This document shows, piece after piece, positions 1-64,000 of a stretch of DNA of 64,000 bases; position 1 is the first letter of the stretch; each line of letters starts with the position of its first letter. Source of the stretch: Picochlorum sp. SENEW3 (lineage: Eukaryota); NCBI GenBank assembly GCA_034226945.1, contig CP120454.1, forward strand, positions 558,001 through 622,000, read 5' to 3'. Under the pieces are notes generated by a model, which saw only the letters and a list, made by a program, of their open reading frames with translations, was not told the DNA's origin and made no database searches. The position numbers and the translations under genes were made by a program.

Positions 1-1
1 G

Positions 2-871
2 TGCCGGGCTGGGTATGATCTTGTATGGCATGATGACTTCGAATCATCCAAGAGTCTGAATGATTGGAGCTATCTCTTGTACAATGGATGCGAGTATGGA
101 CTCTGTGGATGGGGGAATAACGAGTTGGAGTATTATACAAACAGTACAAGGAATGTACGGGTGTCAAATGGCAGTCTGAAAATTATTGCACGCAAAGCGA
201 GCGATGATGATAGAAAGACATGCTGTCCGAGTGGAACATGCAAAAAGGGAGAATGTGAATTCACGTCTGGTAAGGTGAGAACGTTTAACAAGTTTGCAGT
301 GCGCCCATCGTGGTCATCTGGGAGCAGAACCATTCGAATTGATGCTCGCATCAAGATGCCTGTTGGTCAAGGCTTGTGGCCATCCTTTACATTACTTCCA
401 GAAGATTCTCCCGAGTTTTGCTTGGGGTGCGGATATTATGGTGACTGGCCACAAAGCGGTGCCATTACATTGTCTCAAAAGGTGAACAAGGACAAGGAAT
501 ATACAGGAGGCATCTTGTATGGAGGCGTTGCCCCGGATATTGTCGCCTCCACCTTTTCAAAAAAGATATCAGCTAATTTGGAAGGATTTCACACGTATAC
601 ACTCGAATGGAAACCCACGTCTATGAAGTGGAAGCTTGATGGAAAGACTGTGTTCAAGGCAAAGAGTGGAAAGGGAAATCCTGAAAAGGGATGGTTTAGT
701 TTGTCGGATACGAGTGAGAAGAATTCTCCATTTGATAAGCCATTTTACCTCGTGGTTGGTATGGCATTGGGAGGAGACCAAACAGGAGCATCACCCAATC
801 AGGTCAGGAAGACCTTGAAGAATAAAAAGTCAATGGAAATTGAACATATCCGTGTGTGTAAAGGGTTTTAA
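2..871 (+). CDS. GH16 beta-glucanase/glucan-binding-like protein, 5' truncated by window
   Basis: Frame is open from base 2 (LVWHDDF). GH16 motifs WGNNELEYYT, FTSGKV, GLWP, FHTYTLEW, PFDKPFYL. The catalytic EIDIxE motif reads AITLSQ. Confidence 0.85.
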   Translation, partial: CRAGYDLVWHDDFESSKSLNDWSYLLYNGCEYGLCGWGNNELEYYTNSTRNVRVSNGSLKIIARKASDDDRKTCCPSGTCKKGECEFTSGKVRTFNKFAVRPSWSSGSRTIRIDARIKMPVGQGLWPSFTLLPEDSPEFCLGCGYYGDWPQSGAITLSQKVNKDKEYTGGILYGGVAPDIVASTFSKKISANLEGFHTYTLEWKPTSMKWKLDGKTVFKAKSGKGNPEKGWFSLSDTSEKNSPFDKPFYLVVGMALGGDQTGASPNQVRKTLKNKKSMEIEHIRVCKGF

Positions 872-1303
872 TGTGTTTATTGATCAAATATGGCATTTAA
901 TACTCTTGAGTAGCCATCATGCCCAAAAAATCACCACTTGGCTCCGTTTCTGGTCATTGAGAGCATGGTTGGTCAACCTCCATCAAGGAACCCTGTTCAG
1001 TAGCTGCTGATTAAGTCTAATATACAGCATATCTTCATACTTGAAGCTAGTTATCATTCAAAACATTCTTCCTCTTCTTCCTCTCAGGCCTCCTGTATCT
1101 CTCAAGTGAACTTGGCTCGAACCGACCTTCATAAAATTTCAAATTTTTGCCGACTGGATCGTCTGCCCTCAGGACTGGCCTTGACCAATCACGATGCATC
1201 ATGATCGAGTTTGGGCCTGAAATCCCACCAATCGACTCCTCTCGACGAGTTCTATCGCATGGTGGCATTAATTAGTGTGGGTTACAGCACCAGCCTGGGA
1301 GTT

Positions 1304-2020
1304 CTAAATAACATCATATCCTGATCTATCATAATCTTTTCCGTAATCGATAAACAATTCTTCTCCCGCAGCAATATCTCGATCGGTCACAAACACCAGC
1401 CCAGTGGATGGATCATCCTTGTCATCTTCCACTCTCACATTGACACTCAGACGTGGATGCAGTGATGGTTCATTCACATAACTCAGCGTACAGTCGACAT
1501 CCCATGGCCACCACGTCCCAGGAGACGGCCGCGTACTCGGATACCCACTCTCATCCGATGGATCCAGTATCACCCCTGGTTTTTTTGAAAAGCAGTAATA
1601 CTGTGCCATGGGCGCCAAGACACACTTGGCAGTCATCTCTATATCATTCCTCACTCTCCCTGGGTATGCGCCAAGTACAACATCCCTTGGTATTGCAACC
1701 TTGGAAAACACCCCGTTGCCAGCCCCACTCCCAAGACTGCTCTCTCGTACACGCAACAAATCCTGTCGGGACCATCCTCGTGGCCTCTGTTGATACACAT
1801 ACCATGCAGCACTGCACATGATCTTTGCCCCTTGATACAGCAGACTGATATCACTCATATAGCCAGGGTCATATTCAGCCAACCCTCGCACGACTGTATA
1901 TGGTCGAGTAGTACACTGCTGTGTGATGATGATGGTCTCACAGGGCCTCACCCTTGGTCTTTTGGGTTCTCGTGGCAATGATACAGCCAAAAGACCTGAT
2001 ATAGGTATCGACACAGCCAT
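1304..2020 (-). CDS. SET-domain lysine methyltransferase, possible organellar transit peptide
   Basis: SET motifs GAGNGVF, YVNEP, RDIAAGEELFIDYG. Confidence 0.8.
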   Translation of the reverse strand: MAVSIPISGLLAVSLPREPKRPRVRPCETIIITQQCTTRPYTVVRGLAEYDPGYMSDISLLYQGAKIMCSAAWYVYQQRPRGWSRQDLLRVRESSLGSGAGNGVFSKVAIPRDVVLGAYPGRVRNDIEMTAKCVLAPMAQYYCFSKKPGVILDPSDESGYPSTRPSPGTWWPWDVDCTLSYVNEPSLHPRLSVNVRVEDDKDDPSTGLVFVTDRDIAAGEELFIDYGKDYDRSGYDVI

Positions 2021-2342
2021 CGGACTCTATATATTTATGTAAATACTATGTATTGCTGAAAATGCAATCAGATGGCTGGCGACATCCTGTACAGAGGAGA
2101 TGCTCTGCTTCCGTAAAATGGTATATATAGGCAGCCAGTCATGATGATCTCCAGTCTCTTTCTAAATATAGCTAGGATACCAGAGAGATTGTTCTATTTT
2201 TTATTCAATACGTGTAGTAGATCGTACTTGGAGAGACGTGATACTCTAGTGGAAAAAAATTAAGCGAACGTTTCAAGAAGAAGAATCCTTCGACCAGCAT
2301 CCACGCATAGTATACTACTATTTTCCTTAATACACATAGAGT

Positions 2343-3337
2343 ATGTCTGGAATAGGAACAGGGGTACGTACAGATTACCGTATGTTTCAGACAATCAGGG
2401 ACTGATTGAGTGATCATGGTTCGCCATGACGCTGTTGCTTTGGCGCTTGATTCGAGTATTATGTGATGGATTTTTCACTTTTGTATGCAGTATGATTTGT
2501 CTGTGAGTACATTCTCACCGGACGGACGAGTATTCCAAGCAGAATATGCTCAGAAAGCTGTAGACTCTAGTGGGTAGGTCTCTCTTGCTTGTTTATAATA
2601 CTCGCTGATGATGTGTACCTTGATTATTGTTACGGATCCAAACTATCACGGTGGCAACGACGATGACATGCTGCTGCTGCTGTATTTGCAGGACGGTGTT
2701 GGGAATGTGCTGTGCTGATGGTGTCGTGTTGGCTGCTGAAAAGCCAGAGATTTCAAAGCTCATAGAGGAACATTCAAATCGTAGAGCATTTCCTATTGCT
2801 AGACATGCGGGTGCTGTGATTGCGGGGGTTGCCGCTGATGGTAGAGCAATTATTGACAGAGCACAGGCAGAAGCATCCAACTACAAATCATTCTATGGAG
2901 ACAAGATACCAGGGCATGTCCTGGCTGAGCGTGTAGCATCTTTTGTACATTTATTCAACTTGTACTGGTATGTTCGGCCCTTTGGTGTGTGTACCCTCTT
3001 GGCCACCTGTGATCACTCGGGTCCTCAGCTGCACATGGTGGATCCCTCTGGGACAATGCACCAATACAATGCTACTGCTGTCGGGAAGGGTCGACAGGCG
3101 GCAAAGAATGAGTTGGAAAAGCTGAAATTGGATCGTATGACGTGTAAGGAAGCTCTGTTCTCTGCTGCAAAGATTTTACATCAGGTTCATGATGAGGAAA
3201 AGGCTTTTGAACTTGAAGTTGCATGGATTTCTGCAGATACTGATTACGTGTTTACACGAGTGTCGAATGAAGAGGTAGCTGAGGCTGAACAGGCGGCAAA
3301 GGCAGCCATCGAGGCGGAGGATATGGATGACGAGTAG
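2343..3337 (+). CDS. PAG1: 20S proteasome subunit alpha 7 (alpha type-3); 3 exons
   Basis: Exons 2343-2363, 2491-2573, 2692-3337 join in frame via GT-AG introns: [27 protein letters not shown]... Confidence 0.95.
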
Positions 3338-3624
3338 CTTGTTTTGTTCTTCATGTAAACCAGGGTCAAAACAAGTTTTTAATTGCTTTATTACAGAGTA
3401 GATACGCCCTAAAACGTATCTTGTCCAAGATACTTTGTAGATACGTTCGCATTGTCTGCGCATGCGCCGCATTGGCATTAAAAATAAGTTCTATTGTACC
3501 TATGTTAGTAAACAAGGACAGGAAAATACTTTGTGAGAGACAGAGCAACGGCCGCGACGACCGGAGAGCGTTCATCAACGCAGATTCAACAAAATCGGTC
3601 TTGGGTCCGGGGATGGGGTCGAGC

Positions 3625-4209
3625 ATGGAATGGGATGCAGAGTATCTGAGTAAATGGTGTGGGATTTATGGTCATGGCATGGGTGAATGGGGCCGAGGAT
3701 CGCGAGAGTGCAGTTCTTCAGGGCATTTTGACTATGACAGTCTGGGCATTTGCACGAATACTGATAGCTTTGGCGTGGTGGAGTATACTCGAAAGAAGAG
3801 TCATGGTCACTCAATGAGTGCGAATGACGAATCATCGCCATCGTCTTTGCCTTCGTCGTCATCCAGTGTGGAGGGCAGTGACCCTGCGACTCCAGACACT
3901 GGACAAACAGTGACTCCTTCCAGCGGCATCATGTTTATCTTCCAGCAGTCGTATCCAGATGTATCGTTAGAAGATCAACAGGAAGGAGGCGTTGGTTGCG
4001 TGATGGATGTGGGATGTCCCGAGCTGAGCAATGTGACTGACACTCCAGGTACCAGGCAGATGGGTGTCATGAGTGCGTACGAAATCAATGTGTTGTCTGG
4101 ATTGGCAGAGGATCAGCATGATGAATACAATGTGTATCCACGGGAAGGCTGCATTCGTGTGGGCAGATCAAGGTCTTTGGGTGATTGCCTCACAGCACCA
4201 GCAGCATAG
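3625..4209 (+). CDS. hypothetical protein, start uncertain
   Basis: Long Ser/acidic-rich ORF; no family recognised. Confidence 0.45.
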   Translation: MEWDAEYLSKWCGIYGHGMGEWGRGSRECSSSGHFDYDSLGICTNTDSFGVVEYTRKKSHGHSMSANDESSPSSLPSSSSSVEGSDPATPDTGQTVTPSSGIMFIFQQSYPDVSLEDQQEGGVGCVMDVGCPELSNVTDTPGTRQMGVMSAYEINVLSGLAEDQHDEYNVYPREGCIRVGRSRSLGDCLTAPAA

Positions 4210-4389
4210 GTTATTTCTTTCCATGGATGATGATGAGAGAATAGCGCACTGGATGAAATACTCGGAAGTATCTCGCATATAGTTTGAGTTGTATTTTCTC
4301 TATTTTTGCATGAACTATACTTTATTCTTTGCAACATTCTTTACATTGTGGCATCCCCTGCCAAGACATGATACTACTACAGACACCTC

Positions 4390-4656
4390 CTACTCACACG
4401 ATCCTTTCAACGTTTTTGTCCATGTATCCGACGATTGATGCATCTCAACATACGACTCGAGCTCTTCCAGACTTCGTTGAGCTATCCGAATCTTCTCCTC
4501 ACGCTCATGACTATCAGCTATGTTTCTGTTCTCCCGAAACTCCACCTTGATATCGTTGACGATACCGTCCCTTTTAATACTTGGAAACTGCTTCGCAGCC
4601 TTCAAAATGCGCCTGTACAGTGTTATTACAGCAGAGGAAGAAGACACATTGGACAT
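4390..4656 (-). CDS. mitochondrial LYR-motif protein
   Basis: TLYRRILKAAKQFP...IKVEFREN matches the LYR-family pattern. Confidence 0.85.
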   Translation of the reverse strand: MSNVSSSSAVITLYRRILKAAKQFPSIKRDGIVNDIKVEFRENRNIADSHEREEKIRIAQRSLEELESYVEMHQSSDTWTKTLKGSCE

Positions 4657-4665
4657 GTTGCAATC

Positions 4666-4929
4666 TCAATTTTCTGTCGTTTTTGTCTCGTCCGTCTTCG
4701 CTGCGGTACTGCACTGCTCAAGGGCCTTCACCTCCTTCTGACACTTTGACCAGTCTCTATTATGTTCACCAAGGCACTCTTCAAGCTCGAAATATCGCTG
4801 TGCACACGTATTACCCAGTTGATTTACAACCTCTTCGCCATCTTCTTCCCCTGCAGAGCCTTGGTGAAGTGCATTCCGATCTACAGGCTTTTCTTTATTT
4901 GTTTCTTTAGTAGAACCACCAAAGACCAT
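4666..4929 (-). CDS. twin CX9C (CHCH) protein, COA4-like
   Basis: C-AQRYFELEE-C ... DWSK C-QKEVKALEQ-C. Confidence 0.8.
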   Translation of the reverse strand: MVFGGSTKETNKEKPVDRNALHQGSAGEEDGEEVVNQLGNTCAQRYFELEECLGEHNRDWSKCQKEVKALEQCSTAAKTDETKTTEN

Positions 4930-5224
4930 TATTTATTCGCAATTTTGGATGCCGAGATGAAATGGGTCATTGGTTTTTCCTCCTCGGGTAGGGTCCTTAG
5001 AGTCGATTTAAATGACCGATCAAATAGTATGGTTGATGGGACCAGCCCCCATGGTTCTTCATTTAAGAAACAGGCTCAGAGTGGTGTACTATGGTTCTAC
5101 GTACTGAAATATTAACTTTTATGAATACGATAGACTGATACAGGTTGGGTTGTGGTGCCTTGGGCGATGTAGAGAGTATGATGGGTTCCAGTAGACGTGG
5201 GTTCCAGGAACAGGGACGTGCTCC

Positions 5225-6467
5225 ATGGCCATGACGATTGGTCCTTTGCACCTGTTTCAGTGCTCAGAGGAGCAGCATGGTCTAAAGAGATTACAGCATG
5301 GATGGGAGAAGGAGAGGTGGGCTACTAGCAATGTGATTGGTATTCTAACAGACTAAGTCTCTGACTGGTCATGTGTGTTGTTTCAGGTTTGCATCCATGG
5401 ATCTGGTTGGAGGACCTGCAACGTGTCCTCATAAGGGTCCAATTATGCATTTGAGTCTAGATCATCTGCATCAAGAATTTTTGTTGGCTTGCTCCGGGGA
5501 TGGAGTCATTGGTGTCTACAGAGAGTCTCAGGAGGAGAGCTCCTGTCTGGAGGTGTTGTGTTCGTTGAATAAAGATTGGCCTGGAAATCACACAAAGGCG
5601 ATTCACTCGGTTGATTGGTATCCTATCGATAATGGGATATTTGTGTCTGGTTCCCAAGATAGGACTGTCAAGGTGTGGGACTCAAATGCATTAGAGTGTG
5701 TCTTGTCCTTTGACATGGAGGGTTCTGTCTTTGGTACGGCAATGTCGTCTATTGCGACATCTCATAATCTGGTTGCGATAACAGGTGAGATGCATGCGGT
5801 GACGCTGGGAGATATTGCATCTGGTTCTGCAACGCACATCCTGTCAGGTCATTCTAGACCTGTGTGGTCTTGTGCATGGTCTTCTACGTCAGAATGGGAA
5901 TTGATGTCTGCTGGAACTGATGGACAGGTTCGTTTGTGGGATATTCGAAGACCAGGTTCATTGCATGTCTTTGATATGAACGACACGTTGCGATATTCTT
6001 CATCGGTGCCTCACGAAGAGGCTCCTCGATCTGATTTGTGTCAGGCCCATACAGCCCCAGTGACTGGTTGCGGATACGTGCCAGGAGGCTTATTTTTTAT
6101 GAGTACAGGTAATGATGGTAAAGCAAAGCTTTGGGATATGCGCTCGAGAAAGCATTTGCTGAAGCACTATCAGAAGCGGATGAGTAAAACTCGATATGTT
6201 AGGCAGATGAGTTTCTCAGAGGATGGTCGATTTTTGTTTCATCCGAGCGAAAATATGGTATACGTATTTGATATTGTGAGTGGTAGGCTTGTGAATAGTT
6301 TGGAAGGAGGACATTATGCGCAAGTGCATTGCTGTGCATGGAATGCAAAAAGGGAGCATTTGTATACTGCAGGAGCAGATAAGAGTCTCTTGATATGGGG
6401 AATGGAAACGCGGTTCCTCGATGCAGATATGCGTGATAAAGACGAATGGAGTGATGATTATAATTAG
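5225..6467 (+). CDS. ERCC8: WD40 protein, CSA/ERCC8-like DNA repair factor
   Basis: WYPIDNGIFVSGS, GSATHILSGH, VRLWDIRR, C-terminal DEWSDD. Intron ends at 5386. Start inferred. Confidence 0.8.
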
Positions 6468-6478
6468 TGTATAGATTG

Positions 6479-8143
6479 TTATTGGTTGTTTGCGATGGAA
6501 ATCATGTCCTCGACACTGGTGAGTTTTTCCCTCAACTTGCCAGCAGCCTGTCCTCGTGATATTTCTTCCTCATCAATTCTTTTCCATGCTTCGTATGTGA
6601 TTGGTTGATGATTCCTAGATTCCAAAAGTTCCATAAGCCCCTGTCTACCAGGCTTTTGAGACGATCCCCATATATCTATATGCCGAACCATTATGTCAAC
6701 GGTTTGCTCTGCATCTACAAGGTTTGTGCCAATGATCCCAGAAGGTCCCCGTTTCAGCCATCCACATACGTATAGATCATCCGCATCGACCACTTTTCCA
6801 AGAACATTCGGAACAGTGTTTGTTTTTGGATCAAAAGGGGCTCCTTCGAGTGGCTCTGCCACGTATCCAACGCTCTCAATAACAAGCTGACAAGGAAACT
6901 CCTCCATTTCTCCAGTCCCAATGGCCCTTTGAGGACCTCCATCTCTTCCCGGCGCAAGTTCCGTACGCTCTGCAATCACACCTTTTACTGTACCGTGTGA
7001 TCCAACGTACTTGACTGGGCTGGATAGAAATTGAACGTGCAGTTTTTTCTGTTTCATGCCATCATCATCCTTTTGCTGAGACTTGGTCAAGACGTCAACA
7101 ACCCTCTTGTGTATCCGAGAACTCGCAATCTCTCTCTTGCAACTCTCAGTGAGCTCCAAACATCCCTCTGGATGAATAAATGTCTCTACATGTGGAAGCT
7201 GCAAGAGCTCTCGCAATTCTTTTGGTGTGCATGCAGCCTGTGCTGGACCCCTTCGAGCCAAGATGCGCACTCGTTCTATAGGACTTTGGCGGATGGCATC
7301 GTACGGCTTTGTCGATATATCTGTTCCTACCATATCCTCTGGATTCTTTAATAAGACCCGGGCACAATCTAGTGCAACATTTCCAAGCCCACATATAAGC
7401 ACATCCTTCACTCCTGCCATGTCAACATGGACAGGTGCATCAGAAGGATGACCATTGTACCAATTCACAAAATCTCGAGCTGACATGATATTTTTCAAAC
7501 CACTCCCCTCAACTGATAAACGCTTTCCCCCACCAGCCCCATATGCCAATACTACAGCATGATACAAGCCTCTCAGCTCATCAAGGGATACGTCCTTTCC
7601 AACCCGCACGTTGCCAAAATATTCAACCCGTTTCTTTTCCATCATATCTTGAAAGTGATGCATGACATTCTGCATGCACCATTGTACTCGTCATGCATAT
7701 CAACATTGTCACTCTGCCTTGAATCCATCCACACACCTTTGTATCAGGATGATCTGGAGCCACACCAGATCGCACCAATCCATATGGACAAGGCAATGCT
7801 TCCTGTATATATATGGAATAGAATGTACATGATTCTTGCACACTAAAAGGAACATGGAACAAACACTCGTACCAGAATATCAATATGGCATCCATCTGGC
7901 AACCTCTTGGCAATCTACAATGCACATCACCATCATTCACACGTGCAGACTGATGTAATCTTTATACACAATGGCACACACCTTGTCCGCTGAATAAAAC
8001 CCAGCAGGCCCACTCCCAACAATGCAGACCTTGACTGGCTCAGCAACACCTGTTGAAAAAGCAACTGCCCTGTTCTCAAACAACAGACGAGCCTTGTTCC
8101 AAATCGCCACTCTCCTCTCTCCTACTCTTCCCAATATATTCAT
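6479..8143 (-). CDS. MFDR: NADPH:adrenodoxin oxidoreductase (mitochondrial ferredoxin reductase), multi-exon
   Basis: VCIVGSGPAGFY, PYGLVRSGVAPDHP, GLGNVALD, GWLKRGPSGIIGTN. Confidence 0.93.
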
Positions 8144-8486
8144 TTTTCATATTCTGAGAGATATCGCAGAGAATATCCAATGGAACATATGGCAATGAGA
8201 TTGAAAAGTCTGTGTTTAATTTAGGAACTTTTCAGCTGAACGCACAAAGCATTCGCCGGACGCACAGCCTTGTCCAGACCAAAACTGATGTACATGTACT
8301 GATATATTCACCTATAAAATATACACGCACCCAAAGGGCTCTTCCCAACGTCAGAGCAGCATTCAGACGTTACAGAAGAACTCGCTGTCTTTGGATTGAG
8401 AAACGGTCCCACACTCCTGTAACCCATTAATATTGTTTATAGTAATACAAAGTAGTGGAATCTGTTCTGACAGTGGCTTTGGAACG

Positions 8487-10299
8487 ATGAGCAGTAGAGC
8501 AGCCATCCGATCTCGAAATGTTAAAAAAGGTACCGTGTGCTGATATATAACGCTGTTATGGCGCTTGAATTTCATTGAATGGAATTAAGCATCATGTATA
8601 TCTCCGCGTTGGGATGATTTGGTCGACACGCGCAGCGTTTTACGTGGCAACCGTTTTGCTCTGGTGCAGGTATTGACCTCGACGAGGCACGCCGTAAGCG
8701 AGAGGATAATATTGTTCAGCTTCGAAAGGATAAGAGGGATGAGAATCTTCAGAAGAAGAGAATGACGAGCAGCCTTATTGTACAGGAGAGTGTTGAGGAG
8801 CAAAAGGCAACGTCTACTGTGCAACAAAGGGTATGTGGTGATTGAGGTTGGATGGGCGTGGTGTGTGTGTGCGGTTTTACGATGCATGTGTTTGTATGTT
8901 GATGCAGTTGGCAGCGCTCCCTGATATGGTGAGAGGAGTCATGTCTGAAGATGTGCAGCAGCAGCTGGAGGCAACAACCCAGTTCAGGAAATTGTTGTCC
9001 ATTGAAAGGAGCCCGCCTATCGAGGAGGTGATCAATCAAAATGTGATTCCTCGATTTGTTCAGTTCCTGTCCAGGGATGAGCTCCCACAGCTTCAATTCG
9101 AAGCTGCATGGGCTCTGACAAATGTTGCGTCAGGAACATCTGTACACACTCAGGTAGTCATTGAGAATGGAGCTGTGCCAATTTTTGTCAAGCTTCTTTC
9201 TTCTCCTAGTGATGATGTGAGAGAGCAGGCTGTATGGGCGTTGGGTAATATTGCAGGGGACTCTCCACGATGCAGAGATTTGGTGCTCCAGTTCCGTGCT
9301 CTTGATCCATTGATGGCTCAACTGAATGAGCAGTCAAAAATATCAATGCTTCGTAATGCGACCTGGACGTTATCTAACTTTTGCAGAGGAAAGCCTCAGC
9401 CGGCGTTTGAGGAGGTGAGGAGGTGTCTTCCCGTGTTAGCGCAGTTGATCCACAGCCCTGATGAGGAGGTATTGACGGATGCTTGTTGGGCTCTTTCGTA
9501 TCTGTCTGATGGGTCTAATGATAAGATTGGAGCGGTGGTGGCGACTCCAGGTGTGGTGAGGCGTCTTGTGGAATTACTGATGCACCCTGCCGCATCTGTT
9601 CTGGTGCCAGCACTTCGTACAGTGGGTAATATTGTGACAGGGGATGATGACCAGACCCAAAGCGTTATAAATAGCGGCGCGCTTCAGTGTCTTCAGCATT
9701 TGCTATTGACCACTCATAAGAAGAGTATTAAGAAGGAAGCCTGTTGGACGATTTCAAATGTGACAGCTGGTACACGGGAACAGATCCAAGCTGTCATAGA
9801 GACTGGGCTTGTGCCACCTTTAGTGCACTTGCTCGCAACGGCTGAGTTCGATATCAAAAAGGAAGCTGCATGGGCTATTTCGAATGCAACGTCTGGTGGG
9901 TCTGCTGAGCAAATTAGGTTCCTGGTGGCACAGGGCTGTATCAAGCCCTTGTGTGACCTATTGACTTGCTCTGATGCCAAAATCATCATTGTTGCACTGG
10001 AAGGATTGGAAAATATTCTGCGAGTAGGCAAAGTGGATAAGGAGATGAGTGGGCCTACAGGAATCAATCAGTATGCTCAGTCCATTGAGGAAGCAGAAGG
10101 TGTGGACAAGATTGAAGACCTTCAGGAGCACTGTAATGAGGAGATTTATCAAAAGAGCGTTTCTATTTTGGAGGAATTCTTCGAGTTGGAAGAGGAAGAG
10201 GTAGAAAATCTGGCACCACAGATTGACTCTTCTGCAGGAACATATACCTTTGCTGCACCAGGCCAAGACAGTGCCCCTGCTGGTGGTTTCCAGTTTTAA
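8487..10299 (+). CDS. IMPA: importin alpha; exons 8487-8529, 8670-8830, 8908-10299
   Basis: IBB domain ([18 protein letters not shown]) plus ARM repeats ([14 protein letters not shown]). Confidence 0.96.
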
Positions 10300-10400
10300 G
10301 ACATACCTGAGTTTAGTAGAGCAATAGAAGCATGCAAAATTTATCATGTGTTAAAATTAAAGCCAAAAGAAAATATTATTCCCTTGAATGCTGTAGGCTC

Positions 10401-13400
10401 TTATGCCTTGCCCTGGGTCTGAGCGGCAACCTCAGCTGCAAAGTCCTCTTCCTTCTTTTCAATACCCTCACCGAGCACAAAACGATTAAATCTTCTAACC
10501 TGGATATTCTCTCCGATCTCTGCAATGGACGCCTTGATCACCTCAGCGACAGTCTTGCTTGTGTCCTTGATGAATGGCTGCTCCAACAAGGCCATCTCCT
10601 TGGCAATCTTGTCCAAACGGCCCTGGATGATCTTCTCACGAATCTCTTCAGGCTTGGACTTGAGATCCTCCTTCTCCATCTCGATGGCTCTTTCCTTCTC
10701 AAGCATCTCAGCGGATACATCCTCTGTGGATACCACTGTGATTTGTGGGCATGCAGCAATCTGCATGGCGAGATCGTTTACAAGTTCCTGGAACTTCTCA
10801 CCGCGAGCGACAAAGTCAGTCTCGCAGTTAACTTCTGCCAAGACACCCAATCTAGATCCGGCATGGATGTAAGAAGCAATAGCTCCCTCTGCAGCAATAC
10901 GCCCAGACTTCTTATCAGCAGATGCGAGTCCCTTCTTGCGCAGGAAATCCTTGGCAGCATCAACATCACCTCCGCATTCGGCCAATGCCTTCTTGCAGTC
11001 CATCATTCCGGCTCCTGATGCCTGGCGAAGCTCCTTCACCAACTTGGCAGAGACAGCAACAGCTGGTGCAGCTTCTTCTTTCTTCTCCTCCTTCTTGTCA
11101 TCATCCTTCTTCTCAGCCGCCTTGGCAGCCATGGCGCTTGTTTGAGCCTCAACCTCAGCTGCAAAGTCACCCTTGTCCTCTACCTCAATTCCTTCTCCCA
11201 AATTGAAGCGACCAAATCTTCTGACCTGGATATTCTCTCCGATCTCTGCAATGGACGCCTTAATCACCTCAGCGACAGTCTTGCTTGTGTCCTTGATGAA
11301 TGGCTGCTCCAACAAGGCCATCTCCTTGGCAATCTTGTCCAAACGGCCCTGGATGATCTTCTCACGAATCTCCTCAGGCTTGGACTTGAGATCCTCCTTC
11401 TCCATCTCGATGGCTCTTTCCTTCTCGAGCATCTCAGCAGAGACATCTTCTGTAGAAACCACAGCAATATCTGGGCATGCAGCAATCTGCATGGCGAGAT
11501 CGTTTACAAGTTCCTGGAACTTCTCACCACGAGCGACAAAGTCAGTCTCGCAGTTCACCTCAACAAGGACACCCAATCTAGATCCGGCATGGATGTAGGA
11601 AGCGATGGCTCCCTCTGCAGCAATACGCCCAGACTTCTTATCAGCAGATGCGAGTCCCTTCTTGCGCAGGAAATCCTTGGCAGCATCAACATCACCTCCG
11701 CATTCGGCCAATGCCTTCTTGCAGTCCATCATTCCGGCTCCTGATGCCTGGCGAAGCTCCTTCACCAACTTGGCAGAGATGCCTCCGGCATCTGCCTTGG
11801 CCTCCTTTGCTGGAGCAGCCTCTTCCTTCTTTTCTGGAGCAGCAGCCTTGGCTTCAGTCTTCTCTTTCTTTGCTTCCTTGGTAGCAGTGTCCTTCTTAGC
11901 TGGCTTCTGCACCGACAAACAATGTGATACATATGTCAGTATATATTGTCATGCCCACTCCTGGATGATGGAGGGCACGTTATGTGCTTGTTTCTTACAT
12001 ATGTGCATATTACACAGCATAATATTCAATGTAAGAAACAAGCACTGATTGCCCTCACAGTAGCTTTTTAAATTGCGTATACAGTATTATCCAGGGTATC
12101 AACAGCGTCGCATATAATTGAAGCAAATCATTCATTACCCACCGATTGGAACATATCTCTAGAGATTCCTGCCTCTGCCAGAACATGGGCAAATGGACCA
12201 GACCCTTCTGGAACCTCCACAACTGCATTGTGCAACAAAAAGTTCCATGTGAGAAAACAACACAATCAGGCTCCAAATTCCTGCCAAGTGTACATACCTG
12301 TAGAAAGTCCCTTGGTCTCAATCTCCTTCTGGGCCTTGATCTCATCATCTGTGAGCTGGGTCAAACTGATCTTCTCCCTGTTGATACCTCCAACACGAAC
12401 TTCCAATACATCTCCCTGCTTGAAGTGTGACAAATGGTCTTCAACACCTTCTGGGAGCTTCATCTGGGAAGAGTGAAGCATTCCTTGGAATCCCTCACCA
12501 ACATCAACAAAGACACCGAATGGTGCGACAGATGTGATTGCACCACTGACCGTGTCACCAGCTTTGACTGGAATCTGTGCCTTTGCCTTTCTCTCCTTCT
12601 TCACACGAGCTTGGCGTGGCTTCTGTGTCTTCTCAGTAGACCCGCCTTCTACAGCAGTCTTGGCAGTGAGAGAAAACTTTTTACGATCATGGTCCACACT
12701 GAGAACACGAACAGAAATGTCTTGGCCGACGGTGACAGCATCAGCAACATTTTTCACAAACTCGTTAGAAATCTGTGAAATGTGCAACAGACCATCAATA
12801 TCACAGCCAATATTCACAAAAGCACCAAAGTCAGTCACGGACACAACTGCTCCTGGATACTCCTGGCCCTCCACAAGGTCACCAATTGTCATAGAAGGTG
12901 CTGGACCTGGCTTTGGCTTGCGTCCCCTACCTCCACCGCGCTTTGGTGCAGCAGCAGCAGCAGGGGCCTCAGCAGTGTTGTCCTCCACCTCAGACTCTGC
13001 AGCAGCATTCACATTCAAGGCTGCCTGGCGGTACACCGAGGATTGTCTCCTAGGGCTGCAAGATATACAATTCATGTGAGCCGATATCGTATCCAGGCAT
13101 AGTCCACCAAGAATGTATGGCTACAAGGTCCCAAACAGTCGCTTCTCCGTCCGCCTTCACCGCTTATCCAGGCACACACCTGCCCCATCCAAACCAATCA
13201 CATTGCCCCATCCCACCCCGGAATTCATCATAATACTGTGGTTTATCAATAAAAGCATCGACAAAATGCCCCATGGCCATCAATCACCCATCGCAGCCTT
13301 GATACCCAAAGTTCACCCACAGACGACCTTTTTACAATCCGTCCCATACCACTCACAGATACGTACATTTTAGATTTTGATCCCTTCACATTGGATTTCA

Positions 13401-13547
13401 GGGCCTGGAGGCCGGTGAATCTAGCCTGCAAGGAAATATTTGAGTTAGCGTTGCTGAGCCACACGACACACTCAGCCGCATCGACGGAAAACTTCCTGAT
13501 CCTCATAGCGTTTTGATACATACCTGCGTCAATCTAGAGGAAATCAT
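10401..13547 (-). CDS. PETs: plastid polyprotein of EF-Ts (PETs): transit peptide, two S1 domains (PSRP-7), two EF-Ts domains; 5 exons
   Basis: S1 motifs ([18 protein letters not shown]) are spliced in frame to two EF-Ts units ([30 protein letters not shown]). Confidence 0.93.
10498..11779. repeat. near-identical ~556-bp direct repeat (10498-11053 and 11224-11779) encoding the two EF-Ts units
   Basis: Long identical runs at a constant 726-nt offset. Confidence 0.92.
11971..12056. repeat. intronic inverted repeat (hairpin)
   Basis: Perfect 17-bp arms 11984-12000 / 12029-12045, with outer GAGGGCA/TGCCCTC and inner ATATTA/TAATAT. Confidence 0.9.
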
Positions 13548-13749
13548 TTTAAAATTTTAATGAATACGGCGATGGGGGAAATGGCGCAGTATGCATTCTC
13601 GATTTCTGCAGCATGCAAGTGGCCTTGATGTAATTGTCCGTTACCTTTCCAAGGCCTTGTTTCATGGGAGCAATATCATTAATGAGTACAATGTTCCTGC
13701 TCATGCATGATATCCCCCAGATTGCGGTACTTTCTTTACACGTGTATGG

Positions 13750-16359
13750 TCATGATATTCGAGAAAGGGACCAATTGGTCTCGGGAGACGGACCCATGCC
13801 AATCTCAAGGTGCCATTGGAAGAGATGCATTGCAGGTTCAATGTCATGCATCACAACAATGCACGAGCTATGGCGCTGTACTTGTTTTATGAGGTCGAGG
13901 GATGACTGTCTATCTATGCCAGATGTACTCTCATCGAGAAGAGCAAGAGGCGGTTTATGAAAGAGGACCCTTGCGATGCAAAGCCTCTGCTGCTGTCCAA
14001 ATGACAAGCACTTGGCCCAGTTGTCCATTGTCTCTACTCCATTTGGCAAAGAGTCTACATATCTTGAGAGACCGACGGATCGAATGATCCGATCCAGATC
14101 ATCACTTTCTGGTCTAATAATCCTAGGATAGGAGATGACTTGCCAGAGGGCGCTATCAGGAGGAGGCATGAGAGGGATTTGGGGAAGCAAAACATGTCCT
14201 ACAGGATTCGAGTCCTTTAGCAGGGTGCGACACATGTGCCTCAGGACTGTTGTCTTCCCTGACCCATTAGGCCCACTGACGACAAGGTGTTCTCCCTTAT
14301 GAATGGCCAGGTGCAGTTTCGAGAGCAACAATTTTTGATTGGATGGGTGTGGGATGTTCTCATCTTGCAGCGAGATGAGCATGTTCTCTTGTCTTCCGAG
14401 TGACCCAATTTTCTGTAGCGCTGCTTTGCACTTGTCAGGATCAGCCGTTGTGAAAAATGTCACTGGATATGTATGGGGTCCATACACAGGATGGACAACC
14501 AGAGGGCAGATGTCACCCTGTTGAATTTTATATTTCAGAATGGAGTGAAATGCCTGGACTTCACTCCACAGACTGCCTTGAGCTCCTCGCAATGCTTTGC
14601 CCCTGCAACAACAAACAATGATGCATTCTTAGAATCTTGGTGACATATTTCATTGAAAACGTAAACACAATATAGTCACAGGAAAAGTGCGTACGTTTTT
14701 GGATCAATGGAGTCTGACCAAAAATCATCTCCCAGTTCTGCTGCCATTGCCTTCTCCCAGGCAAGGTAATCATGTAACGATTGATCCATCGATTCATAAT
14801 CTAATATCTGGCTTGGTTGAAGAGTCATACAGCAGGTTATGTGATCCACAGTGTTCAGTGGAGCGCTAGGGAAGATCTCTCGAACATCCTCCAGAAGGCC
14901 ACCATGGATTGATACAATTGAGACCTCCATGGTGAGATGAGGGCTCCCTGAAAACTGGAAAGGTGTTGGTGGGAGCACAATCGTCCCCATATCTGAAAGC
15001 ACAATATGATTGTATTTATTTCTGGTCATAGATGTGTAGAAAATAAGCTAGATCCAATATGGATGCGTGGCATACCTGTAGGAATCAACTCCTGCATCGA
15101 ACTACTGCCTATTTGTGTAGTTTCCCTTTGTCTGTTCACGCTGGCTACCTCTTCAATGGCACCAAACAAACCGTAAATTCTAGAAATTAAGGCGAGCATC
15201 TCCGACACGTATTCTCCAAGGTCGACTAATTCTGTCAATGAGAAGATAAAGGTCAATGTGAAGAATGATGCATTGCTCACAAACTCTGCCCTTGTACCCC
15301 CATCATCCCCACCTTTGCGTCCAAACAGTATGGCAAAAGACACCAACGCGTAATTTAAAATAGATCCTGTATAATCAATGCATTTTGTAACGCCTACAAT
15401 AGCAGATCGTTTCCACACAGATGCATTCTGAGCACGCAACGCCTCCTGCAAAAGCTTGCCAACAGCCATCTTTTCTGCAGATTGATCTTGTTGCAGTGCA
15501 ATATCCGTCGACTGTTCCTTCATTCTCATATGACCTGCTCGGAAATTACCCTCGGCTTGCTCCACCTGTTGAAGCACATGTGCGAGCGGTAATGCAACCG
15601 CCTTCTGCAACACAATGGAACAGCAAAAGAATCCCACCACAAGAGCAACCGCCAGTATTCCAGTATACGTGCTTGTCAGGTATCCATAAAACAATATTTT
15701 TAAAGGGCTTCCAGAGGCCTTTAACAATACGAGAGAAATTGTTGAACACAATTTCTCAATCTCAGATGTTATCCGTTGGTCGCTGTTGTCAACATGGGAC
15801 ACCTGCCCAAATGCATTCTCCTGAAAATACACCACATGGGCTCTATTCGTCAGTCTCTCCCTCCAAATCACCGCACATTTCCCCCTCACAAATTCACTCA
15901 ACGTCATCAATGCTGTATTCATCGCATACAAAATGGCCACATGTCTCAGTATATGGAGAATCTGTGCTTGATCCAAGTCAATTAAAGCCTTGTACACAGA
16001 TCCAGCTATTTTCCCAACTGCACCATACATATTCATCCGTGATGAGCACTCGATAGAGGAATCACATTGACATTATTATTCAACCTACTGTATTTCATGA
16101 GGACCATTTCAGCGACAGATATAGGAATAAAAACCAAAGCTTCATAAGGCTGTACATGCCTGAAAAGTCTTTGTAGATACTGACGATACCGTCTATCGCT
16201 TTGATCGGCATCTATTTCATTATAAAGTCGATCAATCGATATTCTCGGACCTGGCGGTCCAGTGTCGCCTTGTGGGTCCGTCGCAGAAGAATTTGAAGAA
16301 AACAGTGCATATCCAAACTCCTGCCGCAGTCCTTCAGTCCCCAGCAAGGGTCTCTCCAT
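13750..16359 (-). CDS. ABCD-family (ABCD4-like) half transporter with inserted MMADHC/CblD-like domain; 4 exons
   Basis: Exons 16359-16089, 16017-15076, 14992-14695, 14602-13750 join in frame via GT-AG introns. TMD motifs DNSDQRI and EGNFR; Walker A GPNGSGKT; signature LSFGQQQR; Walker B LLDESTSG. Confidence 0.85.
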
Positions 16360-16798
16360 CGTAAATAATTATAATAAAATAAATAACATTGTGAACTGCA
16401 GCCATTCATGGAAATCCATGGCTCTTTCATGAAGAGGCATTCAAATCTGGCAAGTCCAAACCAGATCTTGATTCATAGATTGAACATGCCTGCCATTCAT
16501 AAAACACCAACACTGACTCTCAGGGGTACACCTAGAGTGTATACGTTTACTCAATGTGATGAGCGACCATCTCCAAGAGGGGACTATCCGATGCATCACT
16601 GCAGATGATGATTCCAGAGTGTTGCTTGGCAGAGGGTGGAATTCCACCAGAGAATTTGCTCCTGTCGTTACATTTGCCATGAGGATCAAACCAATGCGCA
16701 ACGCGTCTGTTATATTTAAAAAATATCCAATTGCATTAATTCAGCTTTGATATGCGCAGATGACGCGAATGTAGCAAAGTGGGCCAAAACAACGAATC

Positions 16799-17512
16799 AT
16801 GGCAGAACAAAGGCTTCAAAAAGAACTCAAAAATATCACCAAGGTACGAATTGGATCACACATGTAAAGAGACGACTCTTTACACATATTATGTACTTTT
16901 AAATGGATAATGCAGAACCCATTGCCACATATCAGAGCTCTTCCAAGTCCCACCAACCTTTTGGAGTGGCACTATGTCCTAGAAGGAGACAGTGACAGCG
17001 CATACAAGGGAGGTTTTTATCATGGAAAGATTATATTCCCGCCCTCATATCCTTATAAGCCTCCATCAATCATGATGATAACACCGAGTGGTAGATTTGA
17101 GACAAATGCAAGGCTTTGTCTGTCCATTTCAGATTTTCATCCAGAGTCGTGGAATCCATTGTGGGGTATCTGTCCAATCTTGCTGGGGCTTCAGTCCTTT
17201 TTTTACGAGGATACTATGACCATGGGGTCTCTCAAGGGAGTATCGGATGCAGAGAAGAAGAGGTTGGCGGCCTCTTCGTTAGAGTGGAATGTGAAGAATA
17301 GTATGATGTTTAGAAAATTGTTTCCCGAGTTGGTCGAACGGTTTCATAGCCAGCAGACTCACCAAGAGGGTGTCGTACAGGCAGAAGAGCCGGATGTGAT
17401 AGAAAGTGAGCCAGCAACACAAAGTAAATCGTCGAATATAGAGAGTACGCTTGCCATCGTCATCATAGGTCTCTTGGCCATGTTGATTGCTCGGATTCTT
17501 CTACAGAACTGA
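16799..17512 (+). CDS. tail-anchored ubiquitin-conjugating enzyme E2 (UBC6/UBE2J type)
   Basis: MAEQRLQKE exon; LEWHYVL, YPYKPPSI, RLCLSISDFHPESWNP; C-terminal TM segment. Confidence 0.92.
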
Positions 17513-17551
17513 TTCATCATCATATTTAATACAAAATTGGCATCACATAGG

Positions 17552-18538
17552 TCAAGACGATTTCTTCTGCCGCATTTCCAATTCTTTCTGAAGCTCTTCT
17601 AAGGATATCGCAGACAAGTCTACCATATCGCTGCTGTCAGCAACATCCTCTTGTGGTTCCTCCTCATCTACTGCTTGATGTGTGCTCTCCATCTTGTCCT
17701 CTATGCTCTTGTCAATATCATCCCCAGAGATCTCAAACAGCGGCTTCTGCTCCTCAAAAGACGGAGATTCTTCTTCTATATCCTCGGCCTCAATCTCTCG
17801 AGGAATCCCTTCCTTGTACTTTTGCAGGGTTTGTCGTGCATCACTTGATGCCTGCTGAATGCCTGCAAGAACTGCATTCTCCAATCTATCCTTCTCTTGA
17901 ATTTCATTCTCTAGAAGCTGCATCGCAGCTAATTTCTCCTGCTCCTCCATAGCCTTCATAGACGCCTGCATCGCTTTGTTTGCCTTGGCAATTGCAGGAA
18001 ACCATGCACTGTTATTCTCCACAAGCACAGTCACCCCAAACAGAGAACTGGCTCCTAGGACAAACAGCAACCAAATCCTCCCTTTATTCACCTCTTGCTT
18101 TTTGAATGGCTTTGCTTTACTTTGCATCTGTTCGTACGTCGTAGAATCATATTCAGCTGCCGCCGCAGGCATGTTCAAAGTAGACATATCCATAACACCG
18201 CAAGCTACCAGAGCCATCAGGGCAGAGAGAACTCGCCTCTTCTCCTTCCCAAACAATCTCTCGACTATATGTTTTTCATCTATTTCATTCTGAACGGCAC
18301 AGAGTGCCTTATTCTCCACTACATGGTCATATAGTGCTCCACCTTCACCCCTGTTGGCTCGTGAAAAAAGTCTTGCTCTGCGATCCACACGAATCCTCTG
18401 GGTACTATATCTGGCACATTGTACCGTATCTATGTAATTATTGCAACGAATGCCACCCGTTCGGACAAAAGAGGCAAATCTAGACCCAGATACTGCTCTC
18501 ATTTGACATGTCCCACCACATTTGGGGACAGAAAACAT
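17552..18538 (-). CDS. hypothetical plastid/thylakoid membrane protein
   Basis: Transit-peptide-like N-terminus, hydrophobic segment ending in AAAA, one TM, acidic tail. Confidence 0.65.
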   Translation of the reverse strand: MFSVPKCGGTCQMRAVSGSRFASFVRTGGIRCNNYIDTVQCARYSTQRIRVDRRARLFSRANRGEGGALYDHVVENKALCAVQNEIDEKHIVERLFGKEKRRVLSALMALVACGVMDMSTLNMPAAAAEYDSTTYEQMQSKAKPFKKQEVNKGRIWLLFVLGASSLFGVTVLVENNSAWFPAIAKANKAMQASMKAMEEQEKLAAMQLLENEIQEKDRLENAVLAGIQQASSDARQTLQKYKEGIPREIEAEDIEEESPSFEEQKPLFEISGDDIDKSIEDKMESTHQAVDEEEPQEDVADSSDMVDLSAISLEELQKELEMRQKKSS

Positions 18539-19097
18539 CCTTGAATCGTCCTACAACTCTCTCTGTAGATGTTATGGTAAAAATGCGTTTCTGTTGTGGA
18601 AAAAAATCATATAATAGAGTCGGATGTCTGCACAGCAATCTCCGGTCTAGTCTGTATATAGATACATTAAAACATACTGAGCATGGAACTCTAGAATACT
18701 GTCTGAGTGCAGGCCGTGGTTTAATACGGACAAGTAAATAATCAAATAGTAATACGTAGGTACGTATTTAATGCCATGGTAGAGCCTAAGGATACTGGTG
18801 TGGTCTGATCATGTCATCCGGTCTGGACAATTTCGTTCTACGCTTTCTTGTGTCCATCAATCCCTTCATTCGAGTCTTATATGCGTATAAATTCATTAGT
18901 AATTAGAGTATTCATCATTGGTATCTCTCTGCAGGAGTTTTTGCTGTGTCTAGAACGCTCCAGGGACGAGAGCAAAGCAAAGGAAAGACGGCCGTTTGAA
19001 TATTTTCAATCCGAGTGACGATTGTTGACTGACCTCAATACCTCAACAGATTGTCAGATTGTTCCTTGAGTAGATTTGTCGGAGAGTATTGGACAAA

Positions 19098-20771
19098 ATG
19101 CAGGCTCCTGTAACAGTTTTGCAGACAAATACCAAGAGGGAGTCTGGGAGGAAGGCCCAGTTGGGGAACATCATGGCTGGGAAGGCTGTGGCAGATATTG
19201 TACGGACGACCTTGGGGCCACGTGCAATGTTGAAGATGTTGCTCGATGCGAATGGTAGTATTGTCCTGACGAATGATGGGAATGCTATCCTTCGAGAGAT
19301 TGACGTCTCTCATCCTGCTGCAAAGAGTATCATTGACTTGTCTCGGACGCAGGATCAGGAAGTTGGGGATGGCACGACATCTGTGATTATATTGGCAGGA
19401 GAAATGTTGGGGGTTGCTGAGCAGTTTTTGGAGAGGAATTTGCACCCCACAGTCATCATTCGTGGGTACTTGAAAGCTTTGAAGGATTCCGAAGAGATTT
19501 TGAATGAACTCTCATTCCCTGTGGATGTTGAGAATACGGATGAGATGCTCAAAATTGTCACTTCGTGCATTGGGACAAAGTTTACGCAGAGATTTGGTGA
19601 TTTGATCGGTAGACTTGCTATTGATGCTGTGAGGTGTGTGATGACCAAGCTTCCAAATGGAACACCAGAGATTGATGTGAAAAAGTATGCCAAGATAGAA
19701 AAGATTCCAGGATTGGATATTGAAGACTCCAAAGTGTTGGATGGTGTAATGTTTGAAAAAGATGTGGTGGTCCCAGCACGTATGAGGAGGAAGATTGAGA
19801 ATCCTAGAATCCTGCTGATGGATTGTCCTCTCGAGTACAAGAAGGGAGAAAATCAGACGCAGGTGGAGCTGTCAAAGGAGGAAGATTTTGCGGCTCTGCT
19901 CAAGGCTGAAGAAGATTGGATCAAAGGCGTGTGTGACACGATAGCTTCTTTCAAGCCGGATGTCGTCATTACAGAAAAGGGACTCAGTGATCTTGCTGCT
20001 CATTATTTAACCAAGTCGGGTATCTCAGCCATTCGTAGATTACGCAAAACGGATAATAATCGCATTGCAAGGGCATGTGGAGCAACGATTGTGAACAGGC
20101 CAGAAGAGATAAAAGAATCTGATATCGGAACCAGAGCTGGTTTGTTCGAAGTGAGCAAAATTGGAGATGACTTTTACACATTCATTGTCAACTGCAAGGA
20201 ACCCAAAGCATGTTCCATCATCTTGCGCGGCGCAAGCAAAGATGTGCTGAATGAGGTAGAAAGAAATATTCATGATGCACTCGGTGTGGCGAGAAATATC
20301 ATGATGGACCCAAGACTCGTACCAGGAGGAGGTGCTGTAGAGATGGCTGTCTCTCGCGGTTTGGCAGAGCGTGCCAATGCCGGGGCTGTAGAGGGTCCTG
20401 AAGTCGGGCCATACAAAGCAGTCGGTCAAGCGTTAGAAGTAATACCTAGAACGTTGACACAGAATTGTGGAGCAAACGTCATCCGCACGCTCACCAAATT
20501 GAGAGCAGAACATGCAGAGAAGCATATCAATGTTGGCATCAATGGAACAACCGGCGAGGTTGTTGATATGAAAGAGCTTGGGATCTGGGATCCATACGCA
20601 GTCAGACTCCAAACAATCAACACAGCAGTGGAATGCGCGTGTTTACTCCTGCGTATTGATGACATTCTAAGCGGACTCAAGAAGAAGGATAAGATGGCAC
20701 CTGGTCAAACCAGGGCACCTCAGGTAGACTCGGGTGACAATGTCGACTCTGAAGCCATGCTTCCAGAATAA
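19098..20771 (+). CDS. CCT3: T-complex protein 1 subunit gamma
   Basis: RESGRKAQ, RTTLGPRAMLKML, GDGTTS, LEYKKGENQT. Confidence 0.96.
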   Translation: MQAPVTVLQTNTKRESGRKAQLGNIMAGKAVADIVRTTLGPRAMLKMLLDANGSIVLTNDGNAILREIDVSHPAAKSIIDLSRTQDQEVGDGTTSVIILAGEMLGVAEQFLERNLHPTVIIRGYLKALKDSEEILNELSFPVDVENTDEMLKIVTSCIGTKFTQRFGDLIGRLAIDAVRCVMTKLPNGTPEIDVKKYAKIEKIPGLDIEDSKVLDGVMFEKDVVVPARMRRKIENPRILLMDCPLEYKKGENQTQVELSKEEDFAALLKAEEDWIKGVCDTIASFKPDVVITEKGLSDLAAHYLTKSGISAIRRLRKTDNNRIARACGATIVNRPEEIKESDIGTRAGLFEVSKIGDDFYTFIVNCKEPKACSIILRGASKDVLNEVERNIHDALGVARNIMMDPRLVPGGGAVEMAVSRGLAERANAGAVEGPEVGPYKAVGQALEVIPRTLTQNCGANVIRTLTKLRAEHAEKHINVGINGTTGEVVDMKELGIWDPYAVRLQTINTAVECACLLLRIDDILSGLKKKDKMAPGQTRAPQVDSGDNVDSEAMLPE

Positions 20772-20796
20772 TATAGTAGAAAAGTGCGCAGATGTT

Positions 20797-20806
20797 TTAC
20801 ATGTAA
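20797..20806. terminator. palindromic TTACATGTAA giving a TGTAA poly(A) signal on each strand
   Basis: Lies in the 47-nt gap between the convergent CCT3 and prohibitin stops. Confidence 0.6.
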
Positions 20807-20818
20807 TAATACATCAAA

Positions 20819-21685
20819 CTATCTTCTCCTGGTAATCTCCTCCTGGAGGTCCTTCAAATTCAAAAGCAGAGAATCAGAGGACAGATACACCTTGTTTGTC
20901 GAATTAGAAATCGTTCCAGCAATTTCTCTCGCGGCTTCAATCTTACGAAGCGTCAAAAACGCTGGATTCTGCTGAATCGCCTGACCAATCAACAATGCAG
21001 ACTCTGCCTCTCCTCGGGCCTTGATAATAGCACTTTCCTTCTCCTGTAATGCCCTCTCCACAATAAACTTGGCCCTCTCAGCCTCCTGCTGTGCAACCTG
21101 CTTCGCCTCTACTGCCCCAGTATACTCTCTAGAAAATGTAAGATTGGTAATAGACACATCATCCAGCACAATATTAAAGTATTTTGCTCTCTGTGTCAGG
21201 ATGCGTCTGATATCCCTCGACACAACTTCACGCATCGTCAACAACTGACTCGCATTATACTGAGCAATGACATTCTTCAACGTTTCCTGGATAATACTGG
21301 GCAAAACCCGTTCCCCATAATCTGTTCCCAAGGTACGATACATCTCTGGCAACTTGGAAGGCACTGGCCTCGTCAACACACGCAACCCAATATTCACCAT
21401 TTGCAAATCATGAGACCCAGATGTCGTCTGAATCACATTTGGTCTCGCCCTAACGTCATAGATGATTGGCTTATCAAACCAGGGAAGCATAAGGTGTGTC
21501 CCTTCTTCGTACACTTTGTCCTTGATACCCACAATCCTATTAAACACAATCGCTCTATGACCTCCCTCAACATTAAATATACTATTTGCTATGCCATACA
21601 CGGCAGCTCCGCCCAATAAGACCACCCGAGCAAGAGCAGACCCAGCTCCTCCTGACGGCATCTTTATATTCTTCATATTCTCCAT
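20819..21685 (-). CDS. PHB2: prohibitin (PHB2 type)
   Basis: FNVEGGHRAIVFNRI, DLQMVNIGLRVL, AVEAKQVAQQEA. Confidence 0.95.
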   Translation of the reverse strand: MENMKNIKMPSGGAGSALARVVLLGGAAVYGIANSIFNVEGGHRAIVFNRIVGIKDKVYEEGTHLMLPWFDKPIIYDVRARPNVIQTTSGSHDLQMVNIGLRVLTRPVPSKLPEMYRTLGTDYGERVLPSIIQETLKNVIAQYNASQLLTMREVVSRDIRRILTQRAKYFNIVLDDVSITNLTFSREYTGAVEAKQVAQQEAERAKFIVERALQEKESAIIKARGEAESALLIGQAIQQNPAFLTLRKIEAAREIAGTISNSTNKVYLSSDSLLLNLKDLQEEITRRR

Positions 21686-22202
21686 GATGATCCGTTTCCT
21701 ACCTCAGAAAACCAAATATTATGGCAATATCTCTTCAAGTAGCCCAATGTGTGCTCGTATCGATCAAAAACGGTGTTATATTGTAGAGGCACGCGATGAC
21801 GTCTGGCAAATCAACAACGGTTGTGGGGAAAGGCCAACGTTTTGCACTTTTCTTCTCACTAGATGATTATATAGAATAGATTCTGCACACCGGATGAGGT
21901 TGAAACCCCACATCATGCCATGTATTTGGCAGAGTCGCATTGCCTCTCATCCACGCTCTATCTTCGGTCAAATCTACCATTTGATGGTATTGTACAATCG
22001 ATTTGAAACCTGCTTCCCTCAATAGGAATATGCACATCGCATGACGGTGCAATTCATTTCAATATGTCCCATCTTAAGGATACATTGTTCAAGATTACCG
22101 CATCTGGACTGGGAATGGCGACAATAGCCTCTGCTGCTTGGTTTGTTGGTTTGGGAGGGGCTATTGTAGGAAAACAGAACGACGCGAAGAAGAAGGAGGT
22201 GA

Positions 22203-22952
<750 letters not shown>

Positions 22953-22993
22953 GATGATTAATACACTAGACGTATTTCCATAGAGTGTCATGA

Positions 22994-23594
22994 CTACTGT
23001 GGAGAAACAGCTTCTATGGTGCCCCTTGGCGATGCAGCTGCTGGATTAAACGACTTGGGCAGCTGCATACCTTCACTCTGTAGACCTATATAATATGACA
23101 TGACTAAATTCCCCATACTTAGCATAATAGCCCCAGCAGCCGCTGTATTCGTTTGGTTCCCACCAACCTCTGCTGCAAGCTTGACAAATGCATTGGCCGT
23201 GTTCATCATGAGTGCTGTGAGGGGACTCAAAATGGCGATCAAAGGCAACTTTTGCTCTCCTAATTCATCTCTAATTGTAAAAAATATAGCAATTATCAGG
23301 AAAAAGAGCTGATAGAAGCAGATCCACCAAGGAAAACCGAAAAATGTTGAGCAATTGGATTGACCAAAGTAGATAGTCTGGTTGAATCTAACAGCCTCAA
23401 AGTCTGTAGATGAACAGTTATCCTGTGACGATGCAACCCCTACGATGCAATACATGTATAGGTCTTATTTGCAATGGTTGTCTCGTGGCACAAATGGGCA
23501 CAAACCTACCTCCTAAGAAAACCAGCCACGACACACACTGATACACGAGCAAGACAATATACAGTTTTGGATTCTCTTGAGTCCTTGTCGCCAT
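22994..23594 (-). CDS. 4-TM membrane protein, LCI1/Sho1-TM-like; intron 23440-23509
   Basis: Spliced ORF with four hydrophobic helices; motifs PWW and AAAGAIMLSMGN...YYIG. Confidence 0.7.
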
Positions 23595-24053
23595 TTTTGA
23601 AAACTTTATATCGACTGTAATAGATACATCCAACGGGAAAACAAACAGCAAAGGTTTGCTTTTATGTCTACGTGTTTTTAAAAGTGTGTCTCAGATGGCC
23701 ATGGGTCCTGAGGCTGTTGTCCTATGCGTTACTGAAGTCTGCAGATTCAATGTAGTGAGCAATGTCAACAATAATGATGTAGCTTTGAGACAGATGGTTA
23801 GGTATACGTAGGGGAATAGGCAAGGCGATCGTCGCATGGCATACATTGGACTGATCGATCAGAGGATTCCAGCGATGGGATGACAGTGCGGGAAGAACAT
23901 CATGGGTAACTGCATGATCTTTCATGAGCTCATCCAGAGGGTACCATGGACGCATGATAGTAGTATATGCATCAAATGAATGAGTAGTAAGAAATATACG
24001 TTGCATGGGTAGCAGTTCAGGTTTGTTGTTACAAAAAATGAGAATAAGAATGG

Positions 24054-25641
24054 TCATGTCTTGGGCTCGGCCAAAGTCTCTGTAGGCAGAAGAAAACCCA
24101 TTGTTTTTCTGATCAAGTTTGCTGCATAGTAGCATATTGAATAATAAATAGGTCTGCTAGGGTGATCTGGTACGGTTAGTGTGATATACCTCTCTGTGAT
24201 CGACCACAGGTGGGCATGGACATGTGATGGGATTGCAGAGGCCCGGAGTATCTGCGGCCATACTTCAAGAGCGAGGCCGAGACAGACAATTTGAAGCTGC
24301 TCCATCGCAGAATATTTTTGATCAATATCATGTTCCGCTGTCTCTATGAAGAAGGCCGCAGCAGCATCTATGGATCCCTGGTATCGAAATGCAGCAAGGG
24401 CTACTGTTGTGGCACAGCACATTTCTGTGATTGAGAAAATTCCATTCGAATACCCCCTGTCAAAATACTTTAATACCACGTCTTTTGATTTGTACCCAAG
24501 GGTTTCCATGAGTTTTGCATGCGGCGCTCTTGTATCTAACAAATGTATGTAGTACAGGAGCCATGGAATTGTATTGCGTTCGAGAGCTGCAGCATCGCAC
24601 CACATGCACACCAGAGAGCATACATCCTCTTTGCTATAATATTCTATCAGAGATTTGATTTCATCGTTGTTTGTCATAATGAACCAATTCCCAGGGGCCC
24701 ATTGTATGGGTGCACGCTGCTCGACATATGTGGGCCTGCAGCATTCAAACATTTTGTACAAAACCGATACTGCGATTTTGGTGTCCGTCCATGTCTCTTT
24801 CATCGATGATGCTATATGCACAGCAGTTTTTATCTTATTCTTTGTCAAGCGTGGTTCTGTCATCAAGTGGGTCAGAATGTCAGTAATCTGAGTATCAGCT
24901 CCTTGTCGTGGCAACCGTTCATAGTCCCAAACAGATTGCTGATTACCAGATACGTCGTCAGTATCATCATGTTGAGTATCGCGTGTATTATCCTTTTTAC
25001 GAGTGTGAGCATTGCCGTTGTTCTTTTCTTCTTGCACAGCCACAGCAGGTTTTTTGTTTGGTCTGCTGGTACCTGGGTCTCTACGGTTTGAAGGAATTCT
25101 CCCTCTCTTTGCTTGAGCCGTGGTGTACTGTTCAGAAACATTCCCAGAAACATTTTTGTTTGACAAAAGAGCGTGTACACTCGACTGTAGCTGTGCAACA
25201 GTCTTTTCTAGCAGTTCAACTCGTTCTTGCAAGCTTTGCACAGTACCCAAAAGCCTAGCATTCTCCCTGCAGATGGACATGACTAACACAAGTTAAGTAG
25301 TACTATACGATTCATAATATATCAAACCGTATCACATACCTGGTAGAGGCAGCAGACCTTTTCTCAGCATCCCTTCTCTTTTCCTTTTCCTTTGCCAGTT
25401 CTTCACCCAACTTTTTCTGCTTTACCAATACCTTTTTCGTATTCACGTGTCGTTCCTTCAACAACGTCTACATGCAAGAACACCTTGGTTATGAGATATA
25501 CAGCAGCGTGACGCTTGGAAGGCCTCCTGTGCCACACAAGAAGAAGCACAGAGTCAAAATGTTGGAGCAAACCCATACCTCTGCTCTTTTAAGCTCGACA
25601 CGAGCAGCCTCATAGCTGTCCTTCCAATTAACCTCTCCCAT
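24054..25641 (-). CDS. hypothetical protein with N-terminal coiled coil, multi-exon
   Basis: 411-aa ORF plus upstream exons bounded by GT-AG; start inferred. Confidence 0.6.
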
Positions 25642-25891
25642 ATTCCACAGAATCCATCATTGTGTCATAGATTTTTATTCGGCAATCAAATGACTCACTG
25701 GTGGAGCTGTAAACTGAACTTTTCCTATTCCGAGCAGAATTGCATAATGTCTTAAATTCGGACCTTCCTCCCGAAGTACTTTGTCTTGGAGAAATTTCGT
25801 GTCGCCGGCGCCTCGCCTCAGTCAGGTATGGGACTCACTGTCACCCGTTTCTCTCAGTTTATATCATAATACTTATAGTCTAGATAACAAA

Positions 25892-26769
25892 ATGCCTCAG
25901 GTATGTTTGCTGGGACCGATGTAGTTCATGAACTGGTTGGGTATCGATTGTGCAGCCGCTCTGTCTTTGCGGCGGCATTCTGAATAGTTGTTTGGGATCC
26001 TTATGGTCGTCTCGGACGTGATACAAACCATACCTTGGAAGAATAATTTAATTAATGGCGTATCTTGCGCGGATCTCGTGCCTAGAGGTGGAGACGGCAT
26101 GTCCAACTCAAGTGGCTGCCAATGGATTGTCTCGTCCTTCTAGTGCATGCGTAGCTCCATCCCTTTTTCTTGGGTCAAAAAAATGTCAGTATTGTGCGAT
26201 CCTTACGTTTATTGGTGTGTTTGCAGACTGTCGTTGTAGACTGCCGTGGGCACATGTTGGGCCGCTTGGCCTCCATTGTGGCAAAGCAGGCTCTTAGCGG
26301 ACATCACGTTGTGTGCGTGCGTTGCGAAGACATTGTTCTTTCAGGAGGAATGGTTCGTCAGAAGGCCAAGTTTGAGCGTTTCCTTCGTAAGAGATCAGTG
26401 ACAAACCCACGCCGTGGAGCTGTCAAATTTAGAGCTCCATCCAAGATTCTCTGGCGCACTGTTCGTGGAATGGTTCCACACAAGACTGCACGTGGAGCTG
26501 CCGCCATGGAGCGTGTCAAGACATTCGAGGGAGTTCCAGCCCCATATGATAAGGTGAAGCGTATGGTGATTCCAGATGCTCTCAAGGTCCTTAGACTTCA
26601 GCAGGGACACAAGTCTGTCAGATTAGGAGATATGGCTGCTCAGTGCGGATGGAAGCATAATGAGGTTGTGGCTGAGCTCGAGGCCAAGCGTAAAGCCAAG
26701 TCTGCTGCCTTCTACCAGGCAAAGAAGAAGGCAATCAAGCTCCGTAGGAAAGCAGAGGCTGAGGCATAA
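25892..26769 (+). CDS. RPL13A: 60S ribosomal protein L13a (uL13); 9-nt first coding exon, intron 25901-26226
   Basis: [19 protein letters not shown]..., [19 protein letters not shown]. Confidence 0.96.
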
Positions 26770-26832
26770 TCACTTGATATATATTGTGTAACATTCTTCT
26801 AAATAAAAGTGTTTTACAATCTACTATTGCGT

Positions 26833-29800
26833 TTAGTCTATATTGAACATCTTTTTCAATCTGATGATGAGACGCCAGTCATCTTTTGTCATTTCATCTC
26901 TGAACATGGCCTTGAGAACATCAATGCTCTCTCGACTGATTTTGGAGATCAAGGCATCATTGTGATCGAAATGTCTACCGTATAAGCGAGCTGCTTCTTC
27001 TGGGTTGGTGCTTTCAATTTTCATGGCAACCTTGTCTCCAGCAACAGCTTTCTGCAAAGGCTTGCCCTTTTCCTTCTCAAGGCCTGCTATTTTGCCAATT
27101 GTGATTTTCCCTCGTGATGGCACACAGAGTGGTGTTCCTACCTTGGCAATACCTTCGAGAATTTCAACACCAACGATAATTGGGTCCTTCATATTGAAAA
27201 TGTGCTCTGGCATGATTCGAAGGACACATGGGAAGACTGCCTTTTCTTTGGCTGCTTCCTGCTCTTCTTCCTTCACCCTCTTCAAGTATGCTGTGAATTG
27301 ATCAAACAGATGGTAGATAATGTCTGCTGTAAAGATTTGAACGCCCAAGTCCTCAGCGAGTTCCTGCGCCTCTTTGGTGACTGAGACATCGAATGCCAGG
27401 ATGACTCCAAACTTTTTCGCTTTTCTCTCAATCATGATGTTGGCACGCATAACATCGCGTTTATGGACGGGCCCAATATTGATTGTGGAGACAGGGATTT
27501 GAACATCTTCGGATTTCAAGAACTCCAGCAGGGCCTCTAATGAACCAAGGGTTGATGCTTGGACACAGACACCTTCTCCTGTCTTGTCCACTGAACTGAA
27601 TATGTCTTGCATATCTTCCATGACCTCATCTTTAAGGGCTTCCAGGTCATCATCCGGTCCAGCAACAAATAATTGTGTTCCAGCTACAGCAGAGTCGAGA
27701 TTGTTGGCGGCAATTTTCACACCTGTTGCTGCACGTAATTTCTTGTGATGAACATATTGCCCTTTGACTCTAATTTCTTTCATGGGTTGTGGGGTCAACA
27801 GTGCTCGAATTTGTGTCACAATAGGTCCATTGAGACCGCATACAACAATTGTGTCACTCTCTTTGATCTCTCCATTGATCAGGATGATATCGATTGTAGT
27901 ACCCAATCCTTCAATCTGCTTCACTTCTAAGATTGTACATTGGAGGTTTGGAACAAACATGAGCTTCTCCACCATCAAACTCTGTGTCATTTTGACCAGA
28001 ATTTGCATTAAATCTGGTATTCCCTCCCCTGTTATTGCAGATGTTGGGACAATATTGACAAACTGCTTTGGATTCTTATTCTTCCAGTACAAGGAGACGT
28101 TGAGGCCTTGCTCGTTGAGCTGAAGAATCATCTCGGCCATTCTTTGTTCAAATTCCTTAATGCACTGTGGATCCTGGCGCTCTAATGCATCCTGGATTGG
28201 AGAATTTGCCACTGTTTTCCATTGATAAATTCTGTCAATCTTATTCATGGCAATGATGAATGGCGTCTTCCTCATTTTCAGTAGGTTGATCGATTCAATA
28301 GTCTGCTGCTCAAGACCATGCATGAGATCGACCACAAGCACGGCAATATCACAGAGGCCAGAACCTCTTGATCGAAGATTCGAGAACGACTCATGCCCTG
28401 GAGTATCAATGACTAAAAGACCCGGAAGTTTGAGGTCAAATTCTCGCCCTTTACGAAGTTCTTCTGTCCTCTTTTGCAGGGCATCAGCAGGAATGTAGGT
28501 AGCTCCAATCTGCTGTGTGATACCTCCAGCCTCACCATCCTGGACATTCGTCCTTCGAATGTTATCCAGAATCTTTGTTTTACCTGTATCAACGTGGCCG
28601 AGAATACAGCAGATGGGGGATCTCAGATCCTCTGGATTTCTATTGGCCAAAGCTTCCCGGAGTCTTGCTTCTTCCTTTTCTTTTTGAGCTAATCTTCTTT
28701 CCTCCCTTTCTCTGTCGGCCTCGTCTTCACTATCTGTATAATCACTGTCTGAATAATCTGAAGATGAGTATTCTGACGAATCTTCATCAGAGGAGTCTTC
28801 TTCCTCTGATTCCTCTTCGGACTCCTCTGAGGATTTGGTCTGTTGCTTTGCAGATTCTCTTGCCTTCCTTGCAGCTTCAGCCTTCTCTTTCTCCTTTGCC
28901 TCCTTCAGTAATTCATCTTCTTCCTCTGCTGTTGGAAGCCTGATTTCGTCCTCGTCCATATTCTCCCAGTCGTCAGCAGCATCTTCCCATGAGTCTACAG
29001 CTTCCTCCTGGACTGGAGCAGCCTCTTCTTTAACCTCAACCTTCTCTGGTTCCTCCTTCTTTTCCTCTACAACCTGGGAAGAATCTATTTGTTCTTGCAC
29101 AATTGCGCTTTTCGGTTTCTTGGGCTGCGATTTCTTCTTGCTATACACAGGCTTTTTCTTTGCTTGCACTGCAATTGTCACAAATCACACTGTTAGGAAT
29201 CTCATACGAAAGATCATCACATTAAAATACACCGTACATTCTTCTGGATTGATTCCTGCTTGCTTTAGCATCTGCTCACGAACTCGAGCCAGTCTCTCTT
29301 GCTCAGCCTTTTGCTTCTGAGACAGCAATTTACCCTCTTTCTTAAGTTGCTCTCTCTTTGCTGCCTTCTCAGCCTTTCTCCTTGCAGCCTCTTCTTTCTT
29401 CCTTTCCTCTTCTTCTATGAGCCTGCGCTCCTCCTCTTCTTCTCTTCGTTTTTGTTCTTCCGCTAAGCGTTCAGCCTCTTCTTCTGCCTTTTTCCTTGCT
29501 TCTAATGCCTCTTGCATCTTCTTCACAGCAGCAGAGACCTTTGGCTTTTTATCCTTCTCCTTCTCTTTGGCAGCAGCAGCTGCGGCCTCTTTCTTAGCCT
29601 TTTCTTTTGCCTTTTTCTTTGCCTTCTTCTTAGCTGCTGCTGACATTTTCGATTCATCCTGGGCGTCTTCATCCTCAGCCTTGCTTTCGTCAACATGCTC
29701 CTCCTCCTGTGCTATCTTGGTCTCCTCCTCCTGCTCCTTCTTCTCCTCTTCTTTTGAAGCAGGGGCGTCCATTCCAAGCTCTGCTAAAATTGCATCTAAA

Positions 29801-31062
29801 TCTTCTTCCTCCTTCTTCTCTTCTTTCTTCTTCTTTTTCTTCTTATCCTTCTTGCCTTCTGGTGCCTGTTGCTCAACAGGTCCCGACGGCTCTGCTGCCT
29901 CTGTTGTCTCTGAGAGCAACTGATCGAAATCCAGGGCATCAGTTTTGTCCTTCTTCTTCTTCTTTTTCTTCTTGGAATCCTTCTCTGGCTCAGCAGTCAT
30001 TTCCTCTTCGTCCAATCCCAGGGCAGCAAAAGCACTCTCGACTGCCATCTTACCCTTCTTCTTTTTCTTTTTCTTCTTCTCCATAATAAGATCATCGTCG
30101 GACAATTCAGGCTTTTCGGTAGGACAGACATCACCAGGCTTGAATGTGCTAGGTATAGGCGCTAGAACACCATCGGGCTCTTCCTCCCATCCCAGGTCAT
30201 ACCCAGAACACAACATGCCATCACTTTGAACACCACTGACACTGGCACTCTCGATGTCAATACCACTACCTGGAGTCTTTGATCCAACAAGAGCCAGCGC
30301 TACAAGCTTACCACTATCAATTGACTCGACATTTGTCACCACCGACCGTGTTCCAATATCATCTCCACAAAAGATATCACAGATTTTCAGCTTCTTGGAG
30401 GTAGGATGTGGCATGACAGAAGACACCAAACCAATACAGATGATCCCTGCGACATCTTCTTCACCCATATCTTCGTCTTCATCCTCATCTTCATCTCCTG
30501 CCAGCAAAGCAAACGCAGATCCACCATTTAAAGCTTCCTCCTCCTCTTCTTCTTCCTCTTCTTCCTCGTCTTCTTCCTCTTCCTCATCCCCTGCAAGTAG
30601 GGCAAAGGCAGATCCTGCGTTACCCACGCCTTCGTCTTCTTCTTCTTCGTCACCCTCATCATCCCCTCCTAACAGGGCAAAGACAGAGCCACCAGCTCCA
30701 ACATCCTCTTCCTCCTCCTCCATAGCCTGAGCCAATGGGTCAACCACATCGTCCTCATCATCGTCAAATAGAGCTTTCTTCTTCTTATCCTTCTTCTTGT
30801 CCTTCTTTTTCACTGCGCCATTGAAAAAAAACAGGTCAAGCTCCTGCCGCATGTCACTCAAGAGGGAAAGTCTCACTCATATCCCACATTCAGCCCAACA
30901 TGGCAATTCTAGCACTGTAAAATGTCAAAATAATACTCATACATATACCATACCTGCTACAACGGGCTCCTCTTGCTCACCATCGCCTGCGGCGGTCGCT
31001 ACCTCGTCATTCTCAAAGTCGGCAAAAAAGGCAGCCTCAGCATCCTTCTTCTTTCGACCCAT
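26833..31062 (-). CDS. eIF5B: eukaryotic translation initiation factor 5B with N-terminal tRNA-binding OB domain
   Basis: LRSPICCILGHVDTGKT, GGITQQIGA, DTPGHESF, NKID. Intron 29169-29237 joins the two large ORFs in frame. Confidence 0.95.
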
Positions 31063-31287
31063 TCTGCTACAAATATAATTTAATACAACGAATTGATGCA
31101 ATGCGTTGTTTTCAAAATGCCTGGATCCTCTCTAATTGAGCACATTTGAATGGTACAAAAATGCAATCAGAATTTTGTATTTAAGAATTCACCTGCCTCA
31201 CTCAACAACAAACACCGATCTCAACTGCGTACAATATGCAATTGAAACTTAATTTGGGATGGAAAGAGCGTAGGAGTAAGAGCGAGC

Positions 31288-32364
31288 ATGGGGTCGTCGT
31301 TGGTCTCGTTGAATTCAGTTGCCGAGAAACTCGACAACCATATTGATGAGGCCTGGTCCAGGGATGTTCAGGCTCAAATACGTCATACGTGTTCCAAGTA
31401 TGACTCTCTTCCCGAGGATGAGCGATTTGAAATGTATCTGGACTATGTCCTTCACTCTGATATACGCCACTACTGGAAGGGTTATTCTTCCAGCCAAAAG
31501 CCATGGTTTGTTCAGATTGAGCATGTTCAGGATATATCGCAGCCCGTGAAGTCTCGATTTGTGGATAGTCAATCAAAGAAGCGGATGTTGAAACTCGCGT
31601 TGTTTGATGGTGCGTCACTATCTATTGCGTGTCGTTTTGTAACATAGTGTGCACAAGATTTATGACACAAACATGATGCAGGGAAGCAGCACCATGTGGC
31701 GATAGAGCACAAGCCTCTTTCTATGCCATGGCCGAAACTAGGAGCAAAGATGGTATTGGATGATGCGGTGGTTGTTCAGGGAGGAATGTTTTTGCTCACT
31801 CCAGCCACGTGTGGATATCTTGGTGGCGGTGTGGAGGAGTTTGGTGCATCCCAGAGTGCGTTAGAAAAGGTGCTTCAGGAGCCAATGTATGGTAGGCGAG
31901 GGCCTCCGTTACGATTAGAAGAGTATATGAAGATGGTAGAGGATAAAGTAGCGGTAGCGTGTCGGGCAGGTGGAATACAGGAGCGTGAACGACAGGAGAC
32001 AGCACCACGTGGTCAAGAGCAGCAGCAACCAGTAGAGGATGAGCAGCGTGCTCGCCCGGGTCCCAACAATCTAGGAGAAGAAGAAATACAAGAGCAAGAA
32101 GAATATGTGATTGATTCGGATAGTGATGCAAATATAGATATTGATGAAATTGTGAGGCAGAAGAGATCTAGTCGAGAGATGGATGATGTGATTGTTGTGG
32201 ATGAGATATTGCCAAGGGGTAGCAATGAACACGACGGCGGTACCGAGCGTCCTCATGGTAGTGGTAGTCCTACTGCTGATACAAGGGATCCAGTGAGGGA
32301 CTCGTTTGCGGGAACCTTTGAAGCACTGAAGCGGCGCAGAGCAATGAGACAGTCTGGTGCATGA
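31288..32364 (+). CDS. RMI1/TDRD3-like N-terminal OB-fold protein; one intron
   Basis: VQIEHVQDISQP, RMLKLALFDG, AIEHKP, LLTP...LGG. Confidence 0.7.
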
Positions 32365-32505
32365 TGCCTCATGCTACTGCTACAAAGTATACCATGATAG
32401 GCATGGTCGCCCGAACATCTTATGCAACATTCTTTAGCCGTAGTAACTATATATTTGTTTGTTTGTGTATTCATAATAAATAAATAAAGAAGCCTTGTAT
32501 TCCAT

Positions 32506-33585
32506 TCATTGTAACCCAAAGGCCTCCATTGTCCGTTTCTGCACACGTTTCCTTGCTGCCTCTCTCTTTGCCAGAAACTCCTGCTCTTTCTTCGACAATG
32601 CAGAGTCTTCATCTTTTTTCCGTTTACTACCTGCTGCCTTTGATTTCTTTCTACCATCCTGCTCCTCTAACCCTGTAGATGCCGTGGCCAGAGAGCTGGC
32701 CACACCTCGTCCACCACCAATCACACCCTCAGTAGGCATCTGATACCCACCGATATCCGCCAATGGGTGCGCCTTGGTAACTCGCATACCTTGAGGATAT
32801 TTACTCTTCCCTACAGCAGGCTTTTCCTGCTCCGTCGCTGCAAGCAATGGATCAGACTGTGTATGAACAGCTCCGTAATATTCTCCAGAAGGAATATTTG
32901 GAGAGCGTGTCCAATCTGGAGGAGATCCACCGTAATACATTTTGCTCTTCACGTCATAGTACCAGCCGTATAATGGATTATAATAATACCCGCTCTCTTG
33001 GTGAAACTTCCAATGTCGTGTGCCATGCTCAACCTCCTCCTGCTGCTCCAGTGCACTCTTGTCCTTCTCATAGGCCTTCTTTGCAGCACTTGTTATCCCA
33101 TCCATTGCTCGCTGCATATCCTCCTTCTTCCGTGCGTCATCCGTCGCCTTTTGACGCATTTCACGAATCTCTGCATAGTTATGATACCAAGAATGTCAGC
33201 AATAGTCAGGATGAGTGACCAAAACGGCCAGTTACTCCAAGGTTGGAACAAGAACCTCCCAACAGACTAGATTGCTACAATGACGTACTTCGAGCCACAT
33301 TGTCCTTATGTTTCAAACCCTTTTCATGAATTGCTCTAACCTGGATGTTATCAGCCATCCATACTCCACAATACTCACAAAAGTAGTTTTTATTGCTTTT
33401 CCAATACTGCAAGCAAGAAGACCGTGGTTGAGTGATTATATGGCATTAAACCAGTATTATGTAACAGTATATGTATTATGTGAATCATAAATGAGTCGAT
33501 AAAGGTAAAGAAATGCCAAAGTTCGGACAAGTGTTTTTCTCTGCAGACATGTCAGACATGGAATCGCTGCACGCACATCAGTCAT
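32506..33585 (-). CDS. ZOP1: U1-type zinc finger + OCRE domain protein (ZOP1-like splicing factor)
   Basis: Exons give MTD/YWKSNKNYFCEYCGVW...HEKGLKHK; OCRE aromatic repeats ESGYYYNPLYGWYYD. Confidence 0.8.
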
Positions 33586-34080
33586 TTTTCAGACGATTCT
33601 TCGCTATGCTATCATCACAATGTATTTTTTAAATTTTTTTAAGGGCGTGTGAAGACGAAAAGCCCCGATGGTGTGCTTTATTCCAATGCACTGATGGTCA
33701 GCATGCTTGGAGGGAATGTTGTTTCAATATGCACTGCAACTTGCAAAAGTTCCCAAATGTGGGACACTTCAGCAACTGACTAGAACAATGCAAATAATAC
33801 TATCCATGAGATCTTTGTGTAATCCACTGTGTCAAAAAGAATTGCGCAAGACCTTGTTTCTGTATGACAAACCGATGCCTTCGTCTTGTGTTGGTGGTGC
33901 CCTTGGTTGACCAGAAGAGAAGATCAATCTCGTTGGGAGATATTTCCTCCTTCTCTGCATGATCCTATCCATCATATTTCATATACATGTTTCCTAGCCA
34001 TGCATACACGTTTATATAGTACCCAAGTGAAGAAAAAGACGGCTCCCCGTCTTGCACAGTGATAGCACTCCTAGGACACC

Positions 34081-34929
34081 ATGGCACGGTTCTTGTCCTG
34101 CCTCTCTGCGTGTTCCTTGGGAAAGAAACACCGCTATTCGGTGAAAGATGATGTATCAAGTGGGTTCAAAGTTATTTTAGAGGATTTTCAGACGGAAAAA
34201 AGTGTATATGTGAATGCCGTGTGGGAGGACAATGTGATTCAGCTGTGTGATGTGAGAGGGTCTGTGTTGAAACGAATACCACTCAGTGCGTGTGAATGGT
34301 CGAGCTGTACCCTTCCAAACATGGTCGAATGTGTGAGTTTAAAATATCGAGACCCAGAAAAAGTTGAGATACTGCTTCAGAGTAAAACGCCAGCGGATAT
34401 TGATGCGGTCATATGTGAACTGACACAGTCAAAGGCATTGTGTGAAAGCACTGGCCGGCATGTGGACAGAAAGAAGCTGCGAACGAGCCAGGTGGAAGCA
34501 TCGTTGCGGCAAGATGTGATGAGATTGCAGGGTAGATTGAGTGATGTTGAGGAAGAGCGCAAGTATCTGATGGAGGAGAATGGTAGATTGCGAGGTGAGC
34601 TTGTTCATCAGCAGTCTCAGAGGGTGTGCACGCCAGATCAGATGGAAAAGTGCCTCATGAGAATTGAAGAGTTGGAACAGCGTAATGCACGACTGGAAGA
34701 GGATTTACGTAGTGAAACTCGTAGGAAAGCATCAATGTCTGAGCATATGAGCCTTCTGAAGAGAGATTTGGAGCAGTCGTGTGAGGAGAAGTCAGCCTTG
34801 GTAGAATCATTGCACAATGCGCACACACAGCTACATGATTTACAAAGCAATGCAGTACAAGATAACAAGAAGAGCTATACGCTAGAATCATGCGTCCCTT
34901 TTGGATATCAATATAATAGACGAATGTGA
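34081..34929 (+). CDS. hypothetical coiled-coil protein
   Basis: 282-aa ATG ORF with a heptad-rich C-terminal half. Confidence 0.65.
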
Positions 34930-37300
34930 TTGGATTTTGTATGTCTGGTCTACACCACCATTGCCGCCTTCCACGTAGTCTCTTGGAGATGGGAGATTGG
35001 TGTCAACAACTCTGCACCAGCGACGACCATCGCCTGGATGAGGAAGATGGACCGTGACTTCAAATGGATGCGCATTAAATGCGCAATAAACATCACCAAC
35101 GTATTCCTGATCTCTATCGTGCAACGTGAATGCAAGGAATTTACTGTCAGGATCATGCCACCTATCTTCATGCCATGTGATGCAGTTGCCTGTCAAAAAG
35201 TCAGTCTTCCCCAGCAGAGGACACGATCTTCTAAAGTGTATCAAGCTTTTATAAAAGCAGTACCATCCTTCATTTTCTTTCAACTGATTCCAATCAAACT
35301 GGGTCATGTCGTTGTCATGGCCATACCAATTGTTGTTTCCATGCCGTGTTTGACCATATTCGTCTCCACTCAGAATCATTGGTGTACCCTGGCTCATCAT
35401 CAACGCCACGTGAATATTTTTCATTTGCTTATATCGGAGATCTTGTATGTGTGGTTGATTATGTGCCGGTCCTTCAACACCGCAGTTCCAGGAAAAATTA
35501 TCATTAGTCCCGTCCATGTTGTTTTCCCCATTTGCATCATTGTGCTTCTCATTATACGACACGAGGTCTGCCAGGGTAAAGCCATCATGTGCGATGACAA
35601 AATTTATGGAATTGTACGGTTTGCGTCCACTTGAACCGTATAAATCTTCAGATCCTGACAACCGGGTTGCCAGAGCAGGCTTCATTCCTTCATCACCTTT
35701 GATAAACTTGCGAACATCATCCCTGTACTTGCCATTCCATTCTGACCATTTCCCATGGGCCGGGAAACTCCCAACTTGATACATTCCCAGATCCCAAGGT
35801 TCCGCAATGAGCTTCACCTTGGACAAAACAGGATGTTTGGCGATTTCTCGGATCAAGGGAGGGTCCTCCATGGCATTTCCTTGCGAGTCTCGACACAAGC
35901 ATGAGGCAAGATCAAACCTGAACCCATCAACATGGTACTCCTCCACCCACCGCACCAGAGACTCAATGACCAATTCTTTTCCACGTCTTCCATTTACATT
36001 CACTGTGTTACCGCATCCAGAAAGATTCACAAGTGCAGGATGACCCCCTGGAATCTGCTGATAATACTCGAGAGCATCAATGCCTCTCCAAGACAGCAAG
36101 TATGGGTCAGCATCATCACTCTCCGCGGTGTGATTGTAGACAACGTCGACAATCACCTCAATTCCTCGACTATGTAATGTTTTGACCATTTCTTTAAACT
36201 CCCGAGCGGCAGCAATAGAATCTGCAGCTCTATTATCACTCGTCTGTGACCCAAACCGTGACATGGGTGCCAGGAAACTGAGATGTGAATATCCCCAGAT
36301 ATTGGTCATATGATCTCTTGGATTCTTGTGCCGTTGAAATTCCAATTCATCGTACTCAAAAACAGGTAACAGTTCAACAGCATTGATCCCCAAATCAACC
36401 AGATGATCCACCTTTTCTGCAACTCCCGCAAATGTTCCTCTCTTCTCCTCATCCAACCCACTTGTAGGACTCGCTGTGAAGGACCGCACTGCCAACTCCA
36501 TGATGACCAAATCATTCTCAGGAATATTTGGTCTATCGTAATCATCGCCCCAATCAAAGTCATCCTCTTCAAGACAGTATGTCCCCAGAAACCTGCTTCC
36601 ATCCTTCACACAGAGAGACATTATTGTATCACACATCGATTTTTGACCACGGAAAGAATACAGCAACATCATGTTTAAAACAAAATCCACGTACCGGTGA
36701 TACAAATCGTTCAAATTCATCCCGCATCCCGAATCGAGACCTCCCAACAACATAGGGTGCCCAAGGATCCAGCAGAACGCGTTGGCTGTCCCATCTAAAT
36801 GGAGTCTCCCAGCCACCGTCTCCAGACACCTTCAAACCATATAAAATATCTTTCTGTGGTAGATCAGGAACAGCACCATGCCACACACCCTCTTCTTCAT
36901 TGAAAAACAAATTCAATGTGGACAATTCTTCCCCTTGCACATCAAACAGAACCAGCTGGACATTTTTTGCATGCGCAGAAGCAACAGCAAAGTTAACCCC
37001 TGCCACACTTCCATCCTCACTATGATATACAGATGGACCCAAAGGATACACCGAACCTGGAATAATCTGCATGGCAGTCTCCTCAGCTCCCGTGACAGCT
37101 GATGGTACAACGGAGCCCCCCCTGCAGTTGCTATGGCTCGTGGAACCCAAAGGGCAATTTCTTACCCCACCCTGTATTTTAGGGCCGGTGTCAATCTTAG
37201 AATATTTACTTTGTATTTCAAATGATCGTATCGATCCTAGACCATCATATGCTCGAAACAAGAGTCTAGATCGACCAGAAGGGCAGGATGCAGGTCTCAT
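34888..37300 (-). CDS. ISA3: plastid isoamylase-type starch debranching enzyme (GH13), ISA3-like; one intron
   Basis: [52 protein letters not shown]. Confidence 0.92.
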
Positions 37301-37778
37301 ACTCGAGATCGTCACGTATGTCGATCAGATTGGCTCAATATCAATACAAACCCTATATTGAAAAGATATTCATTAAAAAATATAGAAAAACCGGGTCCAG
37401 ATGCACAAATTGATGGGAAACCCGAACCGACAAATGGTTTTAATTCCGTACTGCACATATTAAATATAATTTCAAATCGACGCACTGCCCATTCAATATG
37501 ATGCTGAATTACGGCATATCTGCTGTTCTATAAACCTAAAAGTATTTGTGAGTACAGGTATGTCGTTGAGAGAATGCCATCGAGACTGGCTGAAGGACAG
37601 TTGCATTGCAAAAGCGCATGCAATTCTGCACACTGTCACCATGCTCGATGCATTGTCATGAAACTGATCAGGTCGATGCAAGAATAGTTTTAAATGATTG
37701 GTGTAATCTTTCAGGCATTACGTGTTCCTCATTTGCCTTGTTTTGTCGCTACACATAGACTGGCGTAGACTAGGCAAA

Positions 37779-39938
37779 ATGAGCGTGAAAAAGGGGGCAA
37801 ATCGACGATCGAAACGTCTTCAAGTACAAAACAATGAAGATACACATGAGGAATTGGAGGCAAGGGACTTGGAGCTGTCATCAAGCGAGGATGAGGATGA
37901 GGCATTGGCGACCTCTGCTGCTGTAGAGGTGGATGATGCCATATTAGATTATCAGACAGCATTGGAGAGACACACTGGTCGACACGCTGAGGGTTCTGAT
38001 AGTGAAGACGATTTTTATAATGAGAATGGTGGGGATGATGATGAGGATTCGTCGGATGAGGAGCGACCTCAGAGGAATACTGTTGGAGAAGTGCCATTGG
38101 AATGGTACTCGGACGAGGAGCATATTGGATACGATACAAAAGGGCAGAAGATTGTCAAGAAGGAGAGAAAAGATAAGTTAGATGAATTGTTGGATAAGAA
38201 TGACTCATCACTAGCCTGGAGAACGGTGTATGACAAGTATAATGATGAAGAGATTGTATTGTCCAAGGAGGAGATTCGAATGATTCAGAATATTAGGGCT
38301 GGGAGGTTTGCTCACAGCGACGTGGATCCATATCCGGATGAGAATGATTGGTTCTCACGACACAGAGAAGTGATGCCTCTCAGTGCTGCTCCAGAACCAA
38401 AGAGTCGATTCACGCCATCCAAATGGGAAGAAAAGAAGGTTGTTAAACTGGTGCGGGCGATTAGGAAGGGTTGGCTTTCAACAAAACCTCCTCCCAAGAA
38501 ACCAGACGTGTATTTATTATGGGATCAAGAGTCTGATGATTTGAACAAAACAATGGCAGGTCTTACATATTTAGCTGCTCCGAAGATGAAGTTGCCAGGG
38601 CATGATGAGTCGTATAATCCTCCAAAGGAATACCTCATGACAGAGGAGGAGAAGAATACTGCTGAACTCGAGGCAGAAGAGGCGAATGCTCCGCCACCGT
38701 TTATCCCACAGGCATTCGATGCTCTTAGAAAGGTACCTGCATACGAAAGGTATATTAATGAACGATTCGAACGCTGTTTGGATCTTTATTTGTGTCCTCG
38801 GTCCCGCATAAGGAGAATGGATATTAGTGACCCAGAGTCTCTGGTTCCAAAGCTTCCAAAGCCCAAGGAATTGCAGCCTTTCCCTACAATTCTGTCAATT
38901 AAATACTTGGGTCACTCGTCAAAGGTCACATCAATTTCGGTGCATCCATCTGGGCAGTGGCTCATGTCAGGTTCCAAGGATGCATCCATCCGTTTATGGG
39001 AAGTATCTACTGGCAGGTGCATATGCACCTGGACCTTCGAGTCCCCCGTGCAAAGAGTTGCATGGTGTCCAAAGGCGAGTTTAACAATCATTTCAGTTGC
39101 TTGTGAGAAAAAGCTCTACCTTATTCCAGTGAAGTTGAACACATTCTATGAAGCGAGTGTGGAAATGTTGCAAGCATCCATTCAAGGAGGACAGGAGAGC
39201 ACGGAGGAGGACAAGTCCATGCCTGCCACGTGGTCATGGGCGGATGTCGAATCACAAGGATCAAAAGCTCAATCCATTGCAATTGAACATTCCTTTGATG
39301 TGAAAGACATTGCTTGGCATAATGGTGGGGATTATTTCTGCACAACTTGTCCCAAGGGGAACACAAAAGCTGTTCTTGTCCACCAATTGTCAAAAGGTGT
39401 CACACAAAACCCATTCAAGAAGAATCGAGGTATTGTCACACGAGCACTTTTCCATCCAACGAAACCATTCTTTTTTGTGGCCACACAGCAAGCAGTCCGA
39501 ATATACAACCTCGCAAAGCAATCTTTGGCAAAGAAACTTGTGTCTGGATCTGGTGTTATCACGAGTATGTCGATCCACTCGTCAGGCGATCATGTGATCT
39601 TGGGTGGAGAGGATAAAAGAGTCTGCTGGTATGATCTTGATTTGTCATCAAAGCCTTACAAAGCTCTCAGATATCATGACCTAGGTGTCAGGGCAGTTTC
39701 ATTTCATCCCACCTATCCACTCTTTGCCTCTGGTAGTGATGATGGAACCACGCATGTTTTCCATGGAAGAGTCTTTGCTGACCTTATGACAAACCCAATG
39801 ATAGTCCCAGTCAAGATTCTTCGAGGGCATAAAAGGGTGAACGCAGAAGGTGTGACAGACGTTGTGTTTCATCCAAAGCAGCCATGGGCTTTTACAGCAG
39901 GAGCAGATGGGGCCATTTATCTGCACGTCAACCCTTGA
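37779..39938 (+). CDS. BOP1: ribosome biogenesis protein BOP1/ERB1
   Basis: NTVGEVPLEWY, PSKWEEKKV, LPGHDESYNPP, ERFERCLDLYLCPR, C-terminal WD40 repeats. Confidence 0.95.
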   Translation: MSVKKGANRRSKRLQVQNNEDTHEELEARDLELSSSEDEDEALATSAAVEVDDAILDYQTALERHTGRHAEGSDSEDDFYNENGGDDDEDSSDEERPQRNTVGEVPLEWYSDEEHIGYDTKGQKIVKKERKDKLDELLDKNDSSLAWRTVYDKYNDEEIVLSKEEIRMIQNIRAGRFAHSDVDPYPDENDWFSRHREVMPLSAAPEPKSRFTPSKWEEKKVVKLVRAIRKGWLSTKPPPKKPDVYLLWDQESDDLNKTMAGLTYLAAPKMKLPGHDESYNPPKEYLMTEEEKNTAELEAEEANAPPPFIPQAFDALRKVPAYERYINERFERCLDLYLCPRSRIRRMDISDPESLVPKLPKPKELQPFPTILSIKYLGHSSKVTSISVHPSGQWLMSGSKDASIRLWEVSTGRCICTWTFESPVQRVAWCPKASLTIISVACEKKLYLIPVKLNTFYEASVEMLQASIQGGQESTEEDKSMPATWSWADVESQGSKAQSIAIEHSFDVKDIAWHNGGDYFCTTCPKGNTKAVLVHQLSKGVTQNPFKKNRGIVTRALFHPTKPFFFVATQQAVRIYNLAKQSLAKKLVSGSGVITSMSIHSSGDHVILGGEDKRVCWYDLDLSSKPYKALRYHDLGVRAVSFHPTYPLFASGSDDGTTHVFHGRVFADLMTNPMIVPVKILRGHKRVNAEGVTDVVFHPKQPWAFTAGADGAIYLHVNP

Positions 39939-40162
39939 TATCGGCGATATATTAGCACCGTATGTAATAAAAACGTAAATGTGGTATATTTGTAGCATTA
40001 TTAATGGCATCACGTGCTTGATCGATGAGCGCTTCTTCGTGACATGCATGGTGTGCATGGCAACGTGAGGAGATCAAGCAATGTGGCTATATTTGTTGAT
40101 ATTTGACAGATAGGGACCTTTAGTGACACTATTTGATTGATATTATCAAATTTGGGGATAGT

Positions 40163-43100
40163 ATGGGGCCATTTCACCCTGCATTGCAAGCAAAGGTATC
40201 AGCTCCTGGGTTGACTTTGATATGGATCAGTCATAATGTGTGTGCTTTGGTGCAGGTCAGTGCTCTAGATCTCAATGAAGATAGAGATTTGATCTCTGCT
40301 TTAGAGCATCTGAATCAAGCAGGGTCCAAAAAGCAGGCGGTAGCTTGTATGAAAGAGGCATTGCAGAAGTTCAAAGATCACTTGGATGCTTGCCAGCAAC
40401 TCTCTCAGAATCACATAGAGGTTTTATCAGATTTGCTCTTTATTCCAGATTCAATTCATCTACACCAACTTTATATCAGTTTTATAAGCGCTCTTCCAGC
40501 AGAGGTGAGGCAGTCAGTTGAGAAGGGTTTGAGTGCCAGGATATCTCCTGAGTCTGAGTCTGAGTATCCACAAATGCTCACTGCTGTCCAGTCATTGTTA
40601 AAAGCATCTATATTTAGTGATATGATGCTTAATATAGCATTAGACATTATGCATGTCATAACTGCTGTTTTGGAGTCCATTCATGAATGCAAAGGGCGCA
40701 GAGACATTGAACAAGCACAGAAAAGTTGCAAAGTGGCTGCCACAATAGGGTACACTATTGTGACCACCTACAGAGGTACCATTTGTCAACTCAATGGGTC
40801 AGAAGAATTTTTGCAATCTTGTTGTCACGTATCTGGTGCAGTGATGAAGGTGCGTTTGAGAGTGATGCTGCTTTGTTGCAACAGCAAAATTCTTTGCCAT
40901 GGGTTTATTTATCATTAAATATTCCATTGCCATTCCATTCAGAAACGTGAATTTGATAATGTGGAGATCACTTTAAGCCTTTTGATATATTCCATCATGG
41001 TAGTATTGGAATCAAATCAGAGGGACGCTTGCATCATTGTCCTTTTGAGCATTCTAGGAGAAGACTCGTTTGTACAGGTGCAAGGGGCTTTGTCATCAGC
41101 TGGTGGCAATGACGATAAACGATCAATTATGGTCTCTGAGAACGCTTCATATTTTCGAAACTTTGCGGCAGATCTCTCTGATCGACAGTCTCTGTTATTT
41201 TTAAGGACCATATCACAGTCCTTGCTAGATGCTCTGTCATCTTGTGATCACGGTGCCCTGCTGGCAGTTTTCAACGATATCTTTTGCAAGGTGTCGGAAA
41301 CCTATCGAGTCGACCCGTGGTCAAAAATCTATTATATGGATTCTATTGCATCAGTTTTGAAGGAAGTTTGTCGGCAGATGGCCAATGCAGCAGGAAATGA
41401 TAACTTATTTGGTTGGATGCCAAGAGGTTTGGAGGAACATGCGCTTCGTGTTGTATTTGATAATTTAGACGATGAGGAAGTCATAGTGATCCGATCATCT
41501 CAAATTTTACTTCAGGATGTACTTAGTGTTGATAAAATTCGACCGAGTGCCCATGGTGGCCCAGGGATCATGATGAAACAGGCCCTTCACTTTTGCTCCA
41601 GTCTCAGTACGCTGCTTGTCCACGAATGCGATGGGAATCTTAACGCAAATCTAACACTTGTGCTTGGAACACTGCAGATAGTCATCAAAAGTCGAAATAC
41701 AGGATATTGCATAGCTTGGAAAAGTATGTCACCGCTCGCCAAGTTTTGCAAGAGAATCCAAAGTTCATTGAAGACACAATACAAGCTATTGCTGAGGACA
41801 GAGCAATAAAAAGTTTGGCATCCTCCGCACTCGCATTTATATGGAGGCAGCTGTACTTTAATAATCAGAGACAATGCAAAAGTTTGAACGATGGCCTCAG
41901 CAAAGAGGAGTCGGTGGATGCTTTATCTCGGGTTTTGGATGCCATGGTGAATGCAGACAAATCTGTACAATCAGCAGTCACATTGTACGTGTTGCCTGGG
42001 CTTGTAAAGAACTGTCGAGAGTCATTCCACGTCCTCCTAGAAAACTTCATGAATTCGTCTCAAAAAGATGAAACTTGGGTACGTATGCTGAAATGCTCCA
42101 AAGGAATGTTGCATTGAACACTTCTTAATTTTCATGGGTTCCTTTTTGCAGTTAGCTTCATGCTTGTCACTATTATCGTTCGGGAAAAAAGAAGCTGTCT
42201 ACGAAAATATTAAAGATCTAGAAACCAAAAGCTTTCCGATTTTCGAGTTAGTAGAGGAAGCATTACTGGCAGAGTCCAATGCTGTCCACATGTCTGCACT
42301 GGAGCTGCTGATTACTTCTGCAAAGACTGTTGATGTGCCAGGCCGGCAAGAACTAGATTTACTGTGGAAGTATTTCAATATGATGATACGATGTACTTCA
42401 AAAACTTCTCGACAAGAGAGTATTGCAATTTTTGTGCAATTTTTAAGGAGAATAAAAGTGTCAGTGGCGGCAGCCTTGACAAGGCCGTCTGATTTTTTGG
42501 AAGAGATTCATATCAATGTGAAATTCGCTGAAGCTTGGCTTCGTCAGCTTTGTCGTCTATGTCTATCATGTCTACACCCAGGAGGCGTATATGGAAAAAA
42601 GTACATGGGAGTCGAATTCTTATGCGTGATCTTACAGGCATTCAGTGTCCTGATTACATCAGATCCAAGACAGCCAATACTTTTGAAGAGGAATGCACCC
42701 TACATGAACATGTTTCAGGACAAGGATGCTGGGCAGGGATTAAAATATGGATCTTTTAAGCCTTTTCCAGATGAACTTTATTCTTTTGAGACCACAGACA
42801 TGCTTCTCACTGCACTGCTGGAAGGTTGGGACAGGATAAGCAATGTGTCTATGTCCATTTTGCTCATGCTTCCATCTCCCATCCCAGGTATGGAGAGCAT
42901 TGATTCCGTATCTCAAGTTTTAAGTTGGGCATTGAAGCTCCTTAATAGCCCTCGCTCGGTTGAATCTGACTCAGGAGCAAAGGTTTTAATGACACTGTTT
43001 ATCAAGTATGTGTCTGAGAGTCAGTGGTCGATTCGGCTCCATCCAGATCTTTCATGCGCCATAGTTCGCCAGAATGATATAGAAAAGCATTCATTGGAGA

Positions 43101-46100
43101 TAGAATTCGTAGAAGATTTGATTTCTTTGAGTCATATGGCTTTCAGTCAAGCTGAAGAAAACTTGGCCAGTGCCTCAAAAAGTGGCATTGCTCATGGATA
43201 TTTGTTGGCTTTGAGATATATCTGTCCACACATGGCTGTGAACCATGTTTCGCAGGCACGTGACTTGATGAATCAAGTGTATCAGTTGCTGGAAAGAGGC
43301 TCTCAGACGATTATACCTTTGTTGGCCTCACCAGGAGAAGGCCTGGCAGATGCAGACCCTGAAATGTTGCCAGGCACCCACCCAAAGGAAACAGATGACA
43401 AGCAGTTTATTCGCGGGGCTGCATGGATCAACTCTAAAGAAATATGCCACTTAGTAGAGAGTATGTGGCTGTTTTGTAATCGATCAGATCTCATGAAGGC
43501 ATGCCAGGGTATCCTAGAGAAGATGGCTGAACTGCTGCTTGAAATTTTGCTGCAAGCAAAACATTATGGGACAATTGACCATGCAAGAGCAGCTCTACAA
43601 TTTGTTTGTAGCAAAAGCAATGACTGGGGCTCAAGTGAACTCTCTGAATCACTTCTAGATCACTTGTTTTCTCAAATGCTGCGCGAAGAGCAGAGCAGGC
43701 GCGACGCAATACGAAGAAGTGGAGGATTGCCTTTTGCAATCACTGCTATTTTGGTTCCACACGCAAAGTCTTATCTGCCCATGATGGCTATGAAAAGGCT
43801 TTTGAATGTGTTAAAAATAGATACAAGATACGAAACGGGTATATATTGGCCAAAGGTGCACGCCCTCAATGCTCTGAGATTAATTTATTCAGAGAGCAAG
43901 CTGTCGGCCCTTGACACATTTTATGCAGATGGTAAGAATGTCATATGTATCTTCCTGATGTCCATGTATCGCTCTTATGACTGATAGAGGTATGCATGCT
44001 TCGCAGGTTTTAGGCTTATATTGATGTCATTTTCAGATCCAAGTTGGGAAATCAGGAATGCAGCATCTCTCTGCTTTGCATCACTGGTTTCCAAGGTGAT
44101 GGGATTTTCAAACACCGAGCACAGAGATCATGCTGAGTTTTGGCCCAAGCGTTCCCCAACTGCATCGCAATTTTTTCAAAAATACGAAAGTGTAGGAAGT
44201 TTCATTCTAGAGGTTCTTGAGCGGAGCAATACATCTGCCGAGTCTGTGCAGCCATGCTGTGAATCAGAACAATTGTTGTCACCCATACTAGCACTCCTGT
44301 GCCGCTTGAGACCTACCATTATGGACGAGCAGGAGCATCTCTCGACTAAATTTCAACAATATGCAAATCTTCTGAAGAATTGTAGTGCCTCGAGAGAGAT
44401 GGCGATCAGGAAATTTGCCTCCAGGGCATTTGTTTCGGTTGTTCCTTCATCAGTGTGGAATGTGTGGTCTGAGCAACTCTCAACCAGCATAGCCAAAGAA
44501 CTGTCATCCCAGCATGTGAATTGGAATCGGGTACATGGCCATACGTTACTCATAAAAGAGATTTTGAGAGTCTATTACTCGTTTACCAAGCAATCAGAGG
44601 ACATTAGCAAGGCAGTGTGCCAAAAACTAGGTCGATCAATTCGTGAAAGCATTCCCATTGACTCTCTTGAAAAACTATTGTGCTGCCCACCTGTTGCCGG
44701 AGAGCTCTTGCAAGTGTGCATTCTGCTAGCCCGCCTTAATCGGCTTGAGACTTTTGACATGGAAATGTTTGAATACTACGGGGGCACAGTTCTGAATTTG
44801 CTCTGGCCCGTGTTCATGGATGACAGGACATGGAATGACAATGTTCCAAGCTTATCAGCAATTAGAAAGCGCCTTTCCGAGCTCAAATTTGCATGGGTGT
44901 TTCCCGTGCTATGCAAAATAAATGATTCAATATCTACATGTGCCACATACATGCAGGAGACGCATAGAGCGCTGCAATGCCCTGATTATGAAGTGAGAGA
45001 TGCTGCCCTCAAGTGCCTCCTAGCAAATTTTGAAACTATTATATTACCCCAAATAAATTCACACGATGAGCTTGGGCGTGATTTATGTTCGTTGTATACG
45101 ACTATCAGGGCGTTATGGGTACATGAACCGGCGTTTTATCCGAGAATTCGTATGCTTCAGACTCTGAACATGATGCATGGGTATCTGTGGAAGTCACATG
45201 GCAAGCATTTGATCCTGAGGGACCAACTTGTCGACTACTACAATGCAGATGACGGCAAGAATCCAGCCTTACTACAAGAGATGATTGTATATAGTATGCA
45301 TGATGCTTTATATCATAAAACCAAGGGCACTGCCATATTTGCACTGGGCATGATCCTCGCCTATAGCCATCCACAGCATCCAGCAAATCTTCGCCAGGCC
45401 TGCCTTCAGAGCATGAACATTTCAGGTCTCATGAATCCGTACGCCTTTTGTCCTCCTGATCCAAGCAGTGCTCCTGATATTATATGTCATACCAGCATAG
45501 ATCAGTACATGGAATTTTGGTCTTCTGTTCTCAGACTCCTAGAAGATGAAGAACCAGACATTAGGGTGGAAGCATCCTCATCTTTGCAGCAATGTATGTT
45601 CAGCAAAAGCGAAATCTCAAGAAGCAAATATGGAGAAGTCAGAGTTGAGGAGATTCAAGAAGGCATTTTGCAATGGCTTGGAGGAGCTCTGTCTCATTAC
45701 CCATCCTTCACCTCTCACCTCCAATCATGGATATGCATTCCAGAAGCATGCAGGAAACATATTCACCAAGTTCTTGCTGGAAAGGATGACGCAACTATAT
45801 TTAAGGAAGAAACAGCCAATCAGCACACAGATCCTCTGATTTTGGCCAATCTTGCAAGCAAACATCTCGCACAGATGGCAACATCTAGTGCTCTCTCTGA
45901 GGAACAACAGGATGCCATGCACGAGTGGTTGGGCGAGATAATCAGTGCACTCGAGGATTTTATACATTCTTACATGGATCTGAATGGCATCTTGTATCAA
46001 GAACTCATTCCTACCATCTACGAGGACGTCTACAGACTCTTTGCTGCCTTGTGGACAGCATCCCATTTGGCTCCAACCACCATCCAAGGCCACATGTATA

Positions 46101-46285
46101 AGGTTTCCAAGCTCGCACATCTATCGCAAAATACAGAGCAGCAAAACTTTGTCTCTCTAACGTTCACTCAACCTGCAATTAGTGCCCTGATGGCATCTGC
46201 ATTGGGACACGACAACAGCAGCGACAGCACAAATGACCCTCATGACTCTTGTTTCAAAATATCCACTCGTTGGCAACTTGTCTAA
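40163..46285 (+). CDS. THADA: THADA/Trm732-like ARM-repeat tRNA methylation cofactor (DUF2428), multi-exon
   Basis: IRRSGGLPF, KVHALNALRLI, WEIRNAA; consecutive ORFs joined by GT-AG introns. Confidence 0.85.
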
Positions 46286-46297
46286 TTGTAACATGAT

Positions 46298-47340
46298 CTA
46301 CAAATACACTCGAATGAGTCCAGAATACTGCTCCTCGTATTTAAATCCAGCGTTATCCAAATATCTTCTCACTGCCATTCGAAGCCTTCCTGCTGGACCT
46401 CCTTTCGAGTGCTTGCCCTCTCCCACAACCACATCAACATGCCGCAATCTCTGAAATCGCATATCTTCTAACGTTCGCGCAAGTATAATTTGTGCTTCGC
46501 TCACATGGAGACCATGTAAATCAATCACGGGATCAGATCCCTGTGTGCTCTGTGCATTTCTGCTGGCAAAGATCCCCATGGCTGCCTTCTCGTGCGACTC
46601 TTTCATCAATGCATTGTACATTCTACCCTTCCGCCCAAGCTCCTTGGCAAGCCTTTTATCCCCTGACAAATACGCTTTCGTTGCTTCCTCAAAACAGGAA
46701 TTTCTAATCCGAGCATAATCACGAGCTTCTGCCCTTTCCTCAGCATATTCCTTGGCCACTTCATCCCCTGTACCAAACTTGGCAACCGCCATCTGGGCCA
46801 TCAGATCGGCCGAGTCGCTTGAAGAAAACCTGGTAATCTTGAAGACTTCATCAGCAGTGCATGCTGCTGTTGTAGATGCACCTGCTGCGGCGATGGCGTC
46901 GACTTGACCTTGCTTGCAAAATCACCTCCGAATGGGGCACTTGAAACAGTATTCCTGCCATGCTCAGGAGCACTCTGACCAGACCCCAAGCTCGGGAACT
47001 CTTCCTCGTTCAATTGAGAAGCATGCACCGTAGAATCAGGCGGCTTCTGTCGTGTCAGGGCAGCAGCAGGTGGTTGGGCACTCGCCAAACGAGCACCTTG
47101 AACTTCTGCTTCAATCTTAAATATCGCATCCACAGTCTCCTCAATGCTACTGTGGCACTGAGATTTGTATAAATCTCGCAAAGCTCGCGTAGAAAACGAA
47201 GGAAACGTTAGTTTTAGCATATTGACGACTGCTTCTTCTTCTTCTTCTTTTCCTCCTCCTTGTTCCGGAGAAGGACAAGTACCCGCCCCAGCTGCATATC
47301 CAGCTTGAGACGGCTGAAACTCAGCAGCAGAAGGATTCAT
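46298..47340 (-). CDS. PAM2 + DUF1771 + Smr domain protein (CID7-like); probable intron 46793-46881
   Basis: PAM2 motif MNPSAAEFQP; Smr motifs IDLHGLHVSEA and VVGEGKHS. Confidence 0.8.
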
Positions 47341-47929
47341 TGATACAATTTCAACAGCATGCAGTCGCTTGTATGCTTCACACAAAGCCGGACCACAGAA
47401 CTCTAAACCCAAATTGGGGATTCCCAGTCAGAGCAACTGCTTGACCGTGCGTATATATAGGTTACACGCACCAGCACAGGCAGTCGTCTCCTGCATGCAC
47501 GTTTTCAAATCAGGGGGCTCTCCCAGAGGGATTTTTCTTGGGATAAGCACGTGCTACCGTCAGATGTATCACACCATGTGGGCACCCTGCTATTCTAAAA
47601 GTGTCGCTGTAGCCCATTCTGTTGGGAGTTTGAATCCAGAGATTCAAAAGGACACAAGTGGCTTGCACGCCAATCGGCTCTCGTGGTCAATGTCATTCGC
47701 GCCGCTTCGAGTGAACAAAAGTTTCAATATTTATCATCTTTGTAAATATTTGTACCACGATAATTTAGATCTGTACACAGCATGTATTGATCCCAGGATT
47801 GTACTAAAAGAATTGTACGACGTCCTACAACAAGCCACTCTCGAAACTGGACAGTCCTACTTCTTAGGAGCGACGACAGCTATTCTGGTGGGATTGTACT
47901 CACGACCTATCCAAAAAATATCAATAATA

Positions 47930-49357
47930 ATGCCAATTTCAGGAAGAATGATATTGGCTTCGGTGCTGATGGTTGTGATGACGCTTTCAGTGGTACAAGC
48001 TGTGCCCGCGTCTCTGTGTGGTTTTGGGTATGGGGACGGGTGCGAACAAGGGGCCCCATCCTGTCCCACGGCAAATTTCCCACCTGCACGACCTGGTGAT
48101 TGTGCTCCGTGTGAAATGGAGGGTTGTGTGTACTGCTCGTATGCAAAACGAGAGTGTGGATCCTGCAAGGCTGGCTACTATCCTGTTCTGAGAAAGATAC
48201 CATGCGAAGAGGTATATGGTTCAGGGGCCACGGGGACATGCACGGCTATACAGTCGTGTAAACGATGTAGTGGTTCTTGCGGATTTTGCACTGGTAAGGA
48301 TGATTCCAAGTGCCAGGATAAAGCTTTGGAATGCGCACCTCACAAAGCCAAGGCTGCAGTGCAAGCAACACGTGTGGAATGGAGGGGCAATGCGTGTATG
48401 AACAGGATAGGTATGCATGGGGATGGATATACTCGGTATTATTATACCTGGGTACAGAACGGTACATGCATGGATTGTAAAATCGGGATTCAAGAAATCT
48501 CAACGAGTCTGGGGAAGACCATGCTCTGTCGGTTGTTGGCCAGGGCACTGGACGTTGCTGCAAATGCATGGAAAGGAGTCGACTGCGAGGATGATCCTAC
48601 ATACACACTTCAAGACTGGTGCTTTGGAAATATGTCGAACGCTCCCTTTGGGATGAGATCTGTGAATCTCGTCTTCTCCTCCCAATGCAGGACTGCAAGA
48701 AAGGGTGTTCTGGAGAAGATCATCTCATCAAACGGCGGGTTGGACGTGCTGGTTGGCCCGTCGACAGCGAGTGCTGATCTCAGTGTGAAGCTCATAGATT
48801 TCAAAAAATGGACATGGGCTGAAGCATCAGTCGCAGATGCATCAGGCAGATGCACATTCTCCAAAGAGTACAATCTTTCTCCAGTGTCGTGCCCTCGCTT
48901 CCAACTGGTAACCTATAAAAACTGCAAGCTGAGCACTGCCACGCTCACGAATGGTGAATATTTCGTCAACTCATTCGATAAGTATATACCTAAATGGAAA
49001 ATATCTGGAGACTCGTCGTCTGCTGTGCTGAGATCGGTACGCAGTTGCCCGAATTCGACGCTCACCACCAACTTGTCAAAGGCTGCCAAGATACACCTGG
49101 CTACGAGTTCCTCGAACAAAGACACCTCGTACATGATCAAACCAATAGGAAAAGTTTGCAATATAGTTCAGCTGATGAGAAACGCGGGCGGACAAGATCA
49201 ATTTCTCACAGTGAGCTCTGACTGTGTCAAAGTATCATGGTCATCAGAGGCTTCTGAACGATCCCAGTTCAAGCTGGAAAGAGCATGCAACGACCGCGAT
49301 CAGTCTGCCGCAGACAACTATGGATGCACGTTTGATCTATACCCCGTCGCAGACTGA
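47930..49357 (+). CDS. secreted cysteine-rich protein, function unknown
   Basis: Signal peptide (ILASVLMVVMTLSVVQA); CxxC-rich N-terminal region. Confidence 0.7.
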   Translation: MPISGRMILASVLMVVMTLSVVQAVPASLCGFGYGDGCEQGAPSCPTANFPPARPGDCAPCEMEGCVYCSYAKRECGSCKAGYYPVLRKIPCEEVYGSGATGTCTAIQSCKRCSGSCGFCTGKDDSKCQDKALECAPHKAKAAVQATRVEWRGNACMNRIGMHGDGYTRYYYTWVQNGTCMDCKIGIQEISTSLGKTMLCRLLARALDVAANAWKGVDCEDDPTYTLQDWCFGNMSNAPFGMRSVNLVFSSQCRTARKGVLEKIISSNGGLDVLVGPSTASADLSVKLIDFKKWTWAEASVADASGRCTFSKEYNLSPVSCPRFQLVTYKNCKLSTATLTNGEYFVNSFDKYIPKWKISGDSSSAVLRSVRSCPNSTLTTNLSKAAKIHLATSSSNKDTSYMIKPIGKVCNIVQLMRNAGGQDQFLTVSSDCVKVSWSSEASERSQFKLERACNDRDQSAADNYGCTFDLYPVAD

Positions 49358-49694
49358 TCAGATTGCTCTACTTCCACATGCATGTGGTACGAGTAGTATT
49401 CGTTGTTGGGTACAGAATATTCTCCTTTTTTTTTTGCTTTGAAACAAGAAAAGACCATCCGAACATGGCCCTCATGACATCGATTCCCAAGATATTGTTT
49501 CATAATTGTAATTTAATATTGATGATAATTGTTTTGTGATGTGTGTTTTCCATTTGGGTAATGCACATGAGACGGATTTCTGTCATTAAGCAGCAGGAAG
49601 CAGAACAAGAAGAAGAAGAAGCGCAAGGTCTCGGCGTACTCTGCCCAAATGGACGCCGATGGATGCAATGTAAAGTATCATATGGTATGATACA

Positions 49695-50879
49695 ATGCAT
49701 TCGCTTGCGCTGAATGGCAGACCCTTGCTCTCAGGCTCGGCAGAGAGTCTTCCAAAGAGGAAAACCAAGGGTAACCCGTTGATCATGAATAGGACAGAGA
49801 GAAGGAGGGTGATGAACCGATTGATGTGTCAAATAATTTTTTTCTGTCTAATATTTGCGGTCGGAATGCTCAATCTGTTGATCAGTCTTCGTCGACCACC
49901 AAGGGCCACCCACCACAAGCTTCAGAGCAACCTCCACACCATGTACTTTGACACAGAGACGCAATTGCCCTCAAAGGGATGCTTTTCTAGAAACGATATA
50001 TCAAGCGAGTATATGAATCACTGGAAAGAAGCGATAAAGATTCTGCAAGTACATGCTCCCGAGGCAGTGAAAGATAGATTCCCAGAAACACTGCAGAAGA
50101 ATGAGAGTCTGGTGATATTTCCAGAGGGCAAGGCGAGCGAGCTGCTTCGAAGATATCTTCGATTCCGATACTCTTCCTTTTTTCCTGGATACACGATTCT
50201 ACCTAAAAGCCCTTTGGCCAAGTTGCGCCAAACAATGTATTATAGCAGAGTCTGGAAGGCAGGAAATGATGCTATTCGGGAAAATTTAGCACGTGCAACC
50301 CATGCAAAAGCAGTACAGAGTTGGAGATGGCTCCTACGATCTAAATCACACTCTGTTACAATTGTGACATTTGTGAGAGAACCTGCAGAGCGGTGGGTAT
50401 CAGCGTATAACGAACTTCAGCAGCGGTGGGTTGTTGAGAACAAGTATGATCCTGCCAAGGAATGCCCAGAGTGCATCTTTCCACATTTTGATGGAGAAGA
50501 GCGCGTATGGGCCTTCCTTGTAGACTTATTAACGCTGAAATTGGTGGATGCGTTTGAGATTGTACATGTATATCCAGAGAGTGGGATGTTGAAAGCATCC
50601 CCTCGGTTTGATTTTCTTGGGAAAATTGAAACGTTTGATAAGGATTGGAAGCGGCTGATGAATACATATGTGGATAATAGCAAGTACGTATTTGACTCGA
50701 CCCTCGGGCAGCATAATTCTAGCAAAGATGTGATGGGTGCAAGAAAAGCAGGACTCGACTTGCTGGAACACAGTTTGCCATTTGTTCAAATTTTGGAACA
50801 CATATTGTTCAAAGATTACCGATGCTTTGGGTATCTACTAAGGAGTCAGAGTTTCAACAATGCATCGAGTCCACGGTGA
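49695..50879 (+). CDS. Golgi type II membrane sulfotransferase (Sulfotransfer_2-like)
   Basis: N-terminal TM; PAPS-binding-like motifs RVWKAG and FVREPAERWVSAY; FDFLGKIE. Confidence 0.75.
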   Translation: MHSLALNGRPLLSGSAESLPKRKTKGNPLIMNRTERRRVMNRLMCQIIFFCLIFAVGMLNLLISLRRPPRATHHKLQSNLHTMYFDTETQLPSKGCFSRNDISSEYMNHWKEAIKILQVHAPEAVKDRFPETLQKNESLVIFPEGKASELLRRYLRFRYSSFFPGYTILPKSPLAKLRQTMYYSRVWKAGNDAIRENLARATHAKAVQSWRWLLRSKSHSVTIVTFVREPAERWVSAYNELQQRWVVENKYDPAKECPECIFPHFDGEERVWAFLVDLLTLKLVDAFEIVHVYPESGMLKASPRFDFLGKIETFDKDWKRLMNTYVDNSKYVFDSTLGQHNSSKDVMGARKAGLDLLEHSLPFVQILEHILFKDYRCFGYLLRSQSFNNASSPR

Positions 50880-51111
50880 GATTGTATAAGAGCATGACAT
50901 CACGAGTATTGATGTACTCAATAGGATATCTCGCACACATTGTGTGACTACTCCATCATAGAGTGGCCATGAATGCAGTACGCTTTTCAACTCGCATGGC
51001 TACTATTATTTAATTATTCCTTGTATTTTGATAAATACAATCTCTGAAGAACTCATTGATATCAAATCGAGCCGATAGTAGATATTTTGTCGAAATACGC
51101 GTAGACCCAGC

Positions 51112-52756
51112 ATGTCTGTGAGGCAACACGCTGGCGCTTCTCGTACAATGTACTCTCTGGGGACACGCCATACGTGTATATATCGCAGTTTTAAGAATTA
51201 TAAATGCATCAGAGGGGTCATGCCACAGAAAGGCGCACAAATATCCCCAGTCTGCTCTCGTGGCAGTCAGCGCCTTAGAGCAAGCAGCAGTGCAGAGAAA
51301 CGCATGGATCCTCATGAGGAAGAATGGTTTCCTGATTTGACGTTAAAAAGAGTTTCAGATGAGGTGGATTCGTATGATGTGGTCGTTGCTGGTGCTGGGC
51401 CATCTGGACTTGCTGTTGCTAGCAGAGTTGCTGGGGCTGGGTTCAAGGTAGCTGTGATTGATCCACAGCCGTTGGGGCAATGGATTAACAACTATGGTGT
51501 ATGGGTGGATGAATTTAATGCCATGGGGTTGGATGATTGCTTTGATGTTGTGTGGCCGACAGCGACAGTGCATTTGAATTCATCATCAGACGGTGAGAGG
51601 ACTCTGAAGAGGCCTTATGCTCGGGTGGATAGACCCAAGTTGAAGAGGAAGTTGTTGCAGCAGTGTATTGATAATGGTGTTGAGTTCAAGTATGCGAAAG
51701 TGAGAGATTCAAGCGTGATGGATGAGGTGACTGCTGTTGTGTGTGATGATGGGACTCGTGTGAAGGGGACATTTGCTGTGGATGCGACTGGGCATAGCAA
51801 GGCGCTGATCAAATATGATGGAAAGTATGATCCAGGGTATCAAGGGGCATATGGAATTACAGTGAATGTCGAGTCGCACCCATTTGATGTGGATAAAATG
51901 CTGTTTATGGATTGGAGGGATGATCACTTGGATGGGTGTCCTGAGCTCAAGGAGAGCAACGCAAAGTATGTTTGTGTTTTTTTTTGTGTGTATATCAAAG
52001 CTGGTGTGTATTTTCATTATATTTGATGCATGTTTCTATTCTTGAAAATGCAGGCTGCCGACATTTTTGTATGCCATGCCGTTTTCTCCAACCAAGGTGT
52101 TTCTGGAGGAGACATCCCTGGTAGCCAGACCAATCATTCCTTTCCCTGAACTAAAAGCACGCCTGGATGCTCGAATGGCTCATCTAGGTATTAAAGTTTT
52201 ATCAGTAGAAGAAGAAGAGTATTGCTCGATTCCCATGGGTGGGATCCTTCCACGATTGCCTCAAAGGATGATTGGTGTCGGGGGGACAGCTGGAATGGTT
52301 CATCCTTCTACAGGCTATATGATTGCAAGGGTGTTGGGAGCGGCTCCAACAGTGGCTGATGCATTGATCGATGAATTGTCTTCCTTGGGAGGACAAGATA
52401 AAGCCAATTGGTCTCCATCTAAATCATCCGAGATTGATTTGGACCAAGCATCTGAGGAGATTTGGTCCAAAATATGGCCCAATAGTAGAATACGACAGAG
52501 GGAATTTTTCAATTTTGGAATGGAAGTGCTTTTGAAACTTGATCTGGCTGAAACTAGGGAATTTTTTGCTGCATTCTTTGCTCTGAGTGATTACCACTGG
52601 CAAGGGTTTTTATCCTCCAGATTGTCCTTCATTGAGCTGATTGGGTTCGGGCTGTCACTCTTCGCCAAATCCAGTAATGAGGCGAGGCTCAATCTGCTTT
52701 CCAAAGGCTTCCCTGGCCTTGTCGTTACGCTTGCAAAGTTGACAAAGACTCTGTAG
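51112..52756 (+). CDS. LCYB: lycopene beta-cyclase; one intron
   Basis: DVVVAGAGPSG, NNYGVWVDEF, FMDWRD, FLEETSLVARP, GMVHPSTGY. Confidence 0.92.
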
Positions 52757-52903
52757 ATATTCACAATGTAGGGACATCTATATACCACATGCTTTAGATA
52801 TATGTATGTATGTGTGTGTACATGCATGTTACAAATAATTTCATACATAGTGTAATTCACATTACAGTGTTATATATGTTTACATGACGTACTGCTACTG
52901 GTA

Positions 52904-54439
52904 CTAGTCAAAAATCCGCTCACCGGTGGCAAATGCGTTCCAAATCACTGTGCCCAAGACATACAATCCCACTGCAAGGCCCCACACATCATCCCACGAT
53001 CCATTTTGTAAGATGTAGCCAGTTGCAGCTGTTCCCAACACACCAGCCAACACACCAGCCGTATTGGACATGCCTAGCAATACTCCTGAATACTGAGGAC
53101 CAATATCCTGGTGATTTGAGTACAACCCAGATTGAGAAAATGCGTCAAACCCTTGCGCGGCCATCATGCAAAGTACTGCCTCAGTCACTGTTGAAACATT
53201 TCCTAATTGTGTCAAGAAAAATGCTGGTCCTAAGAACCCAATGGACTGCATCAGCTTTCTAACCACTGTTACTGACCAACCCTTCTCTACCAATCCATCC
53301 GCAATCCAACCACCTACATTGGCTGATACGGCCATGGTTATCCATGGAAGGACAGAAAACAGGCCACTCGACTTCAAGTCAAGACCTAGGACCTGGTTAT
53401 AATAGGTAGGCATCCATGTCAATAGAATAAAAGTTCCCCAGTTATGACAGAAATGAGACCCTATCAGAGCCCACACAGGCTTTTTGGATAATAAAAGTTT
53501 CCAAGGAATAGAATTTAATTCTTTCTTTTCGACAGAGTTCTCCACAATATATGCTCTCTCCTTGGTAGAGATCAACGAGTCCTCCCTTGGATCAGACGAT
53601 GCCCTCTTTACCCACCAAATGAACCATGCAACACCGATGCTACCAAATATATAAAACACAGAAGGCCAACCCAATATGTTGATCAATTGAGGGGATAACC
53701 CCAGTCCAATCACACTACCAGTATACATTCCAGAATACACAAGGGATAACGATCTGGACCTTTCCTTCGCAGGAATCCATTTTGATAACAAATTGTTCAT
53801 CGCTGGCATAGCTACTCCTTCACCAATACCCATACACGCTCGCGCAACCAGCAAGGTAGGCAGTCCCATGGCTGCAGCCATTGGAGTCATGACAGTTGCC
53901 AATGACCACCATATAACTCCAAACCCAAGAACCACCTTGCCCCCATAGCGATCTGCCCACACACCACCTAGAACCTGGGTCAGTAAATATCCCCAGAAAA
54001 ATGACGATTGTACCAATCCTATTGTTGCTGAGCTCCATGAAAAACTCTCTGCCATTGGCAAAATTGCTATTGACATGTTCACCCTATCCATATTACACAG
54101 CATAAATGCTACAAAGCACAATGCTACTATAGACCACCGTCTTTTCCATCCACGTGACGTATCCTGCGAGTCAGCACCACTGCTACCTGCGCGACTATAC
54201 ACTTTTGTACTCCTTCTACTCCTTGTTCCCAAAGGTTGCTGCTCCTGCCTCCTACCCCGAGCCAACCATCCACAGTCTACGCGACACACAGCACTTTTTC
54301 TGCTATATGTACTACTAATGTGAGTTGCATGTTTCGGCATGAAACAGTGGCCATTAGATACTGCAATGCTCGGTTGTACCCCCAACACTACCCTCTTCCT
54401 GCAAGAGAACCAGTCACACGAATTTGTCAATCTCTCCAT
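52904..54439 (-). CDS. PHT4: plastid PHT4/SLC17 anion (phosphate/ascorbate) MFS transporter
   Basis: CNMDRVNMSIAI, SSFFWGY, GEGVAMPAMN, LGMSNTAG. Confidence 0.92.
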   Translation of the reverse strand: MERLTNSCDWFSCRKRVVLGVQPSIAVSNGHCFMPKHATHISSTYSRKSAVCRVDCGWLARGRRQEQQPLGTRSRRSTKVYSRAGSSGADSQDTSRGWKRRWSIVALCFVAFMLCNMDRVNMSIAILPMAESFSWSSATIGLVQSSFFWGYLLTQVLGGVWADRYGGKVVLGFGVIWWSLATVMTPMAAAMGLPTLLVARACMGIGEGVAMPAMNNLLSKWIPAKERSRSLSLVYSGMYTGSVIGLGLSPQLINILGWPSVFYIFGSIGVAWFIWWVKRASSDPREDSLISTKERAYIVENSVEKKELNSIPWKLLLSKKPVWALIGSHFCHNWGTFILLTWMPTYYNQVLGLDLKSSGLFSVLPWITMAVSANVGGWIADGLVEKGWSVTVVRKLMQSIGFLGPAFFLTQLGNVSTVTEAVLCMMAAQGFDAFSQSGLYSNHQDIGPQYSGVLLGMSNTAGVLAGVLGTAATGYILQNGSWDDVWGLAVGLYVLGTVIWNAFATGERIFD

Positions 54440-54959
54440 CGACCGACCGCATTCACTTCAAAACGACCTACCATGTTAATCTATGTCGTTGGGTGACATG
54501 ATTGTAGCGAGAATGCAGAGTCCCAACTAGACTGTGCTTGCTGCGGCATTCCATTCTCCACCACATCAACCAAAGACACAACAAAACCTCTCAACAATCG
54601 ATTTAAACCTCTTCAAACGATCAAATTCTCATCAGATGCACAATTAATGGCTGTATCGCTCTGTTATACGTGTCCCGTTCCCAGACTCTCGTTCTCCCGT
54701 CCAAGTGTTGCTAATGGGTGAACTCGCGACTCAACGTCCTACTACGCTTGCATTGTCCCATTAATTATCTCATATGATATATATACACTACTATAATCCC
54801 CTTTGTCAGCGTCGATCACGCCGTCATCAATCCGAATCATGGCGCCACGACACCAGTGTCTCCATAAATAGAACAATACATAAAAAAGCCATTCTGGGTT
54901 TTTCTTCACTCTTGTAGCAGTACAGAGCTCTTTGTACCGATGTTGATATTGAATGCAAA

Positions 54960-56260
54960 ATGTCATCAGGATCTCTCAGAAATACAGGTCAGAGTAGAGA
55001 TTTGGGAGACGTTGGTAGTACACCGTCAGCAATAGAAAAAGGGACTGAAGAGGCTCACGTTGTACCGGAACAAGAAGAGAAACAAGCACTGATGGGTGAC
55101 AGTGGGGCATCTACGGCAGGAAAGGGGAAGATTTCCGGTGTACACCACCAGACCTTGGTGGCTGGGGCATGTTTCTGTTTGGCCTCTGGGGGAATGGTGC
55201 GTATGCTTGTACCACTCGAATGACGTCTTTCCGTTATGATCACGTATTATATGTGTGTGCAGACGCTGTTGAATAAGGCTGCGCTATCCAGTTTTGACTT
55301 TAAGGCTCCAGATTCGTTGCTGTTTTTCCAGTGCTTCCTCTGTGTTGTTTTAGTCAAAGTGTTTGCCATGTTGGGATACATCAAAGTGGAGCCATTCAAT
55401 TGGAATATAGTACGAGTGTGGTATCCAGTGAATTTAATATTTGTTGGCATGATTATCACCAGTTTCTGGGCATTGAAGGATTTGGGGGTTGCAACTGTGA
55501 CGGTGTTGAAGAATATGACCAACTTGATTGTGGTGTCAGCAGAATATTTCTTGTATGGAAGAGTATATAATATGGGCATCTGGGCCACGATGGGTCTGAT
55601 GGTTCTCTCTGCCGTGGTTGGAGGATTTACGGATTTGGCGTTTAGTGCATCTGGGTATTTCTGGCAGATGGTGAATAGTGGATTCACAGCAGCAAATATG
55701 CTGTATCTCAAGTATGTGTGCACAGGCGTTCATCTCATGTTGTATGACGCTAATTTATAGTATTATTTAATGCAGAGTTGTGATGGAAAAGGTGAAGAAA
55801 TACACGTCGAAAGGAGAACGTTTGGATGAGTTTTCCATGGTGTTTTACAACAACTTGCTCTCTCTGTACGTTGTATTCTTCTTCTCATAGTGTACAGTAC
55901 TCGTGTTGCTATCTTGATATATATTCATGTTGCAGTCCATTAATATTCGCCGTCATGGTGATGCAAGGAGAATTGACCACACTTCCACAGCAACCAGATC
56001 TGACAAACCCTGCCTTTTTGATCGTGGCAGCGCTCTCTGGTTTGGTTTCCTTTGGAATTTCCTTCTCCGTCCTGTGGTTCTTGTCCTCCACAACCCCAAC
56101 CACATTCAGTCTTGTAGGGTCGTTGAATAAAATCCCAGTATCATTCATTGGGCTGATCTTGTACGAGTCACAGTGGTCATTGCCCAACTTGCTTAGTATC
56201 CTTGTGGGCCTTGCCTCTGGGGTTGTCTTTGTCATTGCAAAGCAAAAGGCAAATGGATAA
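54960..56260 (+). CDS. Golgi GDP-mannose transporter (GONST-like), multi-exon
   Basis: TVLKNMTN, MVFYNNLLS, SLVGSLNKIP (GxLNK motif). Confidence 0.88.
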
Positions 56261-56323
56261 ACAGATATATCCATGCTCAAATTTGTTCATATATTTTATA
56301 CATAGGAATTGATCGAATAATAA

Positions 56324-57319
56324 TTATGCCTTGCTGCTTTTGAATGCTGCTGTAATTATTGAAGAATCTGGCTCCTGCTTGCCTGCCTGAATCATATCAT
56401 ACGATTCCTGTGGCGATCCATCCTCTCCTTTGAAATCCACTCGTTTATATATATGCCATTCGCCGCCATATGAATATCGCAACGCCCCCATAATTGGATA
56501 TGGGCCCATGCCAATGTACAAGAGGCGAAAATGGTAGGCAGTTGTGAATGTGGAAATAAAATCCATTCGCTCCTGACGACCTCGGACCGACATGACCCCA
56601 CCAGAGGACATGATATCCCCCAGCTGAGGATTCACCATGATAATTTCCTTCTTGTCTGCGTGCGCTTCATCCACCATTTCCGAAATCAGAGGCAGAACAG
56701 AATGCCCTGTGATGTTCTGTGGAGAGATCAAAATGTATGTTTGGCAATCATCAATCTGGTCCCTACCGAGTTGTCCAATCTCAATCTGATCTGATACTTC
56801 TCCCCAATCCATTTGTAGTAAAATACGCCTCACACCTGACAACGCCAATGGCGTTCCCTGAAACACGCCTGTCCCAAGAGACTGTTGAACACACACCTTG
56901 ACTTTTCCTCCATGTCGTTTGCAAAGCATTGTTGCCATTTCTCTCACACACTCGAGCAAGGTGCCGACTCTATAAACGTCGAAATTCTGATTTAATTCTG
57001 GAATTGTACAACGGACGGAGAGAAGCGTGCTTCCAGCATCCAAGCACTTTTCAGTAGACTGGCAAATGTCATTGTAGAAGAAATACCTCGTGGATCGCTC
57101 ATGAGGAATTGTATTCAACCTTGTCGGTATCTCTGCAATAGCAGATGCACTATTTGCTTGAACAGGACCACCAATGTCTGATCTTCCACGACGACGAGAA
57201 ATACAAACCCGCCTGTTTGCAAAAGGTCTTGGTGCTCCTGCCTTGTGATGATACGGCAGAGACCCTTGTTTCTGCATCGGTGATCGTATCTGTTGATGTA
57301 ATAAACACGGATTCATCAT
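56324..57319 (-). CDS. plastid DUF1995 protein (resembles the C-terminal domain of plant AMK5)
   Basis: IPELN..DVYRVGTL, VKVCVQQS, GGVMSVRGR, YPIMGALR; no kinase domain. Confidence 0.75.
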   Translation of the reverse strand: MMNPCLLHQQIRSPMQKQGSLPYHHKAGAPRPFANRRVCISRRRGRSDIGGPVQANSASAIAEIPTRLNTIPHERSTRYFFYNDICQSTEKCLDAGSTLLSVRCTIPELNQNFDVYRVGTLLECVREMATMLCKRHGGKVKVCVQQSLGTGVFQGTPLALSGVRRILLQMDWGEVSDQIEIGQLGRDQIDDCQTYILISPQNITGHSVLPLISEMVDEAHADKKEIIMVNPQLGDIMSSGGVMSVRGRQERMDFISTFTTAYHFRLLYIGMGPYPIMGALRYSYGGEWHIYKRVDFKGEDGSPQESYDMIQAGKQEPDSSIITAAFKSSKA

Positions 57320-57524
57320 GATTTAATTTGCATCGCTGCCAGGGAAACGCAGGTCTGATCTTGTAACAGCTGTGATGGGTACCCATTATCCACAAGCTCG
57401 TGTGGATGACTTTTTTGAATCACGCAAATCTCCTCTCGACCACACGACCCATTAATTTACAAATTTGAACCAGCAAATTAATATTTAATGGGATATTTAT
57501 TTAATCAATGCATATTTAGGACGT

Positions 57525-58361
57525 ATGACGAAACCTGTGGTGTCGACATGTCCAGCCAGACATGTGTCCATGGTAGTAAGACGCACGTGTCATGTTATTT
57601 CTCATTATCAGCGCATTCATAGGCACAGTAAATATAGTGCACATGATAGCACGGTCTCGAAACGCCTGGGGAGAGCATGTGTGTTCCACGGTAGAAATGC
57701 ACTGAATGTGCCATCGTTTGACCTGGCAAGGGATGCCCTAGAATCACCACCACAATCAGCAATAGCAGCAGCATCATTATCAGCAGTAAAAACCATGATA
57801 GCAGTGATCGCTGCAATGGCGATATCATTGGATAGTGTTTATGCGGAAGAAATGCAACCACAAATCAGAACCAGCTCCACTGCTCCAAACGAGCAACAAC
57901 AGAGCGGGACTGATACTGCGCCATTAGATGGCAGTGCAATGCCAAACCCTTCTACATCAGATGATGGTGATGACAAACGAGCGCCATTGTTGGTAGAAAA
58001 AATCAAATGGTTGAATCAAGTGACCTCTCAAGTCACAGAAGAAGAGTTGAACGAGGCGCATCCTCCACCATTACGGGATATGGTGGACAGTGTCATGTCA
58101 TCAGAAGTAAGCAAAGATATTCAGGGCATATCGCATGTTGTAGGGGGAGTAGTAGTTGATTTAAAGGATGGTTTTGTTGGATTGAATGATACTATTCGTC
58201 ACATAAACAATGAGGATAATCCCCTGATGAAGAAAGCGAGCAGCAATGGGGTGGCAACAGAGACTGTACAAGAGGATCATCAGAGTTCTAGCCCTTCTGA
58301 CACAAAAGTGAATACTACTGCGACGAATTCATCCCCAGCCTCACAAAGTAGTGCATCATAG
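57525..58361 (+). CDS. hypothetical plastid (lumen-targeted?) protein
   Basis: Transit-like N-terminus and a hydrophobic segment ending VYA. Confidence 0.55.
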   Translation: MTKPVVSTCPARHVSMVVRRTCHVISHYQRIHRHSKYSAHDSTVSKRLGRACVFHGRNALNVPSFDLARDALESPPQSAIAAASLSAVKTMIAVIAAMAISLDSVYAEEMQPQIRTSSTAPNEQQQSGTDTAPLDGSAMPNPSTSDDGDDKRAPLLVEKIKWLNQVTSQVTEEELNEAHPPPLRDMVDSVMSSEVSKDIQGISHVVGGVVVDLKDGFVGLNDTIRHINNEDNPLMKKASSNGVATETVQEDHQSSSPSDTKVNTTATNSSPASQSSAS

Positions 58362-58434
58362 TACTCAGTATACCAAGCAGAGAGTATTACATTTTTACTA
58401 TTCTTTCTACCCCTGTTACGCATCATCATCATCA

Positions 58435-59415
58435 TTATACTAATTTTCGACGCCACACATCCGACGATGCTATTCCTTTCTGCTGCTGCTGCTGCCAAGA
58501 CTGGTGATTATTCAGAGACACTGGCTGAGCAGCCTGCACATGAGGCACAAAAAAGTCCTTCAACGCGACATTCCTACTCCGAGACTGATCAAACTGAACT
58601 TCAGAACTCATTTTTCTCGACATGATGTAGGATATCATATCATCAAACGTGGCACCATCCTCTATTGCCTTGTTCCTCTTTAAGAACTCAAACATGTGAT
58701 GACTAAACTCATCAATCAAAAACGTCCCTACCCTCGAGTCACTATTCAACGCATACGAACTTTGATCCCGCTTACTACTGGCAGCTCCAGCCCACCCATG
58801 TGTGCGAATGTCCTCATACATGGTGGAGGCCTGACAGGTATCCAAAACCACCAGAACGCGCTTGCACATACCCACCATGGTCATGTATTCCACTGCAGCA
58901 CCCAAATCCGCCGCCATGAGCTCACTCTGATCATGAAATTTGAGAAACGAATCCCCACCATGACCCGTCAAAAACAACAGGACGTTGGACTCAGAGTCCG
59001 ACCCTAGTACCTGGCTGGATGCAGCACCATACCCCACATTGCCAGTCAACACCCTCATCACACTCTCAGCATTCACTTCCATATCTCGATAATCTATTTC
59101 AACATCAGTATCACTGTCTAAATACACATCATTCGGCCGATAGAATGTCTTCCCAGGTCTATACGTCCGAGGATCACATGTTGCACAATCAGCATGCATC
59201 AGAATGATGCGAGAATCAGGCATTCCCAACCGCTTCAACGAATGATAGAGTGTCATAGCATTCGCTGTATGTCTATAGTTCAACCAAAACCTTGACGCAT
59301 TCACAATCACAGCCCACGTTGAACTGGTATTTGTCAATGCACACAGACTGACTTGGCAACAACAACAGGCAAAAAGAGCAAGGCAGGTGAACCACCTACA
59401 CCGTGAGAGCAACAT
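58435..59415 (-). CDS. GPI8: GPI-anchor transamidase catalytic subunit (peptidase C13)
   Basis: WAVIVNASRFWLNYRH, catalytic TGHGG and DTCQA; signal peptide. Confidence 0.92.
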   Translation of the reverse strand: MLLSRCRWFTCLALFACCCCQVSLCALTNTSSTWAVIVNASRFWLNYRHTANAMTLYHSLKRLGMPDSRIILMHADCATCDPRTYRPGKTFYRPNDVYLDSDTDVEIDYRDMEVNAESVMRVLTGNVGYGAASSQVLGSDSESNVLLFLTGHGGDSFLKFHDQSELMAADLGAAVEYMTMVGMCKRVLVVLDTCQASTMYEDIRTHGWAGAASSKRDQSSYALNSDSRVGTFLIDEFSHHMFEFLKRNKAIEDGATFDDMISYIMSRKMSSEVQFDQSRSRNVALKDFFVPHVQAAQPVSLNNHQSWQQQQQKGIASSDVWRRKLV

Positions 59416-60144
59416 AATCGCTCTCAATTTTCCTGCTGATCTAGTTTTCTAATAAATGCTAAAAGATATCTATAACAAGAGCTTTCCCGAATTTGATTGC
59501 GAATGGTTTTTTGAAATGCGAATCATGTATCATTCATCTTGTGAAGACTGCCATCTGTTTCATTTGTTTTTGTCCGTATATTTCATACTTCAATACTGTG
59601 AATAAATAAGTATTCATATAAATCAATGCAATGACAATATGAAAATACTGACATGTTGATGGGTGGTGCTCTGGAATACAAGAGCTCAAGATCCTCTTGT
59701 ACCATCAATACATGAGCATATCGACATATCACATGATGTAAAATCATCGATCTTCATCTATATGAGAGGCATCCATAGGAGTCCATACTAGGTGGCGTAT
59801 TCTGCATGAATAGGGAACAGATGGACTGATGATGATTCATGCAATCCAAGGCCCATGTCCTAGAGACGTTTTCATTCTTCGATGAAAGACGTCTTTGGCA
59901 AGGAAAGAAAAACCTTCATTAAAAACTTATAATATATGTATATATACTATAGGTTGTATCTTTGTCCAATAAATAAAGACTCTGTTTGTGGACAGATTGG
60001 AAACCAGAGCAAAGCAAACTCATCCATCAACTTGGTATTGTGCGCTCTTCCTCGCATTTGTATACACATAAATATATAACATAAACACATAATGATGTTA
60101 TATGATGTAATGTAGGTGCAAAGGGCGTCTGTAGTAACAACAGT

Positions 60145-61224
60145 ATGGATCCCGACAGTCAGGGTGCTCAAGGCAGTAGTACCCAGGAGCGTATTAATTA
60201 TTCAAGTGTTCGGACGAATTGGAGTGGGTATCCGCCAGGAAGTATCTATGAAGCTGTTATGGTGACAAAGAGGCAGGTCGTGAGTGGTGTGTTATCCATT
60301 CCTTTGAAGCGGTGTCTGAACATATTTGGTGCATTGCATGAGCAGGTTGCCTGCATGGATGGGGCCACGGGACTGTCTCTCGTCAGGATGGTGTCTCCCT
60401 TTTCTTTGGACAACGGGCAGCATGAATCACATACAGATGAGTACAAAGGAGGATTAAGAGGACAAGAACAAGCAATGGAGATGCAGCAGCAGCAGCCGAA
60501 GAAGAACAACAACAATAAGAGCAAGAATGATGGATGTGTGGTTCTGTGGAATGCAGACTGCACTAAAGGGTACCAGGCCCACATGAGACGGTATACCTCT
60601 CAACCGACTCAAGTGTTTCTTCAGAGTCTGCATGCATGTTTTGATGAGATGCACGTGCGTCCATGGTCAGTGCTGTGCTTTGTTCCTTTGGGTGTTCAGG
60701 GTCACTGCCAGCTCCTTGTGTGGCATGATGGGCACCCTCATCACCGTGCATTCAAGTCATCCATCGTTCATGGATGGACACATCAGCGCATCGAAGATGA
60801 TGATCATGGCCAGACTCACGATGCTCTCGATGTACCCAAGCCGCATGCACTGCCCATCAAGACATGCATCCAAGAGGATGGACACGGTGAGGTTGCATGT
60901 ACAGTGGACGGCCAATTCGTTCTTCAAGACATGTGTGACCAAGATGTGGTCATTGTCACTCCAGCAACAATGCCGAAACTCCTCATGAATGCCAAGAACA
61001 AGAAGAAGAGGAAGAAGAAGAACACAAAGAGCACCGAGCATCGCACAGAGAATGATGATGATGGAGCGACTGAAGAAAATATGCGTCCACTGTATTGCAA
61101 TTCTTCCAGCAAGGATCAATCATCCATAAAGAAGACGGTAACTCACTCTTTGTCCACTGAAAACACAACAGGTCGAAAGAGGAGCAGAAAGCCGTCCAAT
61201 CCAAGCCAGGGGCATCAGATGTAG
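60145..61224 (+). CDS. hypothetical protein with basic NLS-like runs
   Basis: 359-aa ATG ORF; no family recognised. Confidence 0.55.
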   Translation: MDPDSQGAQGSSTQERINYSSVRTNWSGYPPGSIYEAVMVTKRQVVSGVLSIPLKRCLNIFGALHEQVACMDGATGLSLVRMVSPFSLDNGQHESHTDEYKGGLRGQEQAMEMQQQQPKKNNNNKSKNDGCVVLWNADCTKGYQAHMRRYTSQPTQVFLQSLHACFDEMHVRPWSVLCFVPLGVQGHCQLLVWHDGHPHHRAFKSSIVHGWTHQRIEDDDHGQTHDALDVPKPHALPIKTCIQEDGHGEVACTVDGQFVLQDMCDQDVVIVTPATMPKLLMNAKNKKKRKKKNTKSTEHRTENDDDGATEENMRPLYCNSSSKDQSSIKKTVTHSLSTENTTGRKRSRKPSNPSQGHQM

Positions 61225-61486
61225 GTGATTCCCCCGTATTCCACATGGTGTCCTCAAAGGCAGCATGTATGAAAAACAAAAGCCATACAGTATTTGAATT
61301 TAAAAAAGTAAAAATCTTTCACCCGTGTATACATCGTGTGCTCACCATACGCCGTCTACACGTGGTAGGGTTACATCATCTGCCTGAGAACACGTTACTA
61401 CGACTGCGAACCCCTCACGGGCATTTCCTTTCTCAGCCACACAAACGTGTCGTCGCTTGAATACAATTCATTGAATCCAAATAATA

Positions 61487-62398
61487 ATGGCGAATATTAA
61501 CGAAGAAGACGGTATTGTTGGTTCTGTGGATGTGCAACAGCTCTTAAAAAGCGTTTCAACCATATCTCCAAAGTTGGCAGCTCGAATCAAAGAGGCAGAT
61601 CTCGACAACGATGGTCGACTATCCATGGAAGAGCTGGTCGAGGTGATGAGAAGTGAACAACAGGCTATTGGTGACAGGAAACTACTCCGCAACATCTTGA
61701 TTGCCCTGGCAATCGCTGTGCTTGTGCTGATTGCCACATTGTGTGGTACTGTGTATGCTATTGTCAAGTTGACGCAGGAAGTGAATGATCAGGATGGACT
61801 ACTGGTCTCATCCTCCTCAGGGGACGTGATGAGTACAGGAGTAGCCCAGGAAAGCCTCGATGCCACGCAACTATACCGGTACCAGGACCCAGCCATACTG
61901 AGGAATATTGAGGGCGTTCTCGTGCCAACACAGCAAGGGGTCACCATGTATCGCGTATCTAAAATCACAGCAGTGCCGAATATCAGCGCTACAATATATA
62001 CGAGTGACGGCAGTACGCTGGAGGTGGATGATTCTGGTGTGTATGTGGTCAATGAGAGAGATACCCTCGAGACAGACCAACCACCACAGGGCAGACGCTC
62101 CCTCTCTCAACTAGCCAATCCGGGAGGGTTTACTGTTCAATTCCTGGCAGATTCTGGATCTAGTCGCTCAACCACAATCACCTCATGCTATATACCAGTA
62201 AAAGACGAGAACAAGTGTACACCATCAATTGACAGAAGAGCATGCGTGTATGGACAGATTTATTACTATGACGGCGTCCTCAATGCCAAGTTCCTGACTC
62301 TGGAGGAATGCTGTCAATATAAGGGCGATGATGAATACTCGCAGTGCATGCAAGTTTCCATCCGCTGCAACCAATGGTATTCTCAATGTAGTGACTAG
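61487..62398 (+). CDS. EF-hand single-pass membrane protein with Cys-rich C-terminus
   Basis: EF loop DLDNDGRLSMEE followed by TM ILIALAIAVLVLIATLCGTVYAIV. Confidence 0.75.
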   Translation: MANINEEDGIVGSVDVQQLLKSVSTISPKLAARIKEADLDNDGRLSMEELVEVMRSEQQAIGDRKLLRNILIALAIAVLVLIATLCGTVYAIVKLTQEVNDQDGLLVSSSSGDVMSTGVAQESLDATQLYRYQDPAILRNIEGVLVPTQQGVTMYRVSKITAVPNISATIYTSDGSTLEVDDSGVYVVNERDTLETDQPPQGRRSLSQLANPGGFTVQFLADSGSSRSTTITSCYIPVKDENKCTPSIDRRACVYGQIYYYDGVLNAKFLTLEECCQYKGDDEYSQCMQVSIRCNQWYSQCSD

Positions 62399-62707
62399 CA
62401 TGCCACTCTGTACATTGTACTACTAGTATCAGGTGGGCCCATATATGGGCCCATATGCATATGCATGTGAACAAGATTGAAAAATAGAACAATTAGAAAA
62501 ATCTGCACAAGAGCATTAAAGCCTCTTGTCACTCTTTTTACCATTTTTAAAAGCAAATATTGTGAGTCAATATTGTGACATATACAAAGGATTTCATCCG
62601 TATCGATAGTTTGATATACATTGAAAGCATTTGTATTCCATGCCATGCACGCTTGCTTCTCTTGACAGATCGCCATCACAGCACGCAGGTATAGACCCTT
62701 TCATAAA

Positions 62708-63328
62708 ATGGATAGGAAATGGAGATTAAATAGACAAGCATTGAACTCGATTGAATCAATTGTCGATTTTGAAACTCGCTACATTGGGACATGGAACGAA
62801 TCCTGTGAGCTTGCTACTCGCACAGATGTATACGCAGTATACACAGTTTTACATATAGAAAATAAACAATGGGAATTACAATGGAGTGATGCGTGTCGAG
62901 GGTATTATTTTGTGACTCGAGAAGAGAGCCAGGAGGGGACCACCAACACTGTGGGAGGAAAGGCTGGTTGTGTCACGGTGCCCGAAGGGGATGAGGATGT
63001 CTCTGTTGTGGCGGATGAGGAGGATCATCATAAAGATACCAGAATGACTGTGTTGGAAAAGGTGAGTGAGGTTGGTGCGCGGCAGTTGGTGGTGCCAGTG
63101 AGTAGTTCCTTGTCCATGTTGACTCCTCGGTTGGTGCATCGAGTGTGTTCCTTGGGGCATGGGACAGCTCGACAGGTGATTCTGGGGCTTGTGGATTCGA
63201 ATGGTGTGGTGAGTCGGTGTTGCTTGTATGATTATATTCAGGCTCCGTTGGAGGCGAGTGGTGTCGAGGCTGAACTGGCTCCAGGTAGTACACAGCATGC
63301 TGCTGCTGTGCAGCAGCAGCAACCATGA
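62708..63328 (+). CDS. putative tRNA-splicing endonuclease subunit Sen15-like
   Basis: Pattern VYTVL..KQW, LVVP, VILGLVDSNGVV..L.D...P resembles Sen15. Confidence 0.5.
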   Translation: MDRKWRLNRQALNSIESIVDFETRYIGTWNESCELATRTDVYAVYTVLHIENKQWELQWSDACRGYYFVTREESQEGTTNTVGGKAGCVTVPEGDEDVSVVADEEDHHKDTRMTVLEKVSEVGARQLVVPVSSSLSMLTPRLVHRVCSLGHGTARQVILGLVDSNGVVSRCCLYDYIQAPLEASGVEAELAPGSTQHAAAVQQQQP

Positions 63329-63557
63329 GGACCATGTGTACATCATCATCATCATGTTGCTAGTATGACCTGTCGCTAGGTAATCAAGTGTGTACGTTGA
63401 TCGAGTACAATCAATCAAATACTTGGTTACGCAGATGTGCACTATTGATTGATAATACAGATGTAGTCTCATACAGAGAAATCTCTTCGAAGAGAATTGA
63501 CCAGAATATACATGCATACATACTTCATCCATTTCTTCTTCAAATCAAATTGTAAAT

Positions 63558-64000
63558 ATGAAAAAGTGGACTGATAAATTGATAAAGAATTTGGGTGTGG
63601 AGGATGTGAGGAAAAAGGCGTCGTTTCAGGGGCGAGGTCACAAGTTGGGTGGGGCTGAAGACGACGTGTCATCCTCTTCTGAGCAACAGGTATGGTGATA
63701 TTCTTTCTTTCTTTCGTTATTTATATATAAAATTGGTCATGAATTCATGTGTAGAGCCGAGGTCAGGGAAAAGGACCGACCGACAATTCGGGGCACGTTC
63801 AACCACCTCGACAGCAGGGCGGTGCCCCTACTGTTGCATCGAGTCGACACCAGGCTCGGCCTTCCAGGACAGAGGAGCTGATTGATACGAGTATCTCTTC
63901 GATAGGGAATGTGGAATGTGAGTCTGCGATGCGGCATATTGTGGGGGAGGTGAAGGATCATGGAGCAGTATGTTTGAGAACTGTGTATACAATATTGAGC
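63558..64000 (+). CDS. p97/Cdc48 cofactor (SHP box, probable PUB domain; PUX2-like), 3' truncated; intron 63690-63754
   Basis: Not in the ORF track. MKKW...FQGRGHKLGG (SHP box); the spliced frame is open to the window end (CLRTVYTILS). Confidence 0.65.

Follow-up and report, generated by a model that had tools for sequence, protein, structure and literature searches.

A green algal ABCD4-type half-transporter with an embedded MMADHC/CblD homologue that probably couples vitamin B12 export to hand-off

The window analysed here is the whole stretch of 64,000 nt from Picochlorum sp. SENEW3 (GCA_034226945.1, contig CP120454.1, positions 558,001-622,000 of the forward strand), and on its reverse strand lies a gene for an ABC half-transporter that carries an insert of ~175 aa between its ABC_membrane_2 TMD and an intact ABC_tran NBD. 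The features of this gene are as follows:

13750..16359, minus strand: coding region of the fused transporter, four exons and three introns, 787 aa (spliced translation and run contigs)
16089..16359, minus strand: exon 1, with the start codon (16359-16357), an acidic N-terminal tail and the start of the TMD (spliced translation)
16018..16088, minus strand: intron 1, 71 nt, GT..AG, skipped in a contig of run X3
15076..16017, minus strand: exon 2, most of the ABC_membrane_2 TMD (PF06472, 1.4e-36; top PDB sequence match human ABCD4, 2.8e-29)
15122..16185, minus strand: TMD, aa 59-389, with intron 1 inside (family profile)
14993..15075, minus strand: intron 2, 83 nt, GT..AG, skipped in a contig of run X3 and kept in a contig of run X8
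14695..14992, minus strand: exon 3, N-terminal half of the MMADHC-like domain (spliced translation, family and independent profiles)
14603..14694, minus strand: intron 3, 92 nt, GT..AG, interrupting the MMADHC-like domain, skipped in a contig of run X3
13750..14602, minus strand: exon 4, C-terminal half of the MMADHC-like domain, NBD and stop codon (spliced translation, Pfam)
14383..14992, minus strand: MMADHC/CblD-like domain, aa 405-577, with intron 3 inside (family insert profile, 251.8 bits; independent profile, 130 bits)
14506..14508, minus strand: codon of Cys536, the conserved hairpin Cys, aligned with human MMADHC Cys-262 (alignment; 29 of 32 fused proteins)
14560..14562, minus strand: codon of Glu518, aligned with human MMADHC Glu-244 (alignment; nearly invariant in the family)
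13786..14361, minus strand: NBD, aa 585-776, with Walker A, Q-loop, signature-like motif, Walker B and H-loop (PF00005, 2.2e-17; family profile, translation)

Scripted splicing joins the four exons into a frame of 2364 nt (787 codons and a single terminal stop), and an in-frame stop lies three codons 5' of the ATG. An earlier note on this DNA had proposed these four exons, joined in frame through GT-AG introns, and its gene structure holds; the residues that it quoted across a splice junction and its C-terminal motif are likewise present in the translation. All three junctions are found in contigs of run X3, which was labelled as RNA by an automatic guess and whose contigs are 95-99% alike to the window at a depth of about 145-170: 16017 is connected to 16089 and 14992 to 15076, removing introns 1 and 2 exactly, whilst 14601 is connected to 14695 with one letter between them, corresponding to removal of intron 14603-14694 together with a base difference. 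A single X3 contig of 1539 nt runs from the NBD through the insert and into the TMD with both inner introns removed. Introns are retained in runs X1 and X2, which are probably DNA, and the true RNA library X8 provided one contig of 270 nt (depth 2.8) that retains intron 2. Relatives agree with the spliced reading: intronless ones show the same residues over junctions 1 and 3, reading in P0002 continues through its own shorter intron at the position of intron 3, and P0004 to P0011 each encode the same domain order in one ORF without interruption, one of these clusters including a complete MMETSP transcript ORF. These observations show that the gene is real, that it is spliced as proposed and that TMD, insert and NBD are carried on one transcript-like molecule, with the insert neither skipped nor derived from a separate gene. 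Rfam gave no match across 12500-17500. The base composition of the gene region is like that of the adjacent DNA.

The TMD matches ABC_membrane_2 with 126.7 bits against a cut-off of 24.4, and the presence of one NBD after it makes the protein a half-transporter, with the ATPase motifs readable in the translation (Walker A GPNGSGKT, signature LSFGQQQ, Walker B LALLDE, H-loop VMHD). The TMD scores 105.7 bits with human ABCD4, 89.5 with Arabidopsis ABCD1 and 29.6 with ABCD3, and gave no match to human ABCD1 at E up to 0.001. Among the ten best unfused relatives looked up, five are animal proteins that bear the name ABCD4, and the nearest unfused relatives also include a protein of Basidiobolus, an early-branching fungus; cobalamin use is reported in all non-Dikarya fungal lineages, according to excerpts of a survey (PMC8085122). 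In the IQ-TREE analysis the green clade (support 100) falls inside an ABCD4-like assemblage that is split from the plant ABCD1 halves at 95; FastTree places the green clade beside the animal and fungal ABCD4 clade at 93, and the IQ-TREE quick tree leaves this fork open at 88. The earlier claim that the TMD is ABCD4-like and does not belong with the peroxisomal ABCD1-3 is borne out by the best TMD score and by the nearest unfused relatives, which are animal ABCD4 and not plant ABCD1; in the phylogeny that the same note had proposed, the separation from the plant ABCD1 halves stands, and the sister fork with animal ABCD4 is open at 88. Foldseek, using a model of P0004, ranked ABCD3, ABCD4 and ABCD1 together at about 1e-19. 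At the level of sequence comparison, the ABC part is closest to ABCD4. A conserved acidic di-leucine-like motif was also noticed at the N-terminus.

The identity of the insert emerges from profile comparisons across the fused family. A profile of the family inserts matches human and mouse MMADHC in the PDB (5cuz/5cv0, 3e-11; 5a4r, 8.9e-11; 6x8z, 2.2e-9; 9mrs, 7.3e-9) over residues 137-288 of 296, with the next unrelated match at E 1.1. The Pfam MMADHC cut-off (PF10229) is exceeded by 14 of 28 more distant fused relatives (29.8-60.2 bits), 12 of these 14 displaying the order TMD, MMADHC, NBD; eight of the nine first relatives also have an MMADHC match between TMD and NBD, at 14.7-25.9 bits and hence all below the cut-off of 27. 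An independent profile made from 11 Pfam-positive relatives, all outside the subclade of the window, gives 130 bits with the window insert over aa 398-574 and no match to animal ABCD4 or to the Bryopsis protein. Results with isolated pieces were poor: scanned separately, the two exon pieces of the window insert had no Pfam MMADHC match at E up to 1, the exon 3 piece had no PDB match at E up to 10, the 70-aa start of exon 4 matched MMADHC only at E 1.4 (ranked fourth of four) and the insert part of the near relative P0002 reached 12.8 bits against the cut-off of 27. An ESM Atlas feature search placed MMADHC clusters first (0.84 and 0.88), which serves as a lead only. Full-length relatives were found via the TMD; a word-based search of long proteins using the insert part of exon 4 gave none. 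The insert is, at profile level, homologous to the MMADHC C-terminal domain, as the earlier note had suspected from a motif. Of the Pfam matches it had envisaged, those to ABC_membrane_2 and ABC_tran appear in the window protein and that to MMADHC in distant relatives, but not in the window's own insert pieces; its placement of the domain between TMD and NBD was right, although the domain is slightly wider (~14383-14992, ~175 aa) than the 14450-14935 (~160 aa) first given.

Insert and MMADHC share the motif W-x-D-x-(I/V)-D-P-x-x-G and, further on, a hairpin Cys followed by H-x-x-x-G and F-T-x-A. In 29 of 32 fused proteins, among them the window protein (Cys536), the hairpin Cys precedes the conserved His by five residues, and it is missing at that position in three; a vicinal pair like human Cys-261/Cys-262 is found in none of the 32. 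The single conserved Cys aligns with human Cys-262 and not with the ligand Cys-261, and the equivalent of human Glu-244 (Glu518) is nearly invariant in the family alignment. Excerpts of a study on human MMADHC (PMC12501144) describe Cys-261 as the cobalt ligand and Cys-262 as a resolving cysteine that is also able to coordinate B12 in vitro, Glu-244 as forming a salt bridge to MMACHC Arg-111, residues 254-266 as a hairpin, and a construct lacking residues 1-115 as functional. By alignment with Cys-262, the hairpin Cys of the insert is a candidate cobalt-coordinating residue. The human MMACHC-contact loop 186-197 corresponds to a variable stretch of the inserts, in which long insertions are frequent.

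Compared with P0004, the window protein is 55% identical over the insert, 49% over the TMD, 42% over the NBD and 7% over the linker, a level of insert conservation that matches or exceeds that of the transporter domains. The AlphaFold2 model of P0004 (804 aa) has a mean pLDDT of 85.1 and long helices across the stretch equivalent to the window TMD. Its insert (407-581) is mostly modelled at a pLDDT of at least 90, with linkers (390-406 and 582-585) below 50, and contains a predicted hairpin with the Cys in the turn, like the MMADHC hairpin 254-266: the model shows the insert as a predicted discrete alpha/beta domain on flexible linkers. Structure searches with the whole P0004 model (Foldseek and VIA) had only ABC chains among the 50 matches listed by each, so that MMADHC was masked.

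Fused proteins are found in both chlorophytes and streptophyte algae, and the insert is present in 30 of the 150 best representatives. Database entries from Klebsormidium nitens (GAQ88416.1) and Micractinium conductrix (PSC73387.1) contain the same TMD, MMADHC-like domain and NBD, and further fused entries come from Chara braunii (GBG69418.1), Pedinophyceae sp. YPF-701 (CAG9461072.1) and Chlorokybus and Spirogloea models. Since the insert is absent in the green relatives from Bryopsis and Ostreobium and only a vestige is left in P0077, it is dispensable in some green lineages. A scan of 80 metagenome loci revealed only one (L040) with insert-like pieces, which form several exons between TMD-like and NBD-like stretches, and no intronless locus with a whole insert among the 80. 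Fused proteins are already public, filed as "ABCD4", and a literature search found no description of the fusion and no comment on the extra domain: the earlier statement that no description of this architecture was known agrees with the literature found, and the architecture, for which a survey across chlorophytes was then suggested, extends to streptophyte algae as well.

ABCD4 (cblJ) is the lysosomal cobalamin exporter, MMADHC (cblD) acts downstream in the same animal pathway, and many algae depend on B12. To our knowledge, how cobalamin travels from its lysosomal exporter to the chaperones of the cytosol is a gap in the human B12 pathway, and little has been described of B12 trafficking inside algal cells. 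We consider it probable that the gene encodes an ABCD4-type half-transporter in which a homologue of the MMADHC/CblD C-terminal domain, placed in the linker between TM6 and NBD, couples B12 export to hand-off; the B12 function itself we infer from the human counterparts of the two parts. Acting as a homodimer, the fused protein would reside in a membrane of vacuolar or lysosomal type and, like human ABCD4, carry cobalamin out of the lumen into the cytosol. By analogy with ABC exporters of the same fold, the tethered CblD-like domain would sit on the cytosolic NBD side, where the hairpin Cys may, like human Cys-261, occupy the upper axial site of a cobalamin bound to a CblC partner; the vitamin would be caught on leaving the pore and would then go to methionine synthase. 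Of CblD, the fusion contains only the domain responsible in humans for the cytosolic (methylcobalamin) branch, and C-terminal MMADHC missense changes lead to the homocystinuria form of cblD, as stated in excerpts of a review (PMC11311337). The existence of such a fusion suggests a physical coupling between exporting the vitamin and handing it on.

An unlikely alternative that nevertheless deserves weight is that the embedded domain is a CblD paralogue which no longer ligates cobalamin and acts as a docking or regulatory module, for example by receiving free CblC-CblD or by restraining the NBD, with a separate free CblD performing the hand-off. The complete lack of the vicinal Cys pair in the fused proteins would suit such a paralogue, as would the subclade of the window scoring below the Pfam MMADHC cut-off, the ESM Atlas MMADHC clusters of 174-251 aa (mostly eukaryotic) and the statement in excerpts of the same review that MMADHC repurposes a nitroreductase fold for protein-protein interaction (PMC11311337). 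However, retention of the hairpin Cys and of the Glu-244 equivalent, a degree of insert conservation that equals that of the catalytic domains and the in vitro coordination of B12 by human Cys-262 reported in the excerpts of PMC12501144 all speak against it. It is more improbable still that there is no link to B12, the protein being a green-lineage ABCD half-transporter for another substrate that reuses an MMADHC-like fold for an unrelated purpose: Foldseek does not set ABCD4 apart from ABCD1 or ABCD3, the fork between the green clade and animal ABCD4 is open at 88, Bryopsis and Ostreobium have lost the insert and retained the transporter, and no B12-related neighbour gene was found among the 41 ORFs scanned in the window, but the homology of both fused parts to members of one human pathway (cblJ and cblD) would otherwise be an unlikely coincidence, the TMD favours ABCD4 over ABCD3 and over the unmatched human ABCD1, and animal ABCD4 and the Basidiobolus protein are among the nearest unfused relatives. 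That the fusion is an artefact, from two adjacent genes or a gene model wrongly reading through, we regard as highly implausible, for although the low-depth X8 contig retains intron 2 and the RNA label of run X3 is a guess, one X3 contig lacking both inner introns runs across all three parts of the protein, the uninterrupted ORFs of P0004-P0011 (with the MMETSP transcript ORF) have the same order and the insert recurs in 30 of 150 representatives.

Returning to the coupling of export and hand-off as the preferred reading, a conserved natural cblJ-cblD fusion provides a Rosetta-stone argument that both gene products act in contact, and it offers a single-gene handle for testing this contact in tractable green algae. 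Surveys that score CblD and CblJ as separate plant or algal genes are also affected, as in green lineages both calls may fall on one protein. A tentative extension, doubtful rather than probable at present, is that the fusion is ancestral in the green lineage and records the direct transfer of cobalamin out of the ABCD4 pore onto a CblD thiolate at its cytosolic mouth. If so, the free MMADHC of animals, together with MMACHC, would dock on ABCD4/LMBD1 in a like manner, and decay or loss of the insert (P0077; Bryopsis, Ostreobium) would track loss of B12 use or a switch to free CblD.

Comparison with known systems places the protein between two human proteins and beside a set of algal ones. Human ABCD4 (PDB 6JBJ, 24VC) is likewise a half-transporter in which an ABC_membrane_2 TMD is followed by one NBD, but it comprises 606 aa against the 787 aa of the window protein, which differs from it in the ~175 extra residues, predicted by the model to be a folded domain between TM6 and NBD, and in the signature motif LSFGQQQ. 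Human and mouse MMADHC (5CV0, 5A4R, 6X8Z, 9MRS) share homology with the insert over residues 137-288, including the kept Glu-244 equivalent, whereas the insert is embedded and not a free protein, starts right after the TM6 linker without a mitochondrial leader or a region matching residues 1-115, exhibits a single Cys instead of the Cys-261/Cys-262 pair and belongs to a family in which the region matching the MMADHC contact loop 186-197 is not conserved. The algal entries filed as "ABCD4" are the closest counterparts: those placed in the tree, all except Micractinium and Chara, belong to the same clade as the window protein, two of the entries (P0009 and P0011) are 28-35% identical to it depending on the region, and many carry long low-complexity insertions inside the MMADHC-like domain.

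Our analysis shows a single, expressed gene for an ABCD4-like half-transporter in which a conserved CblD-type domain is tethered in the segment joining TM6 to the nucleotide-binding domain (NBD):

16359 to 13750, minus strand: fused transporter gene, four exons
about 14992 to 14383, minus strand: MMADHC/CblD-like domain (insert) within this gene

Joining the four proposed exons by script gave a 2364-nt frame of 787 codons with a single terminal stop, all three introns (16018-16088, 14993-15075 and 14603-14694; 71, 83 and 92 nt) starting with GT and ending with AG; the reading frame is closed by a stop three codons before the ATG. Splicing was checked by aligning contigs from public sequencing runs to positions 13600-16500. 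Contigs from run X3, whose RNA label is a guess of the tool and which are 95-99% like the window at a depth of about 145-170, contain all three joints: they connect 16017 to 16089 and 14992 to 15076, with introns 1 and 2 removed, and 14601 to 14695 with a single letter in between, equivalent to removal of the proposed intron 3 with a base difference. A single 1539-nt X3 contig covers the complete insert and reaches into the NBD on one side and the transmembrane domain (TMD) on the other. The four-exon structure put forward in the earlier note is thus confirmed by both the joined frame and the X3 junctions; at junctions 1 and 3, relatives encoding the protein as a single ORF have identical residues. 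Introns are retained in contigs of runs X1 and X2, which are probably DNA, and intron 2 is unspliced in one 270-nt contig (14822-15091) of X8, a true oligo-dT RNA library, at a depth of 2.8: this contig could stem from pre-mRNA, from a form that retains the intron or from carried-over DNA. In the 5' leader represented in the X3 contig (16360-16460, minus strand), several ATGs precede the main ORF in other reading frames. At the N-terminus (16342-16359, minus strand) there is a short acidic di-leucine-like motif, M-E-R-P-L-L, which recurs in most relatives (P0004-P0011, P0003) as xRPLL, EExxPL(I/M) or ETPLL. Motifs of this type can direct membrane proteins to the lysosome or vacuole, and this one would fit an ABCD4-like location.

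The transporter halves are readily assigned. Against Pfam, the exon 2 product matched ABC_membrane_2 (1.4e-36) and the exon 4 product ABC_tran (2.2e-17); the translation contains Walker A, the Q-loop, a signature-like LSFGQQQ, Walker B and the H-loop, so that the NBD is intact downstream of the insert as had been claimed. Among PDB sequences the TMD scored best with human ABCD4 (2.8e-29, 105.7 bits), followed by Arabidopsis ABCD1 (89.5 bits), with ABCD3 at 29.6 bits and human ABCD1 absent from the matches up to an E-value of 0.001, which bears out the ABCD4-like designation. Among the ten top-ranking unfused half-transporters that were looked up, five come from animals and bear the name ABCD4 or "lysosomal cobalamin transporter ABCD4-like"; the others come from the fungus Basidiobolus (one), a nematode (one), and the green algae Bryopsis and Ostreobium (two), with one unnamed.

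The identity of the insert emerges at the level of the family. Scanned separately, the exon pieces of the window's insert gave no match to Pfam, the exon 3 piece none to the PDB, and the first 70 aa of exon 4 matched MMADHC at an E-value of only 1.4. In the close relative P0002 (86% identical, reading through its own in-frame intron), MMADHC was the sole Pfam family for the first 198 residues, at 12.8 bits (cut-off 27), and MMADHC clusters ranked first in ESM Atlas feature searches (0.84 and 0.88), which serve as leads only. A TMD search for longer proteins returned nine relatives of 550-1043 aa, two of which come with a precomputed assignment to PF10229, one being the Klebsormidium nitens "ABC transporter D family member 4"; rescanning placed an MMADHC match between TMD and NBD in eight (14.7-25.9 bits, all under the cut-off), the ninth being a truncated protein. 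A profile of the insert region (A1) matched MMADHC chains of known structure across residues 137-288 of 296 (5cuz/5cv0 3e-11, 5a4r 8.9e-11, 6x8z 2.2e-9, 9mrs 7.3e-9), with the next PDB match at an E-value of 1.1. A second profile, built from eight full-length relatives, was run with HMMER against the full library, and our own insert profile found the insert in 30 of the best 150 representatives listed. Of 28 new fused representatives scanned against Pfam (E up to 1e-6), 14 exceeded the MMADHC cut-off (29.8-60.2 bits), 12 of these in the order ABC_membrane_2, MMADHC, ABC_tran. Finally, an independent profile from 11 Pfam-positive proteins only, none from the window's subclade, matched the window's spliced insert over aa 398-574 at 130 bits and matched neither an animal ABCD4 nor the Bryopsis protein. 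Because of these family-level matches and the Pfam-positive fused relatives, the insert is, as judged from sequence, homologous to the C-terminal domain of MMADHC, even though the sequence in the window itself lies under the Pfam cut-off: the match anticipated in the earlier note was obtained with family profiles and not with the window's exon pieces alone.

No description of an ABCD4-MMADHC fusion was found in the literature searched in full text. In the accessible portions of PMC11439496 and its preprint the word "fused" is absent and two uses of "fusion" concern methionine synthase, and on ABCD4 the accessible part of the CBA1 paper goes no further than BLAST homologues in Chlamydomonas (PMC10828217). 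Public databases do contain such proteins, entered under the name ABCD4 or without a name. Named examples include chlorophytes (Micractinium, Pedinophyceae) as well as streptophyte algae (Klebsormidium, Chlorokybus, Spirogloea, Chara), and one cluster contains a complete MMETSP transcript ORF. Trees were built from TMD and NBD with the insert excluded (FastTree, 114 rows; IQ-TREE quick, 56 chosen rows), the rows being the best matches of our own profile, a set outside which the named peroxisomal ABCD1-3 half-transporters fall. The 22 fused rows together with Bryopsis, Ostreobium and P0077 form a single clade (support 99 in FastTree, 100 in IQ-TREE), within which a streptophyte group separates from the rest, as expected if the fusion is older than this split. 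The clade shares an assemblage with the ABCD4 clade of animals and fungi; its separation from plant full-size ABCD1 halves held at 95, whilst the fork that would set its putative sister falls short, at 88 (IQ-TREE quick).

Within the fused clade are nested proteins of two ulvophyte green algae, P0076 (Bryopsis sp., 595 aa) and P0210 and P0094 (Ostreobium), in which the insert is wholly absent and the TMD abuts the NBD, reflecting either secondary loss or omission from the gene models. P0077, in the streptophyte part, has a 286-aa TMD-NBD linker (residues about 367-652) with a vestige of the last MMADHC motif only and no hairpin cysteine; it looks like a decayed insert. Very long gene models also occur among the fused relatives (P0058 from Spirogloea, 1383 aa; P0155, 1924 aa; P0070, 2217 aa), one with a 500-aa N-terminal extension and one joined to reverse-transcriptase domains, the latter most likely because its gene model was merged with a retroelement. 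A metagenome contig (L040, about 890-4114) has, successively along a single strand, TMD-like, insert-like (five pieces in two frames) and NBD-like stretches; by its sequence it holds another organism's copy of the fused gene, rich in introns.

The neighbouring ORFs are ordinary green-alga nuclear genes (isoamylase, lycopene cyclase, DUF1995, S1 plus EF-Ts, proteasome, CCT), with no B12-related gene found among them; Rfam gave no family in or near the transporter gene, and its GC content (0.42-0.51) is like that of the surroundings. Several neighbours have features of their own:

10401-13120, minus strand: consecutive ORFs with two S1 domains and EF-Ts domains, directly downstream of the transporter on the same strand
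26833-30876, minus strand: two abutting same-frame ORFs with a single stop codon between, one with a tRNA_bind domain (563 aa), one eIF5B/IF-2-like (783 aa)
42092-46285, plus strand: THADA/Trm732-like gene as two same-frame ORFs with two consecutive stop codons (43982-43987)
51082-52756, plus strand: lycopene cyclase as two ORFs, one matching the first half of the Pfam model and the other the second

The first resembles the plastid S1/EF-Ts polyprotein gene known in green algae and plants. The single stop in the second could be chance, an intron or read-through; the THADA/Trm732-like gene is probably split by a short intron, and the lycopene cyclase presumably by a small one at about 52026-52046.

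Between the window protein and its relative P0004, the insert is 55% identical, compared to 49% for the TMD, 42% for the NBD and 7% for the preceding linker. In an AlphaFold2 model of P0004 (91 aligned sequences, mean pLDDT 85.1) the insert (407-581) is predicted as a discrete alpha/beta unit, mostly at pLDDT 90 or above, between flanking segments (390-406 and 582-585) below 50. Upon alignment to human MMADHC, the Glu of the family's nearly invariant S-E-V falls on Glu-244 and a conserved cysteine (Cys536 in the window protein) on Cys-262, adjoining Cys-261. This cysteine, predicted to lie in the turn of a beta-hairpin, occupies the hairpin position in 29 of 32 fused proteins; a vicinal cysteine pair occurs in none of the 32, and the family varies where human MMADHC has contact loop 186-197. 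The main alternative, which we regard as less likely, is that the insert is a paralogue for docking or regulation, with a free CblD performing the chemistry. On balance we favour, by analogy, a cobalamin exporter whose tethered CblD-type domain clasps the vitamin and hands it on. In such an exporter, the topology known for this ABC fold would place the insert on the NBD (cytosolic) side; following the human pathway, the protein would export cobalamin out of the endolysosomal or vacuolar lumen, the hairpin cysteine may clasp CblC-bound cobalamin at the exit, and the domain could then pass it on to methionine synthase.

According to the accessible text of PMC12501144, human Cys-261, on hairpin 254-266, ligates the cobalt of MMACHC-bound B12 from the upper axial position and Cys-262 is the proposed resolving nucleophile, either cysteine can coordinate B12 in vitro, and Glu-244 forms a salt bridge with MMACHC Arg-111. 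Human MMADHC differs from the insert in possessing a mitochondrial leader and an N-terminal region, to neither of which the insert has a counterpart; the human construct used was one without residues 1-115 (PMC12501144), and C-terminal missense changes in patients lead to the homocystinuria (cytosolic) form of cblD (PMC11311337, accessible part).
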